From NCBI GenBank assembly GCA_028817435.1, contig JAPPPQ010000016.1, forward strand, positions 15,073 to 79,072: a stretch of DNA of 64,000 bases, in the 5' to 3' direction. The position numbers and the translations under genes were made by a program. Origin of the DNA: Deltaproteobacteria bacterium. Lineage in GTDB: Bacteria > Myxococcota_A > UBA9160 > UBA6930. The notes beneath the pieces were generated by a model. The model was given only the letters and a program-made list of their open reading frames with translations, searched no databases and was not told where the DNA came from. Within the stretch, counting starts at the first letter, position 1, and every line of letters starts with the position of its first letter. Shown here piece by piece: positions 1 through 64,000 of this stretch.

Positions 1-1249
1 GCGCGTTGTGCGCCGTGCCCTGCAACAGCGCGAGATCATTTGCGCTGTCTCGTGCACGCACCTCTACGCCGCCGGGCAAAACGCGTAGCCGGACGCAATC
101 GGCAATAACATGATCGTTTGTGAGGATGTGCCCTTCGTCGCTCACCAGAAAGCCGGAGCCGCTGCTGTCCGGCCGACGGATGGTTTCTTGCTTCGGTGCA
201 GCCATTTTCGGTGTAGCGCCGTGCTGCTGATTTCCATGCGCATCAAAACTCTGTTGCCACTCGTTCGACCGTGCCTGTGCTTGGGCGATCTGGGATGGAT
301 ACATGAACCGTTGCAGGTTGTCGCGAGCCGTAGCTGCCCCTTCTTCCCCTCTCGCTGCTGCGAGGTTGAACCATTTATATGCCTCGATGTAATCTCGAGA
401 GACGCCTTTGCCATCGCGATATAGCGCGCCGATCCAGTGCTGTGCTACTGCGAGGCCCTGTTCTGCTGCTTTGCGATACCAGCGGGCAGCTTCCGCGTCG
501 TCCTTCGGGACTCCTCTGCCGTTTCGATACATAAAGCCAAGGTTGCGTTGCGCCATTGCGTTGCCCTGCTCTGCGGCTTTGTGGAACCAGCGGACGGCTT
601 CAGCATAGTCCTTCGTGACGCCTTCACCGTTGTAATGCATTACGCCGAGCCGGTTTTGCGCCAATACGTCGCCTTGTTCTGCGGATTCTCGAAACCAGCG
701 GACGGTTTCAGCATAGTCCTTCGTGACGCCTTCACCGTTGTAATGCATTACGCCGAGCCTGTTTTGCGCCGCTGAGAGGCCCTGTTCAGCAGCTTTTCGA
801 TACCAGCGGATGGCCTCAGAATCGTTCTCCGGGACGCCATAGCCTTTGTCATACATCCAGCCGAGCCAGTATTGCGCTGCTGCGTTGCCCTGTTCGGCGG
901 CTTTGTGGAACCAGCGGACGGCTTCAGCATAGTCCTTCGTGACGCCTTCACCGTTGTAATGCATTACGCCGAGCCTGTTTTGCGCCGCTGAGAGGCCCTG
1001 TTCAGCAGCTTTTCGATACCAGCGGATGGCCTCAGAATCGTTCTCCGGGACGCCATAGCCTTTGTCATACATCCAGCCGAGCCAGTATTGCGCTGCTGCG
1101 TTGCCCTGTTCGGCGGCTTTCAGAAACCCGCGGTGCGCTGTCTCGTAATCTCCGCGCTCATAAGCTGCGATCCCCTCTTCAAGCCCGGGAGTGCAGGCAG
1201 GGAGTGCGAGGACAAAGACCAGAGCGAGCGCGAGAAGGGCGGCGCGCAA
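1..1249 (-). CDS. Sel1-repeat lipoprotein fused to a C-terminal trypsin-like (S1) serine-protease domain; 3' end runs off the window
   Basis: Absent from the ORF track because no stop lies inside the window. My own translation of the minus strand: TTG at 1249 gives MRAALLALALVFVLALPAC (lipobox LPAC). About eight Sel1 units follow (e.g. AAQYWLGWMYDKGYGVPENDSEAIRWYRKAAEQG). Near position 1 come GSGFLVSDEGHILTNDHVI and NDLALL, the His and Asp contexts of a chymotrypsin-fold triad. Confidence 0.75.
   Translation of the reverse strand, partial: MRAALLALALVFVLALPACTPGLEEGIAAYERGDYETAHRGFLKAAEQGNAAAQYWLGWMYDKGYGVPENDSEAIRWYRKAAEQGLSAAQNRLGVMHYNGEGVTKDYAEAVRWFHKAAEQGNAAAQYWLGWMYDKGYGVPENDSEAIRWYRKAAEQGLSAAQNRLGVMHYNGEGVTKDYAETVRWFRESAEQGDVLAQNRLGVMHYNGEGVTKDYAEAVRWFHKAAEQGNAMAQRNLGFMYRNGRGVPKDDAEAARWYRKAAEQGLAVAQHWIGALYRDGKGVSRDYIEAYKWFNLAAARGEEGAATARDNLQRFMYPSQIAQAQARSNEWQQSFDAHGNQQHGATPKMAAPKQETIRRPDSSGSGFLVSDEGHILTNDHVIADCVRLRVLPGGVEVRARDSANDLALLQGTAHNA
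588..1120. repeat. Tandem array with 108-bp period (one Sel1 unit), including an exact 216-bp direct duplication (709-903 identical to 925-1119)
   Basis: Direct comparison of the sequence lines: 'cagcatagtccttcgtgacgccttcaccgttgtaatgcattacgccgagcc' recurs at 601, 709 and 925. The 195 nt from 709 and from 925 read identically base for base. Confidence 0.85.
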
Positions 1250-1404
1250 AATTTCAGCCCTCCGCCTGCACTTCGCTGGTTTGGGCGTCTTCGAGGGCTT
1301 CAAGGCCGCTCATATCCCTCATCTTACTACCCCCGGCCCGGAGCGGCCAACCGGCTCTGGCTAGCCTTCTGGGATTGGTCCTCCATACGCGGCGTAGCTC
1401 CGCG

Positions 1405-2076
1405 CTACTGATTCTCGTTCGTATCGGAACCCGGCCTCCACCTTCTTGACCGTGCCAGTGCTTGGGCGATCTGGGAGGGAGTCATGTCCCGTTGCAAATC
1501 GTCGAGGAGCGATGCCGCACGCTCTAGCCGTTGCGCTGCTGCGAGGCTGATCCACATATATGCCTTGATGTAATCCTGAGAGACGCCTGTGCCGCTCGCA
1601 TACATCATGCCGAGGTTACCTTGTGCCTCTGCGAGACCTTGTTCAGCGGCTTTGTGATACCAGTAGGCGGCTTTTGCGTCGTCCTTCGGGATTCCTGCGC
1701 CTTTGCGATACATCCCGCCTAGGTTGAATTGCGCCGTTGCATCACCCTGTTCCGCAGCTTCGCGATACCAGCGCACGGCCTCTACATCGTTCTTATGGAC
1801 ACCCCTGCCGTGTTCATACATCATGCCGAGGTTGAATTGCGCCGGTGCATAGCCCTGATAGGCGGCTTGGCGAAACCAGCGCACGGCTTCTGCGTCGTCC
1901 TTATGGACGATTTCGCCATCGGCATATATCACACCGAGGTTGTATTGTGCCTCTACGTTACCCTGCTTGGCGGCTTTGAGAAGCTCGCGGAGCGCTGTCT
2001 CGTAATCTCCGCTCTCGTAGGCTGCCATCCCCCTTTGGAAATCGGCGAGAGCGGAATCTGCGGTCGAGGAAGTCAT
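1405..2076 (-). CDS. Sel1 (SLR/TPR-like) repeat protein, no signal peptide
   Basis: 223-aa ORF with five repeats of the form A.AQ.NLG.MY..G.GV.KD..EAV.WYR.AAEQG. Confidence 0.85.
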   Translation of the reverse strand: MTSSTADSALADFQRGMAAYESGDYETALRELLKAAKQGNVEAQYNLGVIYADGEIVHKDDAEAVRWFRQAAYQGYAPAQFNLGMMYEHGRGVHKNDVEAVRWYREAAEQGDATAQFNLGGMYRKGAGIPKDDAKAAYWYHKAAEQGLAEAQGNLGMMYASGTGVSQDYIKAYMWISLAAAQRLERAASLLDDLQRDMTPSQIAQALARSRRWRPGSDTNENQ

Positions 2077-2082
2077 GACGAT

Positions 2083-3201
2083 TCACGCCCCCACCTGCAC
2101 TTCGCCGGTTTGGGTGTCTTCCAGGGATTCGAGGACGCTCAGGTCGTCGAAGATGCGGATGCCCTCTTCGGCCAGCAGGGCGCGGGTGCGGGGGGTGATG
2201 GCGCCGACGCGCACCAGGGCGGGCATCATCAGGTCTTTGAAGGCGTGCACTGCGCCGGGCTGGCGCTCGAAGTTGATTCCCAGGGCGGCGGCCTCGCGCA
2301 TGCCGGTCTCGAAATCTGCCGGGTCAATGCCGCTGTTTTCGAGCACCAGCGCAAAGGTGGGGTCGGCCTGCTGGCCGCTTTCGGCAGCGCGGCGGCCTGT
2401 TGCGTTGGCCATTTGCAGCAGCGCCTCAAAGGCAAACTGCGCCACATCTTCGCGCTCGTCCTCGTGCATTTCGCTAATGGCGCGGCCCACATACACATTG
2501 CCAAAGGCCACATGGCGCGCCTCGTCGCGCAAAATGCCCTCAATAATCTGCCGCAGCAGCGCGCACTCTGTTGCGCGGCGCATATTGTGAAACGCGCCCA
2601 GCGCCAGGCCCTCCACAATCATGTTCATGCCAATGGCAATCTTCACCCAGTGGCCCGAGCGCAGCGTGTTGTCAATGAGCGTTTTGAGAAAGGGCGACAT
2701 GGGGTAGATGATGGCGAGCTTGCGCAGGTAGCCCGCAAATGCCTCCACATGGCGCGCCTCGTCCATGGTCTGGGTGGCGGCGTAGAGCTTGCCTTCGTGG
2801 TCGGGCACGGCGTGGGTAAGTGCCGCCGAGGTCATCAGCGCGCCCTGCTCGCCGTGCAAAAACTGCGAAATGCGCTGTGCGCCGGCGTGCGCGCGAAAGG
2901 TTTCCTGCTGGCTCTTGGAAAGCCGCTTGACAAAGGGAATGCTCGCCAGGTTGAAGCGCTCGTCCTCAATCAGCGGGCGCGCGGGATCCACCGGCAGCTC
3001 CCAGTTGATGTCCTGGGCGGCGTCCCACTGCTGCCGCTTCGACTTGTGATACAGCTTGGCCAGCTTCTCGACGCCGAGCTCGTAATCGAACTGCCAGGAG
3101 AAGGCGACGCCCGTGTCGTAGGAATCGCCCTCCCAGCCCCTCTCGCCAATTGCGCGGGGTGCGCCGGACGCGGCGCGGGGCGCGCGGGGTTGGTCGCTCA
3201 T
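2083..3201 (-). CDS. Ferritin-like diiron (carboxylate-bridged) oxygenase-family protein
   Basis: 372-aa ORF with two E..H motifs in helical context (MDEARHVEAF and LRDEARHVAFG) plus HGEQGA. This is typical of AurF/R2-like diiron proteins. The substrate is unknown. Confidence 0.6.
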   Translation of the reverse strand: MSDQPRAPRAASGAPRAIGERGWEGDSYDTGVAFSWQFDYELGVEKLAKLYHKSKRQQWDAAQDINWELPVDPARPLIEDERFNLASIPFVKRLSKSQQETFRAHAGAQRISQFLHGEQGALMTSAALTHAVPDHEGKLYAATQTMDEARHVEAFAGYLRKLAIIYPMSPFLKTLIDNTLRSGHWVKIAIGMNMIVEGLALGAFHNMRRATECALLRQIIEGILRDEARHVAFGNVYVGRAISEMHEDEREDVAQFAFEALLQMANATGRRAAESGQQADPTFALVLENSGIDPADFETGMREAAALGINFERQPGAVHAFKDLMMPALVRVGAITPRTRALLAEEGIRIFDDLSVLESLEDTQTGEVQVGA

Positions 3202-3273
3202 GCCCCCATCCTACCACCCCCGCCCCGGCCCGGTCAACCGCCCCCGCCGCCCCCCACGGCCCCCTGCGCGGGG

Positions 3274-4869
3274 CTAGCCCGAGATGGTGGGCCAGTTCTC
3301 GATCATGTGCTCTGCGGTGCGCAGCGCCAGGGCGTGCAGGGTGAAGGTGGGGTTGGCGGCGCCGGCAGTGGGGAAGAGCCCGCCGCCTGCGATAAACAAA
3401 TTCGCCAGGTCGTGGCAGCGCCCGTAAGAGTCGGTCACAGAGGCGGCGGGATCGTCGCCCATCAGCGTGCCGCCCATCATGTGCGCGTTGACGATGGGCG
3501 TGGTCCACACTTCGCGCGCGCCGCCGGCCTCGAAGATGCGGCGGCCTTCCTGGGCCATGCCGCGCCACAGGCGCAGCGTGTTCTCCGAGAAGGTGTGGTG
3601 CAGCCGGGCCAGCGGCACGCCGCGCGCGTCCTTTTCTGCGCTCAGCTCAATGCGGTTCTGCTCCATGGGCAGCTCTTCGGCAAAGCCGGTCATGTTGCCG
3701 AGCTGCCGCACGGCCTGCTCCATAAAGCGGGCGAGGTCGCGCCCGATCAAATCCGCGCGGTTGGTGGCGATTCCCAACAGGTCGTTCGGCTTGATGGCGG
3801 GGGCAATGAGCCACTGCCGGCTGCCGAATGCGCCGGGGGTGGAGGTCTTGCCGTAGCGGTCGTGGCAGATGAGTTGCGAGGAAGAGACGCCCTCGTGCGG
3901 CTGCGTCTCTTGCTGGAACAAGCCGAACACATTGATCAGCGCGTGGGTCATGAAGAACTTGCCGAGCAGCCCGCTGCGGTTGCCAAGGCCCTTTGGAGCG
4001 CGGCCGGAAGCGGAATTGAACAGGATGCGCGGGTTCTGCACCACAGAGGCCGCCAGCACGACGGCGCGGGCGCGCAGTTTGCGCAGCGCGCCTTCTGCGT
4101 CCAGGAACTCCACGCCATGCACGCGCTCGCCCTCGCCGCCGAGCACGCGGACCACCTCGCAATCGGCGCGGAATTCTGCGCCGTGCGCCAAGGCTTCGGG
4201 CTTGTAGGTCACCAACGGGTTGGCGAGGGCGTGGATCGGGCAGCCGGCTTCGCACCAGCCGTCGTAAATGCAGGCCGGGCGGCCTTTGTATGGCGTGGAG
4301 TTGATGGCGGCGGGGGTGGGCGCTGTGCGCATTCCCAGTGCGGCGAAGCCGCGCGCCACGGTTTCGCCCTGCGCCAGCACGCGCAGGGGCGGCATGGGGT
4401 AGGGCGCGCCCTCGGGCCGCCAGATTTCGGCTTCGGCGTCGCCCGAAAGGCCCACTTCCTCTTGCACGCGGTCATACCAGGGCTGCAGGTCGCCGTAGTC
4501 AATCGGCCAGTCGAAGCCCCTGCCGTGCAGCGAGCGGGTTTGGAAGTCTTCCTCGTGAAGCCGCGGCCATGCGCCGAAGTGATGCAGCGCCGCGCCGCCA
4601 AATCCCCATCCGGCGTTGTAGTTGAAAGAGAAGGGGTGATCGCCCGCGGGCAGCACGGGCGCGCCGCCCCACTTGAGCCTGCGCGACCAAATCAGGTTGC
4701 TCGTCAAATCGCCGAGCTGCCAGGCGGGCCCCGCTTCCAGCACCACCACCCGCCGCCCCGCGCGGGCGAGCTTTGCGGCGAGCAGGCAGCCCGCCGCGCC
4801 TGCGCCGACAATGGCGACATCCGCCTCCAGGCCCAGCAGCGCGGCAATTCCCGCGCGCGCGCCGCTCAC
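3274..4869 (-). CDS. GMC-family FAD-dependent oxidoreductase (gluconate 2-dehydrogenase flavoprotein-like)
   Basis: 531 aa. N-terminal Rossmann motif DVAIVGAGAAGCLLAAKLA...VVVLEAG. C-terminal GMC signature region HMMGGTLMG and NLFIAGGGLFPT. Confidence 0.85.
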   Translation of the reverse strand: MSGARAGIAALLGLEADVAIVGAGAAGCLLAAKLARAGRRVVVLEAGPAWQLGDLTSNLIWSRRLKWGGAPVLPAGDHPFSFNYNAGWGFGGAALHHFGAWPRLHEEDFQTRSLHGRGFDWPIDYGDLQPWYDRVQEEVGLSGDAEAEIWRPEGAPYPMPPLRVLAQGETVARGFAALGMRTAPTPAAINSTPYKGRPACIYDGWCEAGCPIHALANPLVTYKPEALAHGAEFRADCEVVRVLGGEGERVHGVEFLDAEGALRKLRARAVVLAASVVQNPRILFNSASGRAPKGLGNRSGLLGKFFMTHALINVFGLFQQETQPHEGVSSSQLICHDRYGKTSTPGAFGSRQWLIAPAIKPNDLLGIATNRADLIGRDLARFMEQAVRQLGNMTGFAEELPMEQNRIELSAEKDARGVPLARLHHTFSENTLRLWRGMAQEGRRIFEAGGAREVWTTPIVNAHMMGGTLMGDDPAASVTDSYGRCHDLANLFIAGGGLFPTAGAANPTFTLHALALRTAEHMIENWPTISG

Positions 4870-5444
4870 CAGGGCGCCTCGGGGTGAATGTGGGGCAGAT
4901 AGGGCACGCCCAGCCGCTCGAAGCCCTCCGCGGTGCCCCAGACCACATCAATGGCGTCGGCGCGCAGCGCGAAGGCGAAGAGCGGCGCGGGCGGCCCCGT
5001 CCAGCCGGGCGGATTGGCCCCGGCAATCTCTCGCGCCAGCGCAAGGCGCTGCGCCTCTGCCAGCGCGGGGAAGCGCCGCCCGTGCCGTGCCTGCGCCAGC
5101 GCGTCCAGGGCGGCCAGGCCGGGCCGGTAGAAATCTGCGTAGGGGGGCGCAATGTCCAGCAGCCGCAGAAAGAGCAGCGAATCCGCCGGGGGAGCGGCGA
5201 GCTGCGAGCCGATGTAGTGGGCCAGACCGGCCTCTGCCGCGCCCGGCGCCAGGGTCTCGCCGTAGGTCTCCAGAATCTCAATCTCGCCGGGCGTAAGGCT
5301 CTCGATGGGCACGCCGCGCGCCCGGGCCTGCCGGGGGCTGAGCAGCCCGTAGGCCCCGAAGTGGAGGGCCAGCGCCCCGCCGGCTGCCCCCTTCACAAAG
5401 CTGCGCCTGCTGAAAATGGCCCCGCTGCCCTGCGTTCCGGACAC
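4866..5444 (-). CDS. Gluconate 2-dehydrogenase subunit-3-family small subunit with twin-arginine signal
   Basis: Only the 3' third of track ORF 4866-6455 is credible. GTG at 5444 gives VSGTQGSGAIFSRRSFVKGAAGGALAL (Tat motif SRRSFVK). An ATGA overlap joins it to the GMC gene at 4866-4869. Confidence 0.65.
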   Translation of the reverse strand: MSGTQGSGAIFSRRSFVKGAAGGALALHFGAYGLLSPRQARARGVPIESLTPGEIEILETYGETLAPGAAEAGLAHYIGSQLAAPPADSLLFLRLLDIAPPYADFYRPGLAALDALAQARHGRRFPALAEAQRLALAREIAGANPPGWTGPPAPLFAFALRADAIDVVWGTAEGFERLGVPYLPHIHPEAPW

Positions 5445-5551
5445 TGCCCCTTCCCCCGAATTTGCGAATCGGGGCCGGATTCGAGGCCGAATCGGCCTTT
5501 TCGCCCCGATTGGGTTTTTTGGACTGAATTGGGCGGCGGGCCATTTTCTGT

Positions 5552-5581
5552 TTGACTTGCGCGCCGCTTCCCGCTTAGGAT
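5552..5581 (+). promoter_or_regulatory. Possible sigma70-type promoter of the TonB-dependent receptor gene
   Basis: TTGACT (5552-5557), an 18-nt spacer, then TAGGAT (5576-5581), about 50 nt upstream of ATG 5631. AGGAGGAGGAG RBS at 5616-5626. Confidence 0.3.
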
Positions 5582-5630
5582 AGCCTGGATTTGGCTTACA
5601 TGTAAATAAAAATTCCAGGAGGAGGAGAAC

Positions 5631-8141
5631 ATGTCCGGCAACCACAGGCACCTCAACGGAATGGCGGGAATCGCGCTGGGCCTGGCCCTTGGGGCGGGCG
5701 GCGTGGCCTGGGCGCAGGAGCAGGCGCAGGAGCAGGCGCAGGAAGCGCGGGCAGAGGCCATCTCCGCCATTGAGGAAATCACCGTCACGGCGCGCAAGCG
5801 CGAGGAGCCGCTGCAGAAGACGCCGGTGGCAATCACCGCCTTCTCCGGGGCCGATCTCGAAGCGCTGCAGGTGGACGATGTCTCCCAGGCGGCGGAGTTC
5901 GCGCCGAACCTGGTCTTCGACAGCGGCGCGCCGGTGAGCGGCTCCAGCGCCACTGCCTCTATCTTCATCCGCGGCATTGGCTCCTCGGAGTTTTCGCTGG
6001 GCACGGAGCAGGGCGTGGGGCTGTATGTGGACGGCGTCTACCTGGCGCGCAGCGTGGGCGGCGTGCTCGATCTGGTGGATGTGGAATCGCTGCAGGTGCT
6101 GCGCGGGCCGCAGGGGACGCTGTTCGGCCGCAACACGGTGGGCGGCGCAATTCTCATCCAGAGCGCGCGCCCGGCGGATGAGCTCGGCGGCAGCATTCGC
6201 TTCACCACCGGCACTGATACCCGCGCCGATTTGAAGGCCAGCGTGGATATTCCCCTTGGCAGCACGCTGCGCTCGCGCTTTTCGTTTTTGCGCACGCTGC
6301 GCGATGGCTATGTGGAGAACCTGGACGGCGGCGAAGATTTGGGCAGCGACAACGCCTTCACCGGCCGCGGCGTGCTGGAGTGGACGCCCTCGGAGCGGAC
6401 GAGCTTTACGCTGGCCGCCGACTACACCCGGGAGCGCGAAAGCGCCGCGCCCCATGTGCTGCTGGCGTTGCCGACTGGCCTGCAGCCGATGCTGGACGAC
6501 GCCGGAGATCCGACGGGATTGTTCACCAACTTCGCCATTGACCCGCGCCCGCAGAGCGAATGGCGCACGCCCACTTCCTATTTCGAAATCTACTCGAACG
6601 GGCGCGCCGGACTAGGTTGCGGCGGTGTGAGCCGCCGCGATGGCGTGCTGGACGGCTGCATTGACCAGGATTACATACTGGGAGCTTATCGGACTTACGG
6701 CGGTTACAGCACACGCAGGCAGGTTTTCGAGGACCAGATTGCGCAGCCCTACGAGAATGCCTCGGACCTCGATGTGCGGGGCGTTTCTCTGACCGCGGAA
6801 TTTGACCTGGGCGGCGCCACGCTCAAGTCCATCACTGCTTTCCGGGATTTGGAGGGCTACTGGCCCCGCAACGCCGACCACAGCGCCGCGCCCGGCCTGG
6901 AGACCAAGAACGAGTTCGAGCAGGAGCAGCTCACGCAGGAGCTGCAGTTGCTGGGCACGGCCTTCGGCGATTCGCTGGACTGGATTCTCGGCCTCTACTA
7001 CCTGGATGAAGAGGGTGAACACCTGGACGATGTGGGTTTCCCGAATTTCATCTTCCGCAGCGGCGGCATCTTCACCATCGAGACCTGGGCCGCCTTCGCA
7101 CAGAGCGGATGGCGCATGGGCGAGCGCTGGGAGTTGACGGTGGGGGCGCGCTACACCAGCGAGGAGAAGACTTACGATCCCGATGACAATCAGTTGATCA
7201 GGGCGAGCTTGAGCGCCGACCTGTTCCCCGATATGGATGACACTACGACCATTGAGCAGCAGCGCGACCGACTTCGCATGGCCATTCTGGCGGGGCAATT
7301 TCCGCCCATCCCCGGCCGCGGCGTGCCGATTGTAGCCAGCACCACGCCGAATCTGGACATTACCGAGACCACGCCCTATGCCAGCCTCTCCTTCGATGTG
7401 GCGGAGAACTTCCTGACCTACATTTCCTACTCGCGGGGCTACAAGAGCGGCGGTTATGAACAGCGCGTTGCGCCCCCCCCCGCACCCGCGCCGCGTTTCC
7501 TGCCGGAATTTGCAGATGTCTATGAGTTCGGCTTCAAGTCCACCATCTTCGGGGGCAGCATGCGCTTCAACGGGGCGGTCTTCTACACCGACTACAAGGA
7601 TATGCAGATCTCGCTCACCGACGGCTCCGCGCCCACCATCAGCAACGCGGGCGATGCGACCATACAGGGCTTTGAGCTGGAGGCCGCCTGGCTGCCCACG
7701 CCCGCCCTGCGGATTGACGCTGCGCTGGGCTACCTGGACGCGGGTTACGATTCCGTCCATCCGCGCGCCGTTGCATCCGGCGTGCGGCTGGACAACGACC
7801 TGCCCAATGTGGCGGATCTGAACTTCTCCCTCTCGGCCGCCTACGAGTTCGGCCTCGTGAACGGCGGGGCGCTCACGCCCCGCGTGGATTTCTCCCACCG
7901 TTCCGAGGTGGCCAACGACGCGGCGAATACGCCGGAGCTCAAGCAGGACGCGGTGAACCTGCTGAATGCCAGCCTGGCCTACACCAGCCCCGGTGAGCGC
8001 TGGTCGCTTGTGGTGGCGGGCCGCAATCTCCTCGACGAGGAATATCTGGTCACCGGCCTCGCCGATCCCATCGTGGGATATGTGGAGGGCATTTATGCGC
8101 GGCCGAGTCAGTGGAGCCTGTCGCTGAAGGTGAGTTTCTGA
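5631..8141 (+). CDS. TonB-dependent receptor
   Basis: 836 aa. Signal peptide, TonB box/plug start IEEITVTARKREEPLQKTPVAITAF, and a beta-barrel ending in terminal ...SLSLKVSF. Confidence 0.9.
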   Translation: MSGNHRHLNGMAGIALGLALGAGGVAWAQEQAQEQAQEARAEAISAIEEITVTARKREEPLQKTPVAITAFSGADLEALQVDDVSQAAEFAPNLVFDSGAPVSGSSATASIFIRGIGSSEFSLGTEQGVGLYVDGVYLARSVGGVLDLVDVESLQVLRGPQGTLFGRNTVGGAILIQSARPADELGGSIRFTTGTDTRADLKASVDIPLGSTLRSRFSFLRTLRDGYVENLDGGEDLGSDNAFTGRGVLEWTPSERTSFTLAADYTRERESAAPHVLLALPTGLQPMLDDAGDPTGLFTNFAIDPRPQSEWRTPTSYFEIYSNGRAGLGCGGVSRRDGVLDGCIDQDYILGAYRTYGGYSTRRQVFEDQIAQPYENASDLDVRGVSLTAEFDLGGATLKSITAFRDLEGYWPRNADHSAAPGLETKNEFEQEQLTQELQLLGTAFGDSLDWILGLYYLDEEGEHLDDVGFPNFIFRSGGIFTIETWAAFAQSGWRMGERWELTVGARYTSEEKTYDPDDNQLIRASLSADLFPDMDDTTTIEQQRDRLRMAILAGQFPPIPGRGVPIVASTTPNLDITETTPYASLSFDVAENFLTYISYSRGYKSGGYEQRVAPPPAPAPRFLPEFADVYEFGFKSTIFGGSMRFNGAVFYTDYKDMQISLTDGSAPTISNAGDATIQGFELEAAWLPTPALRIDAALGYLDAGYDSVHPRAVASGVRLDNDLPNVADLNFSLSAAYEFGLVNGGALTPRVDFSHRSEVANDAANTPELKQDAVNLLNASLAYTSPGERWSLVVAGRNLLDEEYLVTGLADPIVGYVEGIYARPSQWSLSLKVSF

Positions 8142-8170
8142 TTCCCGGGCGTCTGTGCTAGGTTCGCGTC

Positions 8171-10300
8171 ATGGCAGAGCGTTCCTTCGAGCATGAGGTC
8201 CGCAAGCTGCGGCTCGGTGCGGGTGAGGTGTTCCGGGGCGAGGGCGTGCTGGCTGTCACCAAGGCGCTGTTGCAGTCGGGCGTCGCCTATGTCGGCGGAT
8301 ACCAGGGCGCGCCCATTTCGCACCTGATGGATGTGCTCTGCGACGCCCGGGAAGTGCTGGATGAGCTGGGCGTGCACTTCGAATCGAGCGCCAGCGAGGC
8401 GGCGGCGGCGGCCATGCTCGCCGCCTCCGTCAACTACCCGTTGCGCGGCGCGGTGACCTGGAAGTCCACCGTCGGCACCAATGTCGCATCCGATGCGCTC
8501 GCCAATGTGGCCTCGAGCGGCGTGCGGGGCGGGGCGCTCATTATCGTCGGCGAAGACTACGGTGAGGGCTCCTCCATCATGCAGGAGCGCAGCCACGCCT
8601 TTGCGATGAAGTCGCAGATCTGGCTGCTGGATCCGCGCCCGAACACAGAGTCCATCGTCGCTGCCGTGGCGCATGGTTTCGAGCTTTCCGAGGCTTCCAA
8701 CACGCCGGTCATGCTGGAGTTGCGCATCCGGGCCTGCCATCTCTACGGGCGCTTTGCCGCCGGGGACAACCGCAGGCCCGCATTCAGCCTGCGCCAGGCC
8801 ATGGAGAATCCGCAGCGCGATACAGAGCGGATTGTGCTGCCGCCTGCCAGCTTTCTGCACGAGCGCGAGAAAATCTCCGCGCGCTGGCCCGCCGCCGTGA
8901 AGTTCATTGAGGACAACGCGCTCAATGAATTTCTCGGCGGCGGCGATGGCGAAATTGGCCTGATCGTCCAGGGGGGCCTTTACAACACGCTGATTCGCGC
9001 GCTGGAACTGATGGGACTCTCCGACAGCTTCGGCGGCGCCCGCTTGCCGATTTATGTGTTGAATGTGACCTATCCGCTGGTTCCCGGGGAGGTCGAGCGT
9101 TTTTGCAGGGACAAGAAGGCCGTGCTGCTGCTCGAAGAAGGCCAGCCCGCTTTTCTGGAACAGGCCATCGATTCGTTGCTGCGCAAAGCGGGCCTTCCGG
9201 CCCGGCTGCTGGGCAAGGAGTTGTTGCCGCTGGCGGGCGAATACACCCATGAGGTGGTGAAAGAGGGACTCCGCGCCTTCCTCGGAGCGCACGCGCCGCA
9301 TCTGCTCGACGCCGCCCCGCTCTCAGTCCGCAGCGCGGAGGAAGCGCCATCGCTCAATGCGCCCGCGCGGCCGCCCGGTTTCTGCACCGGCTGCCCCGAG
9401 CGGCCCCTGTTCACGGCAATCCGCCTGCTGGAGCGGGAGATGGGGAGCTTTCATGTCAGTTGCGATATTGGCTGCCATTTGTTTTCCATTCTGCCCCCTT
9501 TCAACATTGGCAACACCACCATGGGCTACGGGCTCGGATGGGCCGGGGCCGCCGCCTTCAATACCGATTCCGACAAGCGCACCATTTCCATCATGGGCGA
9601 TGGGGGCTTTTGGCACAACGGACTCACCAGCGGCGTCGGCAACGCCGTCTTCAACCGCAACGACAATGTCCTGGTTGTCATTGACAACAATTACTCCGCC
9701 GCGACGGGCGGGCAGGACCTGCTCTCCTCGCGCGCGCGCGGCGGGATTCGCAGCCTCGGGCATTCCATCGAAGCGGCGGTGCGTGGAATCGGAGTGCGCT
9801 GGCTCCGCACCGTCAATATCTTCGATCTCAAGCGCGTCCTCGCCGCGCTGAGGAAGGCGCTCACGACGGAGGAATCGGGCCCGAAGGTCATCGTCGCGCG
9901 CGGCGAATGCCAACTCAACCGCCAGCGCCGCATGGGGCCGCTGCTGGCGAAGCAGCAAAAGAGCGGCGCGCGCATTGTGAGGCAGCGCTTCTTCGTGGAT
10001 TCCGAAACCTGCACGGGCGATCACGCCTGCATACGCCTGTCCGGCTGCCCTTCGCTGACGATCCGGCCCAACCCCAACCCGCTCAAAGAGGATCCGGTCG
10101 CCTATGTCGACAACACCTGCGTCGGCTGCGGCCACTGCGGCGAGGTCGCGCACGCCGCGGTGCTCTGCCCCTCTTTCACACGCGTGGATTTGATCTTCAA
10201 CCCCGGCCTTTTCGACCGCGCAGTGGGCCGCTTCCGGGGCGCGCTCATTGGGCGCTTGCAGAAGCGCGCGGAGCGGAGGCGCGCAGCGCGGGCGGCGTGA
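8171..10300 (+). CDS. iorA: Indolepyruvate:ferredoxin oxidoreductase alpha subunit (TPP- and 4Fe-4S-binding)
   Basis: 709 aa. N-terminus GEGVLAVTKALLQSGVAYVGGYQGAPISH. TPP region GDGGFWHNG. C-terminal Cys clusters CTGDHACIRLSGCP and CVGCGHCGEVAHAAVLCP. Confidence 0.85.
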   Translation: MAERSFEHEVRKLRLGAGEVFRGEGVLAVTKALLQSGVAYVGGYQGAPISHLMDVLCDAREVLDELGVHFESSASEAAAAAMLAASVNYPLRGAVTWKSTVGTNVASDALANVASSGVRGGALIIVGEDYGEGSSIMQERSHAFAMKSQIWLLDPRPNTESIVAAVAHGFELSEASNTPVMLELRIRACHLYGRFAAGDNRRPAFSLRQAMENPQRDTERIVLPPASFLHEREKISARWPAAVKFIEDNALNEFLGGGDGEIGLIVQGGLYNTLIRALELMGLSDSFGGARLPIYVLNVTYPLVPGEVERFCRDKKAVLLLEEGQPAFLEQAIDSLLRKAGLPARLLGKELLPLAGEYTHEVVKEGLRAFLGAHAPHLLDAAPLSVRSAEEAPSLNAPARPPGFCTGCPERPLFTAIRLLEREMGSFHVSCDIGCHLFSILPPFNIGNTTMGYGLGWAGAAAFNTDSDKRTISIMGDGGFWHNGLTSGVGNAVFNRNDNVLVVIDNNYSAATGGQDLLSSRARGGIRSLGHSIEAAVRGIGVRWLRTVNIFDLKRVLAALRKALTTEESGPKVIVARGECQLNRQRRMGPLLAKQQKSGARIVRQRFFVDSETCTGDHACIRLSGCPSLTIRPNPNPLKEDPVAYVDNTCVGCGHCGEVAHAAVLCPSFTRVDLIFNPGLFDRAVGRFRGALIGRLQKRAERRRAARAA

Positions 10301-10310
10301 GGAAGCAAGC

Positions 10311-11786
10311 GTGACCGGAGCAGCCGACCGGCCCATTTCAATTGCCATTGCAGCGCTCGGAGGGCAGGGCGGGGGAGTTCTGGCGCAGTGGCTCACCGAC
10401 CTTGCCGAAGCCAACGGCTGTGTCGCGCAATCCACCTCGGTTCCCGGCGTCGCCCAGCGCACCGGCGCGACAATTTACTATGTGGAATTGCTGCCCGAGC
10501 AGGCGATTCAGCGCGCGGGCCGCTCTCCTGTGCTGGCTCTGATGCCCGCGCAGGGCAATGTGGATATCTGCATCGCCTCCGAATTGATCGAGGGCGGGCG
10601 CGCCATCGCGCGCGGTTTCGTCACACCCGACCGGACCACATTGATTCTCTCCGAGAACAGGATTTACGCCATTTCCGAAAAGGAGGCGCTGGGCGATGGC
10701 CGCGCCGATCCGGACAGCGTGCGCGCCGCCGCGCAGAGGGCGTCCAGAAACCTCGTCATGTTCGATATGCAGAAGGCGGCGGATGAGGCGGGCAGCGCAA
10801 TCAGCGCCGTTCTGTTCGGCGCGCTGGCGGGCTCGGGGGCGCTGCCATTTCGCCCCGAATCGTATCGGGACACGATTCGCCGGGCGGGCAGAGCCGTGGA
10901 GGCCAATCTTCGCGGCCTGGATCGCGGACTGGAAGGCGCGTGCGGCGGGCGGGGCATCGAATCGGCTGCGGAAACGGCGGCGCCGGCGAGTGTTGCGCCT
11001 CCCGCCGTTTGGGCGGCGGACTTCCCCGGCAGCACCCACGATATGATCGCGCGGGGTGTGGAGCGCCTCTGCGAATACCAGGACCGGGCTTATGCGGAGC
11101 TCTATCTGCAGCGTCTGCAGCAGCTACTCGCCGCCGGGTGCAGCCCGGAGGTGCTGCGGGAGACGGCGCGCCATCTCGCGCTGTGGATGAGTTTTGAAGA
11201 TGTCATCCGCGTTGCCGACCTGAAAGTGCGCGGCGAGCGCTTTGCGCAGATTCGGGAAGAGGTGCGCGCCGCGCCGGGGCAGCTCTGGTATGCGGCGGAA
11301 TATATGCACCCCCGCTACGAGGAATTCTGCGGATTGCTCCCCGCGTATCTGGGAAGCGCCTTGTTGCGCTCTAAATTTTTCAAGAGGCTTCTCTCGCCCA
11401 TTTTTTCCAGGGGGCGCATTTTGCAGACGGGGAAGCTGGGCGGGTTTCTGTTGCTCTATCTGCTGGCTGGGCTGAGACGGTGGCGGCGCGGAATGCTCCG
11501 CTACCGGCAGGAGAACGCGCTGATTGAGGATTGGCTCGCCAGAGTGCAGGAATGCGTCGGTGCAGATTCCGGGTTGGCTCTCGAAATTGCCCGGTGCCCG
11601 CGCCTTATCAAGGGCTACGGCGACACCCACGCGCGTGGTTTGGCGCGCTTTCTGCAGATTATGGAAAGAGTAGGAGCGCAGGCGCACAGTCCCCTCGATG
11701 CGCGGTCTGCACGCGCCCTGCGCGAAGCGGCGCTGGCCGACGAGGACGGGAGCGCCTTTGCCGAGGCCCTGCGCGGCCTCAATTGA
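10311..11786 (+). CDS. iorB: Indolepyruvate oxidoreductase beta subunit
   Basis: GTG 10311 preceded by GAGGAAG. Motif ISIAIAALGGQGGGVLAQWL (pyruvate:ferredoxin oxidoreductase gamma-type domain). Lies directly after iorA. Confidence 0.8.
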   Translation: MTGAADRPISIAIAALGGQGGGVLAQWLTDLAEANGCVAQSTSVPGVAQRTGATIYYVELLPEQAIQRAGRSPVLALMPAQGNVDICIASELIEGGRAIARGFVTPDRTTLILSENRIYAISEKEALGDGRADPDSVRAAAQRASRNLVMFDMQKAADEAGSAISAVLFGALAGSGALPFRPESYRDTIRRAGRAVEANLRGLDRGLEGACGGRGIESAAETAAPASVAPPAVWAADFPGSTHDMIARGVERLCEYQDRAYAELYLQRLQQLLAAGCSPEVLRETARHLALWMSFEDVIRVADLKVRGERFAQIREEVRAAPGQLWYAAEYMHPRYEEFCGLLPAYLGSALLRSKFFKRLLSPIFSRGRILQTGKLGGFLLLYLLAGLRRWRRGMLRYRQENALIEDWLARVQECVGADSGLALEIARCPRLIKGYGDTHARGLARFLQIMERVGAQAHSPLDARSARALREAALADEDGSAFAEALRGLN

Positions 11787-11793
11787 GTCCGGT

Positions 11794-13257
11794 ATGTCCA
11801 ATCCCTCCGAACGCATCCGGCACGCTCCCAATCCCGGCGCTTGGCCGACGCGGGCGCAGGCCGGGAAGTCCCGGCTCTTCTCGCCGCTGGTTCACGGGAA
11901 TCTGCGCCTCGCACAGCGCAGTTGGATCCCCGCCATGGTTCCCTGGCGGGCGAGTGACGATGGCTTTGTCAATCGGGATGTCATTGACTGGTATGCCCGT
12001 TTCGCGCGGGGCAGGCCCGGCGCGCTGGTAGTGGAGGCGACGGGGATTCGGGACATTCCCAGCGGCCCGCTGTTGCGAATCGGCCACGACCGCTACATCC
12101 CCGGATTGAAGAAGCTCGTATGCGCAGTGCGGGAGGCCAGCGGCGGCGAGACTCGCCTGTTGATTCAACTCATAGACTTTCTCACGATCCGCCGCAGACC
12201 AGCGCCCGAGAAATACTTCGCCCGCCATCTGCAGCTAACCGGCCGGCACCGGCGCGCGCTCGGCGCAGAAACCTGGAACGAGTCGCGCATCCGGTCTCAC
12301 CTGGCAGCTCTGGAAGACGCGGCGCTGGAACAGGTGCTGGATGCACGGGAGCTGGAGAGCCTGCGTATGGGGTTGCGCGAGCGCGTGACCGACACGCACC
12401 TGCCCGGCATTCGAGAGCTTCCCCGCCGCTTGCCCGGCCTGTTTGCACAGGCCGCGCGGCGCGCGCGCGAGTCGGGCTTCGATGGTGTGGAGCTGCACTA
12501 TGCCCACGCCTACACGATGGCCTCATTTCTCTCCGCGTTGAATACGCGGGCGGATGGCTACGGCGGCGCGCGCGAGAACCGCGTCCGCTTGCCTCTCGAG
12601 GTCTTTGATGCGGTGCGCTCGGAAGTGGGCGGCGATTATCTGCTGGGTTGCCGCTTCCTGAGTGAGGATTGCATTGCGGGCGGATCCACGCTTTCGGATG
12701 CGCGTTACTTCGCCGTCTGTTTTGCGCGCGCCGGAATGGACTTTCTCTCGCTGTCGCGCGGAGGCAAGTTCGAGGATGCCAGGCAGCCGAAGATCGGCCA
12801 GGCGGCCTACCCCTACACCGGGCCCAGCGGCTACGAGTGCATGCCGCAGGTGATATCCGACCGGCGCGGGCCTTTTGGCCGCAATGTCGAACCCGTTGCC
12901 GAGATCCGCAACGCACTGCGCGCGGCGGGCTTTGCGATTCCCGTCGTCGTCTCCGGGGGCATTCACGGCTTTCACCAGGCCGAGCAGATTCTCGCGCTCG
13001 GCCAGGCGGATATCATCGGCATGGCCCGCCAGGCACTCGCAGATCCCGACTGGTTTCTCAAGGTGCGCCTCGGATTTGGCGGAGAGATTCGCGTCTGCAC
13101 CTACACCAACTACTGCGAGGGCCTGGATCAGAAACACAAGCAGGTGACCTGCCAGCTCTGGGACCGCCTGAATTTGGAGGAAGCGGGCCTGCGGCGCGCG
13201 AAGGAGGGCCGAAGGCGCCTGACGGCGCCGGCATGGGTCCCTCCGGACGCGGGCTAA
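11794..13257 (+). CDS. NADH:flavin oxidoreductase, Old Yellow Enzyme family
   Basis: ATG 11794. PAMVPWRASDDG, VVEATG, GFDGVELHYAHAYTMASFLS and DGYGG are TIM-barrel OYE motifs. Confidence 0.8.
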   Translation: MSNPSERIRHAPNPGAWPTRAQAGKSRLFSPLVHGNLRLAQRSWIPAMVPWRASDDGFVNRDVIDWYARFARGRPGALVVEATGIRDIPSGPLLRIGHDRYIPGLKKLVCAVREASGGETRLLIQLIDFLTIRRRPAPEKYFARHLQLTGRHRRALGAETWNESRIRSHLAALEDAALEQVLDARELESLRMGLRERVTDTHLPGIRELPRRLPGLFAQAARRARESGFDGVELHYAHAYTMASFLSALNTRADGYGGARENRVRLPLEVFDAVRSEVGGDYLLGCRFLSEDCIAGGSTLSDARYFAVCFARAGMDFLSLSRGGKFEDARQPKIGQAAYPYTGPSGYECMPQVISDRRGPFGRNVEPVAEIRNALRAAGFAIPVVVSGGIHGFHQAEQILALGQADIIGMARQALADPDWFLKVRLGFGGEIRVCTYTNYCEGLDQKHKQVTCQLWDRLNLEEAGLRRAKEGRRRLTAPAWVPPDAG

Positions 13258-15593
13258 TCCTTTGCCGCCTTTCCGTAGTGGCGGCGCGCGGGGCGCAGCC
13301 GCACAGCCGTTTCCCGCAGCTTTTCCCGGGCCAGTTCCGCCTCGCGGTGGAGTTGGTATTCGCCCGAGGCATACTGCCGGGGCCAGCCTTCGGGGCGCAC
13401 GCCGTAATGGCCCGCCGCCTGCCGCGTGAAGTAGGGGTTGTTGAGATGGGGCCGGGCCAGCGCGCAGAGATCTGCGCGGCGCGCAGCGATGAGGGTGTTC
13501 ACCTGCTCCGGCAGGGTAATCGCGCCGACGGCCATGGTCCGAGCGCCAATTTCGTTGCGCACGAATTCCGAGAAGGGCGCCTGCCACATACGGCCGAAGA
13601 CCGGCTTCTGCCACTTCACTGTCTCTCCCGACGACACATCAATCAGGTCTGCGCCCGCGGCCTTGAAAGCGGCGGCGACGCTGCGCAGGTCGTCCCAATC
13701 CAGGCCGCCCTCCGCCCAATCCCAGGCCGAGATGCGCACCGACATGGGCCGATCTTCCGGCCACACCGCGCGCAGCGCGCTGAAGACCTCCAGCGGAAAC
13801 CGCAGCCGGTTTCCAACGCTGCCGCCATAGCCATCTCTCCGGCGGTTGGTGAGCGGAGAGAGAAAGCTCGCAAAGAGATAGCCATGCGCGCAGTGCAGCT
13901 CCAGCATATCGAAGCCCGCCCGCGCCGCGCGCTGCGCCGCCGCCACAAAGCTGTCGCGCACCGCGTCCATGCCGGCGCGGTCGAGCTCCTCCGGGATCGC
14001 CGAGACTCCCCCAATGTAGGGGATGGGCGAAGCCGAGAAGATCGGCCAATTGTCCGAATCCCTCGGCAGGTCCATGCCTTCCCACGGGCGCTTGGTGGAG
14101 CCCTTGCGGCCTGCATGGCCCAACTGTATGCAGAGCCTGGCCGGCGTGTGGGCGTGCACGAAGTCAACCAGGCGCTTCCATTCCGATTCCTGTGCATCGC
14201 TCCACAGGCCGGTGCAGCCGTCGGAGATGCGGGAATCGGGAGTAGGGCAGGTCATCTCGGTGAAGACCAGCCCCGCGCCTCCTAGCGCGCGGCTGGCGTA
14301 GTGCACGAAGTGCCAGTCGTTCCCGAGGCCATTCACTGCGGAATACTGCGCCATGGGCGACACCACCACGCGGTTTTCAACCCGTATGCCGCGCAGTTCC
14401 AGAGGCGTGAACATCGGCGCAGGGCGGTTGCCGCGGTTGCCAGAGCTGGCTTCGCAGCGGTGGAATTCATCCTCTACGCACTGCAGAAAGTGTGCATCGC
14501 GCAGGCCGACATTGTCCCAGGTGACGCTCTTTGAGCGCGACATCAGCGAGAAACAGAAGGCGTAGCGCTCCAGATTCCAGTGGCGCGGCATGGATTCGAA
14601 CCACTGCAGAGACACATCGGCGTTGTGCTGGATAATCTCCACGGGATCGCGCCGCTCTTCCTCGTAGCGGCGGAAGGCGGCCTGCACATCGCCCCCGCTT
14701 TCGACGAGGGCGCGGGAGAGCGCAATGGCGCACTCCATGGCGAGCTTGGTGCCCGACCCGATGGACCAGTGCGCAGATGCCTTGGCATCTCCCAGAAGGG
14801 CGATGCGGCCCGTGCTCCACTTTTCGCAGGTGACCCGGGGAAAGTTGCGCCAGAGCGAGCGGTTGGTGATGAGGGGGTGCCCCTGCAGTTCCTCGCTGAA
14901 CACCTCTTCGAGGTGGCGCGCGCTCTCTGCTTCGGACATGGCGCCGAAACCGCAGGTCTCCCAGGTCTCCGGCGTGCATTCCATGACCCAGGTGCTGCGC
15001 CCCTGCTCATACTGGTAGGTGTGGGCGCAGAAGTGCCCCTGCGGCGTGCGCTTGAAGAAGAAAGTGAAGGCATCCAGCGGCCGCGTGGAGCCCAGCCAGG
15101 CGAACTTGTTGCGATGCAGCGTTACCGATGCGCCGAAATCTGCGGCGTGTTGCGCCCGCACCTCGCTGTTGATCCCGTCGGCGGCGAGGATCACATCGCA
15201 ATCCGGGAAGCGCGCCTCGAGGGAGGCGGCGTCGAGGTGAGTCTCGAAGTGCAGCTTCACGCCCACCTGGCGGCAGCGCTCTTGCAAGAGGCCCAGCAGC
15301 CGGGCGCGCGAGCAGCCGGCGAAGCCGTTGCCGCCGATCACACTGCGCTGGCCCTCATGGCAGACGACGATGTCGCTCCAGTAGGCGAAATTGCGGCGGA
15401 TGGAATCGTAGGATTCGGGGTCCGCGGAGAGAAACTCGTCGAGAGTCTCGTCGGAGAAGACCACGCCGAAGCCGAAGGTGTCGTCGGCCCGGTTCTGCTC
15501 GAAGACCTCGATTTCGAAGTCCGGGCGGGCCTTCTTGGTCAGCAGCGAGAAATACAGCCCCCCGGGGCCGCCTCCGATCACCGCGATTTTCAC
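13254..15593 (-). CDS. Bifunctional FAD monooxygenase / OYE-like reductase (2-aminobenzoyl-CoA monooxygenase-reductase / salicylyl-CoA 5-hydroxylase type)
   Basis: 779 aa. N-terminus MKIAVIGGGPGGLY (FAD monooxygenase, LLGDAKASAHWSIGSGT). C-terminal half has OYE motifs (VVSPMAQYS, GFDMLELHCAHGYLFASFLSPLTNRRRDGYGG). Confidence 0.85.
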   Translation of the reverse strand: MKIAVIGGGPGGLYFSLLTKKARPDFEIEVFEQNRADDTFGFGVVFSDETLDEFLSADPESYDSIRRNFAYWSDIVVCHEGQRSVIGGNGFAGCSRARLLGLLQERCRQVGVKLHFETHLDAASLEARFPDCDVILAADGINSEVRAQHAADFGASVTLHRNKFAWLGSTRPLDAFTFFFKRTPQGHFCAHTYQYEQGRSTWVMECTPETWETCGFGAMSEAESARHLEEVFSEELQGHPLITNRSLWRNFPRVTCEKWSTGRIALLGDAKASAHWSIGSGTKLAMECAIALSRALVESGGDVQAAFRRYEEERRDPVEIIQHNADVSLQWFESMPRHWNLERYAFCFSLMSRSKSVTWDNVGLRDAHFLQCVEDEFHRCEASSGNRGNRPAPMFTPLELRGIRVENRVVVSPMAQYSAVNGLGNDWHFVHYASRALGGAGLVFTEMTCPTPDSRISDGCTGLWSDAQESEWKRLVDFVHAHTPARLCIQLGHAGRKGSTKRPWEGMDLPRDSDNWPIFSASPIPYIGGVSAIPEELDRAGMDAVRDSFVAAAQRAARAGFDMLELHCAHGYLFASFLSPLTNRRRDGYGGSVGNRLRFPLEVFSALRAVWPEDRPMSVRISAWDWAEGGLDWDDLRSVAAAFKAAGADLIDVSSGETVKWQKPVFGRMWQAPFSEFVRNEIGARTMAVGAITLPEQVNTLIAARRADLCALARPHLNNPYFTRQAAGHYGVRPEGWPRQYASGEYQLHREAELAREKLRETAVRLRPARRHYGKAAKD

Positions 15594-15649
15594 CCTTGGT
15601 CCCTCCTGCCCCCGGCCTGGCCCGGCCCGGCGCCAGCTCTTTTATCTTA

Positions 15650-15668
15650 CATATAATCATTTTATATG
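15650..15668. promoter_or_regulatory. Inverted repeat CATATAA-N5-TTATATG in the divergent MarR / monooxygenase intergenic region (candidate MarR operator)
   Basis: The only AT-rich stretch in the 146-bp intergenic region 15594-15739. The 7-nt arms are exact reverse complements. Confidence 0.4.
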
Positions 15669-15739
15669 ACAATTCGAAATTTTCCACTGGATTGGCTACC
15701 CTGGGGGCCGTGGGGCGAGGGGAGGCGGGGAGCCTGAAA

Positions 15740-16213
15740 ATGAGAGAGGGAGCCCGGGGGGCGGCGCGCAAGCTGTCCACCACGCCGCTGAGGCTCTGGT
15801 TGCAGATGATCCGCTGCACCAAGCTGATTGAGCGCGAGTTGAATGTCCGCCTGCGGCGGCACTATGCGCAGAGCCTGCCGCGCTTCGATGTGCTTTCGCA
15901 ACTGCGCCGCGCCCCGGGGCGGCGCCTCGCCGTCGGCAAGCTCTCCGCGCAGTTGATTCTGTCCAACCGCAACATCACGCGGCTGCTCGACCGCATGGAA
16001 AGCGAGGGGCTGATCGGGCGGCGCTATTCGAAGAGGGACCGGCGCGGCGTGGAGGTGGAGTTGACGGGCAAGGGCATTGCGCTCTTTGACGAAATGGCCG
16101 CTGACCATGCGCAGTGGGTGGAGGGGATCTTCTCCCGCCTGCCGAAGCAGGCGCAGGCGAGCCTCCACCTGTTGCTGGCCGACGCCCACAGCGCGGCAAA
16201 GCGCGAATTCTGA
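15740..16213 (+). CDS. MarR-family transcriptional regulator
   Basis: ATG 15740. Winged-helix region LPRFDVLSQLRR...LSAQLILSNRNITRLLDRMESEGLIGRRYSKRDRRGVEVELTGKG. Confidence 0.85.
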   Translation: MREGARGAARKLSTTPLRLWLQMIRCTKLIERELNVRLRRHYAQSLPRFDVLSQLRRAPGRRLAVGKLSAQLILSNRNITRLLDRMESEGLIGRRYSKRDRRGVEVELTGKGIALFDEMAADHAQWVEGIFSRLPKQAQASLHLLLADAHSAAKREF

Positions 16214-16222
16214 AGCCGCGTC

Positions 16223-16624
16223 TCAGCTGGCGGGCAGCACCGCGGTGACTTCGATCTCAATGCGGGCGCGTTCCTCGGCGAGTCCCTTGACCTCGAGGAA
16301 GGTCATTGGGGGGTAGTTGCGCCCCATCACTTCGCGGTAGGCGTGGCCGAGTTCCGTGCGCCGCGCCAGATACTCGCGCCTATCGAGGGCATAGAGGTTG
16401 AGGCGGACCACATGCTCCGGCCCCGCCCCGCCCTCTGCCAGAACGGCAGCGGCATTGGCGAGCGCCTGGCGGAATTGCTCCACGAAGTCGTCGCTGCGGA
16501 AGTTCTGCTCCGCGTCCCACCCGACCATGCCCGCGACGAAAATCATCCGGCCTGCGTCGACGCAGACTCCGTTGGAGTAGCCCTTCGGAGCAGACCAGCC
16601 CGGCGGCAGCAAGATTTGTCTCAT
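16223..16624 (-). CDS. RidA/YjgF-family enamine/imine deaminase-like protein
   Basis: 133 aa with the family pattern GYSNGV...IFVAGMVG...RIEIEVTAV. Confidence 0.85.
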   Translation of the reverse strand: MRQILLPPGWSAPKGYSNGVCVDAGRMIFVAGMVGWDAEQNFRSDDFVEQFRQALANAAAVLAEGGAGPEHVVRLNLYALDRREYLARRTELGHAYREVMGRNYPPMTFLEVKGLAEERARIEIEVTAVLPAS

Positions 16625-16653
16625 CGCGCTCTCCTCTTCAACAACAGCGGCCG

Positions 16654-17463
16654 TCAGTCGCCTTCGAAAACGGGATTTTCCCTCTTGAGGAAGGCGTGGT
16701 AGGCGCGCTCGAAATCCCGGGTCTGCATGCAGAGGGCCTGCGCCTGCGCCTCGGCCTCAATTGCGGCATCCAACCCCATGTCCCACTCCAGGTTGAGCTG
16801 GTTCTTGGTGAAGCCGTTGGCGAAGCGCGGGCCATTGGCAATGCGCGCCGCCAGTTTGTGCGTCTCTTCCAACAGGTTTTCCGGCGCGCAGATTGCGTTG
16901 AAGAATCCCCAGCGCTCTCCCTCTTCGGCGCTCATTGCGCGGCCCGTGAAGAGCAAATCTGAAGCGCGCCCCTGCCCGATGATGCGGGGCAAAATTGCGC
17001 AGGCTCCCATGTCGCAACCCGCAAGTCCGACCCGGTTGAACAGGAAGGCCGTCCTGCACTGTGGCGTTCCCAGCCGGAAATCCGAGGCCATGGCCAGGAT
17101 GGCCCCCGCGCCGGCGCACACGCCGTCCACCGCGGCGATGACCGGTTGGGGGCAGTGGCGCATGGCCTTGACCAGATCTCCCGTCATGCGCGTGAACTTC
17201 AAGAGCCCCTTCATGTCCATTTGGGTCAGCGGCCCGATGATCTCGTTCACATCGCCGCCGGAGCAGAAGTTTCCGCCTTCTCCGGCAATGATGACAGCGC
17301 CGATCTCATCGGTGTGGGCCAGCGCGCGAAAGCAATCCCGCAGTTCGGCGTAGGAGTCGAAGGTCAGCGGGTTCTTCTTTGCCGGCCGGCACAGCGTGAT
17401 CTGCGCCACGCCGTCTTGGCAGCGCCACTTGAAATGCTCGGGGCTGTATTCAGACAAGTTCAT
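16654..17463 (-). CDS. Enoyl-CoA hydratase/isomerase (crotonase) family protein
   Basis: 269 aa. [47 protein letters not shown]. Confidence 0.85.
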
Positions 17464-17493
17464 GCGCTTCCTCCACGCTGCTGCGGCGTTCGC

Positions 17494-18255
17494 TCACATT
17501 ACCTCGCCGCCGGCAATGGCAATGGCCTGCCCGTTGACCGCGCCGGACGCCGGGGAGCAGAGCCAGAGCACCGCCTGCGCGACTTCCTCCGGAGAGATCA
17601 GGCGCTTTTGGGGATTGTGCCGGACGAGCTCCTCCAGCGCCTGTTCCGCGCTGCGCCCGGTTTTGGCGGAGATGTTCTGCACGCCTTCGCGGACCATCTG
17701 CGTATCGGTGAAACCGGGGCAAATTGCGTTGACCGTCAACGCCGTGCGGGCGGCTTCCAGCGCCAGTGAGCGCGTGAGGCCGATGACGCCATGCTTGGCA
17801 GCCGCGTAGGCGGCGGTGTAGGCGTAGCCCTTCAACCCGGCGGTGCTGGCGATATTGATGATTCGCCCCTTTCCCCGCTCCAGCATAGCAGGGTAGGCGG
17901 CGCGGGCGCACAGAAATACGCCGGTCAGGTTGACATCCAGCATACGGCGCCAGTGTTGAGCGTCCATCCTGTGAAAGGGGAGAGTCTCCACTGCGCCCGC
18001 GTTGTTCACCAGAATGTCCACCGGGCCCTGCACCCGAACGCATTCGTCAAAGCACGCCTCGACGGATTCCGGTTGCGTTACATCAATTCGGAAGCCCCGC
18101 GCCCCCGGCTTTTCCCCCGCCGCCCGCTCGGCCCGGGCGAGATTGCGCGCCAGCAGCGAGGTTCGAGCGCCCGCATCTGCCAATGCGTGAAAGATCGAGA
18201 GCCCGATCCCCGTGGCGCCGCCGGTAATGACTGCATGGCTGTCTTGCAGATTCAT
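17494..18255 (-). CDS. SDR-family oxidoreductase (3-hydroxyacyl-CoA dehydrogenase-like)
   Basis: 253 aa. VITGGATGIG, NNAG, and a YTAAYAAAKHG catalytic Y-x3-K. Confidence 0.85.
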   Translation of the reverse strand: MNLQDSHAVITGGATGIGLSIFHALADAGARTSLLARNLARAERAAGEKPGARGFRIDVTQPESVEACFDECVRVQGPVDILVNNAGAVETLPFHRMDAQHWRRMLDVNLTGVFLCARAAYPAMLERGKGRIINIASTAGLKGYAYTAAYAAAKHGVIGLTRSLALEAARTALTVNAICPGFTDTQMVREGVQNISAKTGRSAEQALEELVRHNPQKRLISPEEVAQAVLWLCSPASGAVNGQAIAIAGGEVM

Positions 18256-18304
18256 GGATTCCCAGCCCCGTTGTCAAGCCGCCATTCTAGCGCCGCCTGC
18301 GGCC

Positions 18305-19621
18305 TCAAGCGAGGAAGCGAATCCACAGGTAGCCCAGCGCCAGGAGCGCCATGAGAGCTGTTCCAGCGGCGCTCCAGTGCAGCATCCAGCCTGCGGGGCG
18401 GCGCTCGCGCGGAACATCGGCGCTGGCAATTGCCCGGTGGTTGAGAAATGCGAAGACCGGCGCAGTCAAAAAGGAGACCGTGGTGGCGAAGTCAATCAAT
18501 TCGCGGAAGCGCGCGCCGAACAATTTGAGCGCCACAATGCTGCCCGCGGCCAGCAGCACCAGGGCGATGCGCTGCGCGCGGGGGTCGGCCTCCCGCTCCG
18601 TCGCGATATTGGCGGGCGGCAGGGCCGCAGCGCCCGCGCGAAAGGCGGGGTTGCGCATGACGCCCGCCAGCGCCGCCAGCGTGCGCGGGTAGGCGTCCAG
18701 GGCCGTCAGCGTTGTGGAGAACACGACGGAAAAAGCGCCGAGCCCCACCAGCCTGCCGACTCCTGTGCCCAGAGTCTGCTCGTAGAGGCTCACGATTTGC
18801 TGGGAGAATGCCGGTGCGCCCGCGGCGAAAGTGACGCCCGAGCCGTGCATCAACCCCGCGCCCATGATCAGAAAACAGAAGGCGAAGAAGATGGTCGCCG
18901 CGTAGCCGATGTTGAAGTCCAGCGAGGACTGGTGCAGCGTGGGCGCATGGCCGGTGCTGCGCGCCTTGGCTTTGGTCCAGAGCGACTGCCACACGGCGGT
19001 GTCCAGAGGCGCTGGCATCCAGCCCATGAGAGCTGCGAGAAAGATGATGGTCGGCAGGGAAAAATCCGCAGGCCAGAGATCGCCCGGCCCGGAGAGAGAG
19101 ATGCGCGGCAGCACGATTGCGCTCGCCAAGAGTGTTGAAAAGGAAAGAAATGCGATGAGTGCTTTGATGGTCCAGTCGAGCAGCCGGAAGCGCCCCACCA
19201 CGAGCAGCACAGCGCCGGCGAGGACCAGCAGAGCGGCGAGATTGGAGGCGGAGAGGGAGACGCCCAGTGCTGTGCGGAGCAGGGCGGCGGAAACCAGGCT
19301 CACGGCGGCGACAGCGACGAACATCGTCGCCAGAGTCGCCAGCAAAAAGAGCGCGACGCCCAAATTTCCCTGCCGGCGGTAGCCGACGAGAATTGAGCGC
19401 CCCGTTGCGGCGGCGTATGCCGGGCCGAAGCGGAAGGCCGGATACTTGATCGCGTTGGCGGCGAGAATGAACGCCACGCAGCCGAACCCGTAGAGCGCAC
19501 CGGCGCGGGTTGACTGCACGAGGTGCGAGACGCCGATGGCGGCGCCCGCAAAGAGCAGGCCGGGGCCGAACGCCCTCCAAAAGCCCCCAGACCGCGCCGC
19601 CGCGCCCTGCTTTTCCGCCAT
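18305..19621 (-). CDS. NRAMP-family divalent metal cation transporter
   Basis: 438 aa, polytopic. FGPGLLFAGAAIGVSHLVQST resembles the NRAMP N-terminal consensus. Confidence 0.75.
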   Translation of the reverse strand: MAEKQGAAARSGGFWRAFGPGLLFAGAAIGVSHLVQSTRAGALYGFGCVAFILAANAIKYPAFRFGPAYAAATGRSILVGYRRQGNLGVALFLLATLATMFVAVAAVSLVSAALLRTALGVSLSASNLAALLVLAGAVLLVVGRFRLLDWTIKALIAFLSFSTLLASAIVLPRISLSGPGDLWPADFSLPTIIFLAALMGWMPAPLDTAVWQSLWTKAKARSTGHAPTLHQSSLDFNIGYAATIFFAFCFLIMGAGLMHGSGVTFAAGAPAFSQQIVSLYEQTLGTGVGRLVGLGAFSVVFSTTLTALDAYPRTLAALAGVMRNPAFRAGAAALPPANIATEREADPRAQRIALVLLAAGSIVALKLFGARFRELIDFATTVSFLTAPVFAFLNHRAIASADVPRERRPAGWMLHWSAAGTALMALLALGYLWIRFLA

Positions 19622-19757
19622 GAGATCCTCCTGTTTTTGCGCCGGAGAGCTTGCGTCCGCGCGCGCCGCTCAGTTAGGATTCGCGCTTGGCGCCGCGCCG
19701 CACAAGACGGTGCAAGAGCGCGGAATTCCCGAAACCCACAAAGCGGGGTGTTGTGAA

Positions 19758-20867
19758 ATGAGGTGGAACATCGGTGCGCCGCTGCTTGCGGCATTCGTAT
19801 TCGGGGCGGGCCTGCTCGGCGGCTGCGGGCAGTTGCCCGGCGGCGCAGCCTCGCCCATGAGCCAGCGCGAGGCCGTCGAGGAATCGCGCCGCCTGACGCC
19901 GGCGCCGCCGTGGCCTGCGGGCGACCAGCGCGGCATGGCCAACGCCCTCGGCCCGGGGGCGTGGATGCGCTGCGCCTGGCACCTGGGGCGGCCGGGCGCA
20001 AAATCCTATGAGCTTTCGCATGTCCGCTCCGAAACCATGCCACGCTCGCCCTTCGGCGTGCCCCTCGACTATACCTTCCGGCCCACTGCGGGGCTACCTT
20101 TTTCCCTCCATGCCTTTAACGGCGAGACGGTTTCCGGCGAGCCAGCGGCGCAGGGCACGCAGATGGACGCCATCGGCCACTTCGGCTTCCTGGATGCGCC
20201 CTGGAACGGGAAGGGCGATTTCCCGGCGGAGAAGGTGAAGTATTACGGCGGCTACACGCAGAGCGAGGTCAAGCCCTCGCCGGATTCGCCGCTCCTGAAA
20301 TTGGGGATTGAGCATGTGCCTCCCATTGTCACAAGCGCTGTGCTGCTCGACGCGCGGCGTCATCTGGGCGGCGGCGCGCCGCTGGCCGATGGGCAGGTGG
20401 TCAGCGCCGCAGACATTGAGGCCATGCTCCAGGCGCAGGGCCTCGCGTGGCGCGGCATTCTGCCCGGCGATGCGCTCTACATCTACACCGGCTGGGAGGA
20501 TCACTGGGCGGATCCGGACAAGCGGGGAATCTATTACACCCGCGGCCCCGGGCTCTCCTACGACGCGGTGAAATACATCGAGCAGAAGGCAGTCGTGCTG
20601 CTGGCAATGGACAACCCCTTCACCGATCCCGCGGCCGAGGGCATGATCCGCGGCGAAGCGCCGCCGGCAGAGGGCACGCCGCAGGGCCTGCCCTTTGCGA
20701 TTCATCACCACAATCTCACCCAGGCGGGCATTCACCAGATTCAGAACGCGCACCTCGCCGAACTCGCTCGCGACGAGGTGTGGACCTCCTGCACGATGAT
20801 TCTCCCGCTGCGGGTCAAGGGCGGATCGGGATCGCCGGTGCGCCCGGTGGCGATTGGCGCGGGCTGA
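19758..20867 (+). CDS. Putative cyclase / kynurenine-formamidase-fold protein with lipoprotein signal
   Basis: ATG 19758 gives MRWNIGAPLLAAFVFGAGLLGGCGQ (lipobox LLGGC). Core GTQMDAIGHFG, DALYIYTGW and PFAIHHHNL fit the cyclase (PF04199-like) pattern. Confidence 0.65.
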   Translation: MRWNIGAPLLAAFVFGAGLLGGCGQLPGGAASPMSQREAVEESRRLTPAPPWPAGDQRGMANALGPGAWMRCAWHLGRPGAKSYELSHVRSETMPRSPFGVPLDYTFRPTAGLPFSLHAFNGETVSGEPAAQGTQMDAIGHFGFLDAPWNGKGDFPAEKVKYYGGYTQSEVKPSPDSPLLKLGIEHVPPIVTSAVLLDARRHLGGGAPLADGQVVSAADIEAMLQAQGLAWRGILPGDALYIYTGWEDHWADPDKRGIYYTRGPGLSYDAVKYIEQKAVVLLAMDNPFTDPAAEGMIRGEAPPAEGTPQGLPFAIHHHNLTQAGIHQIQNAHLAELARDEVWTSCTMILPLRVKGGSGSPVRPVAIGAG

Positions 20868-20887
20868 GGGGCGTGTAAGATCGGGGC

Positions 20888-22219
20888 ATGGAGTCCCGCT
20901 ATGCGTTTTTGCCGGGTGGCGGCCCGGAGCTGCAGATTGCAGGGGCGGAGGGCTGCTTTCTGATCAGCGCGCAGGGGGCGCGGATTCTCGATGCGTCTGC
21001 AGGCGCCATCGTTTCCAACATTGGCCACGGGCGCGAGGAGGTGGTGTCTGCGGCGGCCCGCGCCATGGCGCAGAACACCTATGTGCTGCCGACTTTCGAG
21101 ACGCCCGAGCGTCTGCGCCTGGTGCAGCGCCTGCAGGATCGCTGGCTGCCGGGCGGCATTCGCCGTTGCCTGTTCACCTGCGGCGGTTCGGAATCGGTGG
21201 ATATGGCGATTCGCATTGCGCGGCAGCACTTCGTTTCCAAGGGCGAGCCGCAGCGCTTTCGGGTAATTGGCCGGGCGCTCTCTTACCACGGCACGACGCT
21301 CTCGGGACTCGATGCGGGCGGGCACGAGAAGCGCCGCCGCGGTTTCGCGCCTTACTTTTCCGGCTCGCCCAAGTTGCCCGCCTGTTATCCGCTGCGCTGC
21401 GCGCATTGCCGGGACACTTGCAATCTGCACTGCGCCGACGCGCTGGAAGACGCGCTGCAACAAGCGGATCCCGCAACCGTGGCTGCGGTGATTCTCGAAC
21501 CGGTGGGCGGCTCCACCGCCGGTGCGCTGGATCCGCCGCGGGAATATCTGCCGCGGGTCGCCGAGATTTGCCGCCGCCACGGCGCGCTGCTGATTGCCGA
21601 CGAGGTGATGTGCGGCTTCGGGCGCACGGGCGCGCGCTTTGCCGTGGAGCACTTTGCCGTCGTGCCCGATATTCTGGTGAGCGGCAAGGGGCTGGCCAGC
21701 GGTTATCTGCCCATGGGGGGCGTGTTCGTCTCCGATTTTGTGGTGGAGCCCATTGCCGCTCAGGGGGATGAGGTGATGTTCTACACCTTCTCCGCGCATC
21801 CGGCGGCGTGCGCCGCGGCAGACAAAGTGCTCGAAATTATGGAGCGCGAAGAGTTGGTGCAGCGCGCCGCGAAGCAGGGCGAAGCGCTGCGCGCGCGCTT
21901 GCAGCACGCCTTTGCCGATCACCCCCATGTGGCCGAGATTCGCGGGCGCGGAATGCTGCAGGCGCTGGAATTGGTGCGCGACCGCAGCACGCTCGCACCC
22001 TTCGATGCATCGCTGCGGCTGACGAGCCGGGTGGTGGCCGCCGGGCTGGCCAATGGCGCCTTCTTCTACCCCGGCGGCTCGGGCGCAGCGCAGGATGTCA
22101 TTTGCCTGGGCCCGCCGCTCGTCATTTCCGATGACGAACTCGACCTGCTCGTGGCGGTGCTGCGCAAGAGTGTGGATGAGGTGTTGAATTCCCATGACAT
22201 GGAAGGAGGACGAAAATGA
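20888..22219 (+). CDS. Class-III (omega) pyridoxal-phosphate aminotransferase
   Basis: 443 aa. GGSESVDMAIRIAR, LLIADEVMCGFGRTG, SGKGLASGYLPMGG (PLP Lys context). Confidence 0.85.
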   Translation: MESRYAFLPGGGPELQIAGAEGCFLISAQGARILDASAGAIVSNIGHGREEVVSAAARAMAQNTYVLPTFETPERLRLVQRLQDRWLPGGIRRCLFTCGGSESVDMAIRIARQHFVSKGEPQRFRVIGRALSYHGTTLSGLDAGGHEKRRRGFAPYFSGSPKLPACYPLRCAHCRDTCNLHCADALEDALQQADPATVAAVILEPVGGSTAGALDPPREYLPRVAEICRRHGALLIADEVMCGFGRTGARFAVEHFAVVPDILVSGKGLASGYLPMGGVFVSDFVVEPIAAQGDEVMFYTFSAHPAACAAADKVLEIMEREELVQRAAKQGEALRARLQHAFADHPHVAEIRGRGMLQALELVRDRSTLAPFDASLRLTSRVVAAGLANGAFFYPGGSGAAQDVICLGPPLVISDDELDLLVAVLRKSVDEVLNSHDMEGGRK

Positions 22220-23436
22220 GCGAGTGGATCCGCCATCACTGGAGCCGCCGGCCCTGGTGGATGAATTGGATGCTGCTGTTCTGCGCTTTCATGGCGCTCT
22301 GGTATGTGCCCTTCTTCGATCTGCTCATCAAGGATGTGGCGCGGGACGAAGAGGTGTGGTTTGGCTACCGCTTCGAGGGCGTTTGGGCCAAGCTCACGGC
22401 GGTTCCGCACTGGTTTGTCTATGCCGCGGGCATGGTGGGCTTTTGGGGTATGCGCCCGTGGATGCATCCTTGGGCGAGCCTTTACCTGGCGCAGGTGGCT
22501 TTTTCTTTTGTGGTGTTTCCCTTTGCCTATCGCGGGGAGGACCCGCTGCAGTTGCAGCTCGGCAGCGCGCTGGTTTCGGGCGTAGTGTGGGGCGGGCTCA
22601 CCTGGCTGATGTGGCGTTCGCGCGCGCGCTTCCAAAATGCGCGGGGCTCGCTGCGCGAGCGCTACGGCGATTGGGCCGTGGTGACCGGCGCATCTTCCGG
22701 CATTGGCGCGGAGTTTGCGCGGGCGCTGGCGCGGGATGGCATTTCTTTGGTGCTCTGCGCCCGGCGCGAACAGCGGCTGCGCGAGCTGGCGGCAGAGCTG
22801 CAGGCCGAGTGCGGCATTGAGGCGCGCGTGGTGGCCTGCGATTTGTCGCGGGATTCCGGCGTGCGCGCGCTGCTCTCTGCCGTGTCCGGACTCGATATCG
22901 CCATGCTGGTGAACAACGCCGGTGTGGGCTGCCAGGGCCGCTTCGATCTGCAGGATGCCGAGCGGCTGCGCGCCATGGTGCGGCTCAATTGCGAAGCCCC
23001 CGTGGTGCTCTGCGCCGCGCTGTTGCCAAAGCTGCGCGCGCGCGGGCGCGGCGCGCTGATCTTCACCGGCAGCGTTTCGGGAGCGCAGCCGCTGCCGCTG
23101 CACGCCCTTTACAGCGCCACCAAAGTCTTCGACAACTTTTTGGGCGAGGCGCTGTGGGGCGAGCTGCAGGGCAGCGGCGTGGATTGCCTGTCGCTGCAGC
23201 CCGGCGCCACCGAGAGCGAGTTTCAGCAGACCGCCGGCGCGCTGGTGCACCCCGGCGAGTCCGCGCGCAAGGTCGTCGCCGTCGCCCTCGACGCGCTGGG
23301 GCACCGCCCCGCCGCCATTTCCGGCGTCTTCAACTGGCTGCGCGCCAATGCCGGTATGCGGATTCTCCCCCGCAGCCTGCTGGCCCTCGCCGCCAAAAAG
23401 GTGATGGCGCGTCAGACTCCGCCCGCGCTGCGCTAA
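22216..23436 (+). CDS. SDR oxidoreductase with a ~150-aa N-terminal four-helix membrane domain
   Basis: ATGA overlap with the aminotransferase gene. N-terminus is Trp/Phe-rich and hydrophobic (WWMNWMLLFCAFMALWYVPFF ...). Then AVVTGASSGIGAEFA, NNAG, YSATKVF. Confidence 0.75.
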   Translation: MSEWIRHHWSRRPWWMNWMLLFCAFMALWYVPFFDLLIKDVARDEEVWFGYRFEGVWAKLTAVPHWFVYAAGMVGFWGMRPWMHPWASLYLAQVAFSFVVFPFAYRGEDPLQLQLGSALVSGVVWGGLTWLMWRSRARFQNARGSLRERYGDWAVVTGASSGIGAEFARALARDGISLVLCARREQRLRELAAELQAECGIEARVVACDLSRDSGVRALLSAVSGLDIAMLVNNAGVGCQGRFDLQDAERLRAMVRLNCEAPVVLCAALLPKLRARGRGALIFTGSVSGAQPLPLHALYSATKVFDNFLGEALWGELQGSGVDCLSLQPGATESEFQQTAGALVHPGESARKVVAVALDALGHRPAAISGVFNWLRANAGMRILPRSLLALAAKKVMARQTPPALR

Positions 23437-23437
23437 T

Positions 23438-23827
23438 TCAGCGGGCGCGCTCTTCGGGCGTGGCGGCGCGCATGGCGTCCATGCTCCAGTAGGCGCGCAT
23501 GCTCGCAATGCGCCCGTCGTCGTTGAAGCGCAGCACGCTGATGATGTCCAGCGCCTGCTGCCCTTCGGGACCGATCAGCGCGACGATGGGCATGGCGGAT
23601 TCGTGCCCCGCCACGCACGCCGGGCCGGCCTGCTTCAGCGCGGTGCTGCCGAGCACCGGCGCGTAGAAGGCGCGGATTGCGTCGTGGCCGCGCTGCAGTT
23701 CCGAGCCGATCGGATCCTCAATGGTGGCGTCCTCGGCGTAGAGCGCGAGAATGCCCTCCAGATCTCCGCCGGTGACGAGTTGGGGGTAGCGTTCGTGGGC
23801 CTTTCGAAGCTGGTCTGCAGAAGCCAT
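23438..23827 (-). CDS. SnoaL/ketosteroid-isomerase-like (NTF2-fold) protein
   Basis: 129 aa. GDLEGILALYAEDATIEDPIGS...GHDAIRAFY is a typical SnoaL-like N-terminus. Confidence 0.7.
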   Translation of the reverse strand: MASADQLRKAHERYPQLVTGGDLEGILALYAEDATIEDPIGSELQRGHDAIRAFYAPVLGSTALKQAGPACVAGHESAMPIVALIGPEGQQALDIISVLRFNDDGRIASMRAYWSMDAMRAATPEERAR

Positions 23828-23843
23828 GGTTTCCTCCCTGGTT

Positions 23844-24410
23844 TCAGTTGGTCACAATCTGCTGGGCCTGCAACTCGATCATCTGGCCGAGCGTGCCCAG
23901 TCCGGTGAAGGCGACATCGGTGGCGACGAATGCCTGGATCAGGTCGTTGGTCATGGAAAGGGCGTCGCCGGGCCGCACCACCAGGGGGCCTTCGACGCGC
24001 CCGCGCAGCGGCTCTTCCAAAGACTCGAGGCGCGCGATCACCTCTTCGATGGAATCGAAGCTCGGGTAGCGGATTCCGAAGTGCGGAATGCCGTGGGGGC
24101 GGGTGCGGCGCTTTTCCAAATAGCCCTTCAGGCCCTGGGCGAGATTCTCGTCCCGGCCAAGGGCCGCCTGCAACGCCTTCTCCAGCGCGGCCTGCTCGGG
24201 GCGGATCTCGGAGAGGTAGAGGACATTGTTGATGATGTCCGTGAACTCGGCGTCTACGAAGGCGAAGGCGTAGGTGTCGTGCAGCTTCGTTTCGACCTTG
24301 CAGCCCAGGGCGCGGAAGAACTCTCCCGCGAGCTCCCGCTCGCCGGGTTGGTAGAGCATTTCCACATGGTTCAGCAGAATTCCGGGGTAGCGTCCGACAG
24401 GCTCTTTCAT
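23844..24410 (-). CDS. Hypothetical protein, possibly VOC (glyoxalase/dioxygenase) fold
   Basis: ATG 24410 preceded by GAGGAG. LNHVEMLYQPGERELAGEFFRALGC resembles a VOC beta-alpha-beta start. No firm motif. Confidence 0.4.
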   Translation of the reverse strand: MKEPVGRYPGILLNHVEMLYQPGERELAGEFFRALGCKVETKLHDTYAFAFVDAEFTDIINNVLYLSEIRPEQAALEKALQAALGRDENLAQGLKGYLEKRRTRPHGIPHFGIRYPSFDSIEEVIARLESLEEPLRGRVEGPLVVRPGDALSMTNDLIQAFVATDVAFTGLGTLGQMIELQAQQIVTN

Positions 24411-24420
24411 GGTGTTCTCC

Positions 24421-25434
24421 TCAGGCGCTTCCAAGTCGCTTCTCGATGGGCTCGAGCAGCTCCTCGTTGGCCGTTTGTCCCAGGTGAATCAGCATGCGCC
24501 GCTGGCGTTCGAAATCCGCGACGCGCGCCGGCGGATACGCGGGCTCCTGCTTTTCGCGCTTCAGCAGCGCTTTCAGGGGCGCGACAATTGTGTCGTAGCG
24601 GGGGTGCTCGAAGTAGGCGAGGCTGAAGCGATCTTGCGCCGAGCTTTGCGGCGGGACGAGCACTTTGTGGCTCGTCGCAAGCCAGCGGTCATTGGTGTAG
24701 CGCTGCATCAGGTCGCCCACATTCACGATGAAGCTGTCGCGCACCGCCGGCACCTCGTTCCAGCGATTCTCCCGGTCGAGAAAGTAGAGATCGGTGCGCG
24801 AGTCGTCGAAGATGCGCAGGATGGTGTAGAGATCCACATCGTTGTGGGCCTGGATGCGGACGCCGCCCTCGGGCGGAACGCCGCCGCCCGGGTAGAGAAT
24901 GGCCGTTGCGGTGCCGGTGTTGCCATTCAGGTTTTCGGTGAAAGCGCCCGGCGCCAACTGCAGCGCCTCTTCGAGAATCACCGCGAGTTTGTGCGAGACA
25001 TCCTCTACGCAGCGGAAGTAGGCGCGGGCCGCCGACTCGAAAGCCGCGTGCTGCGGCGGAAAGCGGTTGTCCGGAAAGTGCGCGCGCCCCTCGCTGCTGC
25101 CGTAGTAGGGATCGTTCTCGTCGCGCTCCCAGGCGCCGAAGCTGAAGCGCTCCATGCCCATCACGCTGACCACGCCGCTGGGCAGGCCGAAGTAGCCGCG
25201 CGCCACCTCGGGAGTCATCGGCCGGGCCCACGCCTGCTTCTCGCTCTCGGGCTCGGCGAAGAAGTCCTCCGCCGTGCTGCGGACAGCGCCGAGAATCTCG
25301 CCGGGGACGCCGTGCCCGCAGAGCACGAAGGTTCCCACCGTCGAGAGCCCCTCGTCCGCGCTGCGCGCGAGCTCGCGGTCGCCGCGCAGTTCCTCCGCGC
25401 TGCGGCCCTTCAGGTCGAGGATCGGAATCTCCAT
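24421..25434 (-). CDS. 2-oxoglutarate/Fe(II)-dependent oxygenase (isopenicillin-N-synthase family)
   Basis: 337 aa. MEIPILDL N-terminus, facial triad context IQAHNDVDLYTIL ... SHKV, and RFSLAYF. Confidence 0.8.
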   Translation of the reverse strand: MEIPILDLKGRSAEELRGDRELARSADEGLSTVGTFVLCGHGVPGEILGAVRSTAEDFFAEPESEKQAWARPMTPEVARGYFGLPSGVVSVMGMERFSFGAWERDENDPYYGSSEGRAHFPDNRFPPQHAAFESAARAYFRCVEDVSHKLAVILEEALQLAPGAFTENLNGNTGTATAILYPGGGVPPEGGVRIQAHNDVDLYTILRIFDDSRTDLYFLDRENRWNEVPAVRDSFIVNVGDLMQRYTNDRWLATSHKVLVPPQSSAQDRFSLAYFEHPRYDTIVAPLKALLKREKQEPAYPPARVADFERQRRMLIHLGQTANEELLEPIEKRLGSA

Positions 25435-25447
25435 GGATGGCCCTCCT

Positions 25448-26311
25448 TCAGGAAGGGGCGAGAAAGCCGTGCCCGGCCTCGCTCATTGAGTATCGCACAC
25501 GCTCGGCCAGGTCGAGGCGCAGGCCGGCGGCCTGGGCGGTTTCGACGGCGAGCTCCAGATCTTTGGCGGGGATTGCGCGGCTGGCCGCGCGCCCCGCCTG
25601 CGACACCATGTCCCAGTGCGCCACGGCCCAGTTGGAGGCAGAGCTGGCGGAGAGAATCGCCGCGGCGTCCGCGCTGCCAATGCCCAGGCGGGCGAGCAGT
25701 TGCATGGTCTCGTGGGTGGCCTGCATCTGCACCAGGGCCAGCGCATTGGCCGCGAGCTTCACGGACTGGGCGTCGCCCACCGCGCCGACATGGAAGATTG
25801 CGCTGCCCGAAATCTCGAGCGCCTCGCGCACCTGCGCCAGCGCCTCGGGCTCGCATCCCACAAGGGTCGTGACTTCGCGCCGCGCCGCGCTCTGCGGCGC
25901 GCTGTCGGGCCCCGTTACCGGCGCATCCACCACGGCGACGCCTGCGCGCTGCGCCTCTTTGGCAATGGCCGCGCAGACCTGCGCCCCGACGGTGCTGTGA
26001 ATAATCACCGCCTGGCCGGGCCGCGCGCCGGCCAAAAATCCCTCTGCCGGATCCAGCAGAGCGGCCTCGAGCTGCTCCCCGGTCGCCACCGCCACCTGCA
26101 CCATATCCACCTCGCCCGCCAGCCCCCGCGCTGTCTCCGCCACCGCCGCCCCCGCCGCCTGGAGCCGCTGCACCGCCGCGCCATCCGGATCGCAGACCAC
26201 CACCGTCCGCCCATCCTCCAGCGCATTGCGCGCCATCGGCGCACCCACCGCCCCAAGCCCGAGAAACCCGAGCCGCAACTCACTGGAGTTCTTTTCCACA
26301 CGGTCCTGCAT
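25448..26311 (-). CDS. NAD(P)-dependent 3-hydroxyisobutyrate/6-phosphogluconate-dehydrogenase-like oxidoreductase
   Basis: The ATG at 26311 overlaps the receptor stop (TGATG). Contains LGFLGLGAVGAPMARN (Rossmann motif) and KLAANALAL. Confidence 0.75.
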   Translation of the reverse strand: MQDRVEKNSSELRLGFLGLGAVGAPMARNALEDGRTVVVCDPDGAAVQRLQAAGAAVAETARGLAGEVDMVQVAVATGEQLEAALLDPAEGFLAGARPGQAVIIHSTVGAQVCAAIAKEAQRAGVAVVDAPVTGPDSAPQSAARREVTTLVGCEPEALAQVREALEISGSAIFHVGAVGDAQSVKLAANALALVQMQATHETMQLLARLGIGSADAAAILSASSASNWAVAHWDMVSQAGRAASRAIPAKDLELAVETAQAAGLRLDLAERVRYSMSEAGHGFLAPS

Positions 26312-28632
26312 CAGTTCACCATGCTGCCGAAGCTCCATTCGATTTCGATTCCGTAGGTGCGCGGCGGGCCGAAACCCTGCACAACCCAAGGAAGAGTGCG
26401 GCCCGAGCTGGTGTAGTAATCAATGCCGAACGGCCTGTAATGCTCATCGAGAATGTTCTTTCCAAAGAGCGAGATGTCAAAAGTGCCGCCCAGGCCGGGA
26501 AGCCTGGCGTCGTAAAGTGTGAGCCTCGCATTCACGACTTCGTAGGGATCGTCTCCCGCCAGAGGCTCGTCCCCGTTTTGCAGCAGAGTTTCGTCCTGCC
26601 AGTAGAAGTCGGATCGGAGCACCATCCGCCCGAAACTGAATTCGCCGATTGTGTATTCGATTCCGGCGCTCACATTGTTTTCGGGAGTCTGTCCGAAATT
26701 CCGGGTATCCGCAACATTCACTCCGTTGTCAATGAATTCCTTGTAATCGGCCTTTGACAGCCCATAGCTCGCATTGATGAGCAGATTGTCGAGGGGAGCC
26801 CAGAGAAGCTCCAACTCCAATCCGTTGACCTCGGCCCGCCCCGCATTCACTGTGGTGGAGCCGATGGTTCCATTGGACAAAACGGCGAGGGCGGTTCGCT
26901 GCAGGTCTTCATAATCCATCAGGAAACCGGCGAGGTTCAGGCGCAGGCGGTTTCCCCAGCCCTGGAATTTGATTCCCGCCTCGTAGGAGAGAACGGTCTC
27001 CTCGTTGTAACCGGTGTCCAGAAGCGCCTGTGTGTTGGCTCGCCCATTGAAGCCGCCTGCCGTGTAGCCCTTGGAGATGGAAACATAGGCATTGAGGCCA
27101 TCGTTCACCCGGAAGCGAATGCGGCCCGTCGGGGTGAAGGCGCTGAAATCCCTCTGCGCCCTTCCGAGGAAGGGGCAGGTGTTTCGGCAATTGCGGTTGT
27201 CTGTGCCGACTTCCTTGTCTTCCCAGGTTTGCCGCAGGCCGGCCTCGAAGCTCAGCCGTTCGTCCAGAACCGGTGGCGTCCAGGTGAAGTGACCGAACAG
27301 CGCCCAGGCATCGGTCTCAATGTGAATCTTGCGGGGGCCGGTTCCGGCCGTGGCGCCAAAGACCTCGTTCAGCGCCCATTGGTAGCTGAATTGATCTCCC
27401 TTCTCCCGGAGGAAAAATGCGCCGAGCACATAATCGAATTGGCCGAAGCCGCCATCCGTGGACCCCACCAGGTTGAATTCCTGGTTCCACCAGGAGATAT
27501 CGTCTCCGGACACATTTCCGAAGATGATCAGAGGCGTTCCGTCCCGGTCAATGAACTTGGAACTCTCGACAGAGCGGTAGCCGGTCACCGATTTGAAAAT
27601 CGTTCCGCCTGCGGACTCACCGGAGAGAGTCAAGCCGCCTCCGAGCACCTCCAGCTCGTCCTCGTTGTGGCTGCAGGGGCCTCTGTCGGGATAGTTGCTG
27701 CCCTCGCAGCCATCCACATTCACATAAGCGGCGCGCTCCGGATTGGCGTAGGAAGAGATGAGGGGGACGACTCTCATGGCTGTGGAATGCGTGGCATCCG
27801 CAAACACATGGGTCAACTGATACTCTGTCTGGCTCTCCTTGGCGTCTGTGTAGTCCACGCTCAGATCTGCAGTCAGGCCGCCGGTCTGCCAGCGCAGAGC
27901 GCCGCGCAGGGCAATTCGGTCTCTGCTCTCTGTGTCCTCTCCAATGTTGTTTTTGTAGAAGCCGTCCCGATTGAGGCTCGCTATGGAAAGGCTGCCACCG
28001 AGAAATCCCGAGCCGCTGTGCGGATCGCCCAGCAGCGGAAACTCCTGGTAAATTCTGAAATCGGTCTGTGAGAATTTCCCGGCAGTGGCGGTGAACTCGC
28101 TGCCCCATCCTCCGGAGGGCTTGCGGGTGATGAAATTGATGGCGCCCGCCGAGGAATTGCGGCCATACAAATCTCCCTGCGGGCCGCGCAACACCTCGAC
28201 GCGGGTCAACTCGACCACATCTATGAGGTTGCCCTGGCTTCGCCCCCAGTAAACCCCGTCAATGTAGACGCTTGCCGGCTGATCCCTGGTGATGAGGCCG
28301 GCGTCGGACTGGTTGATGCTGCGCATATTGATGAAGAAGCCGTCTCCCTGGGCGTTTGCCGCCAAGTTGACATTCGGAATGTAGTCGGTGAGGTCAAGCG
28401 CGTTGCGGATGCCGCGCGCCCGGATGCCTTCCTCCGTCAGTGCGGTGATCGAAATGGCGGTGTCCTGCAAGGTGTTCTCACGCTTTTGTGCGGTCACCAC
28501 GATCTCCTCAATCACCCCCCCCCCCCCCGGGGGGACATCGGTGGATTCGATCTCTTGGGCCTGCACCGGGGGGTGAACAACCAGGGCCAGGGCAACGGCG
28601 ATCCATGCGTGGTTTCGCGTATGGAAACTCAT
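26311..28632 (-). CDS. TonB-dependent receptor
   Basis: ATG 28632 with AGGGAGG RBS. MSFHTRNHAWIAVALALVVHPPVQAQ signal. TonB box/plug IEEIVVTAQKRENTLQDTAISITAL. Barrel ending ...EIEWSFGSMVN. Confidence 0.9.
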   Translation of the reverse strand: MSFHTRNHAWIAVALALVVHPPVQAQEIESTDVPPGGGGVIEEIVVTAQKRENTLQDTAISITALTEEGIRARGIRNALDLTDYIPNVNLAANAQGDGFFINMRSINQSDAGLITRDQPASVYIDGVYWGRSQGNLIDVVELTRVEVLRGPQGDLYGRNSSAGAINFITRKPSGGWGSEFTATAGKFSQTDFRIYQEFPLLGDPHSGSGFLGGSLSIASLNRDGFYKNNIGEDTESRDRIALRGALRWQTGGLTADLSVDYTDAKESQTEYQLTHVFADATHSTAMRVVPLISSYANPERAAYVNVDGCEGSNYPDRGPCSHNEDELEVLGGGLTLSGESAGGTIFKSVTGYRSVESSKFIDRDGTPLIIFGNVSGDDISWWNQEFNLVGSTDGGFGQFDYVLGAFFLREKGDQFSYQWALNEVFGATAGTGPRKIHIETDAWALFGHFTWTPPVLDERLSFEAGLRQTWEDKEVGTDNRNCRNTCPFLGRAQRDFSAFTPTGRIRFRVNDGLNAYVSISKGYTAGGFNGRANTQALLDTGYNEETVLSYEAGIKFQGWGNRLRLNLAGFLMDYEDLQRTALAVLSNGTIGSTTVNAGRAEVNGLELELLWAPLDNLLINASYGLSKADYKEFIDNGVNVADTRNFGQTPENNVSAGIEYTIGEFSFGRMVLRSDFYWQDETLLQNGDEPLAGDDPYEVVNARLTLYDARLPGLGGTFDISLFGKNILDEHYRPFGIDYYTSSGRTLPWVVQGFGPPRTYGIEIEWSFGSMVN
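28515..28534. repeat. Homopolymer palindrome C14G6 (coding strand C6G14) inside the receptor gene
   Basis: Counted directly: C at 28515-28528 and G at 28529-28534. It encodes PPGGGG between the signal peptide and the TonB box. Confidence 0.9.
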
Positions 28633-29393
28633 GTCGCCTCCCTTTCGATGGTGGTGTTGGAGTGGACGGGGCCCATGATGCGGTGGAGGTAGTCGGTGCC
28701 TTCGGCGGCGGGGACGAACCAGCCGGTGGGGCACATGGTGAGCACTTCGACGAAGGAGAAGCCTTCGCCGCGCAACTGGGTCTCGAAGGCGCGGCGCAGC
28801 ATGCGCTTGGTTGCGGCGACGCCGGCGGCGTTGTGCACCGAGCCGCGCGCGGCAAAGGCGGTTCCGGAGAGGGAGCCGATGAGGTCGGTCATCAGGATCG
28901 GGTGGCCGTGGTAGGCGGGGTCGCGCCCCTCCAGAGAGGTCTTGGTGCGCTGTCCCGGCGCGGTGGTTGCGGTCATGTGTCCGCCGGTTTCTCCGAAGAC
29001 GCCGTTGTTCAGCAGCACGCAGGTCACATTCTCGGCGCGGGCCGCGGTGTGGATCACCTCTTGCAGGCCCTCGTTGGCCATGTCGCCGTCGCCCTGGATG
29101 GTGAAGAGCAGGGAATCCGGGCGCATGCGCTTTGCGCCGGTGGCGACGGAGGGCGCGCGGCCGTGCAGGGCCTGGATCAGGTCCAGATCCATCAGGCTCG
29201 CCAGCGCGGTGGAGCAGCCGATTCCCATCACGCCGATGGCGCGCTGGGCGAGGCCGAGCTCTTCAATCACCTCGAGCAGCGAGCGCAACACCAGCGGCTC
29301 CCCGCAGCCGGGACACAGGTCGTGGTCGGTGGAGAGCTGCAGGGTGGGCTTGAATGCGCCGGTCTTCGTGGCGGTCTGGGTCTGCTGAGTCAT
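28629..29393 (-). CDS. korB: 2-oxoacid:ferredoxin oxidoreductase beta (TPP-binding) subunit
   Basis: 254 aa. DHDLCPGCGEPL, GDGDMANEG (TPP motif). Its stop overlaps the receptor ATG (ATGA at 28629-28632). Confidence 0.85.
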   Translation of the reverse strand: MTQQTQTATKTGAFKPTLQLSTDHDLCPGCGEPLVLRSLLEVIEELGLAQRAIGVMGIGCSTALASLMDLDLIQALHGRAPSVATGAKRMRPDSLLFTIQGDGDMANEGLQEVIHTAARAENVTCVLLNNGVFGETGGHMTATTAPGQRTKTSLEGRDPAYHGHPILMTDLIGSLSGTAFAARGSVHNAAGVAATKRMLRRAFETQLRGEGFSFVEVLTMCPTGWFVPAAEGTDYLHRIMGPVHSNTTIEREAT

Positions 29394-30517
29394 GGTTGCA
29401 CCTCTTTTCCTTGCAGGGCTGCGTTGATGCGCCTGCGAATTTCTCCTGCGTTGAGCAGGGGGCCGACGCCGAAACCGGCGGAATCTGAGGAGATGCCGCC
29501 GATGGGAACGACGGGCGCATGGCCGAGAATGGACAGGCGGACATCGTCAATCATCTGCCCGGCGTTCTGTTCCAGCACGGCGACCCGCGCCGCGGACTGC
29601 GCCGCCTTGGCCAGCGCCTGGCTCGGAAAGGGCCATAGAGTCACGGGCCGGAAATATCCGGTGCGCAACCCTTCGGTGCGGAGTTCCCGCACCACATGCC
29701 GCGCAAAGCGCGCGACGCTGCCGAAGGCCACCACCAGAAGCTCGGCGTCCTCCACAAACTCGGCTTCCCAGCGCGATTCTTCCCGATCCATGGCGTCGTG
29801 CTTCGCCTGCAGGCGCTTCCAGAAAGATTCGGGATCAATCCCCTTCTCCCCCGGCGTCATGCCGATGGGGTTCAGGTTGCGCGGTGCGCCGCTGCCGCCG
29901 CGCGATCCGTCCACGGCCCAGTCTTTTGCGGAAGCCCGCGCTGCGTTCTCCGCGCCCGCCGCATCCGCTTCGCCCGCGGCATCGGCCGTCGGCACGGCTA
30001 CGGCTTCTGCGGTGTGCGCCAGCAGGTAATCGCCGTAAATCAGCACGGGATTGCGCCAGCGGTCTGCCAATTGAAAAGCCCGCTGGGTGAGCTGCACCGC
30101 CTCTTTCACATCAATGGGCGCCATGACCAAATGCCGGTAATCGCCGTGGCCGCCGCCCCGGGTGGCCTGGTAGTAATCGCCCTGGCCGCGCGCCATGTTG
30201 AAGACGACGAGGGGCAGCTCGGCCCGGGTGGCCTCCGAAAGCGATTCCTGCATGAGCGACAGGCCCTGGCCCGTCGAGCCGGTAGCCGCGCGCGCGCCAG
30301 TGGCGGCTGCGCCCCAGGCCATGCCCACCGCTTCGATCTCGCTTTCGGCATTGACGCAGACGCCGCCGGCCTGCGGCAGCTTCGCCGCAAAGCTCTCGAG
30401 CAACTCGGTGAAGGGAGTCATGGGATAGCCGGCGAAGAAGCGGCAGCCGCAGGCAATCGCCGCCTCGGCAATGGCCTCGGAGCCCTCCATCAAGCGCCGC
30501 TTTGCGGGCTGCGTCAC
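29390..30517 (-). CDS. korA: 2-oxoacid:ferredoxin oxidoreductase alpha subunit
   Basis: GTG 30517 overlaps the ferredoxin stop (GTGA); an alternative ATG lies at 30490. MEGSEAIAEAAIACGCRFFAGYPMTPFTE, ESEIEAVGMAWGAA. Confidence 0.8.
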   Translation of the reverse strand: MTQPAKRRLMEGSEAIAEAAIACGCRFFAGYPMTPFTELLESFAAKLPQAGGVCVNAESEIEAVGMAWGAAATGARAATGSTGQGLSLMQESLSEATRAELPLVVFNMARGQGDYYQATRGGGHGDYRHLVMAPIDVKEAVQLTQRAFQLADRWRNPVLIYGDYLLAHTAEAVAVPTADAAGEADAAGAENAARASAKDWAVDGSRGGSGAPRNLNPIGMTPGEKGIDPESFWKRLQAKHDAMDREESRWEAEFVEDAELLVVAFGSVARFARHVVRELRTEGLRTGYFRPVTLWPFPSQALAKAAQSAARVAVLEQNAGQMIDDVRLSILGHAPVVPIGGISSDSAGFGVGPLLNAGEIRRRINAALQGKEVQP

Positions 30518-30753
30518 GGCGTCCCCCGGCGCGGGCTCTGGTATTGAAACACCTCGAAGCAGAAATCCGGGCAGACCAGCAGACACGCGCCGCAGCCGGT
30601 GCAGCCCGGCAGCAGTTCCGGGTAGTGCGCGCCCATGGCGTTGCGCGTCTCTGTCATGCGCAGCACGCGGGGCGGGCAGGCCGGGATGCACAGCTCGCAG
30701 CCCTTGCAACGCTCTGTGGCGATTTCCACCGTGCCGCGGCTCCCGTTCTTCAT
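30514..30753 (-). CDS. Small 2x[4Fe-4S] ferredoxin (OFOR delta-type subunit)
   Basis: 79 aa from ATG 30753. CKGCELCIPACP and CTGCGACLLVCP. Confidence 0.75.
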   Translation of the reverse strand: MKNGSRGTVEIATERCKGCELCIPACPPRVLRMTETRNAMGAHYPELLPGCTGCGACLLVCPDFCFEVFQYQSPRRGTP

Positions 30754-31319
30754 GCGCTGCTTCCTCCCGCTGCGGCCGCCGGGTTTTCCCCAGGCCATGC
30801 GAAGCCCAACTGCAGGGCCGTCTTGTTCTGCGGCAAATGCTGACGCCGGTAGGGGGGCAGCGATTCCTCCATGCCGTGGATCAGCGCATCCAGCCCCACC
30901 GCGCCGGAGGCGGCGGCAAATGCGCCGAGCAGCGCCAGGGAAACCGCCAGCGGCGAGCCCGCCTCGACGGCCAGGCGATTTGCGGGCACGGCCAGCGCCC
31001 CCGCCGCGGGCGCTTCGAAAAGGTCGCCGTTTACCACCGCCAGCCCCTGTTTGCGGAGCTTGGCCTGCACCGGCGGCCAGTAGCGCGGGCTCACCCCCAA
31101 AGCGGCCCAGGCCCGCGAGACGATGGGCGGTGAAGAGATCGGCTCCTCTGCGATGATCACGGTGGCGCCGGTATCGCCGCCGCGCATGGTGCCGCCGTAG
31201 GTGCCGAGGCACATCACCTCGCGCCCTTCGTGAATGGCGGCGAGGGCCAGCACCCGGGCGGCGAGCTGCACACCCTGCCCGCCGATTCCCGTCAGCAAAA
31301 TCTCCCGCTCCATCAGCAC
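30750..31319 (-). CDS. korC: 2-oxoacid:ferredoxin oxidoreductase gamma subunit
   Basis: 189 aa. ILLTGIGGQGVQLAARVLALAA is the typical gamma-subunit P-loop-like motif. Confidence 0.75.
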   Translation of the reverse strand: MLMEREILLTGIGGQGVQLAARVLALAAIHEGREVMCLGTYGGTMRGGDTGATVIIAEEPISSPPIVSRAWAALGVSPRYWPPVQAKLRKQGLAVVNGDLFEAPAAGALAVPANRLAVEAGSPLAVSLALLGAFAAASGAVGLDALIHGMEESLPPYRRQHLPQNKTALQLGFAWPGENPAAAAGGSSA

Positions 31320-31990
31320 GCCGCTCCGCTGCGGCGCAGGCCGGCCCAGGCGAAGTCCTCGACGCGCCGCGCGTCTTCCCGGGAGGCCGCGCCGCCCTCA
31401 ATCAGCCGCGCCTGCACCCAGCCCATGGCCAGGTGGTAGAGGCTCTCGGCGTCGCGCTCGGGCACAACGCCCGGCAGTTCGCCGCTGGCCGCCGCGCGCT
31501 CCAGCACCTCGCGCAGCGGGGCGGTGACGCGCCGCTGGGATTGCGCCATTTCCTCGGCCCAGGCGCTGTCGAGCTGCCCCTGCCCCAGCACAAAGGGCCG
31601 CGTCGCCTCGGCGGCGTCGGGGTTCAGCGCCTGTTCCAGCAGCCCGCGCAGCCACTCGCGAATGCGGCCTTCGCTGCTCTGCGCCCGGTTCATGCGGCGG
31701 GCCAGGGTGCGGGCCAGCAGCGCAATGCCCTCGTCGAGGACCGTCACCAGCAGCTCGTGCTTGGAGCGGAAGTGGCGGTAGAAGGCCTGGTTGGAGAGCC
31801 CGGCTTCGCGCACAATCTCGCTCACCCGGGGCTGGTGGATGGTGCCGGAGCTGCGAATCAGGCGCAGCGCCGCCTCTACCAGCCGCATGACCTCGCCCAG
31901 GGCGGCCTCCCGGCGGCGTTCCAGGCTACGCTCTGCTGCCCGGGAAAGCGGGGAGCTGCCCTTCTCGAAAGCGAGAACCTTGTTCTCCAT
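31313..31990 (-). CDS. TetR-family transcriptional regulator
   Basis: ATG 31990. HTH region VSEIVREAGLSNQAFYRHFRSKHELL. It overlaps korC by 7 nt on the same strand. Confidence 0.8.
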   Translation of the reverse strand: MENKVLAFEKGSSPLSRAAERSLERRREAALGEVMRLVEAALRLIRSSGTIHQPRVSEIVREAGLSNQAFYRHFRSKHELLVTVLDEGIALLARTLARRMNRAQSSEGRIREWLRGLLEQALNPDAAEATRPFVLGQGQLDSAWAEEMAQSQRRVTAPLREVLERAAASGELPGVVPERDAESLYHLAMGWVQARLIEGGAASREDARRVEDFAWAGLRRSGAAC

Positions 31991-32016
31991 GCGGGGAATG
32001 CTATGCTGAAAAAACC

Positions 32017-33534
32017 ATGCCGTCAACTCAATTCCGGCACTTTTTGATCGGCGACATCTTTCGGCAGAACGCCGCCATTGTCCCCGAGGGGCTTGCGGCG
32101 GCCCTCGGGGGCGAATCCCTCAGCCACGCCGAGCTGGACGCCCGGGGCAACCGGCTGGCCCATGCGTTGCGGGGCCTCGGCATCGGCCACCTGGACCGCG
32201 TCGCCTGCTGGGCGGATACCTGCCTGGAAGTGCTGCCGCTGTTTGCGGCCTGCGCCAAATTGGGCGCGGTGTTCGCCCCGGTCAACGCGCGTCTCGGGCC
32301 GGCGGAAGCCCTGCAGCCGGTGGAACTGGCGCGCCCGGCGCTGCTGGTGGCGGATGGCGAGCGCCTGGCGGGGGCCGCAGAGCTGGCCGGCCAGACGGGC
32401 GCGCCGCTCGCCTGCCTGCACGGCCCGCCGGGCGGCGGCGGGCTCGACTTGGCCGCCGCCGCCGTCCGCGGCCCCGCCGCAGACCTGAGCGAGCCCGCCC
32501 TGCGCGAGGGCGATCCCCATGTGATTTTCTTCACCAGCGGCAGCACGGGGAAGCCGAAGGGCGTCGTGCTTTCGCACCGCGCCAACTGGCTGCGCAGTTT
32601 TCAGGGGCCGTTCCGGGATGATCCCGAGCGGGGGGTGTGCATGTTTCCGCTCTATCACATGGCGGGTTTTTCGCTGGCGCTTTCGGCGTGGCAGACCCGG
32701 GGCAGCATTGCGCTGGTGCACTCGCCCACCCCCGAGGCGCTGCTCTCCGCCGTCCAGAGCACCCGGGCCAACCGCCTCTACTGCATTCCGCTGGTGTGGT
32801 CGCGCATTTTGGCAAGCGATACGGGCCGCTACGATCTCTCGAGTTTGCGCGAGCTGGATACGGGCACCTCGGCGGTCCCCATTGAGTTGCTGCGCGCGCT
32901 GAAAGAGCGCTTTCCCGGCACGCGCACGCGCACCTACTACGGCTCCACCGAGGCGGGCTCCTGCTCCACTTTGTCCGACGCCGATGCGCTGCGAAAGCCG
33001 GGCAGCGTGGGGCTGGCCGCGCCGGCCGCAGCGCTGCGCATTAGCGCCGAGGGCGAGATTTGCGTGCGCAGCCCTTACATGATGGACGGCTACTTCGAGA
33101 ATCCCGAGGCGACGGCGGAGGCGCTGCGCGATGGCTGGTATCACACCGGCGATCTCGGCGCGCTGGACGAAGAGGGCTACCTGCAGGTCACCGGGCGCAT
33201 GCGCGAGGTAATTCGCAGCGGCGGCGAGAGCGTCTCGCCGCTGGAGGTGGAGGCCGCTTTGGCCGGCGCAGCGGGGGTGCGCGAGCTGGCGGTGATCGGC
33301 GTTCCCGACGCCGACTGGGGCGAGTTGGTCTGCGCCGTGGTGGTGCCCGAGCCCGGTGCAAAGGTGACTCTGGAAGCGCTGCAAGCGGTGTGCGAGGGGC
33401 GCATTGCCGGCTTCAAGAAGCCGCGCCGCATTGCATTCGCCGAAGCGCTGCCGCGCACCGCCGCCACCGGACAGGTGCAGCGCGGGCTGCTCGCCGAGCA
33501 GTTGGCGCAGGCCCGCGCCGGAGCCGCGCAGTGA
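32017..33534 (+). CDS. AMP-dependent acyl-CoA synthetase/ligase (class I adenylate-forming)
   Basis: 505 aa. FFTSGSTGKPKGV, YGSTEAG, YHTGDLG, GFKKPRRI. Confidence 0.85.
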   Translation: MPSTQFRHFLIGDIFRQNAAIVPEGLAAALGGESLSHAELDARGNRLAHALRGLGIGHLDRVACWADTCLEVLPLFAACAKLGAVFAPVNARLGPAEALQPVELARPALLVADGERLAGAAELAGQTGAPLACLHGPPGGGGLDLAAAAVRGPAADLSEPALREGDPHVIFFTSGSTGKPKGVVLSHRANWLRSFQGPFRDDPERGVCMFPLYHMAGFSLALSAWQTRGSIALVHSPTPEALLSAVQSTRANRLYCIPLVWSRILASDTGRYDLSSLRELDTGTSAVPIELLRALKERFPGTRTRTYYGSTEAGSCSTLSDADALRKPGSVGLAAPAAALRISAEGEICVRSPYMMDGYFENPEATAEALRDGWYHTGDLGALDEEGYLQVTGRMREVIRSGGESVSPLEVEAALAGAAGVRELAVIGVPDADWGELVCAVVVPEPGAKVTLEALQAVCEGRIAGFKKPRRIAFAEALPRTAATGQVQRGLLAEQLAQARAGAAQ

Positions 33535-34481
33535 GCGCAAAGCTCCGCGTGCTGAGCCATCTGCCGCTGGATTTGATTGCGCGGGTGCCCGAGGCGCATC
33601 CCGATGTGGAGCTGGTGGTGATTCCCGAAGAGGGCGAGCTTGCGCCGGGGCTGCGCGGCGATGTGCTGCTCACCATGACCTGGGATTTGCCCAACACCGC
33701 ACAGGTGCTGAAGCGGGGCATTCGCTGGGTGCACACCTACGGCACCGGCGTGGACCGCTTTCCCTTCGAGGCGCTGGGCGGCGCGGCGCTCACCTGTTCG
33801 CGCGGCGCGAGCGCCGTGCCGATTTCGGAATGGGCGCTGGCGGTCATGCTCGCCTTCGAGAAAGAGCTGCCGGAGCGCTGGATTCACGAGCCCGGCGAGC
33901 CCTGGACGGTGGTGCGCCCACTCGGCGGTCTGCACGGGCGGCGGCTCGGCATTGTCGGCTTCGGCGGCATCGGGCAGGCGCTGGCGGACCGCGCGCTGCC
34001 CTTCGGCATGCGCATTCGCGCCCTGCGCCGCAGCCCCGCGTGCGCGGCCGGGGAAGGGGGCGAAGGAGTCGAGTTTGCGCGCGATCTCGGCGAACTCATG
34101 GCTTTTGCCGATCACCTGGTGCTCGCCGCTCCCGCCACCCGGGAGACCCATCACATGATTGGGCGCGCCGCTTTGGCCCGCGCCCGGCAGGGGCTGCACT
34201 TGGTGAACATTGCGCGCGGCAGCTTGGTGGACCAGGACGCCCTGCGCGAGGCGCTGGACGCGGACCGCATTGCCCGCGCCAGCCTCGACACGGTGACCCC
34301 CGAGCCGCTGCCGGCGGGCCACTGGCTCTACACCCATCCAAAGGTGCGGCTCTCGCCGCACATCTCGTGGTCCGGCCCCGGCAGTTTTGATGCGCTCATC
34401 AACCCCTTCATCGAAAACCTGCGCCGCTTCAAGGCGGGAGAAAAGCTGATCCACCAGGTGAACACCGCGCTCGGCTACTGA
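33531..34481 (+). CDS. D-isomer-specific 2-hydroxyacid dehydrogenase family protein
   Basis: GTG 33531 (GTGA overlap with the ligase stop). GIVGFGGIGQALADRA, NIARGSLVD, SPHISW. Confidence 0.8.
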   Translation: MSAKLRVLSHLPLDLIARVPEAHPDVELVVIPEEGELAPGLRGDVLLTMTWDLPNTAQVLKRGIRWVHTYGTGVDRFPFEALGGAALTCSRGASAVPISEWALAVMLAFEKELPERWIHEPGEPWTVVRPLGGLHGRRLGIVGFGGIGQALADRALPFGMRIRALRRSPACAAGEGGEGVEFARDLGELMAFADHLVLAAPATRETHHMIGRAALARARQGLHLVNIARGSLVDQDALREALDADRIARASLDTVTPEPLPAGHWLYTHPKVRLSPHISWSGPGSFDALINPFIENLRRFKAGEKLIHQVNTALGY

Positions 34482-34541
34482 GCGCGCAGAGAAGGCGAGC
34501 TTGCCAGCGGCGCGGGGCTGGGGCACACTGGCGCACCTTCC

Positions 34542-35738
34542 ATGCACATCGAATTCACCCCCGGACAGCGGGCGCTGCGCGCCGAGTTGCGCGCCTATTA
34601 CCGCGAGCTCTTTGCGGGAGACCTGCGGCAGCGCCTGGACGCCGACTGGGAGCAGCTCGGCGGCGCGGCCTTCCGCGAGGCGGTGGGGCGCATGGGCAGC
34701 GATGGCTGGCTCACGCTGGGCTGGCCGGTGGAGTTCGGCGGGCAGGGCAAGAGCCACCTGGACCAGTTTATCTTCTGGGACGAGACCTACCGCGCGCGCG
34801 CGCCGCTGCCGCTGATCACCGTGAACACCATCGGCCCCATGATCATGCAGTGGGGCAGCGACGAGCAGAAGGCGGAGTTTCTGCCGCGCATTGCGCGGGG
34901 CGAAATCGTCGTCGCCGTCGGCTACACCGAGCCGGGCGCGGGCACCGATCTCGCCTCGTTGCAGACCCGGGCGCGGCGCGATGGCGACGAGTGGGTGATT
35001 GACGGGCAGAAGGTGTTCACCACCCACGCGGGCGACGCCGATTACATCTGGCTGGCCTGCCGCACCGATCCCGATGCGCCGAAGCACAAAGGCATTTCCA
35101 TCGTCATGGTGCCCACCGCCGCGCCGGGGTTTTCCCGCACGCCCATCCGCACCATCGGTGGCGAACTTACCTGGGCCACTTTTTACGAGGGCGTGCGCGC
35201 GCCGCTGGCCAACACCGTCGGGCCGGTGCACGGCGGCTGGGGCCTCATTACCTCGCAGCTCAACTTGGAGCGCATCACCCTGGCCATGCCGGCCTCGCTC
35301 AGCCGGGTGTTCGAAGAAGTGTGGGCCTGGGCGGCGCGGGAAGAGCCGGGCGCGGGCGCGCCGTTGCAAGAAGAATGGGTGCAGCGCGCGCTGGCCCGGG
35401 TGCACGCGCGTCTCGAAGCATTGAAGCTGCTGAACTGGCGCGGCGCATGGCTGCTGGATCAGGGCGCGCAATCCGAACATGGCGCGCAGACCATGGCCTT
35501 CGCCTCGGCGGTCAAGGTCTTCGGCACCGAGACGGTGATCGCCTGCTACCGGGAACTGCTGGAGATTACGCGCGGCGCGGGGTTGTTGCGGCGCGGCGAG
35601 CCCGGCGCGCTCTGCGACGGCTTGCTCGAGAGCGCCTACCGCCTTTCCATGGTCAACACCTTCGGCGGCGGGGTGAACGAGGTGCAGCGCGACATTATCG
35701 CCGCGGCGGGACTCGGCATGCCGCGGGCGCGGCGCTAG
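34542..35738 (+). CDS. Acyl-CoA dehydrogenase family protein
   Basis: 398 aa. YTEPGAGTDLASL, FGGGVNEVQRDII. Confidence 0.85.
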   Translation: MHIEFTPGQRALRAELRAYYRELFAGDLRQRLDADWEQLGGAAFREAVGRMGSDGWLTLGWPVEFGGQGKSHLDQFIFWDETYRARAPLPLITVNTIGPMIMQWGSDEQKAEFLPRIARGEIVVAVGYTEPGAGTDLASLQTRARRDGDEWVIDGQKVFTTHAGDADYIWLACRTDPDAPKHKGISIVMVPTAAPGFSRTPIRTIGGELTWATFYEGVRAPLANTVGPVHGGWGLITSQLNLERITLAMPASLSRVFEEVWAWAAREEPGAGAPLQEEWVQRALARVHARLEALKLLNWRGAWLLDQGAQSEHGAQTMAFASAVKVFGTETVIACYRELLEITRGAGLLRRGEPGALCDGLLESAYRLSMVNTFGGGVNEVQRDIIAAAGLGMPRARR

Positions 35739-35740
35739 CC

Positions 35741-36733
35741 ATGCTCACCCCGGAACAGAAGCAGGACCTCGAGACGCAGATCCGCGCCTTTGTGGGCCGT
35801 CCCACCGGCCCGCCCAGCGTGGGGCGCGACCTGGTGAACGAGCCGATGATCCGCCAGTGGTGCGATGCCATCGGCGATGCGAATCCCGTGTATCTGGACC
35901 CGGAAGCCGCGGCCCGGAGCGTGCACGGCGGCATTGTGGCGCCGCCCATGATGCTGCAGGCGTGGATTCTGGAAGGCTGGTCCATGCACCGCGGCCACGG
36001 CGAGCCGCGCGACGAGCAGCAGCGGTTGCACAAGATTCTCACCGATGCGGGTTACACCGGCGTGCTCGGCACCGATACCGAGCAGACTTTCACGCGCTAC
36101 CTGCGCCCCGGCGACCAGGTGAGCGCAGAGACCGTAATCGCCGATATTTCGGAGGAGAAGGCCACCGGCGTCGGTGTCGGCTACTTCATCACCACCCGCA
36201 CTACTTTTTGCGATGCAAAGGGCATTGAGCTGGGCACAATGAACTTCCGCGTGCTGAAGTTCATTCCCAAGGAAGCGCCGCAGAGCGCCGCTGCCAACGC
36301 AGATGCCGCAGATGCGCAGCCGCAAAAGCCCACGCGCATCAAGCCGCCGCTTTCGCACGACAACGCCTGGTGGTGGCGGGCCGTCGCAGAGGGCACGCTG
36401 CTGCCGCTGCAGCGCTGCGCGCAGTGCCAAAAGCTGCGCCACCCGCCGCGCCCCATGTGCGATGACTGCGGCGCAACGCAGTGGGATCACATTGCGGCCA
36501 GCGGGCGCGGCGCGCTGCACAGCTACACGGTGATTCACCACCCGCGCTTCCCCGGCTACGAGTTTCCCATTCTGGCCGCGCTGGTGGATCTGCCGGAGGG
36601 CTGCCGCATCGTCTCCAATGTGGTGGACTGCGAGCCCGGCGCGCTGCGCATTGGCATGGCGCTTCAGGCTTTCATTCACGAGGACGAGGACGGCTTCAAG
36701 CTGCCGCTCTTTCGCCCGGCGGAGCCGGCCTGA
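35741..36733 (+). CDS. Fusion of an N-terminal MaoC-type (hot-dog) hydratase domain and a C-terminal DUF35 Zn-ribbon/OB-fold domain (ChsH2-like architecture)
   Basis: ATG 35741. MIRQWCDAIGDANPVYLDPEAA...IVAPPMM (MaoC_dehydrat_N-like). Then CAQCQKLRHPPRPMCDDCG...GALHSYTVIH (DUF35). Confidence 0.8.
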   Translation: MLTPEQKQDLETQIRAFVGRPTGPPSVGRDLVNEPMIRQWCDAIGDANPVYLDPEAAARSVHGGIVAPPMMLQAWILEGWSMHRGHGEPRDEQQRLHKILTDAGYTGVLGTDTEQTFTRYLRPGDQVSAETVIADISEEKATGVGVGYFITTRTTFCDAKGIELGTMNFRVLKFIPKEAPQSAAANADAADAQPQKPTRIKPPLSHDNAWWWRAVAEGTLLPLQRCAQCQKLRHPPRPMCDDCGATQWDHIAASGRGALHSYTVIHHPRFPGYEFPILAALVDLPEGCRIVSNVVDCEPGALRIGMALQAFIHEDEDGFKLPLFRPAEPA

Positions 36734-36734
36734 A

Positions 36735-37886
36735 ATGGACTTCGGTTTCAGCGGCGAGCAACAGGCGATCCGCAGTTTGGCCCGGGAGATTTTGCAGGCC
36801 GAGGCCACCCCCGAGCGCGTGAAGCAGGCAGAGACCGGCGCGTTTGTGGACCGCGCGCTGTGGAAGCAGTGCGCCGAAGCGAACCTGCTCGGCATTGCCA
36901 TTGCGGAAGAGCACGGCGGAATGGGCATGGGCCTGCTCGAACTCTGCGTGTTCTTCGAAGAGCTGGGCCGCGCGGTGGCGCCGGGGCCGTGGTTTCCCAC
37001 CCTGGTGTTGGGCGCGCTGCCCATCGCTGCTTTCGGCACTGCGGAACAGCAGCGCGATTGGCTGCCTCGGGTGGCGGCGGGCGAGGCGCTGCTCAGCGGT
37101 GCCCTTGACGACGCGGGTTCGCGCGAGAGCCAGTCGCCCGCCACCCGCGCGCGCAAAGAGTCCGCGGCCGCGGGCGATTGGTCGCTGCACGGGGCAAAGC
37201 GCGCGCTGCCCTGCGCCGAAGATGCCGCGGCGCTGCTGATTCCCGCCGCGCCGGAAGGCGAGGCCCGCGCCGCTCTCTTTTTGGTAGCTGCGGGCGGCGC
37301 GGGAATTTCGCTGCTGCCGCAGCGCATCTCCACCGGCGAGCCGCGCTGCGATTTGCGCCTGGACGCTGCGCCGGCCCAGCGCTTGGGCGCTGCGGGCGTT
37401 TCGGGCACTGCGGGCGAAGGCGGGCCGCTCGCTTGGCTGGAAGCGCACGCGCTCGCCGCGCTCTGCGCCATGCAGGTGGGCGTTTCGGAAAGCGCCATGC
37501 GCATCGCCGCCAAATACACCAGCGAGCGCGAGCAGTTCGGCGTTCCCATCGGCAGCTTCCAGGCGGTGCAGCAGCGTCTGGCCGATTGCTATGTGGATTT
37601 GGAGGCGATGCGCTGGACCATGTGGCGCGCGGCGGCGCGGCTTGCGGCAGGCAGGCCGGCGCTGCGCGAAGCCCGCATTGCCAAGTGGTGGGCGGCGGAG
37701 GCCGGCGCGCGCATTGCCGGCGCCGCTTTGCATTTGCACGGCGGCATTGGCGCCGATGTGGATTACCCCATTCACCGCCACTTTCTGTGGTCCAAATCGC
37801 TGGAGCTGCAGCTCGGCGGCGCAGGCGAGAGCGAAGCGGCGCTGGGCCGCCAACTGGCGCAGCTCGAGCCGGCGGAGGAACTGTGA
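36735..37886 (+). CDS. Acyl-CoA dehydrogenase family protein (second subunit candidate)
   Basis: ATG 36735, 1 nt after the previous stop. MDFGFSGEQQAIRSLAREIL, EREQFGVPIGSFQAVQ. Confidence 0.8.
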   Translation: MDFGFSGEQQAIRSLAREILQAEATPERVKQAETGAFVDRALWKQCAEANLLGIAIAEEHGGMGMGLLELCVFFEELGRAVAPGPWFPTLVLGALPIAAFGTAEQQRDWLPRVAAGEALLSGALDDAGSRESQSPATRARKESAAAGDWSLHGAKRALPCAEDAAALLIPAAPEGEARAALFLVAAGGAGISLLPQRISTGEPRCDLRLDAAPAQRLGAAGVSGTAGEGGPLAWLEAHALAALCAMQVGVSESAMRIAAKYTSEREQFGVPIGSFQAVQQRLADCYVDLEAMRWTMWRAAARLAAGRPALREARIAKWWAAEAGARIAGAALHLHGGIGADVDYPIHRHFLWSKSLELQLGGAGESEAALGRQLAQLEPAEEL

Positions 37887-38293
37887 AGCAGACATTGCGC
37901 TTCTCGGAGTCGCTGGCGGGGCAGGCGCTGCCCAATCTGGATGTGCCCATTACGGCGAGCATTGTGGTGGGCGGCGCGCTGGCCTCGCGCGATTTCACGC
38001 CGGTGCATCACGACCGCGCGGCCGCGCAGGCCCAGGGTATGCCGGACATCTTCATGAACATTCTCACCACCAACGGATTCGTGGGCCGCTACATCTCCGA
38101 TTGGGCCGGGCCGGATGCGGTAATCGAAGGCGTTTCGCTGCGGCTCGGCGGGCCGAATATGCCCGGCGACACCCTGGAGCTGCGCGGAAAGGTGCTTTCG
38201 GCCAAGGCCGGTGTGGTGGAGGTGGAAGTGCGCGGCGACAATGCCTGGGGCAACCATGTGACGGCGCGGGTGCGCGTCGCGCTGCCGGACTGA
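37883..38293 (+). CDS. MaoC-like hot-dog hydratase subunit (ChsH1-like)
   Basis: GTG 37883 (GTGA overlap). DFTPVHHDRAAAQAQGMPDIFMNILTTNGF. Confidence 0.7.
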   Translation: MKQTLRFSESLAGQALPNLDVPITASIVVGGALASRDFTPVHHDRAAAQAQGMPDIFMNILTTNGFVGRYISDWAGPDAVIEGVSLRLGGPNMPGDTLELRGKVLSAKAGVVEVEVRGDNAWGNHVTARVRVALPD

Positions 38294-38306
38294 AGCGGGG
38301 AGCGAG

Positions 38307-40683
<2,377 letters not shown>

Positions 40684-40700
40684 GCGGCGAAGGGGGAAAA

Positions 40701-41621
40701 ATGGGAATCCTCGACGGCAAGGTCGCCATCGTCACCGGCGCAGGGCTGGGGCTCGGCCGGGTGGAGGCGCTGGAGCTCGCGCGCCACGGCGCGCGCGTGG
40801 TGGTGAACGATCTGGGCGTGAACCTGAAAGGGGAGGGCGGCAGCGAAGAGCCCGCCCGCGCAGTGGTGGCGGAGATCGAAGCGGCCGGCGGCGAAGCCAG
40901 GGCGGCCTTTGGCGATGTGGCCGATTGGCAGGACGCCCGTCGCATTGTGCGCAGCGCCGTCTCCGAGTTCGGCGGCCTCGACATTGTGGTGAACAACGCC
41001 GGCATTCAGCGCGACGGCATGATCGTGACCATGGACGAGGCGCAATTCGACTCGGTGATGCGCGTCCATACCAAAGGCCACTTCACCATGATCAAGCACA
41101 CCATGGATTACTGGCGCGAGCGCTCGAAAACGCCGGAGGGCCTGCCCCCCGGCGGGCGGCTGATCAGCACGGCCTCGGATTCCTTCATGATGGGCAACAT
41201 TGGCCAGCCGAATTACGCGGCGGCCAAGGCGGCCATTGCGCACCTGACGCTCTCGGCGGCGCGCGAGTGCCTGCGCTTTGGCGCAACGGCCAATGTGATT
41301 TTGCCCCGCGCCCGCACGCGCATGACGCAATCGGGTCCCTGGGCGGGCATGTTCGAGAAGCCCGCCGAGGGCTTCGACACCTTTGCGCCGGAGCACATCG
41401 GGCCGCTGGTGGCTTGGCTCGCCTCGCCGCACGCCGCGCAGGTTTCCGGCCAGCTCATCCAGATCTGGGGGCGGCACATTCGCGTCTATGGGCCGCCGCA
41501 GCCGCTCCTCGATCACGAGAACGAGCAGCCCTGGACGCTGGACGAGCTGCAGACCGTGCTCGGCCCCTTCTTTGCCGGCCGCAAGCCCGTCGAGGACGGC
41601 TTCGCCCTGCCGATGATGTAA
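40701..41621 (+). CDS. SDR-family dehydrogenase (hydroxyacyl-CoA dehydrogenase, Hsd4A/MFE-2 N-terminal-like)
   Basis: ATG 40701. GKVAIVTGAGLGLG, VVNNAGI, NYAAAKAA. Confidence 0.85.
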   Translation: MGILDGKVAIVTGAGLGLGRVEALELARHGARVVVNDLGVNLKGEGGSEEPARAVVAEIEAAGGEARAAFGDVADWQDARRIVRSAVSEFGGLDIVVNNAGIQRDGMIVTMDEAQFDSVMRVHTKGHFTMIKHTMDYWRERSKTPEGLPPGGRLISTASDSFMMGNIGQPNYAAAKAAIAHLTLSAARECLRFGATANVILPRARTRMTQSGPWAGMFEKPAEGFDTFAPEHIGPLVAWLASPHAAQVSGQLIQIWGRHIRVYGPPQPLLDHENEQPWTLDELQTVLGPFFAGRKPVEDGFALPMM

Positions 41622-41622
41622 G

Positions 41623-42093
41623 ATGGCGCCGGTGAGCGACAGCGAATCCTCCCTGGTGACGACGCAGCGGCTTGCCTACACCTACAAGCGCTCGCTGGGT
41701 CCCGTGCTCTCGCAATTCTTCACCGCGTTGCGCGAGCGCAGGATTTTGGGCGTGCGCCGGCCGGATGGCTCGGTGATGGTGCCGCCCCGGGAGTATGACC
41801 CCGATAGCGGTGAGGCGATCTCGGAGATGGTCGAGGTGTCGGATTCCGGCGTGGTGAAGAGCTGGGCCTGGGTGCACGCGCCGCGCCCCGCGCAGCCGCT
41901 GCCGCACCCCTTCGCCTATGCGCTGATTCAACTGGACGGCGCAGATACGCCGCTGCTGCATGTGGTGGACGCCGGCGCGGAAGAGCAAATGCAAACGGGA
42001 ATGCGCGTGCGCGCGCGCTGGGCGGAGCCGCGTGGCGGCGGCATCGGCGACATTGCGGCCTTTGAGCCGGCAACCGGAGCAACCGGAGAGTAA
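41623..42093 (+). CDS. DUF35-type OB-fold protein (Zn-ribbon cysteines absent)
   Basis: 156 aa. Layout matches DUF35 (LSQFFTALRERRILGVR..., OB segment ALIQLDGADTPLLHVV ... MRVRARW), but no CxxC motif is present. Confidence 0.65.
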   Translation: MAPVSDSESSLVTTQRLAYTYKRSLGPVLSQFFTALRERRILGVRRPDGSVMVPPREYDPDSGEAISEMVEVSDSGVVKSWAWVHAPRPAQPLPHPFAYALIQLDGADTPLLHVVDAGAEEQMQTGMRVRARWAEPRGGGIGDIAAFEPATGATGE

Positions 42094-42095
42094 GA

Positions 42096-42599
42096 ATGAG
42101 CGAAGACGCTTCCGAAGCCGTCGAGCTGCTGCGCATTCCCGTTGAGCTGGACTACACCTACTCGGCGGGGCAGTCGGCCTCGCGCTTTTTGCGCGCCATT
42201 GCCGAGGGCCGATTGCTGGGGCAGCGCTGCCCGGTGGATGGCAAGGTGTATTTCCCCACCCGGGGTTCCTGCCCGCAGCACGGCGTGCCCACCGCCGGCG
42301 ATCCGGTGGAGCTTCCCGACCGGGGCTGCATCGTCACCTACTCCATTGTGCGCGTGCCCTCGGAGAACATTCCCCTGGAGCTTCCCTACATTGCCGTGCA
42401 GGTGCTGCTCGACGGCGCAGACACCGTGCTGATGCATGTGCTCGGCGAATCCTCGCTGGAAGATGTGCATATGGGCATGCGCGTGCAGGCGGTGTGGCGC
42501 CCGCGCGGGGAGTGGACCACCTCCATCGGCAACATTCTCTACTTCAAGCCGACCGGCGAGCCCGACGCGCCCTACGATTCCTACCGGGAGCACATTTGA
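42096..42599 (+). CDS. DUF35-type OB-fold protein
   Basis: 167 aa. SRFLRAIAEGRLLGQRCPVDGKVYFPTRGSCPQHG, IAVQVLLDGADTVLMHVL, GMRVQAVW. Confidence 0.7.
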   Translation: MSEDASEAVELLRIPVELDYTYSAGQSASRFLRAIAEGRLLGQRCPVDGKVYFPTRGSCPQHGVPTAGDPVELPDRGCIVTYSIVRVPSENIPLELPYIAVQVLLDGADTVLMHVLGESSLEDVHMGMRVQAVWRPRGEWTTSIGNILYFKPTGEPDAPYDSYREHI

Positions 42600-43654
42600 T
42601 GCGCGAGGCCGCCATCGTCGCCTTTGCGCAGTCCGCCTCGCTGCGGCGCGAAATGGACCGCAACGAGGTGGAGATTTTGATCCCGGTGATCCACGAGCTT
42701 CGCACCAGCGCCGGCCTTGGCAACGAGGACATTGACTTCGTCTGCTCGGGGTCCAGCGATTACCTGGCCGGGCAGAGCTTCGCCTTTGTGGCGGGCCTGG
42801 ATGCCGTGGGCGCATGGCCGCCGGTCTGCGAGAGCCATGTGGAGATGGACGGCGCATTCGCCCTCTACGAAGCCTGGGTGAAGATTCAGACGGGCAGCGC
42901 AGACCTCGCCTTGGTTTATGGCTTCGGCAAGCCCTCCATGGGCGACCTGCCCATCACCATGGCGCTGCAACTCGATCCCTACACGCAGACTCCGCTCTGG
43001 CCCGATGCCGTTTCCATGGCCGCCCTGCAGGCGCGGATGTGCATGGAGGGCGGCGTGTGCAGCGAAGCAGAAATGGCCGCCCGCGCCGTGCGCGACCGCC
43101 GCAACGCCAAGCAAAACCCCAAAGCGCAGCTCAAGGGCGATTTTGAGGTAGAGGCGCTGTTGGCAGAGCCGCATTTGGTCTCCCCCCTGCGCCGCCACGA
43201 TTGCGCGCCCATTTCCGACGGCGCTGCGGCGCTGATCATCGCCAGTGCAGAGCGCGCCCGGCAGATTTGCCAGCGCCCGGCCTGGATTCGCGGCTTCGAG
43301 CACATTTGCGAGCCGCAGGATCTCGGCGTGCGCGACCTGTTGCGCTCGCGCAGCACCGAACTCGCAGCGCAGCACGCCGGCGCAAACCGCGGCAAAATTG
43401 ATGTGGCCGAACTCGCAGCGCCCTTCACCCACCAGGAAATTCTGGTGGAGCGCGCGCTCGGCCTGGGCGATGAAGTTTCGGTGAACCCGTCGGGGGGCGC
43501 GCTGGCCGGCAATCCGCTCATGGCCGTTGGCCTCGCGCGCATCGGCGAAGCCGCCGCGCGCATCAGCAGCGGCGAGGCAGATCGCGCGGTGGCCCACGCC
43601 ACCTCCGGCCCCTGCTTGCAGCAGAACCTGATCTGCGTTCTGGAGGGTGACTGA
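42599..43654 (+). CDS. Thiolase-fold protein without nucleophilic Cys (probable non-catalytic or aldolase-type subunit)
   Basis: ATG 42599 (TGATG overlap). C-terminal NPSGGALAGNPLMAVG. MDGAFA at the position of the thiolase Cys motif. Confidence 0.65.
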   Translation: MREAAIVAFAQSASLRREMDRNEVEILIPVIHELRTSAGLGNEDIDFVCSGSSDYLAGQSFAFVAGLDAVGAWPPVCESHVEMDGAFALYEAWVKIQTGSADLALVYGFGKPSMGDLPITMALQLDPYTQTPLWPDAVSMAALQARMCMEGGVCSEAEMAARAVRDRRNAKQNPKAQLKGDFEVEALLAEPHLVSPLRRHDCAPISDGAAALIIASAERARQICQRPAWIRGFEHICEPQDLGVRDLLRSRSTELAAQHAGANRGKIDVAELAAPFTHQEILVERALGLGDEVSVNPSGGALAGNPLMAVGLARIGEAAARISSGEADRAVAHATSGPCLQQNLICVLEGD

Positions 43655-44812
43655 ATGGCGCAACGCGCTGCGGTAATCGGCGTCGGCCAGACTCACTACC
43701 AGGCCCGGCGCCGCGATGTCTCCATGGCGGGCCTGGTGCGCGAGGCGGCGCAGCGCGCGCTGGAAGACGCGCAATGCACCTGGAAAGAGGTGGACGCCGT
43801 GGTGATCGGCAAGGCCCCGGATATGTTCGAGGGCGTGATGATGCCCGAGCTCGGGCTGGCCGATGCGCTGGGCGGCGCTTACAAGCCCATGCTGCGGGTG
43901 CACACGGCGGGAAGCGTGGGCGGCTCCACCGGCGTTGTCGCCGCCAGCCTGGTGCAGGGCGGCATTCACGAGCGCGTGCTGTGCGTGGCCTACGAAAAGC
44001 AGAGCGAATCCAACGCCACCTGGGCGCTCTCCATCTCCATGCCCTTCAGCGTGGCCACTATCGCCGGCGCCGGCGGCTATTTTGCGCCACTGGTGCGCGG
44101 CTACATCCGCCGCTCCGGCGCGCCCGAAGATACCGGCGTTCGCGTCGCGGTGAAAGACCGGCGCAACGCGCTGCGCAATCCCTACGCGCATTTGCGGGTC
44201 GAAGACATCAGCTTCGAGATGGTGGCGAACTCGCCGATGCTCTGGGATCCCATCCGCTATCTCGAAACCTGCCCGTCTTCGGATGGCGCATGCGCGCTGG
44301 TGCTGGCCTCCGAATCCATCGCCGAGCGCGCAGAGAAGACCCCGGCCTGGATTCACGCCACCGAAATGCGCAGCGAGCCCACGCAGTTTGCCGGGCGCGA
44401 CCAGGTGATGCCCCGCGCCACCCTCGACAACGCCGCCTCGCTCTACAAAAAGGCCGGCATTCAGAACCCGCGCCGGGAGCTCGACTGCGCCGAGATCTAT
44501 GTGCCCTTTTCGTGGTTCGAGCCCATGTGGCTGGAGGGCATGCGCATTGCCGAGCCCAACCAGGGCTGGCAGATGACCTGCGAGGGCGCCACCGCCATGG
44601 ACGGCGATTTCCCCGTCAATATGTCGGGAGGCGTGCTCTCTTCCAATCCCATCGGCGCTTCCGGCCTGATTCGCTTTGCCGAAAGCGCGCTGCAGGTGCG
44701 CGGCCTGGCGGGAGAGCGGCAGGTGGATGGCGCGCGCCTCGCACTGGGCCACGCCTACGGCGGCGGCTCGCAGTATTTCTCCACCTGGATTGTCGGGTCG
44801 CAAAAGCCGTGA
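43655..44812 (+). CDS. Thiolase-fold lipid-transfer-protein family enzyme
   Basis: 385 aa; starts on the nucleotide after the previous stop. AVIGVGQTHY, TAGSVGG, NMSGGVLSSNPIGASG. Confidence 0.75.
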   Translation: MAQRAAVIGVGQTHYQARRRDVSMAGLVREAAQRALEDAQCTWKEVDAVVIGKAPDMFEGVMMPELGLADALGGAYKPMLRVHTAGSVGGSTGVVAASLVQGGIHERVLCVAYEKQSESNATWALSISMPFSVATIAGAGGYFAPLVRGYIRRSGAPEDTGVRVAVKDRRNALRNPYAHLRVEDISFEMVANSPMLWDPIRYLETCPSSDGACALVLASESIAERAEKTPAWIHATEMRSEPTQFAGRDQVMPRATLDNAASLYKKAGIQNPRRELDCAEIYVPFSWFEPMWLEGMRIAEPNQGWQMTCEGATAMDGDFPVNMSGGVLSSNPIGASGLIRFAESALQVRGLAGERQVDGARLALGHAYGGGSQYFSTWIVGSQKP

Positions 44813-45453
44813 GCGCGGGCGAGCTCGGCTTCTGGAATCTCGCCGCCGCCGCCATCGCCTCGCCGGCCGAATGGCGCGAGCGGCCCGGCACCGTGGGCAA
44901 AGCGTGGCCCGGCGCAGAGATCAAAATCTTCAGCGACGCCGGCGAAGAGCTTCCCCCCGGCCAGCCCGGCACGGTCTATATGCTGCGCGGCCAGGCCGAT
45001 TTCGAATATCACGGCGACCCGCAGAAAACCCGGGAGGCGCGGCGCGGCAACTACTTCACCGTTGGCGATATTGGCACGCTGGACGAGCAGGGCTACCTGT
45101 TTTTGCACGACCGCAAGAGCGATATGATCATCTCCGGCGGCGTCAACATTTACCCCGCCGAAATTGAGAGCGCGCTGATTGTGCACCCCCAGATCGCCGA
45201 TGTCGCCGTCTTCGGCATTCCCAACGACGATTGGGGCGAGGAAGTGAAGGCGGTAATTGAGCCCGCCCCCGGCGCTGCGCCCGGCGAGGCGCTCAGCGCG
45301 GAGATTCTCGCCTGGTGCGAGGGCCGCCTGGCCCGCTACAAGATTCCCCGCAGCATTGACTACATTTCCGAAATGCCCCGCGACCCGAACGGCAAGCTCT
45401 ACAAGCGCAAGCTCCGCGATCCCTACTGGCGGCGCCGCGGCCGCGCCATCTGA
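44809..45453 (+). CDS. C-terminal half only of an AMP-dependent acyl-CoA ligase (truncated gene or remnant)
   Basis: GTG 44809 (GTGA overlap), 214 aa. PGTVGKAWPG, YFTVGDIG, DRKSDMIISGGVNIYPAEIE, RYKIPRSI. The P-loop (T/S)SG(T/S)TGxPKG and YGxTE motifs are absent, and there is no room for them upstream. Confidence 0.6.
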   Translation: MSAGELGFWNLAAAAIASPAEWRERPGTVGKAWPGAEIKIFSDAGEELPPGQPGTVYMLRGQADFEYHGDPQKTREARRGNYFTVGDIGTLDEQGYLFLHDRKSDMIISGGVNIYPAEIESALIVHPQIADVAVFGIPNDDWGEEVKAVIEPAPGAAPGEALSAEILAWCEGRLARYKIPRSIDYISEMPRDPNGKLYKRKLRDPYWRRRGRAI

Positions 45454-45489
45454 GAAATCTGCCCGGCGGCGGCTATCCGGCTATTTTGG

Positions 45490-46104
45490 CTATTCGGCAG
45501 CCGGAGGATTGCCGCCGGGCGCACGCTCCTGGATTTCGCCGACGCTGTGGATGATGCGGCCGACGATGCCATAGTCGCGGGCCTCCTCGGGAGTCATCCA
45601 GTGATTGCGGTCGGTGTCCTGCGCCACCTTTTCGAGGGGCTGGCCGGTGGCTTCTGCGATGCTGCGGTTCAGGCGCTCGCGGGCCTTCAGAATCTCCTCG
45701 GCCTCAATGCGGATATCGCTGGCGCTGCCGCCCACGCCGCCGAGGGGCTGGTGAATCATGAAGCGGGTGTTGGGCAGGCAGAAGCGATCCTCTTTGGGCG
45801 CGGCCAGGTAGATGTGCGTGCCGGCGCTGGCCACCCAGCCCGTTCCCACCATGCGCACGCGCGGCGCGATGAAGCGGATCATGTCGTGGATCGCGTCGCC
45901 CGATTCCACATGGCCGCCCTCGGAGTGCAGAAAGACCGTGATGTCGTCCTTGCCGTCTGCCGAGAGCGCCAAGAGCTGCGCCACCACCAATTGTGCGGTG
46001 CGCGGCGTGATCTCGCCATAGATCAGCACCGTCCGGGATTCGAAGAGGCGCTCGGCGATTTTGGGAAACTGCGGGGCGCCGGACTCGGGTTGGCTCTGTT
46101 CCAT
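45490..46104 (-). CDS. clpP: ClpP-family serine protease subunit
   Basis: ATG 46104. GWVASAGTHI (Ser), FMIHQPLGG (His), DTDRNHWMTPEEA (Asp). Confidence 0.8.
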   Translation of the reverse strand: MEQSQPESGAPQFPKIAERLFESRTVLIYGEITPRTAQLVVAQLLALSADGKDDITVFLHSEGGHVESGDAIHDMIRFIAPRVRMVGTGWVASAGTHIYLAAPKEDRFCLPNTRFMIHQPLGGVGGSASDIRIEAEEILKARERLNRSIAEATGQPLEKVAQDTDRNHWMTPEEARDYGIVGRIIHSVGEIQERAPGGNPPAAE

Positions 46105-46202
46105 GCGGCGGAGCATAACCGCTCGCGCTGCGCCGCGCGACGCCCCGCGCGGCATTCCGGGCTATTTTCCGGGGGCGGCGCGGCGCGCCGTGCGGAGGGG
46201 GT

Positions 46203-47453
46203 ATGCGGGTCGGCGAAGTCAGCCATCCCGAGCGCGGGCGGTGGGGCAAGCCCCTGGCGGGGGTGCGCATTTTGTCTGTGGAGCAGATGCAGGCGCTGCC
46301 CTTCGCCAGCCAATTGCTGGTGCATCTCGGCGCAGAGGTGCTGAAGGTGGAGCCGCCGGGCCGGGGCGATGCGGGCCGCGCCTCGAACCCCGCGCTCAGC
46401 GACGAGCAGGGGCGGCGCGTTGGCGCGACCTTTCTGCGCCACAATCTCGGCAAGCGCAGCATTGCCCTGGATTTGAAGAGCGAGGCGGGGCGCGCGCTGT
46501 TTCTGCGCCTGGCGGCGCGCTGCGATGTGGTGGCCGAGAACTTTCGCGCTGGGGCCATGCAGCAATTGGGACTCGGCTACGAGGCGCTGGCCGCCGCGCA
46601 TCCGCAGATCATCTATCTCTCGCTCTCGGGTTTCGGCAACCTGGCCGATTCGCCCTACGCCAACTGGCCCGCCTACGCGCCCATTGCCGAGGCCATGGGC
46701 GGCCTTTACGAACCCACGCGCCGCCCCGGCACGCCGCCCCGGGTGGTGGTGGCGGGCGCGCTGGGCGACAACGCCACCGCGCTGTTCGGCGTCATCGGCC
46801 TGCTTGCCGCGCTGCGGCAGCGCGAGCTCACCGGCCTTGGGCAGCAGGTGGATGTGGCGATGTTCGATTCGATGATCGCCATGGCCGATATGGTGCCTTT
46901 TTTGTGGTCCATGGGCGCGCCCGCGCACATGGCGGGGCCGGGCACCACCGCCCTGGTGGCCGCCTTTGCGGCGCGAGATGGCTACTTTGTGGTGGCCGTG
47001 TTGCGCGAGCATATGTTTCAGCGGCTCTGCGAAAAGATCGGGCGCAGGGAATGGCTTGACGATGCGCGCTTTGCCGACCGCAGGGGTTGGGCGCTTCATA
47101 CCGAAGATGTGATTCGCCCGGCGCTGGAAGCCTGGGCGGCGGACAAGACCAAGCTCGAGGCCGCCGCCGAACTGTGCGCCGCCGGTGTGGCGGCGGGGCC
47201 TTCCAACCTGGCGGAAGATCTCGCCGCCGATCCCCATGTGCAGGCGCGCGATATGTTGATCGAGGTGCCGCGCCCGGATTCCGGGCGGCCTTATCTCACC
47301 GTCGGCAATCCGGTGAAGATGTCGCGGCTGCAAGAAGGCCCGGTGGGAACTTTCCCGCGCCTGGGAGAGCACACCGGCGCGGTGTTGCGCGAAGTGCTGG
47401 GCATGGCCGATGCGGAAATTGAGGCGCTGCGCGAGCAGGGCGTCATCGCCTAA
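46203..47453 (+). CDS. Family III (CaiB/BaiF) CoA-transferase
   Basis: 416 aa. LAGVRILSVEQMQALPFASQLLVHLGAEVLKVEPP, and an NPVKMS-type C-terminus. Confidence 0.85.
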   Translation: MRVGEVSHPERGRWGKPLAGVRILSVEQMQALPFASQLLVHLGAEVLKVEPPGRGDAGRASNPALSDEQGRRVGATFLRHNLGKRSIALDLKSEAGRALFLRLAARCDVVAENFRAGAMQQLGLGYEALAAAHPQIIYLSLSGFGNLADSPYANWPAYAPIAEAMGGLYEPTRRPGTPPRVVVAGALGDNATALFGVIGLLAALRQRELTGLGQQVDVAMFDSMIAMADMVPFLWSMGAPAHMAGPGTTALVAAFAARDGYFVVAVLREHMFQRLCEKIGRREWLDDARFADRRGWALHTEDVIRPALEAWAADKTKLEAAAELCAAGVAAGPSNLAEDLAADPHVQARDMLIEVPRPDSGRPYLTVGNPVKMSRLQEGPVGTFPRLGEHTGAVLREVLGMADAEIEALREQGVIA

Positions 47454-47483
47454 ACTGCTGCAGCGCCGGCACTGGCGCGCGAG

Positions 47484-48113
47484 GTGAAAGATTTGCCCGT
47501 GGAAATTCCGCAACTGGTCGCTCCCGGCAGCGCGGCGCTGGTGACGCAGGAGATTCAGCGCGGCGTGGTGGGCGATCTTTCGCCGCTGCCGGAGCTTGCC
47601 GCGCAGGCCGCGCCGATTTTTCCGAGGATTGCCGCGCTCTGCGAGGCGGCACGGGCTGTTTCGCTGCCCGTCTTGCATTGCACGGCGGAGCGCAGGGCAG
47701 ACGGGCAGGGCGCCAACACCAACGCGCGCATTTTCGGCTACATGGCGAAATCCGAACCGAAGCTGCTGCCGGGATCGGCGGCGGCGCAGATTGTCCCCGA
47801 AGTGCCGGTGCGCGAATCCGATCTGCTGTTGCCGCGGCTGCACGGCCTTTCGCCCTTTCAGGGCACAGAGCTCGACTTTGTGCTGCGCAACATGGGCGTG
47901 CGCAACATCATCGCCGTGGGCGTCTCGGTGAATGTCGCCATAACCAACCTGGCCTTCGACGCCGTGAACGCGGGCTACCAGGTGGTGATTCCCCGCGATG
48001 CCGTGGCGGGCGCGCCGCCGGAGTTCGTGGAGATGGTGTTCCGGCACACGCTGCGCAATGTGGCGACGGTGTGCAGCAGCGCCGAAGTGCTCGCCGCCTG
48101 GGGGCGCGGCTGA
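47484..48113 (+). CDS. Isochorismatase-family cysteine hydrolase
   Basis: GTG 47484. ALVTQEIQ, NIIAVGVSVNVAITNLAFDA (the usual Cys position reads V-A-I, so the catalytic status is unclear). Confidence 0.65.
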   Translation: MKDLPVEIPQLVAPGSAALVTQEIQRGVVGDLSPLPELAAQAAPIFPRIAALCEAARAVSLPVLHCTAERRADGQGANTNARIFGYMAKSEPKLLPGSAAAQIVPEVPVRESDLLLPRLHGLSPFQGTELDFVLRNMGVRNIIAVGVSVNVAITNLAFDAVNAGYQVVIPRDAVAGAPPEFVEMVFRHTLRNVATVCSSAEVLAAWGRG

Positions 48114-48829
48114 TGGCCGCCGAGCCGCAGCCCTCTGCCACCGTGGTGTTGCTGCGCGCTGCGCCCGCGCCCGGCGCGCAGCAGGATTTCGAACTGCTGC
48201 TGTTGCAGCGCAGCAGCCGCGATGGCAGGCCGGGGCCTTGGGTGTTTCCCGGCGGCCGCGTGGAGGCCGCCGATATCGCAAGCGCGGACGGCGCGCCGGG
48301 CGCAAGCGCCGCGCTGGCCCATGCGCGGGCCGCGGCGGTGCGCGAAACCCGGGAGGAAGCCGGGCTGGAGCTCGACGCCGCCACACTCGCGCCAATTTCG
48401 CGCTGGATCACCCCCGAGATTGCGCCCAGGCGCTTCGATACCTGGTTCTTTCTCGGCCGGGTGGGCGGCGCGGGCGCGGCTTCCGAGGTGGCGGTGGATG
48501 GCCGGGAAATCTGCGCGCACCGCTGGCTCATGCCCCGCGTTGCGCTGGACGGGCAGCGCAACAGCGAACTGCATCTTGCGCCGCCCACTTTCGTTACGCT
48601 GTGCTGGCTCGCCGAATTCAGCCGGGTTGCAGATGCGTTGCGCGAGCTGCCCGCCCGCGAGTTCATCACCTTTCGCCCGCGCGTGTTTCGCAGCGGCGCG
48701 GGCGCGATTATGCTGTATCCGGGAGACGCCGGTTACGAATCCGGCGACCCCGCCGCCGCCGGCCCCCGCCACCGGCTGCGCAGCGACGGCAGCCAGCGCT
48801 ACGCCTACGAGCGCGGACCTTACTCGTAG
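48113..48829 (+). CDS. NUDIX-family hydrolase
   Basis: ATG 48113 (TGATG overlap). WVFPGGRVE ... AAVRETREEAGLEL, a Nudix-box-like motif with an insertion. Confidence 0.6.
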   Translation: MAAEPQPSATVVLLRAAPAPGAQQDFELLLLQRSSRDGRPGPWVFPGGRVEAADIASADGAPGASAALAHARAAAVRETREEAGLELDAATLAPISRWITPEIAPRRFDTWFFLGRVGGAGAASEVAVDGREICAHRWLMPRVALDGQRNSELHLAPPTFVTLCWLAEFSRVADALRELPAREFITFRPRVFRSGAGAIMLYPGDAGYESGDPAAAGPRHRLRSDGSQRYAYERGPYS

Positions 48830-50472
48830 ATAAGCCGCCCGCGCTCGCCGTGCATGGCGTCGAGCATATGCTCCACGCGGGGCGAGGGGGCCATGCCGGG
48901 CGCGGCGCGCTCCTGCAGCTCGGCGCTGGGGCGCGGATAGCTGGCCCAGTCTTTGGGCGCGCGCCAGCCGGGCGGCGGCACCAATTGCGCGCGCGCGCCG
49001 TGGATGGGATGCAGGCTGCGCCAGCGGTGCAGATCTTGCGCCAAGCGGCGCACCACCTGCGGGCGCTGCGAGGCCAAATCGGTGAACTCGTGGGGATCTT
49101 CCGAGAGATCGAAGAGCATATTCTTCACGCTGGTGCTCTCCAGTTCCTGTTCGATGTGCTGCACCAGTTTGAAGCGCCCGTCCAGCACGGCGAGCTTGAA
49201 GCTGCCGTGAATGGGAATTTCACAGGCGAAGCGCAATGGTTCGCGGCGCTTTGGTTTTGCGCCCGTTGTCAGGGCGGGCCACATATTGATGCCGTCGAGG
49301 CGCTTTTTCGCCAGCACCTTCACCCCGGCGGCGGCGGCCAGGGTGGGAAACACATCCCAGGCCGACATTACCTGGTTCATCTTCGAGCCCGCCGCTACCT
49401 GGCCGGGCCAGCGCAGCGCGGCGACCACGCGAATGCCGCCCTCAAACACCTCGCCCTTGCCTCCGCGCAGCGGCGCGTTGGCCGCGCCGCCCGCGCCCAC
49501 CGTGGTCTGCCCGCCGTTATCGCTGAAGAAGAGCACGATGGTGTTCTCCGCAATGCCCTCGTCTTCCAGCGTGCGCAGCACGCGGCCCATGGCGCGGTCC
49601 ATGCCCTCCACCACCGCCGCATACACCGGCCGCAGGCTCTGCACCAGGCCGAGCCTTGCGAGCCAGCGCGAATAACCGCTGGTGCCCCGCGCCGCGGGGC
49701 GGTCGTCGGGGAGATCGGCGTATTTCTGCAGCAGATCGTTGGGGGCGGCCAGCGGCGTGTGCGGCGCAATCATCGGCACATACAAAAAGAATGGACGCGA
49801 GGGATCGCGCGCGCGAATCCAGCGCGAAGCTTCCGCTGCCACCAGTTCCGGCTCCCAGCCTTCTTCTTCGATGGAAACGCCGTTGCGCTGAAAGTCGCGC
49901 CCGCCCTGGTTGGCAAAGGGCGGGAAGTATCCGACCTCTGTATGCAGGTGGCCGTAGAAGTGATCGAAGCCGCGCGCGCGGGGCGTGTAGGTTTCCTGGG
50001 CGTGGCCCAAATGCCACTTGCCGGTAATGGCGGTCTGGTAGCCGGCCGCCCGGAAAGATTCGGGCATAAAGTGTTCCTCGGGGTGCACGCCCGCGTTGTC
50101 CCAGGGCAAAATGACGCTGTATATCAGGCCGAGCTTGAGCGGGTCGCGCCCCGTCATGAGCGCGGCGCGGGTGGGCGAGCAGATTGGCTGGGTGTAAAAG
50201 CGCCCGAGCTCCGCGCCCTCTGCCACCAGGCGGTCAATGGTCGGCGTCTGAATGGGGCTGCCGCGAAAAGAGACATCCGCCCAGCCGAGATCGTCGGCCA
50301 GAAAGATGATGATGTTGGGCTGCGCGGGGGCGGGCGCTGCAGACTCTGCGGGCGCTTGCGGTTGCGCCGCCGTGGCCGCCGGAGCCAGCAAAAGCAGCGG
50401 GGTCAGCAGGGCCAGCAAGGCCAGCCGCGCCGGGGTTGCGGGCAGCGGGCTCGCGGATTTTGCGCTTCGCAC
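48820..50472 (-). CDS. Arylsulfatase (formylglycine-dependent sulfatase family), secreted
   Basis: GTG 50472 with AAGGAGG 7 nt upstream. Signal ARLALLALLTPLLLLAPAATA. IIIFLADDLGWADV and CSPTRAALMTGR (C-x-P-x-R). Confidence 0.85.
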   Translation of the reverse strand: MRSAKSASPLPATPARLALLALLTPLLLLAPAATAAQPQAPAESAAPAPAQPNIIIFLADDLGWADVSFRGSPIQTPTIDRLVAEGAELGRFYTQPICSPTRAALMTGRDPLKLGLIYSVILPWDNAGVHPEEHFMPESFRAAGYQTAITGKWHLGHAQETYTPRARGFDHFYGHLHTEVGYFPPFANQGGRDFQRNGVSIEEEGWEPELVAAEASRWIRARDPSRPFFLYVPMIAPHTPLAAPNDLLQKYADLPDDRPAARGTSGYSRWLARLGLVQSLRPVYAAVVEGMDRAMGRVLRTLEDEGIAENTIVLFFSDNGGQTTVGAGGAANAPLRGGKGEVFEGGIRVVAALRWPGQVAAGSKMNQVMSAWDVFPTLAAAAGVKVLAKKRLDGINMWPALTTGAKPKRREPLRFACEIPIHGSFKLAVLDGRFKLVQHIEQELESTSVKNMLFDLSEDPHEFTDLASQRPQVVRRLAQDLHRWRSLHPIHGARAQLVPPPGWRAPKDWASYPRPSAELQERAAPGMAPSPRVEHMLDAMHGERGRLIYE

Positions 50473-50569
50473 GGGCTTGCCTCCTTTGCGCGCCGCTGGA
50501 CTGCGGCGGGTGCCGCGGCGGGCAGGGGGGGCTATGCTAGCGCGGCGGGGGAGAGAAAGGAGCAGAGCC

Positions 50570-51475
50570 GTGAGTGAGAACCAAGCGCCCATTCAGAAGG
50601 TGCGGCAGGTGCTGGCCGCCGGGCCGGTGCTGGAGGCAGAGGCAACGCCCCAGCAGATGCGCGACGGCATGAACAGCCTGCTCGGCGCAACCCCCGTCCC
50701 CGCCGAAGCGCAGATTACCGCCGCCGAGCTGGGCGGCGTGCCGGGCGAGTGGGTGGAAATGCCTGGGGCCGATGCGCAGCGCGCTGTGCTGTATCTGCAC
50801 GGCGGCGGCTATGTGCTCGGCTCTCCGCAGACGCACCACGCGCTCACCACCAAGCTGGCGCAGAGCGCGGGCGCGCGGCTCTTCAGCCTGGATTACCGCC
50901 TTGCGCCGGAGCACCCCTTCCCGGCGGCAGTCGAAGACGCCGCCGCCGCCTACCGCGCGCTGCTCGACGCCGGTTTTGACGCCTCGCAGGTTGCGGTGAG
51001 CGGCGATTCCGCGGGCGGCGGCCTGACCATGGCGCTGCTGCTCAAACTGCGCGACGAAGGCGCGCCCCTGCCCGCCGCCGCCGCTCCCATCAGCCCCTGG
51101 GTAGATCTCACCGGCGACGCCGAAAGCCTCATCACCCTGGCCGAGCGCGACCCCATCGTGCAACGCGACGGCCTGCTGCGCCTGGCCGGCTGGTATCTGG
51201 GCGGCGCAGACCCGCGCACCCCCCTGGCCTCGCCGCTGTTCGCCGACCTCTCCGGCCTGCCGCCGCTGCTCATCCAGGTTGGCAGCGACGAAACCCTGCT
51301 GGACGATTCCCGCAACCTGCACAAGCACGCCGAGGCCGCCGGCGTGCAATCCAAGCTCGAAATCTGGGACGACATGATCCATGTCTGGCACGCCTTCCAC
51401 TTCATGCTCCCCGAAGGCGCCCGCGCCCTCGAAACCATCGGCGCATTTTTCAAGGGGCATTGGGACGCTGCTTGA
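50570..51475 (+). CDS. Alpha/beta-hydrolase, hormone-sensitive-lipase-type esterase
   Basis: GTG 50570 after AAGGAG; alternative ATG at 50534. LYLHGGGYVLG (HGG oxyanion motif), GDSAGG (nucleophile elbow). Confidence 0.8.
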   Translation: MSENQAPIQKVRQVLAAGPVLEAEATPQQMRDGMNSLLGATPVPAEAQITAAELGGVPGEWVEMPGADAQRAVLYLHGGGYVLGSPQTHHALTTKLAQSAGARLFSLDYRLAPEHPFPAAVEDAAAAYRALLDAGFDASQVAVSGDSAGGGLTMALLLKLRDEGAPLPAAAAPISPWVDLTGDAESLITLAERDPIVQRDGLLRLAGWYLGGADPRTPLASPLFADLSGLPPLLIQVGSDETLLDDSRNLHKHAEAAGVQSKLEIWDDMIHVWHAFHFMLPEGARALETIGAFFKGHWDAA

Positions 51476-51547
51476 GGCGAAAACTTGGGGGTTGCGGAGT
51501 AGCTCTGGGTGAGCTACCGAGTTGATCCACGCCGGAGGAGAGAAATC

Positions 51548-52699
51548 ATGCCTGTTCGAGAATTCAGGAAGCCTGCTGTTTTGATCCAGCAGGGCAGGAA
51601 GAAGCTGTTCACCACATCTCTTACGGTAGAGGATTTCATGATCACCGGCTTCTATACCATAGACAAGTTGGATGCACATGAGGATGCGCAGGTGGACAAG
51701 GGCTTCCAGCGAATTTTGCAGGAGGATCGCGCTAAGAGACTGGCTAAGTATATGGTGGAATCCTGGAAGGAGAATCGGGAGGCATTTTTGCCTTCTTCGA
51801 TTTTCATGGCTACCGATAAGGATATCGAATTCGATAGCAACAGAAATGAAATTCATTTTGATATGAGCATTTGCCCGTTCAGCGTTGTTGACGGGCAGCA
51901 CAGAATTGAGGGCCTGAAGCAGGCAGCTTTGATAGATGAATCGTTGAAGGATTTTCCGGTTCCTGTGAACATCGCCGTCAATTTGACGCCAGTTGAGCAA
52001 ATGCTCCATTTCTATGTGGTCAATACGACGCAGAGGCCCGTAGATCCTGCTGTCGGAAATCGAATTTTGGCACGTCTCCATCATATGCGTGAAACTGAAG
52101 ATTTGCCCTATATCCCGTCTTGGATGAAGAGGCGGGTTGGCTCTGACGCGGATGCAGAGGCGATCAGCATAGTTACTCGCCTGAACTCCGATGATTCCTC
52201 TCCTTGGCGAGGCAAGATTCAGCTCGCAAATCAGCCAAAGGATAAGAAGTCTCATACCATTACCGAGAAATTCCTCGTTTCGGTAATAAAGAGCAACATA
52301 CTTTCATCGGGGCATCCGTTGAGGGCTTTTCGTTCAGAGGAGAGGCGCAATCGAATATTCATCAGTTATTGGAATGCCGTCGTAAACAAATTCACAACAG
52401 AATCAACCAGGAATAACACTGTTGTTTTCAAGTCAGTGGGGGCATGGTTCTTTGCCCGACTTTCTTCTGTCATGATTTCTCATGCGGCGCGCTTCAAGCC
52501 GGCCTACAAAGTGACTGATTTCGAGGAGATATTCGATTCCGTGAAAGAGATATTGCCCTCCGATTTGTCGAAGCTCACGTTCCCCGATTGGTGGAAAAGC
52601 GGAGGCGAAGCTTCTGGGTGGAATAGGTCTGCTGCGGACAGGGCCGCAATTGAATTCAGCCAGTATGTGAACGACCTAGCTGAAGGAGAAGAACTGTAA
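51548..52699 (+). CDS. DGQHR-domain protein (DndB-like, ParB/sulfiredoxin fold)
   Basis: ATG 51548 after GGAGGAGAG. KGFQRILQEDRAKRLAKYM, FSVVDGQHRIEGL, FYVVNTTQRPV. The C-terminal ~180 aa carry no motif I recognise. Confidence 0.8.
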   Translation: MPVREFRKPAVLIQQGRKKLFTTSLTVEDFMITGFYTIDKLDAHEDAQVDKGFQRILQEDRAKRLAKYMVESWKENREAFLPSSIFMATDKDIEFDSNRNEIHFDMSICPFSVVDGQHRIEGLKQAALIDESLKDFPVPVNIAVNLTPVEQMLHFYVVNTTQRPVDPAVGNRILARLHHMRETEDLPYIPSWMKRRVGSDADAEAISIVTRLNSDDSSPWRGKIQLANQPKDKKSHTITEKFLVSVIKSNILSSGHPLRAFRSEERRNRIFISYWNAVVNKFTTESTRNNTVVFKSVGAWFFARLSSVMISHAARFKPAYKVTDFEEIFDSVKEILPSDLSKLTFPDWWKSGGEASGWNRSAADRAAIEFSQYVNDLAEGEEL

Positions 52700-53040
52700 T
52701 GAAAGTCTCAATTTTGCGTCCGGAATGCTCAAACGAGGTGGAATTTTCCGAAACTTCTGTTTTGGATATCCCGATGCTCCCCGGTTGTTATGTGTTGTCC
52801 AATTGGTCTAAGGACATTCTCTATATCGGACAGGCGAAGTCTCTTCGGAGTCGAATCTATTCTCACTTGGCTGATTTCGCAAAAATCTCAATGACTGCCA
52901 TGGGGAAGATATATTGGATTCACTATGCGCTTTATGACGAGTTCTCACTAAATCGGCTTGAGCGGGGGTGGACGCAGCAGCATGAGAATCACGAGGGCAG
53001 TCTCCCAATTTTGAACAGGATTCAACCTCCTTCCGTGTAG
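52699..53040 (+). CDS. Stand-alone GIY-YIG nuclease domain protein (UvrC/Cho-type N-terminal motif)
   Basis: 113 aa; TAATG overlap with the DGQHR gene and its own GAAGGAG RBS. LPGCYVLSNWSKDILYIGQAKSLRSRIYSH, LERGW, LPILNR (Tyr, Tyr, Arg, His, Glu, Asn set). Confidence 0.75.
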   Translation: MKVSILRPECSNEVEFSETSVLDIPMLPGCYVLSNWSKDILYIGQAKSLRSRIYSHLADFAKISMTAMGKIYWIHYALYDEFSLNRLERGWTQQHENHEGSLPILNRIQPPSV

Positions 53041-53051
53041 GCCCCACTCCG

Positions 53052-53085
53052 CTCACCCCGGGCGGGGGTGGCAGAGGGGGTGGGC
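53052..53085. repeat. Degenerate copy (30/34 nt) of the 3' end of the amidohydrolase gene; left arm of a direct repeat
   Basis: CTCACCCCGGGCGGGGGTGGC is identical at 53052-53072 and 54160-54180. Similarity continues for 13 nt with 4 mismatches. On the minus strand the relic still reads ...HPRPG-stop. Confidence 0.8.
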
Positions 53086-53105
53086 ATCCGGGCACTCTCA
53101 AGTTT

Positions 53106-53528
53106 TTAACGAGCGTCTAGCAGGCTCACATTGTATTGCTGTTGCCGATCCAGTATCTGGTCGTCAGTTGTTACCAGCGTCAAGTCTCTGTGTTCTGTCT
53201 GTGCAATGAGCAGGCGGTCAAAAGGATCCCTGTGTTGGCGGTCGAAATGCAGGTTGGCAACTGCGCGGGCATCTGCATGAGTGATATGAATGTTATGGAA
53301 CTTTTGTCCCTCTAGTGCTGGCCAGAAATGTTCAGAAAACGGCAAGAGATTGTCGGAAAAATCAATCTTCCCTAGCGGATACTTGATGCTGATCTCCCAA
53401 ATGGATACTGCACTCACTATGACTCGATTGTCCAGATTCTCAATAGCATTCTTCACCATTGCGGAGAGGTTTCCGAGTCCGGGATCTAGCCACCGTAGCA
53501 CGACGCATGTATCCAGAAGGAGATTCAT
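53106..53528 (-). CDS. vapC: PIN-domain toxin, VapC family
   Basis: 140 aa. MNLLLDTCVV (Asp), SIWEISIK (Glu), DPFDRLLIAQ (Asp), LVTTDDQI (Asp). Confidence 0.85.
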   Translation of the reverse strand: MNLLLDTCVVLRWLDPGLGNLSAMVKNAIENLDNRVIVSAVSIWEISIKYPLGKIDFSDNLLPFSEHFWPALEGQKFHNIHITHADARAVANLHFDRQHRDPFDRLLIAQTEHRDLTLVTTDDQILDRQQQYNVSLLDAR

Positions 53529-54106
53529 CAGTTTTTAGTCGAGCTGCCGAATATCTCATCAAGGGAGATGGGCTTGTCGAAGTCAGGAGAGATCCAGAGT
53601 TTTCCGGCCAATGCGCCGGGCTTGCGGGGCTTCAAGTGCTGTTTTGAGTTTTTCAAATTTCCTATGAATTTCTGATCAAGAGCGAACTTGCTGATTGTCT
53701 TCCGGCTTTCGATCTTGATATTGAATTCGGCGTGGCGAATCTTGTTGCTTTCGTATTTGGCGAACTTATTGGCCGCAGACAGAGTGTCATTCGAGAGGTT
53801 TTTCATCTTCCCTTGCTTAATGTCGTTAAGCGTGGCTTCTATGTCCTCGCAAACGAGAACAGGCGAGAGCTTTTCGGATTTCGGGTGGGCTTCGAATACT
53901 ATTGTGATGGGGCTGGAATGCGACAATTGCACGAGGCGGAATATTACCTGTCCCTTGGGCACTCCCTGGCGCTTGGCGCATTCCTTTTCGCGGATTTTCA
54001 AGAATTTGGAGAGGGCATTGCTCTTGCCCAACACATCCAAGTCGAGGTATCCGCCGTTTTCGGCGGCGCTGTGAAGGATCAGGGAGATTTGGTTGCGCTT
54101 TGCCAT
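53528..54106 (-). CDS. Putative VapC-cognate antitoxin with an atypically long N-terminal region of unknown fold
   Basis: ATG 54106 after AGGAAGG; the longest ORF starts at 54145. Its stop overlaps the vapC ATG (TGATG). The C-terminal GKLWISPDFDKPISLDEIF resembles the DFD-x-P toxin-binding tail of PIN-associated antitoxins. Confidence 0.55.
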   Translation of the reverse strand: MAKRNQISLILHSAAENGGYLDLDVLGKSNALSKFLKIREKECAKRQGVPKGQVIFRLVQLSHSSPITIVFEAHPKSEKLSPVLVCEDIEATLNDIKQGKMKNLSNDTLSAANKFAKYESNKIRHAEFNIKIESRKTISKFALDQKFIGNLKNSKQHLKPRKPGALAGKLWISPDFDKPISLDEIFGSSTKN

Positions 54107-54159
54107 TGGCCTTCCTGATTCTAGTGGCTCCGGGGAGGCTGTCAAGTAGGAAATTCGGC

Positions 54160-54193
54160 CTCACCCCGGGCGGGGGTGGCGGAGGAGGCGGCC
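54160..54193. repeat. Right arm of the direct repeat; forms the functional 3' end of the amidohydrolase gene
   Basis: See 53052-53085. On the minus strand it encodes ...GRLLRHPRPG-stop. Confidence 0.8.
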
Positions 54194-55882
54194 GGGGAGG
54201 GCGCCGGTGAACTCGTCGTTTTCGATGGTGATTTCGCCGGAGACGATGGTGTGGCGGTAGCCGCGGGCGCGTTGCATGAAGCGGCGGCCGCCTGCGGGGA
54301 GGTCGAAGATCATCTCCGGCGGCTCAAGGCGCAGAGAGTCCAGGTCAATCACATTCACATCGGCCTTTTTGCCCACTTCCAGGGTGCCGCGGTCGCAGAG
54401 GCCGTAGAGGTCGGCGGTGTCTTTGGTCATGCGCTTCACGGCGAATTCCAGCGGCAGGCGCGGGCCGCGGGTGCGGCCCTTTACCCAGTGGGTGAGCATG
54501 AAGGTCTGAATAGAGGCGTCGCAGATCATGCCGCAGTGAGCGCCGCCGTCGCCCAGGCCGAGCGCGGCGCGCGGGTGCTGCATCATCTCGCGGATGGGCT
54601 CGGCGCACAGCGCGCTGTAGTTGAGCGCGGGCAGCAGCAGCAGTTCGCGGCCATCGCGCTCGAGCATGCGGTCGTAGAGCAGCTCGATGGGGTCGCGCCC
54701 GCTGCGCTTTGCCTGCGCCTCAATGGAGTCCTCGTAAGAGGGCTCGTAGTTGGGCGGATCGCCCATGGGAAAGGTCTTTTGCATTTGGGTGAGCAGGGCG
54801 CTTGCGCCGCCGCCCTCTTCGGAGAGAATGCGGCGCTTCAGTTCGGGATTGCGCAAGCGGCGGATGCGCTCGTCAAAGGGCAGCTTGAGCAGCGCGGCGT
54901 AGCTGGGGCGGTCGGAGAAAGGATGCAGTTCGGTCTGGTGGCCGATCAGCAGGCCGAAGGGGCGGCCCGCCACTTGCGGGAAAATCTCTGCGCCCTGTTC
55001 GGCGGCCGCCGCCGAGCGGCGCAGCAGTTCGCGCCACAGGTCGGGCGCGGCATCCACCTGCAGCAGCGCAAAGGTCACAGGGCGGCGGATTTCGCGCGAG
55101 AGCCGCACCATCCAGTCGAGTTCGCGGGCGGGCGCCGCCACATCTTCGCCGGCTGCGCCGGCGCCGGCTACCTCGAAAATGCCCGCGCCGCATTCGCCGA
55201 GCACGCGGCCAATGCCGAAGAGCTCGTCTTCGGCGGCGAAGGTGCCCGGCACCGGCTCGCCGCTGATGGCGCGGTGGGCGATGGTGCGCGAGGTGGAAAA
55301 GCCCAGCGCGCCGGCGTCCATGCCCTCGCGCACCAGCGCGGCCATGGCGGCGATGTCTTCGGCGGTGGCGGGTTGGTTCTGCGCGCCGCGCTCGCCCATC
55401 ACATAGGTGCGCAGTGCGCCGTGGGGCAGTTGCGTGCCCAGATCCATGGAGAAGCGGCGGCGCTCCAGCGCGTCGAGAAACTCGGGGAAGCTCTCCCACT
55501 CCCAGCAGATGCCCTCGTGCAGCGCCGCGCCGGGAATGTCCTCGACGCCCTCCATCAGCTCGACCAAAAAGCCCTGCTGCCCTGGGCGCACCGGCGCAAA
55601 GCCCACGCCGCAGTTGCCCACCACCACGCTGGTAACGCCGTGATAGCAGGAGGGCGCGAGCTGCGAATCCCAGGTGGCCTGCCCGTCGTAATGGGTGTGG
55701 ATATCCACGAAGCCGGGGGTGACCACAAGGCCCTCGGCGTCAATGCTGCGCTTTGCGTGGGCCGCGCCGCAATCGCCAAGCGCCGCGATGCGCCCGTCCG
55801 CCAGCGCCACATCGCCCCGGCGCGGCGCTGCGCCCGTGCCGTCCACCAACATTCCGCCGCGAATCACGAGGTCGTAGCTCAT
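54161..55882 (-). CDS. N-acyl-D-amino-acid deacylase (D-aminoacylase) family amidohydrolase
   Basis: 573 aa. MSYDLVIRGGMLVDGTG, VVTPGFVDIHTHYD (metal-binding HxH), and a C-terminal beta-domain. Confidence 0.85.
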   Translation of the reverse strand: MSYDLVIRGGMLVDGTGAAPRRGDVALADGRIAALGDCGAAHAKRSIDAEGLVVTPGFVDIHTHYDGQATWDSQLAPSCYHGVTSVVVGNCGVGFAPVRPGQQGFLVELMEGVEDIPGAALHEGICWEWESFPEFLDALERRRFSMDLGTQLPHGALRTYVMGERGAQNQPATAEDIAAMAALVREGMDAGALGFSTSRTIAHRAISGEPVPGTFAAEDELFGIGRVLGECGAGIFEVAGAGAAGEDVAAPARELDWMVRLSREIRRPVTFALLQVDAAPDLWRELLRRSAAAAEQGAEIFPQVAGRPFGLLIGHQTELHPFSDRPSYAALLKLPFDERIRRLRNPELKRRILSEEGGGASALLTQMQKTFPMGDPPNYEPSYEDSIEAQAKRSGRDPIELLYDRMLERDGRELLLLPALNYSALCAEPIREMMQHPRAALGLGDGGAHCGMICDASIQTFMLTHWVKGRTRGPRLPLEFAVKRMTKDTADLYGLCDRGTLEVGKKADVNVIDLDSLRLEPPEMIFDLPAGGRRFMQRARGYRHTIVSGEITIENDEFTGALPGRLLRHPRPG

Positions 55883-55920
55883 GGCTCCTCCCCAGGCGCT
55901 GCTTCGCAGCGCGAAAATGC

Positions 55921-55997
55921 TGGCACGCCGGGAGGGATTCGAACCCCCGACTCCCAGGTTCGAAGCCTGGTGCTCTATCCAGCTGAGCTACCGGCGC
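55921..55997 (-). tRNA. tRNA-Arg (anticodon UCG)
   Basis: I folded the 77-nt cloverleaf by hand: GCGCCGG-TA-GCTC-AGCTGGATA-GAGC-A-CCAGG-CTTCGAA-CCTGG-GAGTC-GGGGG-TTCGAAT-CCCTC-CCGGCGT-G-CCA. The anticodon loop is CU-UCG-AA. There is one G.U pair in the acceptor stem (1:72) and one in the T stem. CCA is encoded. Confidence 0.9.
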
Positions 55998-56019
55998 CCG
56001 GCGGGGAGCATAGCAACCG

Positions 56020-59000
56020 TCAGTAGCTGTAGCCGACGGTGAAGAGCCAGGTGCGGGGGAGGGTGTAGCCGCCGGTGGCGATGGGGCCAACATCGAAGAC
56101 ATGGGTGACGGCGCGCTCGTTGGTGAGGTTGCGGCCCTCTGCGGCGATGCGCCAGCGGTCGCCGCGGCTGCGGAAGGAGATGGCGGCGTTCCAGGTGAGG
56201 TAGGCGTCCTGGGTGTATGCCTTGAGGAGCGGGTTGTTGATGTTGATGGGCGAGGTGAGGTAGTGCTCGTCGCGCCATGCGAGGGAGGTGGAAAGCTGCG
56301 CCGTGCCCAAACCGCTCAGCGGAATGTCCCAGGCGGCGCGGCCCTGCAGAGTCAGCTCCGGCGAAAAGCCGATGCGCGTGTCGTTGGTCTCGTCTTCATT
56401 CGTCCGCGGGTTGATGAACTTGTCTACATCGTAATCAAGCCAGCCAATATTCAGGCCAATGCTGAGGTTTTCGATGGGCAGCCAGAGCAGCTCTACATCT
56501 GCGCCGTAGGTGGTCATCTCGCCCACATTCGCGGTGCCGCCGTCGAGCAGGTTGGTTTGCGGATCAAGGCGGACCTCCCGGAATTGCTTGTCGGTGTAGT
56601 CGTTCCAGAAGCCCTCGGCGTTCAGGCGCAGCCGCCCGCCGAAGCGGGTGAGCTTTGCGCCCAGGGTGAAGGCGGCCACGGTCTCTTCGTCGAATTTGTC
56701 CGGCACCTGCACCAGCGGGCAGTTGCCGTTGGCGTCGCGGGTGGGGCTGCTGGCGGCGCAGGGCGTGCCGGGGACGCCCGTCTCGTGCATGAGCACGCTT
56801 CCATCGGCCCGCAACACGGCAGAGGGAATCACCTGCGCGTCGTTGAAGCCGCCCTGCTTGTAGCCGGTGGCGAAGCCGGCGTAGAGCATGGTGTCGTCGC
56901 CCAGATGCCAGGAGAGCCGGATGCTGGGCGAGAAGTTGTTGTAGGTCTCGAGGTTGTCCTGATGGTCGAGGACGGTGACCGAAGTGGTGGCCAGCGGGTT
57001 CACGCCCGGTGCGGTGGCCGGGCAGGCCTCGGAGCCGAAGAGGGGATTCGGGACCATTGTGCCGCCGGGGCCGGGGACCATGCGCGGGAGCAGCGGGCAG
57101 GGCGTGCGGGCCGTGCCCGTGGGCATGGGGCCCGTGGCGCCGAGCATCAGCGTCTGTGTCCGGGCGGCGACGACCTGTTGGGCCAGCATGCCATTGGGTC
57201 CCGGATTGACCAGCGCGGCCTTGTAGACATTGAGCAAGTCAATGTTGTCGGTGTTGATGCTGCCGTCGGCGTTCAGCGTTGCGCCGGGGGCCAGCACGGC
57301 CAGCACGCCGCTTACCTGTTGATTGATCACAGCGGCCTGTGCCTGCAACGCCGCCATCACCGCTGCATCTTGCTGAGCCTGGGGCGTGCCGTCGGGAAGC
57401 ATGGACAGTGTCGCCGTGCGGATGCCGCTTTCCGCCCCGAGGCGCACGCCGCCGATGAGGTTCTCGAGCAGAGTGCCGCCTTGGCCGGGAGACAAGTGAA
57501 CCGGAACGCCCGCAAACTGCGGGTGGAGCCAGAGCGGGAAGCTGTAATCCGTGCTGCGCGAGCGCTTGGTGAAGGTCACTTCGTCCCGGGTGAAGCGCCC
57601 GCCCAGCGCGAGCTCCCACGATTCGCTTATGCGCCAGTCCAGATTCACATAGCCCGCCAGCGATTCGATTCCGTCGTCCTGCCGGGTGGTGCGGGTCTCT
57701 CGCCGCGTTACTGAAAGCAGGCGCGGGGTGATGTCGCCGGCGACAGGCCCGCGGTCCAGCCCGCCGTCCAGGTAGTAAATGCCCGTTACCAGCGAAATCG
57801 AATCGCCGCTGTAATTGAGCTGCAGCTCCTGGGAAAAGTCCGAAGTCTCGCGGTCCTGGATGGTGTTGATGAAGGTTTGCGTGGTGCCATCAAAGGCGAA
57901 GACCTGAAAATCGTCAATGGAGCGCAGGGCGCTCACCGACTTCAGAGTCCAGCGCGGCCCCAGGTCAAATTCCGCAGTGAGCGAGAACGCCTGGGTGTTG
58001 ATCTCGTAGTCATCCAAGCTCTTGCCTGTAACGAGACTGCCGGGGACGCCGCCGGCTCCCGTGGCGGCCGTGAACTCGGTAGAGATTCGGTCGGGGTGGT
58101 CGGATTCGCCGAAGGGGCGGACATCGTTGGCTGTGGGAATAGGCGCAGCGTTCGGCACCAGGGCGCTGGCGCCGCGGGAAAAAGGATTCTCAATTTGCGC
58201 AAGCTGCGCCGCATTCACCCCCACGCGCTTGCCCACCCGCGGCTCGGAGCCGTCGCTGGTGATGTTTGCGCCCAGTGAAAACCTCACCGCTTCGCTGGGC
58301 GCCCACTGCAGCGAGGCGCGGTAAGCGCCGATGTCCGCGCCCCAAAACTCCCCTTCCTCGGTTGCGGTGAAGGTGTTCTTTTGAATGGGATCGCGCTGGC
58401 GGTAGAGCAGGCTCAGGCTGCCGCCCAATGTCTGCGAAATGGGGCCGGAGATGGAACCCCGCGCAAACCATTCGGTGAAGCGCCCGAAGCCGCCGTCGAA
58501 GCGCACGCGCAGCTCATCCCCCGGCTTGCGGGTGATGTAGCGGATTGCGCCGCCCAGGGTGTTGCGCCCGTAAAGGTGGCCCTGCGGGCCCTTCAACACC
58601 TCAATGCGCTCCACATCCAGCACTTCCAGCAGCGCGCCGGCCTGCAGGTTCAGATACACATCGTCGGTGTAAATGCCGACGCCCTGTGCGAAGCCCGGAT
58701 CGCTGCCGATGCCCCGGATGAAGACGAGCAGCGAGCCGGTGGTGAGGCCGCCGCTTTCGGTGAGCGTGACATTCGGCACCAGCGTCTCGAGATCCACGAT
58801 GTTGTCCACCTGGTAGGTCTCGAGCTCCGCGCCGGGGAAGGCGCTGATGGAGATGGGCACATCCTGCAGGGATTCCTCGCGCTTGCGCGCCGTGACGACG
58901 ATTTCCTCGATTCCCAGGGGCTCCGAGGTATCGGCTTCCGCCCCCCCCCCCCCGGGGGGAGAGGTCTGTGCCTGGGCCAGGCCGGGCGAGAGGGGCCAGC

Positions 59001-59055
59001 CGAGGGCCAGGCAGGCCGCCAGGGCCGGGAGACGGAAAAGGGCGCTGAAACGCAT
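56020..59055 (-). CDS. TonB-dependent receptor (large, 1011 aa)
   Basis: Signal MRFSALFRLPALAACLALGWPLSPGLAQA. TonB box/plug IEEIVVTARKREESLQDVPISISAF. Barrel ending ...LFTVGYSY. Confidence 0.9.
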   Translation of the reverse strand: MRFSALFRLPALAACLALGWPLSPGLAQAQTSPPGGGGAEADTSEPLGIEEIVVTARKREESLQDVPISISAFPGAELETYQVDNIVDLETLVPNVTLTESGGLTTGSLLVFIRGIGSDPGFAQGVGIYTDDVYLNLQAGALLEVLDVERIEVLKGPQGHLYGRNTLGGAIRYITRKPGDELRVRFDGGFGRFTEWFARGSISGPISQTLGGSLSLLYRQRDPIQKNTFTATEEGEFWGADIGAYRASLQWAPSEAVRFSLGANITSDGSEPRVGKRVGVNAAQLAQIENPFSRGASALVPNAAPIPTANDVRPFGESDHPDRISTEFTAATGAGGVPGSLVTGKSLDDYEINTQAFSLTAEFDLGPRWTLKSVSALRSIDDFQVFAFDGTTQTFINTIQDRETSDFSQELQLNYSGDSISLVTGIYYLDGGLDRGPVAGDITPRLLSVTRRETRTTRQDDGIESLAGYVNLDWRISESWELALGGRFTRDEVTFTKRSRSTDYSFPLWLHPQFAGVPVHLSPGQGGTLLENLIGGVRLGAESGIRTATLSMLPDGTPQAQQDAAVMAALQAQAAVINQQVSGVLAVLAPGATLNADGSINTDNIDLLNVYKAALVNPGPNGMLAQQVVAARTQTLMLGATGPMPTGTARTPCPLLPRMVPGPGGTMVPNPLFGSEACPATAPGVNPLATTSVTVLDHQDNLETYNNFSPSIRLSWHLGDDTMLYAGFATGYKQGGFNDAQVIPSAVLRADGSVLMHETGVPGTPCAASSPTRDANGNCPLVQVPDKFDEETVAAFTLGAKLTRFGGRLRLNAEGFWNDYTDKQFREVRLDPQTNLLDGGTANVGEMTTYGADVELLWLPIENLSIGLNIGWLDYDVDKFINPRTNEDETNDTRIGFSPELTLQGRAAWDIPLSGLGTAQLSTSLAWRDEHYLTSPININNPLLKAYTQDAYLTWNAAISFRSRGDRWRIAAEGRNLTNERAVTHVFDVGPIATGGYTLPRTWLFTVGYSY
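58941..58959. repeat. Homopolymer palindrome C13G6 (coding strand C6G13) inside the receptor gene
   Basis: Counted directly: C at 58941-58953 and G at 58954-58959. It encodes PPGGGG between the signal peptide and the TonB box, the same context as 28515-28534. Confidence 0.9.
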
Positions 59056-59164
59056 CGGGGCCTCCTTTTGCGGCTTGCGCCGCGCTTTCGCATTTTACGC
59101 CCGCCCGGCGGCCCCATGTCAAGCGCTTTTTTGCGATTATCCTCCCCTGAAGGTGGAGGAATCC

Positions 59165-61612
59165 ATGCCCGCAGGCGGCGGCCCCCTGGCGGGGCTGCGT
59201 GTGGTCGAGTTGGCGCAGAGCATCGCCGGCCCCTACGTCGGCAAGCTCTTTGCCGATGCCGGCGCAGAGGTGGTGAAGCTGGAGCCCCCGGCGGGGGATT
59301 CGCTGCGCCGCTGGTCGGCCTCGGGGCAGCCCGTTCCCCCCGGCGGCAGCGGCGCGCTGTTCCACTACCTCAACGCCGGCAAGCGCAGCGCCGTGGCCGA
59401 TCTGGAAACCGCGCAGGGCCGCGCGCTGGCGCTGGAGCTGCTGGACGCGGCAGATATCGCCATCGAGAGCTTCGGCCCAGGGGGGGCCGCGCGGCGCGGC
59501 GTGGGCTGGGAGACGCTGCGCGCCCGCAATCCGCGCTGCACGCTGGTTTCCATTTCACCGTGGGGGGGCGATGGGCCGTGGGCCGGACGGCCCGCCACCG
59601 AGTTCACTTTGCAGGCGGCTACCGGCGCCACCGCCGGGCGCGGCATTCCGGCGCGGGGGCCGGTGGGCGCGGGCGGGCGCATTGGCGAGTGGATTCCCGG
59701 CGTCTATGCGGCGGTGGGCGCGCTGGCCGGTTATCTCTGCGCGCGGCGCAGCGGCGCGGGGCAGCATGTGGATGTTTCCATCTTCGAATGCCTGTGCCTC
59801 ACGCTGACGAACTATCACGACCTCAACTCGCAGTTTTTTCCCGGGCCGCTGGCGCAGTCCATCATTACGCCTTCTATTGAGCCCACGCGGGATGGCTGGG
59901 TGGGCCTCGCCACCATTACCGGGCAGCAGTGGAAGGATTTTTGCGCGCTGATCGAGCAGCCGGAACTGGCGGAGGACGAGCGCTTTTACGACGGCATTTA
60001 CCGCACGAAAAAGCTGGATTTCATTCAGGGCATTATTCACGGCTGGACGCAGCGGCACGATACGGCCGACATTATCGAGCGGCTGAGCCTGGCGCGCATT
60101 CCCGTCAACCCGCTGGGGAACGGGCAGACGCTGCCCGAAATGGATCACCTGCGCGCGCGGCGCGTTTTCACGGCAAACCCCGCCGGCTTTATGCAGCCGC
60201 GGCCGCCCTATCGCCTCGGCGCTGCGCAGGGCGAGCCTCCCGCGCCGCGCCCCGCCCCCGCGCTGGGCGAGCACGCGGCGCAGTTCTCCGGGCGCGCTCC
60301 CGCCGCGCCGGAGCCGGAGTCCACCGGGACAGAATCCGCGCTGCCCTTTGCGGGGCTGCGCGTGCTGGACCTCACCGCCTTCTGGGCGGGGCCGGTGGCC
60401 ACAAGCTTGCTGGCCGAGCTGGGCGCAGATGTGATCAAGGTCGAGTCCATTCAGCGCCCGGACACCATGCGCTTTGTCAACTCGGCGGGCGATCCCATGT
60501 GGGAATTCAACCCGCTCTTTCAGGGCGCAAACTCCAGCAAGCGCGGCATTACGCTGAACCTGGATGCGCCGGAGGGCATGGCGCTGCTGCACCGGCTCAT
60601 TGCCAAAGCCGATGTGGTGGCGGAGAACTTCTCGCCCCGGGTGCTGGACAACTGGGGACTGGGCTGGGAGGCGGTGCGCGCGCTGAACCCTCGGGCCATT
60701 TTGCTGCGTATGCCCTCTTTTGGGCTGGATGGCCCGTGGCGCGACCGCGTGGGCTTCGCCATGAATGCCGACCAGGTAAGTGGTTTGGCCTGGCTCACCG
60801 GCTACGACGATATGCCGCTGGTGGTGGGCGGCGTCTGCGATCCGCTGGGCGGTATGCACGCCGTCTTCGCGCTGTTTCTGGCGCTGGAAGAGCGCCGCCG
60901 CAATGGCGCGGGGCAACTGGTGGAGGTGCCGTTGGTGGAGCCGGCCATCAACATTGCGGCAGAGCAGGTAATTGAGTGGACCGCACACGGCGTGCTGCTC
61001 GAACGCAAGCAGAACCGCGGCCCGGCCGCCGCGCCGCAGGGCGTGTATCCCTGCGCCGCCGCTGACGCCGGCGGTGCGGGTGACGCCGCCGGCGCCGGCA
61101 GACCGTCAGCCGGGGAGGGCGCGCCCGCCATTGCCCTGGCGGTGGCTACCGATGCGCAGTGGCAGGCGTTGCGCCGCGTGCTGGGCAATCCCGCCTGGGC
61201 GCGGGACCCCGCGCTGGATTCCGCCGAAGGCCGCCGCCGCGCCCACGACCGCGTGGACGCAGAGCTGCGCGCCTGGACTGCCGCGCGCAGCAGCCGCGAG
61301 GCCGCCGAGGCGCTGCGCGCCGCGGGCGTGCCCGCCGAGGCGTGCATCAACCCCCACGGGCTGTGGCCGAACCCGCAGCTCGCCCATCGCGGCTTTTTTC
61401 AGGTGGTGGAGCACGCGCTGATCGGCCCGTTGCGCTATCCCGGTTTGCCCATGCGCTTTTCGGGCCTGCCCCGCAATTTGCGCCGCACCCCCGCGCCCAT
61501 GCTGGGCGAGCACAACGAAGAGGTGCTGCGCAGTGAACTGAATCTCTCGGACGCCGAGATCGCCTCGCTGCGCGAAAAGAAGGTGATCGGCGAGCGCCCG
61601 GCTTTCATGTAA
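59165..61612 (+). CDS. Tandem fusion of two family III (CaiB/BaiF) CoA-transferase domains (815 aa)
   Basis: ATG 59165 after GGTGGAGG. Domain 1 starts LAGLRVVELAQSIAGPYVGKLFADAGAEVVKLEPP. Domain 2 starts about 400 aa later with FAGLRVLDLTAFWAGPVATSLLAELGADVIKVES. Confidence 0.8.
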   Translation: MPAGGGPLAGLRVVELAQSIAGPYVGKLFADAGAEVVKLEPPAGDSLRRWSASGQPVPPGGSGALFHYLNAGKRSAVADLETAQGRALALELLDAADIAIESFGPGGAARRGVGWETLRARNPRCTLVSISPWGGDGPWAGRPATEFTLQAATGATAGRGIPARGPVGAGGRIGEWIPGVYAAVGALAGYLCARRSGAGQHVDVSIFECLCLTLTNYHDLNSQFFPGPLAQSIITPSIEPTRDGWVGLATITGQQWKDFCALIEQPELAEDERFYDGIYRTKKLDFIQGIIHGWTQRHDTADIIERLSLARIPVNPLGNGQTLPEMDHLRARRVFTANPAGFMQPRPPYRLGAAQGEPPAPRPAPALGEHAAQFSGRAPAAPEPESTGTESALPFAGLRVLDLTAFWAGPVATSLLAELGADVIKVESIQRPDTMRFVNSAGDPMWEFNPLFQGANSSKRGITLNLDAPEGMALLHRLIAKADVVAENFSPRVLDNWGLGWEAVRALNPRAILLRMPSFGLDGPWRDRVGFAMNADQVSGLAWLTGYDDMPLVVGGVCDPLGGMHAVFALFLALEERRRNGAGQLVEVPLVEPAINIAAEQVIEWTAHGVLLERKQNRGPAAAPQGVYPCAAADAGGAGDAAGAGRPSAGEGAPAIALAVATDAQWQALRRVLGNPAWARDPALDSAEGRRRAHDRVDAELRAWTAARSSREAAEALRAAGVPAEACINPHGLWPNPQLAHRGFFQVVEHALIGPLRYPGLPMRFSGLPRNLRRTPAPMLGEHNEEVLRSELNLSDAEIASLREKKVIGERPAFM

Positions 61613-61623
61613 GGAGGAAAATC

Positions 61624-63051
61624 ATGCAAATGCTGACTGCGTGTGTGTGCGGGGCCTTGGCCGCGGTGTTTTGGGCGGGTGCGGCCGCTGCGGCGGATTT
61701 GCAGCCGCACCAGCAGCTCGCGCTGCAAATGCTGACCGAGCTGGTCGAAACCGACACCACTCACAGCACCGGCGACACCACCCGCGCGGCGAAGTATCTG
61801 GCGTCGCAGTTGCGCCGGGCGGGCTTTTCGCGGCGCGATGTGCGGGTGCTGGAAGAGGTGCCGCGCAAGGGCAACCTGGTCGCGCGGCTGCGCGCCAAAG
61901 AGCCGACGCAAGAGCCTATTTTGCTGCTGGCCCATTTGGATGTGGTGGAAGCCGATGCGGCGGACTGGAGCGTCCCGCCCTTTCAATTCACCGAGGCAGA
62001 TGGTTACTACTACGGGCGCGGCGTGCTGGACGACAAGGACGAGGCCGCGATCCACATTGCCAACCTGATTCGCCTGAAGCAGGAGGGCGTTGCGCTCTCG
62101 CGGGACATTGTGGTGGCGCTTACGGCGGACGAAGAGGGCGGCACGCACAACGGCGTGGTTTGGCTGCTGGCAGAGCACCGCGCGCTGCTCAATGCCGCTT
62201 TTGCCATCAACGAGGGCGGCGGCGGCGCGCTGCGCAAGGGGCAGCGGCTCTTCAACGCGGTGCAGGCCAGCGAGAAAATTTACCAGAGCTTCGAGCTCGA
62301 GGTGACAGATCCGGGCGGCCACAGTTCGGTGCCCCGCCCCGGCAATGCAATCTATCACCTGGCCGATGCGCTGTTGCGGGTGCGCGAACTCGTGTTTCCG
62401 GTGGGCCTCAATCCCGTCACCCGCGCCTTTTTCGAGCGCAGCGCCGCGCAGCAGCCTGCGGCCGTTGCCCGGGCCATGCGCGGCGTGCTGCGGAATCCCC
62501 CCGCGCGCGGCGCGGCCCGCGCGCTGGCGAAGGAGGCGGCGCTCTACAACGCGCTGCTGCGCACCACCTGCGTGGCTACCCAATTGAGCGCGGGGCACGC
62601 GCCCAACGCCCTGCCGCAGCGCGCGCGGGCCACGGTGAACTGCCGCATTTTGCCCACCGAAACGCCGGACGCTGTGGAAGCGGCGCTGCGCAACGCCATT
62701 GCCGATTCGCGCGTTGCAATCAAGCGCCTGCCCGGCGTGCACAGCAAGCCCTCGCCGCCTTCGCCGCTCACCCCCGAAGTGCTCGGCGCCATTGAGGCCA
62801 CAACCGAAGACCTCTGGCCCGGCGTGCCGGTGATTCCCATCATGAGCACCGGCGCCACCGACGGCCTGTTTTTGCGCGCCGCGGGCATTCCCGTCTATGG
62901 CGTCTCCGGCATTTTCAACGAGCTCGGCGATGTGCGCGCGCACGGCAAGGACGAGCGGATTCTCGCGCGCTCCTTCTTCGAGGGGCAGGAGTTTCTCTAC
63001 CGCCTGCTGAAGAAGCTGGCCGCGCCCGCGCCCGCGCCTGCTGCGCCGTAG
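61624..63051 (+). CDS. M20-family metallopeptidase / carboxypeptidase, secreted
   Basis: 475 aa with a signal peptide. LLLAHLDVVEA, GRGVLDDKD, TADEEGG (metal ligands). Confidence 0.85.
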   Translation: MQMLTACVCGALAAVFWAGAAAAADLQPHQQLALQMLTELVETDTTHSTGDTTRAAKYLASQLRRAGFSRRDVRVLEEVPRKGNLVARLRAKEPTQEPILLLAHLDVVEADAADWSVPPFQFTEADGYYYGRGVLDDKDEAAIHIANLIRLKQEGVALSRDIVVALTADEEGGTHNGVVWLLAEHRALLNAAFAINEGGGGALRKGQRLFNAVQASEKIYQSFELEVTDPGGHSSVPRPGNAIYHLADALLRVRELVFPVGLNPVTRAFFERSAAQQPAAVARAMRGVLRNPPARGAARALAKEAALYNALLRTTCVATQLSAGHAPNALPQRARATVNCRILPTETPDAVEAALRNAIADSRVAIKRLPGVHSKPSPPSPLTPEVLGAIEATTEDLWPGVPVIPIMSTGATDGLFLRAAGIPVYGVSGIFNELGDVRAHGKDERILARSFFEGQEFLYRLLKKLAAPAPAPAAP

Positions 63052-63053
63052 GT

Positions 63054-64000
63054 TCAGGCGGAGTCGGCGACCCAGCTTCCGTGGAAGCCGTAGGGGACGC
63101 GCTGCGGCAGCTTGACCCGGGCGACGGGGGCGGATTCGAAGCGGCTGGCGTCCAGCACCACCAGTTCGCTCTTGCCGCTCTTCTCGTCGTGCAGATAGCT
63201 CAGCACAAAGCCTTCGTCGCTGTCGGAATCGGCCCCCGGCGCGGCGGCAAAGACCGGCTCGCCGGCGACGCACTGCGCGCCGTAGTTGTGAGACTCGGCC
63301 TTGCCGCTCTGGAAATCGAACTTGAGGTGGCCGGCGAAAGAGGGCGAGCCGTCGGGGGCGGGGGCGAATTGCACCGTGTAGCCGTAGCGATTCTTTTGCC
63401 CCACCCGGGCGTCTGCAATGCGCGGGAATTCCATGCCGCGTTCGTCCAGCGTCTCTTCCCGCACCGCGCCGCTCGCCAGGTCCAAGGTGAAGCGGTGCAG
63501 AGTTTGCCGCCCCCCGCCGCCCTGCATATCGCCCGCTTCGCGCCACATTTCGCTGGAGCGGCAGGCGTCCACCACCACCGCTCCGTTTTCCTCGTGGGCG
63601 TTCATGGTGTGGAAGATGTAGCAGGGCTCCACCTCGAACCAGCGCAGCTCTGCGCCCTTGCCGTTGCGCGGCATGACGCCGATGCGCGCGCCGTAATCGT
63701 CGTCCCACTTGAAGGGCATGGCGCCCTTCAGCGCCGCCTGCAAGTCGAAGACCACGGGCAGATCCAGAAAGATGGCGTGGCGTCCGGTAATGGCGAAGTC
63801 GTGAATCATCGTCGGCCCCGGCACCTCAATTACCTCGCTCTGCAGCAGTTTGCCTTGGGCCGAAATGCGGTGATAGGTGAGATAGGGCGGAAACTGCCCG
63901 TAGCCAAAGGCCAGCAACTCGCCGGTCACCGGGCAGATTTTCGGGTGTGCCGTGAAGGCGGTGCGCAGCTTGCCGCCGAAGTCCTCGCAGCCCGTGGTTT
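63054..64000 (-). CDS. Carotenoid/stilbene cleavage oxygenase family protein; 5' end outside the window
   Basis: My own translation continues upstream of the track start to the window edge (…FTAHPKICPVTGELLAFGY). MIHDFAITGRHAIF, YIFHTMNAHEE and PYGFHGSW carry the four-His iron ligand contexts. Confidence 0.85.
   Translation of the reverse strand, partial: TTGCEDFGGKLRTAFTAHPKICPVTGELLAFGYGQFPPYLTYHRISAQGKLLQSEVIEVPGPTMIHDFAITGRHAIFLDLPVVFDLQAALKGAMPFKWDDDYGARIGVMPRNGKGAELRWFEVEPCYIFHTMNAHEENGAVVVDACRSSEMWREAGDMQGGGGRQTLHRFTLDLASGAVREETLDERGMEFPRIADARVGQKNRYGYTVQFAPAPDGSPSFAGHLKFDFQSGKAESHNYGAQCVAGEPVFAAAPGADSDSDEGFVLSYLHDEKSGKSELVVLDASRFESAPVARVKLPQRVPYGFHGSWVADSA

Follow-up and report, generated by a model that had tools for sequence, protein, structure and literature searches.

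A TetR-led four-subunit 2-oxoacid:ferredoxin oxidoreductase gene cluster with an adjoining TonB-dependent receptor gene in an uncultured marine myxococcotal bacterium

What might be the role of a gene cluster in which an outer-membrane TonB-dependent receptor gene lies between the genes of a cytoplasmic 2-oxoacid:ferredoxin oxidoreductase (OFOR) and those of enzymes that include an oxygenase? Such a cluster is located on the minus strand of the 64,000-nt stretch of DNA analysed here (the window), and an initial annotation had interpreted it as one operon for uptake and catabolism of a substrate. Open reading frames together with Pfam and NCBIfam matches confirmed the gene order it had given: TetR regulator, korG, korD, korA, korB, TonB-dependent receptor, HIBADH-like dehydrogenase, 2OG/Fe(II) oxygenase, VOC-fold protein and SnoaL protein. 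In our preferred reading, to which we assign a probability of roughly 0.6, this TetR-controlled catabolic operon of an uncultured aerobic marine bacterium of the Myxococcota is a composite that was assembled in three layers, the receptor being the newest.

The ten co-directional genes either overlap their neighbours or stand no more than 23 nt apart. The sequence reads TGATG at the TetR/gamma (1-nt overlap) and receptor/HIBADH (position 26311) junctions, and ATGA at the gamma/delta, alpha/beta and beta/receptor (28629-28632) junctions. The claim that overlaps join the first seven genes thus holds for five junctions but not for delta/alpha, where a 4-nt overlap requires a GTG start of alpha at 30517 while the ATG at 30490 leaves a gap of 23 nt; the latter start was adopted because orthologues align from it. 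The three gaps from the HIBADH gene to the SnoaL gene measure 13, 10 and 16 nt and do not exceed the 16 nt given previously. In a crude gene model of the 2.8-Mb genome, a 1- or 4-nt overlap was possible for approximately 19% of co-directional gene pairs, and approximately 43% overlap or are separated by 20 nt or less. Start/stop overlaps being so frequent, the ATGA motif by itself is unremarkable; it is the succession of ten closely packed genes that indicates one operon.

The first gene of the unit (31313..31990, minus strand) encodes a TetR-family regulator with TetR_N and TetR_C_11 domains. Only one promoter-like site precedes it, a putative sigma-70-like element matching the consensus (TTGACG-17-TAGCAT; 31998..32026, minus strand), which stops 8 nt short of the TetR ATG, implying a leaderless or near-leaderless mRNA, and which overlaps the start codon of a divergent acyl-CoA (AMP) ligase gene (32017-33534, plus strand). 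A weak sequence scan of the unit revealed no excess of internal promoter- or terminator-like sites over chance expectation, and no Rfam elements were found. A single closely packed transcription unit, as originally proposed, is therefore likely. At the distal end, the SnoaL stop codon lies 1 nt from that of a convergent SDR gene. On the plus strand the ligase gene is followed by a D-2-hydroxyacid dehydrogenase gene (about 33531-34481) and, up to about position 44812, by a set of ACAD, ChsH2-like, MaoC, Ltp-like and thiolase genes.

Conservation was assessed in 80 orthologous loci from as many species, mostly marine Myxococcota MAGs whose korA products are 56-81% identical; 71 of these loci were informative downstream of korB. 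The ligase and the dehydrogenase are the divergent partners of a conserved core: a TetR orthologue precedes korG in 55 of the 80 loci, an acyl-CoA ligase gene lies within 10 kb in 59, and a D-2-hydroxyacid dehydrogenase (2HADH) gene in 37. The conserved unit is TetR-korGDAB, usually with an adjoining acyl-CoA ligase gene and often with a D-2-hydroxyacid dehydrogenase gene. The OFOR module was also detected in Acidimicrobiia and Binatia MAGs. A co-directional receptor gene after korB was found in none of the 71 informative loci, nor was any tail enzyme gene at that position, and the set of four tail genes was absent from all 80. Lack of conservation of the OFOR-receptor adjacency, which the initial annotation had itself named as an argument against its proposal, is therefore what the comparison revealed. 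In two related genomes korB is directly followed by the convergent aminotransferase and SDR genes of the window, so that the 5.2-kb block between them in the window is an insertion.

All four OFOR subunits look intact as judged from their sequences: (i) gamma (korG, 30750..31313, minus strand) contains a Pfam POR domain (3.9e-26) and shares 43-64% identity with orthologues in relatives; (ii) delta (korD, 30514..30753, minus strand) is a 2x[4Fe-4S] ferredoxin with two CxxCxxCxxxCP motifs and with Fer4_7 (Pfam), OorD and OGOR_delta matches; (iii) alpha (korA, 29390..30490, minus strand; alternative GTG start at 30517) contains POR_N (1.4e-36) and PFOR_II (2.1e-20); (iv) beta (korB, 28629..29393, minus strand) contains TPP_enzyme_C and, aligned with PDB 6n2n_B, the TPP-binding motif GDGD and the cysteine motifs CPGCG, GIGCS and CPTGW. 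With these domains, the TPP/Mg motif GDG, the four cysteines expected to bind the proximal [4Fe-4S] cluster and the two ferredoxin motifs, the enzyme belongs to the four-subunit type. In subunit composition, gene order, cofactor motifs and domains it corresponds to the porGDAB, vorGDAB and korGDAB enzymes (solved structures 6n2n, 8ys5 and 1yd7). It differs from them in that this orthologue group falls below every NCBIfam equivalog cut-off for the KOR, POR, VOR and IOR substrate classes (the best korA match, VorB-like, reaches 320.6 bits where 399 would be required, and all others score lower), and in that its genes, in aerobic heterotrophs, are under TetR control and have acyl-CoA ligase and 2-hydroxyacid dehydrogenase genes as companions. 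The latter combination points to a peripheral catabolic role. That the enzyme is instead a 2-oxoglutarate or pyruvate:ferredoxin oxidoreductase of central metabolism with incidental neighbours, as its matches to generic KOR/VOR/POR models might suggest, is very improbable given the missed cut-offs, the pairing of the TetR-led operon with ligase and dehydrogenase genes across 80 species and a second, fused-type OFOR elsewhere on the same contig that could fill that role. The initial annotation had noted that OFORs are usually associated with anaerobic or microaerobic metabolism and that 2OG/Fe(II) oxygenases require O2; their co-occurrence is no paradox in this genome, since it encodes a haem-copper oxidase. 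It also encodes TonB.

The lineage-specific tail comprises four genes on the minus strand. The HIBADH-family (beta-hydroxyacid) dehydrogenase (25448..26311; NAD_binding_2 and NAD_binding_11) scores, like every other enzyme of the unit, under all NCBIfam equivalog cut-offs. The 2OG/Fe(II) oxygenase (24421..25434; Pfam DIOX_N and 2OG-FeII_Oxy) retains the full HxD...H and RxS set of its family, with H197-x-D199, H256 and R269-x-S271 invariant in the alignment. Relatives of more than 45% identity numbered only five among 5.8 billion proteins; 400 sampled genomes of the phylum contained no match at E<=1e-40, and the best identity across 193 genomes of the order was at most 32%. The next gene (23844..24410) codes for a 188-aa protein without a Pfam match that had been labelled VOC-like, a label borne out by its predicted structure (AF2 pLDDT 91), which includes a two-helix insert and, as modelled, the paired beta-alpha-beta-beta-beta modules of the VOC superfamily. 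Foldseek matched it in the PDB with probability 1.0 to 2qqz, 1xqa, FosA and glyoxalase I, i.e. to glyoxalase, FosA and bleomycin-resistance folds. Its invariant residues H15, E68, H110 and E179 map to predicted strands 1, 4, 5 and 8 or to positions directly adjoining them; as candidate metal ligands they resemble the four-ligand pattern of glyoxalase I, making the protein a candidate metalloenzyme. The last gene encodes a SnoaL/NTF2-like protein (23438..23827; SnoaL_2, 1.6e-13).

Linkage of tail enzymes to korB outside the window was seen in one genome only, a member of another family with the order TetR-korGDAB-SnoaL-VOC-HIBADH (51% identity for VOC and 55% for HIBADH). This arrangement suggests that the SnoaL, VOC and HIBADH proteins probably function with the OFOR. 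Homologues of the 2OG oxygenase and the VOC protein (63-76% identity) occur together on contigs of 10139 and 35169 nt.

The receptor (26311..28632, minus strand) has the features of a TonB-dependent transporter: Plug (Pfam, 4.9e-17) and 22-strand barrel (1.7e-31) domains, a signal peptide (MSF..VQA|QE) and a TonB box (EEIVVTA). Between signal peptide and TonB box a homopolymer pair, C6G14 on the coding strand (28515..28534), encodes PPGGGG; several environmental receptor copies begin just past this tract. The gene is compositionally foreign, its GC3 being 0.74 versus 0.78-0.90 in neighbouring genes and 0.83 in two other receptor genes of the window. Near-identical environmental copies of the locus display two junction alleles at the level of protein ends. 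In the first, KorB ends with ..IEREAT and the dehydrogenase starts with MQDRVEKNSS; in the second, the ends are ..IENSGNREAAIP and MTTAGA, respectively. A 60636-nt contig carries korB and the HIBADH gene of the second allele plus the oxygenase, VOC, SnoaL and SDR genes, and none of the 15 of 36 receptor cluster members listed comes from a contig of this size. The two alleles suggest that the receptor gene may be an insertion polymorphism among near-identical genomes, the receptor-less allele being deduced from protein ends and contig sizes.

Could the korB-receptor junction have been created during assembly? The genome is a 67-contig MAG, the GC content of the receptor gene is deviant, and many receptor contigs in other assemblies measure no more than 2.4-2.8 kb, an observation that also counts towards a recent insertion of the gene. 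Both receptor junctions are, however, exact overlapping stop/start pairs, and a Shine-Dalgarno-like motif precedes the receptor start. Moreover, korB and the receptor gene occur on contigs of identical size (11146 and 8258 nt) in independent assemblies from Logan and JGI. An ENA contig of 31450 nt unites the genes for receptor, HIBADH and SnoaL, so that misassembly is highly unlikely.

A weightier alternative, which we regard as possible though not probable, treats the receptor as a passenger with no functional tie to its neighbours that entered a permissive junction and borrows promoter and ribosome-binding site of the operon. Its cargo, e.g. iron, haem or a cofactor complex, would then be unrelated to the OFOR substrate or would only supply the Fe-S and Fe(II) enzymes. 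In line with this are the restriction of the adjacency to this lineage, the foreign composition and the probable polymorphism. The best NCBIfam match is also a siderophore-receptor subfamily, albeit far under the cut-off (TIGR01783, 129.9 versus 223.5); no siderophore, haem or B12 equivalog or subfamily cut-off was reached. The nearest non-self relatives share 40-44% identity with the receptor. The closest relative in a related genome adjoins lipoamide dehydrogenase and ferrochelatase genes, not catabolic genes, which keeps a metal or cofactor cargo in play. Against it, no Fur-box-like site was found (best match 11/19 versus a window background of 12/19), hence there is no sign of the iron control that the initial annotation had listed as contrary evidence, and the receptor lacks an STN signalling domain (Pfam). 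More distant named relatives come from hydrocarbon, steroid and aromatic degraders, and for one of them aldehyde dehydrogenase and SDR genes accompany the receptor gene in a catabolic operon. The arrangement is, furthermore, retained across several independent assemblies, and catabolic operons with TonB-dependent receptors are well documented (PMC6874591, PMC1790865, PMC7793797).

The composite cluster consists of an old core, TetR-korGDAB, encoding a four-subunit TPP/Fe-S OFOR and adjoining an acyl-CoA ligase gene in most related loci and a D-2-hydroxyacid dehydrogenase gene in about half, often divergently; of the four-gene tail; and of the receptor gene, inserted last between korB and the dehydrogenase gene and probably translated from a ribosome-binding site within the 3' end of korB. 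While the genes present, their layering and the limited conservation are results of the analysis, co-transcription, substrate and reaction sequence belong to the proposed mechanism. An inducer would free the short divergent control region of TetR. Via the receptor an organic compound of low abundance, probably cyclic or hydrophobic, might then cross the outer membrane, and the four tail enzymes would turn it into a 2-oxoacid; the 2-hydroxyacid dehydrogenase may likewise yield a 2-oxoacid from a 2-hydroxyacid. Oxidative decarboxylation by the OFOR would produce an acyl-CoA, to be degraded by products of the adjacent ACAD, ChsH-like, Ltp-like and thiolase genes. The uptake-plus-catabolism role proposed initially is plausible.

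The initial annotation knew of no described precedent for a direct coupling between genes of a cytoplasmic Fe-S enzyme and an outer-membrane transporter. Yet operon OpB of the estrogen degradation (edc) cluster in Novosphingobium tardaugens NBRC 16725 encodes a VOC dioxygenase, a VOC protein, the OFOR-family enzyme EdcC, ACAD, MaoC and the receptor EdcT (PMC7793797). EdcC converts a 2-oxoacid intermediate to a CoA thioester; EdcT is induced 91-fold and its deletion slows growth; a TetR regulator gene lies nearby, and the pathway includes O2-dependent enzymes (PMC7793797). Compared by component lists, both operons combine VOC enzymes, an OFOR-family enzyme and a TonB-dependent receptor, and the plus-strand genes of the window match the divergent edc operon (ChsH2-like hydratase, Ltp, thiolases and ACADs; PMC7793797). 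The systems differ in several respects: EdcC is a single polypeptide of the indolepyruvate-oxidoreductase family, in contrast to the GDAB enzyme; edcT is the last gene of its operon, whereas the receptor gene directly follows the OFOR genes here; oxygenation in the edc system relies on the P450 EdcA and the extradiol dioxygenase EdcB (4-hydroxyestrone 4,5-dioxygenase), while a 2OG oxygenase is encoded here and Pfam revealed no P450 or two-domain extradiol dioxygenase in the ten-gene unit; and the hosts are a sphingomonad and a myxococcotal bacterium. The receptor shares only 32-33% identity with receptors of two estrogen degraders, which may not be EdcT. Xanthomonas CUT loci (PMC1790865) and Sphingobium sp. 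SYK-6 DdvT (PMC6874591) likewise place a non-siderophore receptor beside cytoplasmic enzymes and a regulator for an imported carbon source, but their substrates are sugars or biphenyls derived from lignin, and an OFOR is absent from them.

Rather unlikely, in our estimate, is the more specific proposal of a Myxococcota-specific, independently evolved counterpart of the seco-steroid/aromatic route, in which the four tail enzymes would form the 2-oxoacid from a scarce imported compound, an oxygen-tolerant four-subunit OFOR would replace the hydrolase or IOR-type enzyme, and the receptor insertion would still be polymorphic. If so, the locus would offer a natural snapshot of the recruitment of an uptake gene by a catabolic operon.

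Nothing is overturned by these findings, as receptors in catabolic operons and an OFOR-family enzyme beside oxygenases were both documented before. If the composite operon is correctly interpreted, a TetR-controlled four-subunit OFOR module would occur widely among uncultured aerobic Myxococcota of marine habitats and would mark an uncharacterised route from 2-oxoacids to beta-oxidation that bypasses lipoate-dependent dehydrogenase complexes. The locus would then appear to record the stepwise growth of an operon, with a receptor gene that is its newest member and possibly still polymorphic.

The order of ten minus-strand genes given in the initial annotation was borne out by open reading frames and profile matches. 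A TetR-type regulator gene (31990-31313) is followed by the genes of a four-subunit 2-oxoacid:ferredoxin oxidoreductase (OFOR), namely korG (gamma subunit, 31313-30750), korD (delta subunit, a ferredoxin in which CxxCxxCxxxCP occurs twice, 30753-30514), korA (alpha, 30490-29390) and korB (beta, 29393-28629). Next come a TonB-dependent receptor gene (28632-26311) and the genes of four tail enzymes: a HIBADH-family dehydrogenase (26311-25448), a 2OG/Fe(II) oxygenase (25434-24421), a 188-amino-acid protein with a VOC fold and no Pfam match (24410-23844) and a SnoaL-like protein (23827-23438). Of the junctions originally described, the ATGA shared by korB and the receptor gene (28629-28632), the TGATG at 26311 and the last gaps of 13, 10 and 16 nt were found again, but the delta/alpha overlap is doubtful. 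It requires a GTG start of korA at 30517, whereas the orthologues align from the ATG at 30490, which leaves a 23-nt gap.

KorB has kept the cluster cysteines and the GDGD motif, and the oxygenase has kept H197-x-D199, H256 and R269-x-S271. The VOC-like assignment of the 188-amino-acid protein, previously made from the sequence alone, is confirmed by its AF2 model (pLDDT 91), which Foldseek matched with a probability of 1.0 to structures of glyoxalase, FosA and bleomycin-resistance proteins; H15, E68, H110 and E179 are invariant in the alignment. The receptor possesses a signal peptide and a TonB box (EEIVVTA) and lacks a signalling domain. Between signal peptide and TonB box, a C6G14 tract (28515-28534, coding strand) encodes PPGGGG. 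Six of 15 listed near-identical environmental copies of the receptor begin right after this tract (728-742 amino acids), and one of the 15 has PPPPPGGGG; such differences could reflect a tract of varying length, broken contigs or sequencing errors in homopolymers. Clear indel noise was seen on an 8258-nt JGI contig. At the C terminus (26311-26340), the receptor and its subfamily (proteins P0003-P0009) extend four to five residues past the usual terminal barrel aromatic (G-[ST]-M-L; GSMVN in the window). A fusion product as the source of the five extra residues was ruled out because the whole subfamily ends in F-G-[ST]-M-L.

The host genome is a 2.8-Mb MAG with a completeness of 92%. According to a crude GC3-based gene model, overlaps of 1 or 4 nt are possible in about 19% of its co-directional neighbour pairs, and about 43% of the pairs overlap or are separated by at most 20 nt. 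Taken alone, the korB/receptor ATGA overlap is not unusual; the run of ten tightly packed genes argues for one predicted operon. The sole promoter-like site ahead of the unit (TTGACG-17-TAGCAT, 32026-31998) ends 8 nt before the TetR ATG, and a second one is located inside the receptor gene (27551-27524). Internal promoters or terminators, named in the initial annotation as features that would speak against a single operon, do not stand out: shuffled sequences would give 0.9 promoter-like sites, close to the two observed, and the five terminator-like sites are fewer than the 6.7 expected. Hence, the ten genes probably form a single unit.

The start codons of TetR and of the divergent acyl-CoA ligase (32017) are 26 nt apart, and the intervening stretch (31991-32016), with 40% GC, is one of the region's four 40-nt windows richest in AT. 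The predicted -35 element of TetR and the start codon of the ligase overlap, an arrangement implying that the promoters are leaderless or embedded. An inverted repeat that might function as TetR operator was not found in 31940-32080, nor were Rfam elements or a Fur-box-like site detected. At the other end, the stop codons of SnoaL and of a convergent SDR gene are 1 nt apart (23436-23440), leaving no space for a terminator between the two converging operons. The N-terminal membrane part of this 406-amino-acid SDR (22216-23436) corresponds in two related loci (L035, 10035-10442; L037, 11652-13284) to a separate gene of about 140 codons after the aminotransferase gene; judged from this arrangement, the SDR of the window may be a fusion.

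Comparison with related genomes revealed a widely distributed core. Orthologues of KorA (56-81% identity) were present in 80 species, mostly Myxococcota MAGs along with some Acidimicrobiia and Binatia. A TetR gene precedes korG in 55 of the 80 orthologous loci, and an orthologous acyl-CoA ligase gene or a D-2-hydroxyacid dehydrogenase gene lies within 10 kb in 59 and 37 loci, respectively. In loci L142-L153 (Acidimicrobiia, Binatia and Actinomycetota MAGs), where alpha-subunit identity is 56-59%, TetR and/or acyl-CoA ligase genes are in some cases found near korGDAB. The presence of korGDAB in aerobic heterotrophs of other phyla suggests that the module is old or was transferred between phyla.

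The genes downstream of this core are not part of it. Among the 71 loci reaching at least 600 nt past korB, none had a co-directional receptor gene after korB, and three had an unrelated receptor gene on the opposite strand at a distance of 2-3.5 kb. Homologues of the four tail enzymes were absent from all 80 loci. The region 3' of korB is variable in the relatives and often contains convergent genes. Large co-directional ORFs after korB were considered as missed receptors and turned out to encode GGDEF-EAL proteins, sulfatase, molybdopterin oxidoreductase, hydantoinase and the like. G004 and G014 are the two closest genomes whose flanks are long enough for comparison; in both, korB is directly followed by convergent aminotransferase/SDR genes, the same ones that sit past SnoaL in the window, and the 5.2 kb at 23438-28632 therefore represent an insertion relative to the ground plan of the family. 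The initial annotation named a lack of conservation of the OFOR-receptor adjacency as an argument against its proposal, and the adjacency is indeed absent from these 71 loci.

The tail enzymes beside the OFOR are nevertheless not a random set. In G156, a genome from another family of the same order, the gene order is TetR-korG-korD-korA-korB-SnoaL-VOC-HIBADH, and both receptor and oxygenase genes are absent. Its VOC protein (51% identity) and dehydrogenase (55%) are the closest relatives of those in the window among 193 genomes of the order. G156 is the only other genome in which SnoaL, VOC and HIBADH genes were seen linked to korB, and the korA of this locus (L063, 7455-8565) is split into two ORFs, with tblastn pieces covering residues 1-134 and 158-364; a frameshift, a pseudogene or faulty assembly would account for the split. 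More distant VOC homologues also adjoin SnoaL-type genes. Among 5.8 billion proteins, just five share more than 45% identity with the oxygenase; two of these are on contigs of 10139 and 35169 nt, and VOC homologues of 71-76% identity are on contigs of exactly equal sizes, from which their co-location was deduced. No receptor of the window's subfamily is on record for these two contigs. In 400 sampled genomes of the phylum, homologues of the oxygenase (E≤1e-40) and of the VOC protein (E≤1e-30) were not detected. The linkage in G156 and the shared contigs indicate that the VOC, SnoaL, dehydrogenase and oxygenase genes travel as a group. This tail set appears to have joined korB at least twice, which the receptor gene apparently did not.

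Several observations concern the age of the receptor gene in the unit. Its GC3 is 0.74, as compared with about 0.79-0.90 for the other nine genes and 0.83 for two other receptor genes of the window. Its nearest non-self relatives share just 40-44% identity, and a metagenome scan with the receptor yielded a single irrelevant match (27%). When clustered at 90% identity, KorB and the dehydrogenase each show two junction alleles. Allele A, present in the window, has a KorB end ..NTTIEREAT and a dehydrogenase start MQDRVEKNSSELRLGF, while allele B has a KorB end ..NTTIENSGNREAAIP and a dehydrogenase start MTTAGAELRLGF; the alleles diverge precisely at both receptor junctions. The allele-B ends would fit a direct ..CCATGACC.. 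korB/dehydrogenase overlap. A contig of 60636 nt carries allele-B korB and dehydrogenase genes together with oxygenase, VOC, SnoaL and SDR genes, and none of the 15 receptor copies listed out of 36 is on a contig of that size, which is suggestive of an allele B without receptor gene. Allele-B KorB and dehydrogenase proteins are also encoded on contigs of 27680, 26349 and 11443 nt. Many receptor-bearing contigs measure only 2.4-2.8 kb, as expected where assemblers break at a polymorphic insertion. Misassembly of the korB-receptor junction is unlikely because korB and the receptor gene are on contigs of equal size (11146 nt, Logan; 8258 nt, JGI), and receptor, dehydrogenase and SnoaL genes have a 31450-nt ENA contig in common. 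The receptor gene thus seems to be the most recent addition, apparently captured within populations.

The plus strand (32017-47453) carries genes for an acyl-CoA ligase, a 2-hydroxyacid dehydrogenase, an ACAD, a ChsH2-like hydratase (MaoC-N, Zn ribbon and OB), another ACAD, a MaoC protein, an Ltp-like thiolase-fold protein, a thiolase, an SDR, a DUF35 protein, two thiolase-fold proteins and a family III CoA-transferase. Such a set is suited to processing acyl-CoA side chains that are branched or cyclic, and it resembles the igr/Chs/Ltp genes for steroid side chains. The host possesses COX1 (oxygen respiration) and TonB. On the same contig, outside the window (G000:C9:106286-106924), there is a second OFOR alpha-type gene of the fused type (640-amino-acid open frame, POR_N 1.6e-52), probably belonging to a central-metabolism enzyme. 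COX1, TonB and this second OFOR make the OFOR of the unit most likely a peripheral catabolic enzyme.

Catabolic loci that include receptor genes are well known (PMC1790865, PMC6874591). Among described designs, the edc cluster of Novosphingobium tardaugens (PMC7793797), at which a TetR gene lies, comes closest by its list of components. The products of its operon OpB are the extradiol dioxygenase EdcB, a VOC-domain protein, EdcC, an ACAD, two MaoC hydratases and the receptor EdcT. EdcC belongs to the indolepyruvate oxidoreductase family and decarboxylates the 2-oxoacid formed by meta-cleavage, giving a CoA ester; EdcT is induced 91-fold, and growth is slower when it is deleted. The divergent operon OpA codes for a P450, a ChsH2-like hydratase, Ltp, thiolases and an ACAD (PMC7793797). 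The general operon architecture therefore has a published analogue, and the earlier view that no precedent exists fails at the level of operon design. Unlike edc, the unit has an OFOR of the four-subunit type, a direct junction of korB with the receptor gene and a 2OG oxygenase, and it comes from another phylum; a literature search found nothing specific on an OFOR-receptor operon in Myxococcota. In the reading that fits best, TetR would sense the substrate or an early product, and the receptor would import the substrate. Oxygenase, VOC enzyme, SnoaL protein and dehydrogenase might then generate a 2-oxoacid, which the OFOR would convert to an acyl-CoA fed to the beta-oxidation-like genes. We infer the chemistry of this route, whereas gene content and its evolution are documented by the comparisons. 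On a plasmid of Novosphingobium resinovorum, a remote homologue of the receptor (29% identity) heads an operon with aldehyde dehydrogenase and SDR genes, with TetR, ACAD and MaoC genes nearby; the record of a plasmid homologue in Novosphingobium sp. PP1Y is without annotation. The homologue in the related genome G013 (40%) adjoins lipoamide dehydrogenase and ferrochelatase genes, and a metal or cofactor is therefore a possible cargo.

Of the proposed uptake-plus-catabolism operon, the genes are real and a single unit is probable, but OFOR and receptor are no conserved functional pair; their coupling is an accretion, apparently recent, that is restricted to one lineage. The value of the locus lies mainly in the widespread, uncharacterised TetR-korGDAB module and in a receptor gene that was apparently captured within populations.

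Follow-up and report, generated by a model that had tools for sequence, protein, structure and literature searches.

The 64,000-nucleotide stretch of deltaproteobacterial DNA analyzed here (the window) carries a gene for a DGQHR protein of the DndB type and, directly behind it, a gene for a small GIY-YIG nuclease, which raises the question of whether the two belong to one machine and what such a machine would do. A preliminary description had pictured a DNA-reading sensor joined to a minimal nuclease effector, lying beside a VapBC-like toxin-antitoxin cassette and matching no named system. The two genes form a conserved, horizontally mobile, self-contained pair. The function that we favor, and to which we give a roughly even chance, is that of two subunits of one autonomous, methylase-independent restriction or defense nuclease.

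The gene pair and the adjoining PIN cassette

The DGQHR-domain gene (positions 51548 to 52699, forward strand) encodes 383 amino acids from its ATG, or 396 from an alternative GTG start at 51509, and 7 nt ahead of this ATG stands a Shine-Dalgarno-like GGAGGAG (51534 to 51540, forward strand). The GIY-YIG gene (52699 to 53040, forward strand; 113 amino acids) has a putative ribosome-binding site of its own, GAAGGAG, within the 3' end of the DGQHR gene (52682 to 52688, forward strand). Stop and start codons overlap as TAATG (52697 to 52701, forward strand), the TAA at 52697 to 52699 and the ATG at 52699 to 52701 having one base in common, which points to translational coupling of the two genes. 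This one-base overlap was confirmed in the sequence, as were all of the motifs originally quoted, namely, KGFQRILQEDRAKRLAKYM, VVDGQHRIEGL, NTTQRPV, PGCYVL, ILYIGQAKSLRSRIYSH, LERGW, and LPILNR. The low-GC islet reported around the genes is also real, at 47% GC: GC content is about 46 to 49% over about 51600 to 53800, compared with 63 to 75% in the surroundings. A PADLOC scan of the 49 open reading frames (ORFs) of the window found no partner matching dnd, ssp, dpd, or methyltransferase models, in agreement with the preliminary description. That scan returned the DpdB (59 bits) and DndB (24 bits) matches of the DGQHR protein, which had no others, and three weak single-member matches, to CARF3--CARF_TM (5e-5), PD-T4-2_B (4e-4), and PDC-S14, the last being the best match of the GIY-YIG protein (E value, 7e-4).

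The islet also contains a PIN cassette (53106 to 54145, reverse strand), consisting of a 192-amino-acid ORF (ATG at 54106; 205 amino acids from a TTG at 54145) followed by the PIN gene (53106 to 53528), with a promoter-like site at 54145 to 54118 that matches 11 of 12 positions. The cassette had been called VapBC-like; the PIN domain stands (PF01850, 37 bits), but the "VapB" is atypical, its VapB/DUF2281 likeness being limited to the last 30 or so residues (164 to 194 of the 192/205-amino-acid ORF). A 32-nt direct repeat containing a GC hairpin (CACCCC-GGGCG-GGGGTG) occurs in two copies in the window, where none would be expected by chance. Copy 1 (53052 to 53083) separates the pair from the cassette, marking where the former ends on the right and the latter begins on the left, and copy 2 (54160 to 54191) forms the native 3' end of an amidohydrolase gene (54161 to 55882, reverse strand). 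Since the repeat brackets the PIN cassette, the islet consists of two separate modules, and the cassette is not part of the DGQHR/GIY-YIG unit.

Features of the two proteins

The DGQHR protein scores above the curated cutoffs of both TIGR03187 (DGQHR; 112.1 bits versus 58.85) and the Pfam DndB family (PF14072; 52.9 bits versus 29.1), and the 113-amino-acid protein does so for Pfam GIY-YIG (PF01541; 26.6 bits versus 22.6), so the family assignments made by eye are confirmed by profile. The C-terminal 180 or so residues of the DGQHR protein, described earlier as unplaceable, are in fact largely covered, as the TIGR03187 alignment spans residues 10 to 298 and the DpdB models span residues 5 to 359. 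The protein has two domains, a putative N-terminal ParB/sulfiredoxin (Srx)-type domain (approximately residues 1 to 145) and an all-helical domain (approximately residues 148 to 383), in an AlphaFold2 model with a pLDDT of 90.4 and a pTM of 0.85. Foldseek searches with this model gave weak matches to ParB N-terminal domains (5k5d, 1vz0, and 6ryk; E values of 0.015 to 0.05, probabilities mostly 0.8 to 0.96, low TM-scores), and a ParB-like PHROG profile scored 28.5 bits. The DGQHR profile matched no PDB sequence, those of SspE and BrxU included, and the helical domain had no structural relative in the PDB profile search and no strong Foldseek match.

The hallmarks of the DGQHR family are a QR pair, a nearly invariant DGQHR pentapeptide, and an FxxxN motif (PMC4619093). 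All three are present in the window protein in an alignment of 47 homologs, in which Q54, R55, D115 to R119, F155, Q162, W192, W220, W275, and W349 never vary and at least 90% of the sequences keep N159. The pentapeptide (residues 115 to 119), encoded by GAC GGG CAG CAC AGA at 51890 to 51904 on the forward strand, is predicted to form the loop with which the ParB/Srx fold binds nucleotides, by analogy to the DGQQR motif of GmrS and SspE (PMC4619093, PMC10952713), and the protein is proposed to act as a DNA- and NTP-binding sensor or targeting subunit. Some homologs are longer (about 470 to 580 amino acids); these were considered as C-terminal nuclease fusions and rejected, the extra part being N-terminal and either DUF7669, DUF7662, DUF5655-like, or unassigned. 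Distant DGQHR proteins on phage contigs (L100 to L103; 25 to 32% identity) are without a nuclease partner and were left out as other subfamilies.

The GIY-YIG protein, for which we propose the role of catalytic subunit, consists of the catalytic core and a family-specific N-terminal segment of about 25 amino acids; no DNA-binding domain, NUMOD or helix-turn-helix (HTH) tail, or C-terminal extension was found in it. The N-terminal segment, with conserved L6, P8, F16, and P25, would be expected to contact the helical domain of the DGQHR protein in a complex. The catalytic set is complete (Tyr/Tyr/Arg/His[Tyr]/Glu/Asn), and Y31, Y42, G44, R52, H56, E88, and N106 show no variation across 84 sequences. 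Its model (pLDDT, 93.2) is matched by Foldseek to the GIY-YIG domain of GRXS16 (1e-4), the UvrC N-terminal domain (3e-4), R.Eco29kI (E values of 0.01 to 0.06), and, weakly, Hpy188I (E values of 0.09 to 0.16), and the family profile recovers UvrC (1yd6) from the PDB at 1e-7, along with I-TevI and T4 endonuclease II. The possibility raised at the outset that this ORF is the decayed 5' end of a cho- or uvrC-like gene can be dismissed; near-full-length relatives (E value, ≤1e-27) measure 107 to 121 amino acids and contain no fusion, apart from three partial calls of 84 to 94 amino acids, and the gene evolves with an omega of 0.10 to 0.29.

Conservation and mobility of the pair

A GIY-YIG gene for a protein of about 113 amino acids lies directly 3' of the DGQHR gene, on the same strand, in all 83 related loci fetched, which span more than 15 bacterial phyla and one archaeon, and the genes mostly overlap by 4 nt (ATGA or GTGA; the usual case) or 1 nt. 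The reciprocal search, started from the nuclease, led to an upstream DGQHR gene in each of 8 places, so the adjacency on which the module idea had been made to depend holds from both sides. The relatives were found by an alignment-based scan of genome contigs; a scan with the single protein found none. Both genes also occur on four proviral contigs. The proteins have codiverged (Mantel r, 0.79), with none of 2,000 permutations reaching that r. True single-ORF fusions surfaced solely in an exhaustive search of representatives: a 524-amino-acid ORF (L105) joins the DGQHR protein to a C-terminal GIY-YIG domain with the motifs of the family (E value, 9e-13), and two others (L106 and L107) join DGQHR to HNH. 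The HNH domain of one relative (P0271) is PF01844 (41 bits) and not DUF1524. The pairing of the genes is not due to chance, and the fusions agree with the sensor-plus-nuclease part of the original proposal; the defense role that went with it is not directly supported.

No conserved third gene was found by all-versus-all clustering of 2,169 flanking ORFs or in Pfam and PADLOC scans of 150 immediate neighbors. The commonest neighbor family accounts for at most 4 of these 150, most of which are housekeeping genes, with a few restriction-modification, integrase, and relaxase genes among them. An Eco57I-like N6-methyltransferase at L002 to L004 was considered as a third partner and rejected, being present in 4 loci only. 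The clustering with a toxin-antitoxin cassette is therefore local to this genome, where that cassette is a separate insertion. Defense-island enrichment is weak, as judged from raw counts among the 150 neighbors.

The nearest relatives cross phyla at 82 to 94% amino acid identity, and nucleotide homology between such cross-phylum relatives does not extend beyond the two ORFs. The patchy distribution (about 200 pattern-matched genomes among 185,579 species) is driven by horizontal transfer. Allelic replacement has exchanged the pair between sister strains: relative to sister strain L001, the pair has dS values of 1.11 and 0.87 and 61 to 81% identity per 100-nt block, whereas the flanks are near-identical (dS, 0.03 to 0.07) and the PIN cassette is 95 to 100% identical. 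The leader and the first 70 or so nucleotides of the DGQHR gene are still about 90 to 93% identical to those of L001, and divergence begins beyond them. Both genes are under purifying selection (omega, 0.03 to 0.29), with the nuclease evolving faster than its partner. The pair often stands alone between core genes, as between mdh and sucCD in L105 or at a liv-type operon in L002 to L004, and it adjoins a tRNA synthetase gene in L091 and L092. A search of metagenome contigs for an empty site with the exact 32-nt esterase-3'-end pattern gave no match; contigs sought via the amidohydrolase all carry the PIN cassette, and the one that is long enough also has the pair.

Known systems and candidate functions

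GmrSD, BrxU, and SspE, which are type IV restriction enzymes and a phosphorothioate-sensing nickase, combine a DUF262 ParB-fold NTPase with a DUF1524 His-Me nuclease and thus provide a precedent for restriction by such a combination (PMC4619093, PMC10952713). The window pair resembles them in joining an endonuclease to a domain, putatively of the ParB/Srx fold in the pair, whose DGQ(H/Q)R motif is of the nucleotide-binding type, in occurring as two genes or one fusion, in having no cognate methyltransferase, and in its horizontal spread (PMC4619093, PMC10952713), and in one relative of the window protein an HNH domain occupies the corresponding place at the C terminus. It differs in that the sensor is of the DGQHR/DndB-DpdB type rather than DUF262, the nuclease is a GIY-YIG core rather than a His-Me finger, and split genes are the rule and fusion the exception. 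PF03235 (DUF262) does not match the window protein and gives its relatives 14 to 20 bits (cutoff, 33.2), and the Foldseek similarity of the DGQHR protein to SspE is insignificant.

With DndB and DpdB, the window protein shares the TIGR03187 family, the QR, DGQHR, and FxxxN motifs, a similar length, and the two-domain layout. However, its scores fall far below the cutoffs for DndB (TIGR03233; 20.6 versus 328 bits), DGQHR_dnd_1 (TIGR04172; 54.1 versus 450 bits), and the DpdB equivalog (NF041060; 60.8 versus 300 bits), neither the window nor the genes flanking 80 loci yielded dndACDE or dpdA/C, and the invariable partner of its family is a nuclease that is absent from DndB and DpdB. It is extremely improbable that the protein is an orphan DndB/DpdB regulator left by the loss of a dnd or dpd cluster and a chance neighbor of a small nuclease gene. 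The model matches and the lack of dnd/dpd genes in the window would fit such a remnant, but the adjacency statistics effectively refute it, and the fusions, codivergence, and purifying selection also speak against it.

By both sequence and structure, the 113-amino-acid protein is best matched by the N-terminal domain of UvrC and Cho, which has the same catalytic set. Its entire length corresponds to that domain, however; it lacks the UvrB-binding, EndoV-like, and (HhH)2 parts and scores far under the equivalog cutoffs (UvrC TIGR00194, 28.7 versus 285; Cho, 20.7 versus 367; about 40 residues aligned). The type II restriction enzymes R.Eco29kI, R.Cfr42I, and R.Hpy188I and the defense proteins PD-T4-3, PD-lambda-1, and SNIPE use the GIY-YIG fold against foreign DNA, but, unlike the window protein, they carry DNA-recognition, membrane, or DUF4041 parts of their own, and the type II enzymes have a methyltransferase partner, which the window pair lacks. 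PADLOC models of GIY-YIG defense proteins do not match the window GIY-YIG protein, no system in PADLOC-DB v2.0.0, catalogued or candidate, has models matching both proteins, and none of the papers found in a literature search describes the pair. The statement that it belongs to no named system thus stands for PADLOC-DB v2 and the literature searched. All of the refuting conditions set out beforehand that computation can address were checked, and the module idea withstood each of them.

In the restriction or defense nuclease that we favor, the DGQHR protein, with its putative ParB/sulfiredoxin-type domain and its helical domain in a DndB/DpdB-like design, would bind DNA and a nucleoside triphosphate and then recruit or activate the GIY-YIG protein, which, as a bare catalytic core, would be unable to locate DNA alone; the complex would nick or cleave the DNA. 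The logic would be that of GmrSD, BrxU, and SspE, realized with other protein families and, as a rule, with two coupled genes. Conservation extends to no methyltransferase and to no further partner, which is why we propose an enzyme that is either of type IV (modification dependent) or independent of a methylase in some other way. A defense role is suggested by signatures of a conflict system (the cross-phylum relatives, homology ending at the ORF ends, the L001 allele, and low GC content), and the physical complex, NTP dependence, and DNA target are likewise inferred; neither the target nor the rule separating self from nonself can be read from sequence. Some phages use 7-deazaguanine derivatives or phosphorothioates against restriction. 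In a narrower, rather doubtful version, the enzyme would be modification dependent, with a DndB/DpdB-derived reader licensing a detachable GIY-YIG nuclease and recognizing 7-deazaguanine or phosphorothioate DNA because it descends from proteins of such modification clusters.

A selfish element could likewise sit by itself between core genes and move as exactly two ORFs. It would be a two-subunit homing-type endonuclease (GIY-YIG catalytic, DGQHR DNA targeting) that cleaves empty sites and is copied into them during repair, at no benefit to the host. In keeping with this, the GIY-YIG fold is classic among homing endonucleases, I-TevI and T4 endonuclease II are recovered by the profile, and spread between phyla is extensive. 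We consider this reading unlikely. Insertion sites, judged from the flanking ORFs of the related loci, have no common homology between genomes and therefore give no sign of a cognate homing target, viral contigs very seldom encode a relative of the DGQHR partner (10 of 2.9 million), and the 113-amino-acid protein scores 16.4 bits with the homing-endonuclease model TIGR01453 (cutoff, 56.05) and has no NUMOD/HTH tail. Homing genes commonly decay, whereas here purifying selection is strong and all 84 sequences keep the catalytic residues. Accessory DNA repair, in which the DGQHR protein would find a lesion or modification in the cell's own DNA for incision by a UvrC/Cho-like nuclease, draws on the UvrC and Cho matches described above; the patchy, transfer-driven distribution, the allele exchange between sister strains, the absence of uvr or other repair genes from the 150 neighbors, and the low equivalog scores make it improbable.

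An addiction or abortive-infection pair of the toxin-antitoxin kind, in which the GIY-YIG protein would be a nonspecific toxin repressed or neutralized by the DGQHR protein until a trigger, is unlikely as well. The genes are small, apparently translationally coupled, low in GC content, and beside a toxin-antitoxin-like cassette, the nuclease evolves faster than its partner, and DndB, a DGQHR relative, is reportedly an ATP-modulated autoregulator, in work that PMC10853773 cites. Yet single polypeptides of DGQHR with GIY-YIG or HNH better fit a regulated enzyme than a toxin held in check by a labile antitoxin, and the DGQHR protein, which would be the antitoxin, has three times the size of the toxin and an invariant, predicted NTP-binding motif of the enzyme type. 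Toxin-antitoxin genes are also no general feature of the 150 neighbors.

If the pair restricts foreign DNA, it would be a compact (about 1.5-kb), widely transferable addition to the defense repertoire that PADLOC-DB v2 leaves unflagged, and "orphan" DGQHR proteins outside dnd, ssp, and dpd clusters would have their first function. A selfish two-subunit homing nuclease in the cellular chromosomes of many phyla, should the pair instead prove to be one, would also be unusual. As a restriction nuclease, the pair would mean that a ParB-fold NTPase switching on a nuclease has been invented more than once and that the nucleases are interchangeable, the pair using GIY-YIG, one of its relatives HNH, and GmrSD His-Me. 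So minimal a GIY-YIG core, dependent on a separate targeting subunit, could also find use as a programmable or modification-sensing nuclease.

Two coupled genes for a DGQHR protein and a GIY-YIG protein

The DGQHR gene (51548-52699, + strand) encodes a 383-aa protein of the TIGR03187 and Pfam DndB families and runs into a gene on the same strand (52699-53040) that encodes a 113-aa Pfam GIY-YIG protein. The two are coupled, the last base of the TAA stop codon of the first being the first base of the ATG of the second; a purine-rich ribosome-binding site precedes each ORF, and all of the peptide motifs quoted for both proteins in the preliminary description were found in the sequence. The low-GC islet proposed there was recovered as well, with 46 to 49% GC across ~51600-53800 versus 63 to 75% in the surrounding DNA. 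In profile searches, both proteins passed curated cutoffs: the DGQHR protein scored 112.1 bits against TIGR03187 (cutoff, 58.85; residues 10 to 298) and also exceeded that of Pfam DndB, and the GIY-YIG protein scored 26.6 bits against Pfam GIY-YIG (cutoff, 22.6). DpdB models from PADLOC and NCBIfam cover residues 5 to 359 of the DGQHR protein, with a score far under the equivalog cutoff. Because these models align with nearly the whole protein, its C-terminal half, which had been thought to carry no placeable motif, falls within the usual DndB/DpdB-type architecture and is no unknown appendix. Apart from the DpdB/DndB matches of the DGQHR protein itself, PADLOC matched no dnd, ssp, dpd, or methyltransferase model among the 49 ORFs of the whole window, as had been expected, and gave only three weak single-member matches; the remaining window genes are catabolic and transport genes.

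The AF2 model of the DGQHR protein is confident (pLDDT, 90.4; pTM, 0.85); in it, the N-terminal domain, up to about residue 145, is mixed alpha/beta, and the remainder folds as an all-helical domain. Foldseek returned weak matches to ParB N-terminal domains, and neither Foldseek nor a PDB profile search found a close solved structure. In the homologue alignment, a QR pair, the DGQHR loop, an FxxxN motif, and four tryptophans of the helical domain are invariant or nearly so.

Residues Y31, Y42, G44, R52, H56, E88, and N106 of the GIY-YIG protein, the catalytic residues among them, are invariant in 84 sequences. Near-full-length relatives (E ≤ 1e-27) are 107 to 121 aa long with no added domain, except for three partial calls of 84 to 94 aa, and the first ~25 residues are family specific and conserved (L6, P8, F16, and P25). 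Foldseek matched the AF2 model (pLDDT, 93.2) to the GIY-YIG domains found in plant GRXS16, UvrC, and R.Eco29kI, and the family profile matches UvrC, T4 endonuclease II, SLX1, and I-TevI in the PDB. The invariant residues, uniform length, and fold and profile matches rule out a decayed uvrC or cho fragment; the protein is an intact minimal nuclease core and lacks its own DNA-binding domain.

Linkage, co-inheritance, and mobility of the pair

Full-length DGQHR homologues (~376 aa) number in the hundreds, and when 1.84 billion cluster representatives were searched exhaustively with a profile, 191 reached E ≤ 1e-30 and 2465 reached E ≤ 1e-3. Within the subfamily of the window protein (at least ~37% identity), 83 of 83 loci have, immediately 3' of the DGQHR gene and in the same orientation, a gene for a homologue of the 113-aa protein (phmmer E values, 1e-11 to 1e-44), the adjacency on which the preliminary description had made the module idea depend; in most of these gene pairs the overlap is 4 nt (ATGA/GTGA) or a single nucleotide. 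The loci, 80 from species-representative genomes and three from metagenome contigs, come from Acidobacteriota, Bacteroidota, Verrucomicrobiota, Planctomycetota, Nitrospirota, Chloroflexota, Actinomycetota, Bacillota, Patescibacteria, Melainabacteria, several proteobacterial classes, and one archaeon, Methanoperedens. Reciprocally, independently found nuclease homologues had a DndB-family gene directly upstream in 8 of 8 places. The four close relatives on IMG/VR contigs carry both genes; phage contigs also encode more divergent DGQHR proteins, which occur without the nuclease. The two proteins are co-inherited, their pairwise distances being correlated (Mantel r, 0.79; 0 of 2000 permutations as high). 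The two-gene module is strongly supported as a real, conserved, and autonomous unit.

Clustering of 2169 flanking ORFs revealed no third conserved gene, as no family occurred in more than 12 loci; the largest families common to the flanks were ABC-transporter ATPases and short-chain dehydrogenases. No more than 4 loci had a gene for an Eco57I-like N6-methyltransferase 3' of the pair, and three of these represent copies within a single lineage. Since no further gene is conserved in the flanks, the pair is self-sufficient. No Pfam family occurred more than 4 times among 150 immediate neighbours, which included 2 to 3 each of restriction-modification, integrase, and relaxase genes and frequent core genes (aconitase, Hsp70, and tRNA synthetases); association with defence islands, as judged from these raw counts, is at best modest. 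In one gammaproteobacterial lineage (L002, L003, and L004), where this N6-adenine methyltransferase gene comes after the pair (~6001-7493 in L002), the three genes form part of a liv-type ABC transporter operon and separate its binding-protein gene from its permease genes. Two IMG/VR proviral contigs (L095 9553-14588 and the corresponding stretch of L096) have, close to the pair, a methyltransferase gene, which we take to be Dam-like solely from its FLKWAGGKR motif, and a gene for a 774-aa protein weakly similar to the DGQHR profile (E ~1e-10).

Single-ORF fusions were found through the representative search and verified on their contigs. P0249 (524 aa) has a DGQHR domain at residues 2 to 349 (31% identity to the window protein) and at residues 423 to 523 matches the window GIY-YIG protein (E, 9e-13), family-specific motifs included; in P0271 (460 aa), the DGQHR domain is followed by an HNH nuclease domain. 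Both types are solitary insertions among housekeeping genes, the GIY-YIG fusion between mdh and sucCD (L105 5001-6575) and the HNH fusion amid sugar-metabolism genes in two different samples (L106 5001-6383 and L107 2418-3800), and both are rare, each being the sole member of its 90% cluster. These fusions argue that the window proteins may act as one machine in which the nuclease would be an interchangeable output module. About one-ninth of the family (~11%) carries N-terminal extensions of 90 to 210 aa on the DGQHR protein, falling into three or more unrelated types (DUF7669, DUF7662, and DUF5655-like; e.g., P0057, P0205, P0209, L049, L052, and L084), which suggests optional sensor or regulatory add-ons.

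The pair is mobile: the closest relatives of many members sit in other phyla or domains (amino acid identities of 94% for Chitinophagaceae and Melainabacteria, 92% for Sphingobium and Methylophilus, and 82% for Methanoperedens and Nitrospirota). Cross-lineage nucleotide similarity sets in no more than a few tens of bases from the start codon of the DGQHR gene and ceases at the nuclease stop codon; being confined to the two ORFs, it indicates that these alone are the unit of transfer. In two such comparisons, omega was 0.03 for the DGQHR gene and 0.10 to 0.14 for the nuclease gene, indicative of purifying selection on both.

Compared with the sister strain locus (L001), the chromosomal flanks are 97 to 100% identical, whereas the pair interior (~51615-53005) is just 61 to 81% identical; the pair remains conserved over ~70 nt at its start and ~35 nt at its end. 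These conserved 5' and 3' ends resemble recombination anchors. The high dS of the DGQHR gene (1.11; omega, 0.15) and the GIY-YIG gene (0.87; omega, 0.29) versus 0.03 to 0.07 for the amidohydrolase gene and the adjoining PIN gene with its upstream ORF rules out local fast evolution; one old functional allele has taken the place of another at this locus. Allele replacement of this kind is common at conflict loci. The nuclease gene is the faster evolving of the two in all comparisons made (omega, 0.10 to 0.29 versus 0.03 to 0.15 for the DGQHR gene). A second small variable spot lies ~2 kb from the pair, where L001 has an extra ~990 bp (4961-5947; 56% GC) encoding a DCD/dUTPase-like 205-aa protein that is absent from the window (insert site, ~56012, beside tRNA-Arg(TCG) at 55921-55997).

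The adjoining PIN cassette

The VapBC-like cassette described beside the pair (53106-54145, - strand) stands in part: the PIN gene (53106-53528, - strand) is present downstream of an ORF of 192/205 aa, but this unusually long partner is VapB/DUF2281-like only in its last ~30 residues. Its N-terminal ~160 residues had no match in Pfam, PDB, PHROGs, or PADLOC. A 32-nt direct repeat (21 nt exact, with a GC hairpin inside) flanks the cassette, at 53052-53083 on one side and at 54160-54191 on the other. These are the only two copies in the window, against a chance expectation of none, and the one at 54160-54191 forms the amidohydrolase gene's native 3' end. L001 has both copies, and its PIN cassette is 95 to 100% identical. 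The repeats and a strong promoter-like site of the cassette's own (54145-54118; 11 of 12 positions match) suggest that this toxin-antitoxin-like cassette was inserted separately from the pair, duplicating a target or att-like site. The low-GC islet is therefore two modules, the pair and the PIN cassette.

Known systems and possible function

Closest in logic are GmrSD, BrxU, and SspE, which combine a ParB-fold NTPase (DGQQR) with a His-Me nuclease in one or two genes and use no methylase; the window proteins, in contrast, fail both the PF03235 and DUF1524 domain tests. The putative sensor shares the DGQHR domain family with DndB and DpdB, yet is neither by score or context, and the nuclease shares the GIY-YIG superfamily with UvrC, Cho, homing endonucleases, and known GIY-YIG defence proteins but is none of these. 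As the preliminary description had supposed, the pair was not recognised as a catalogued system in PADLOC-DB v2, which has no model for it; RefSeq names for the homologues are generic ("DGQHR domain-containing protein" and "GIY-YIG nuclease family protein"), and no description of the pairing was found in the open literature searched.

The best-supported reading is a two-subunit nuclease, for which we infer a complex, NTP dependence, a DNA target, and a benefit to the host. Conserved adjacency rules out an orphan remnant of a dnd/dpd cluster. That the pair is instead a selfish two-subunit homing-type nuclease is improbable, its mobility and the I-TevI profile match notwithstanding, and we give equally little weight to a toxin-antitoxin-like pair, a reading that would share the coupled two-gene layout. 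A repair accessory, to which the UvrC matches might point, is less probable still.

In the two-subunit nuclease, the DGQHR protein would bind DNA and nucleotide and then position or activate the GIY-YIG core. The ParB/Srx-type loop points to nucleotide binding, as does published work: DndB is reported to be ATP modulated (PMC10853773), and DUF262 proteins are reported to be NTPases (PMC10952713). As no methyltransferase is conserved, self and foreign DNA would have to be told apart by some feature besides a cognate methylation mark, and recognition of modified DNA, following type IV logic, is the simplest proposal. The general kind, a ParB-fold sensor with a nuclease, is already known, and the pair is a variant new to it, for which a role in defence may reasonably be inferred.
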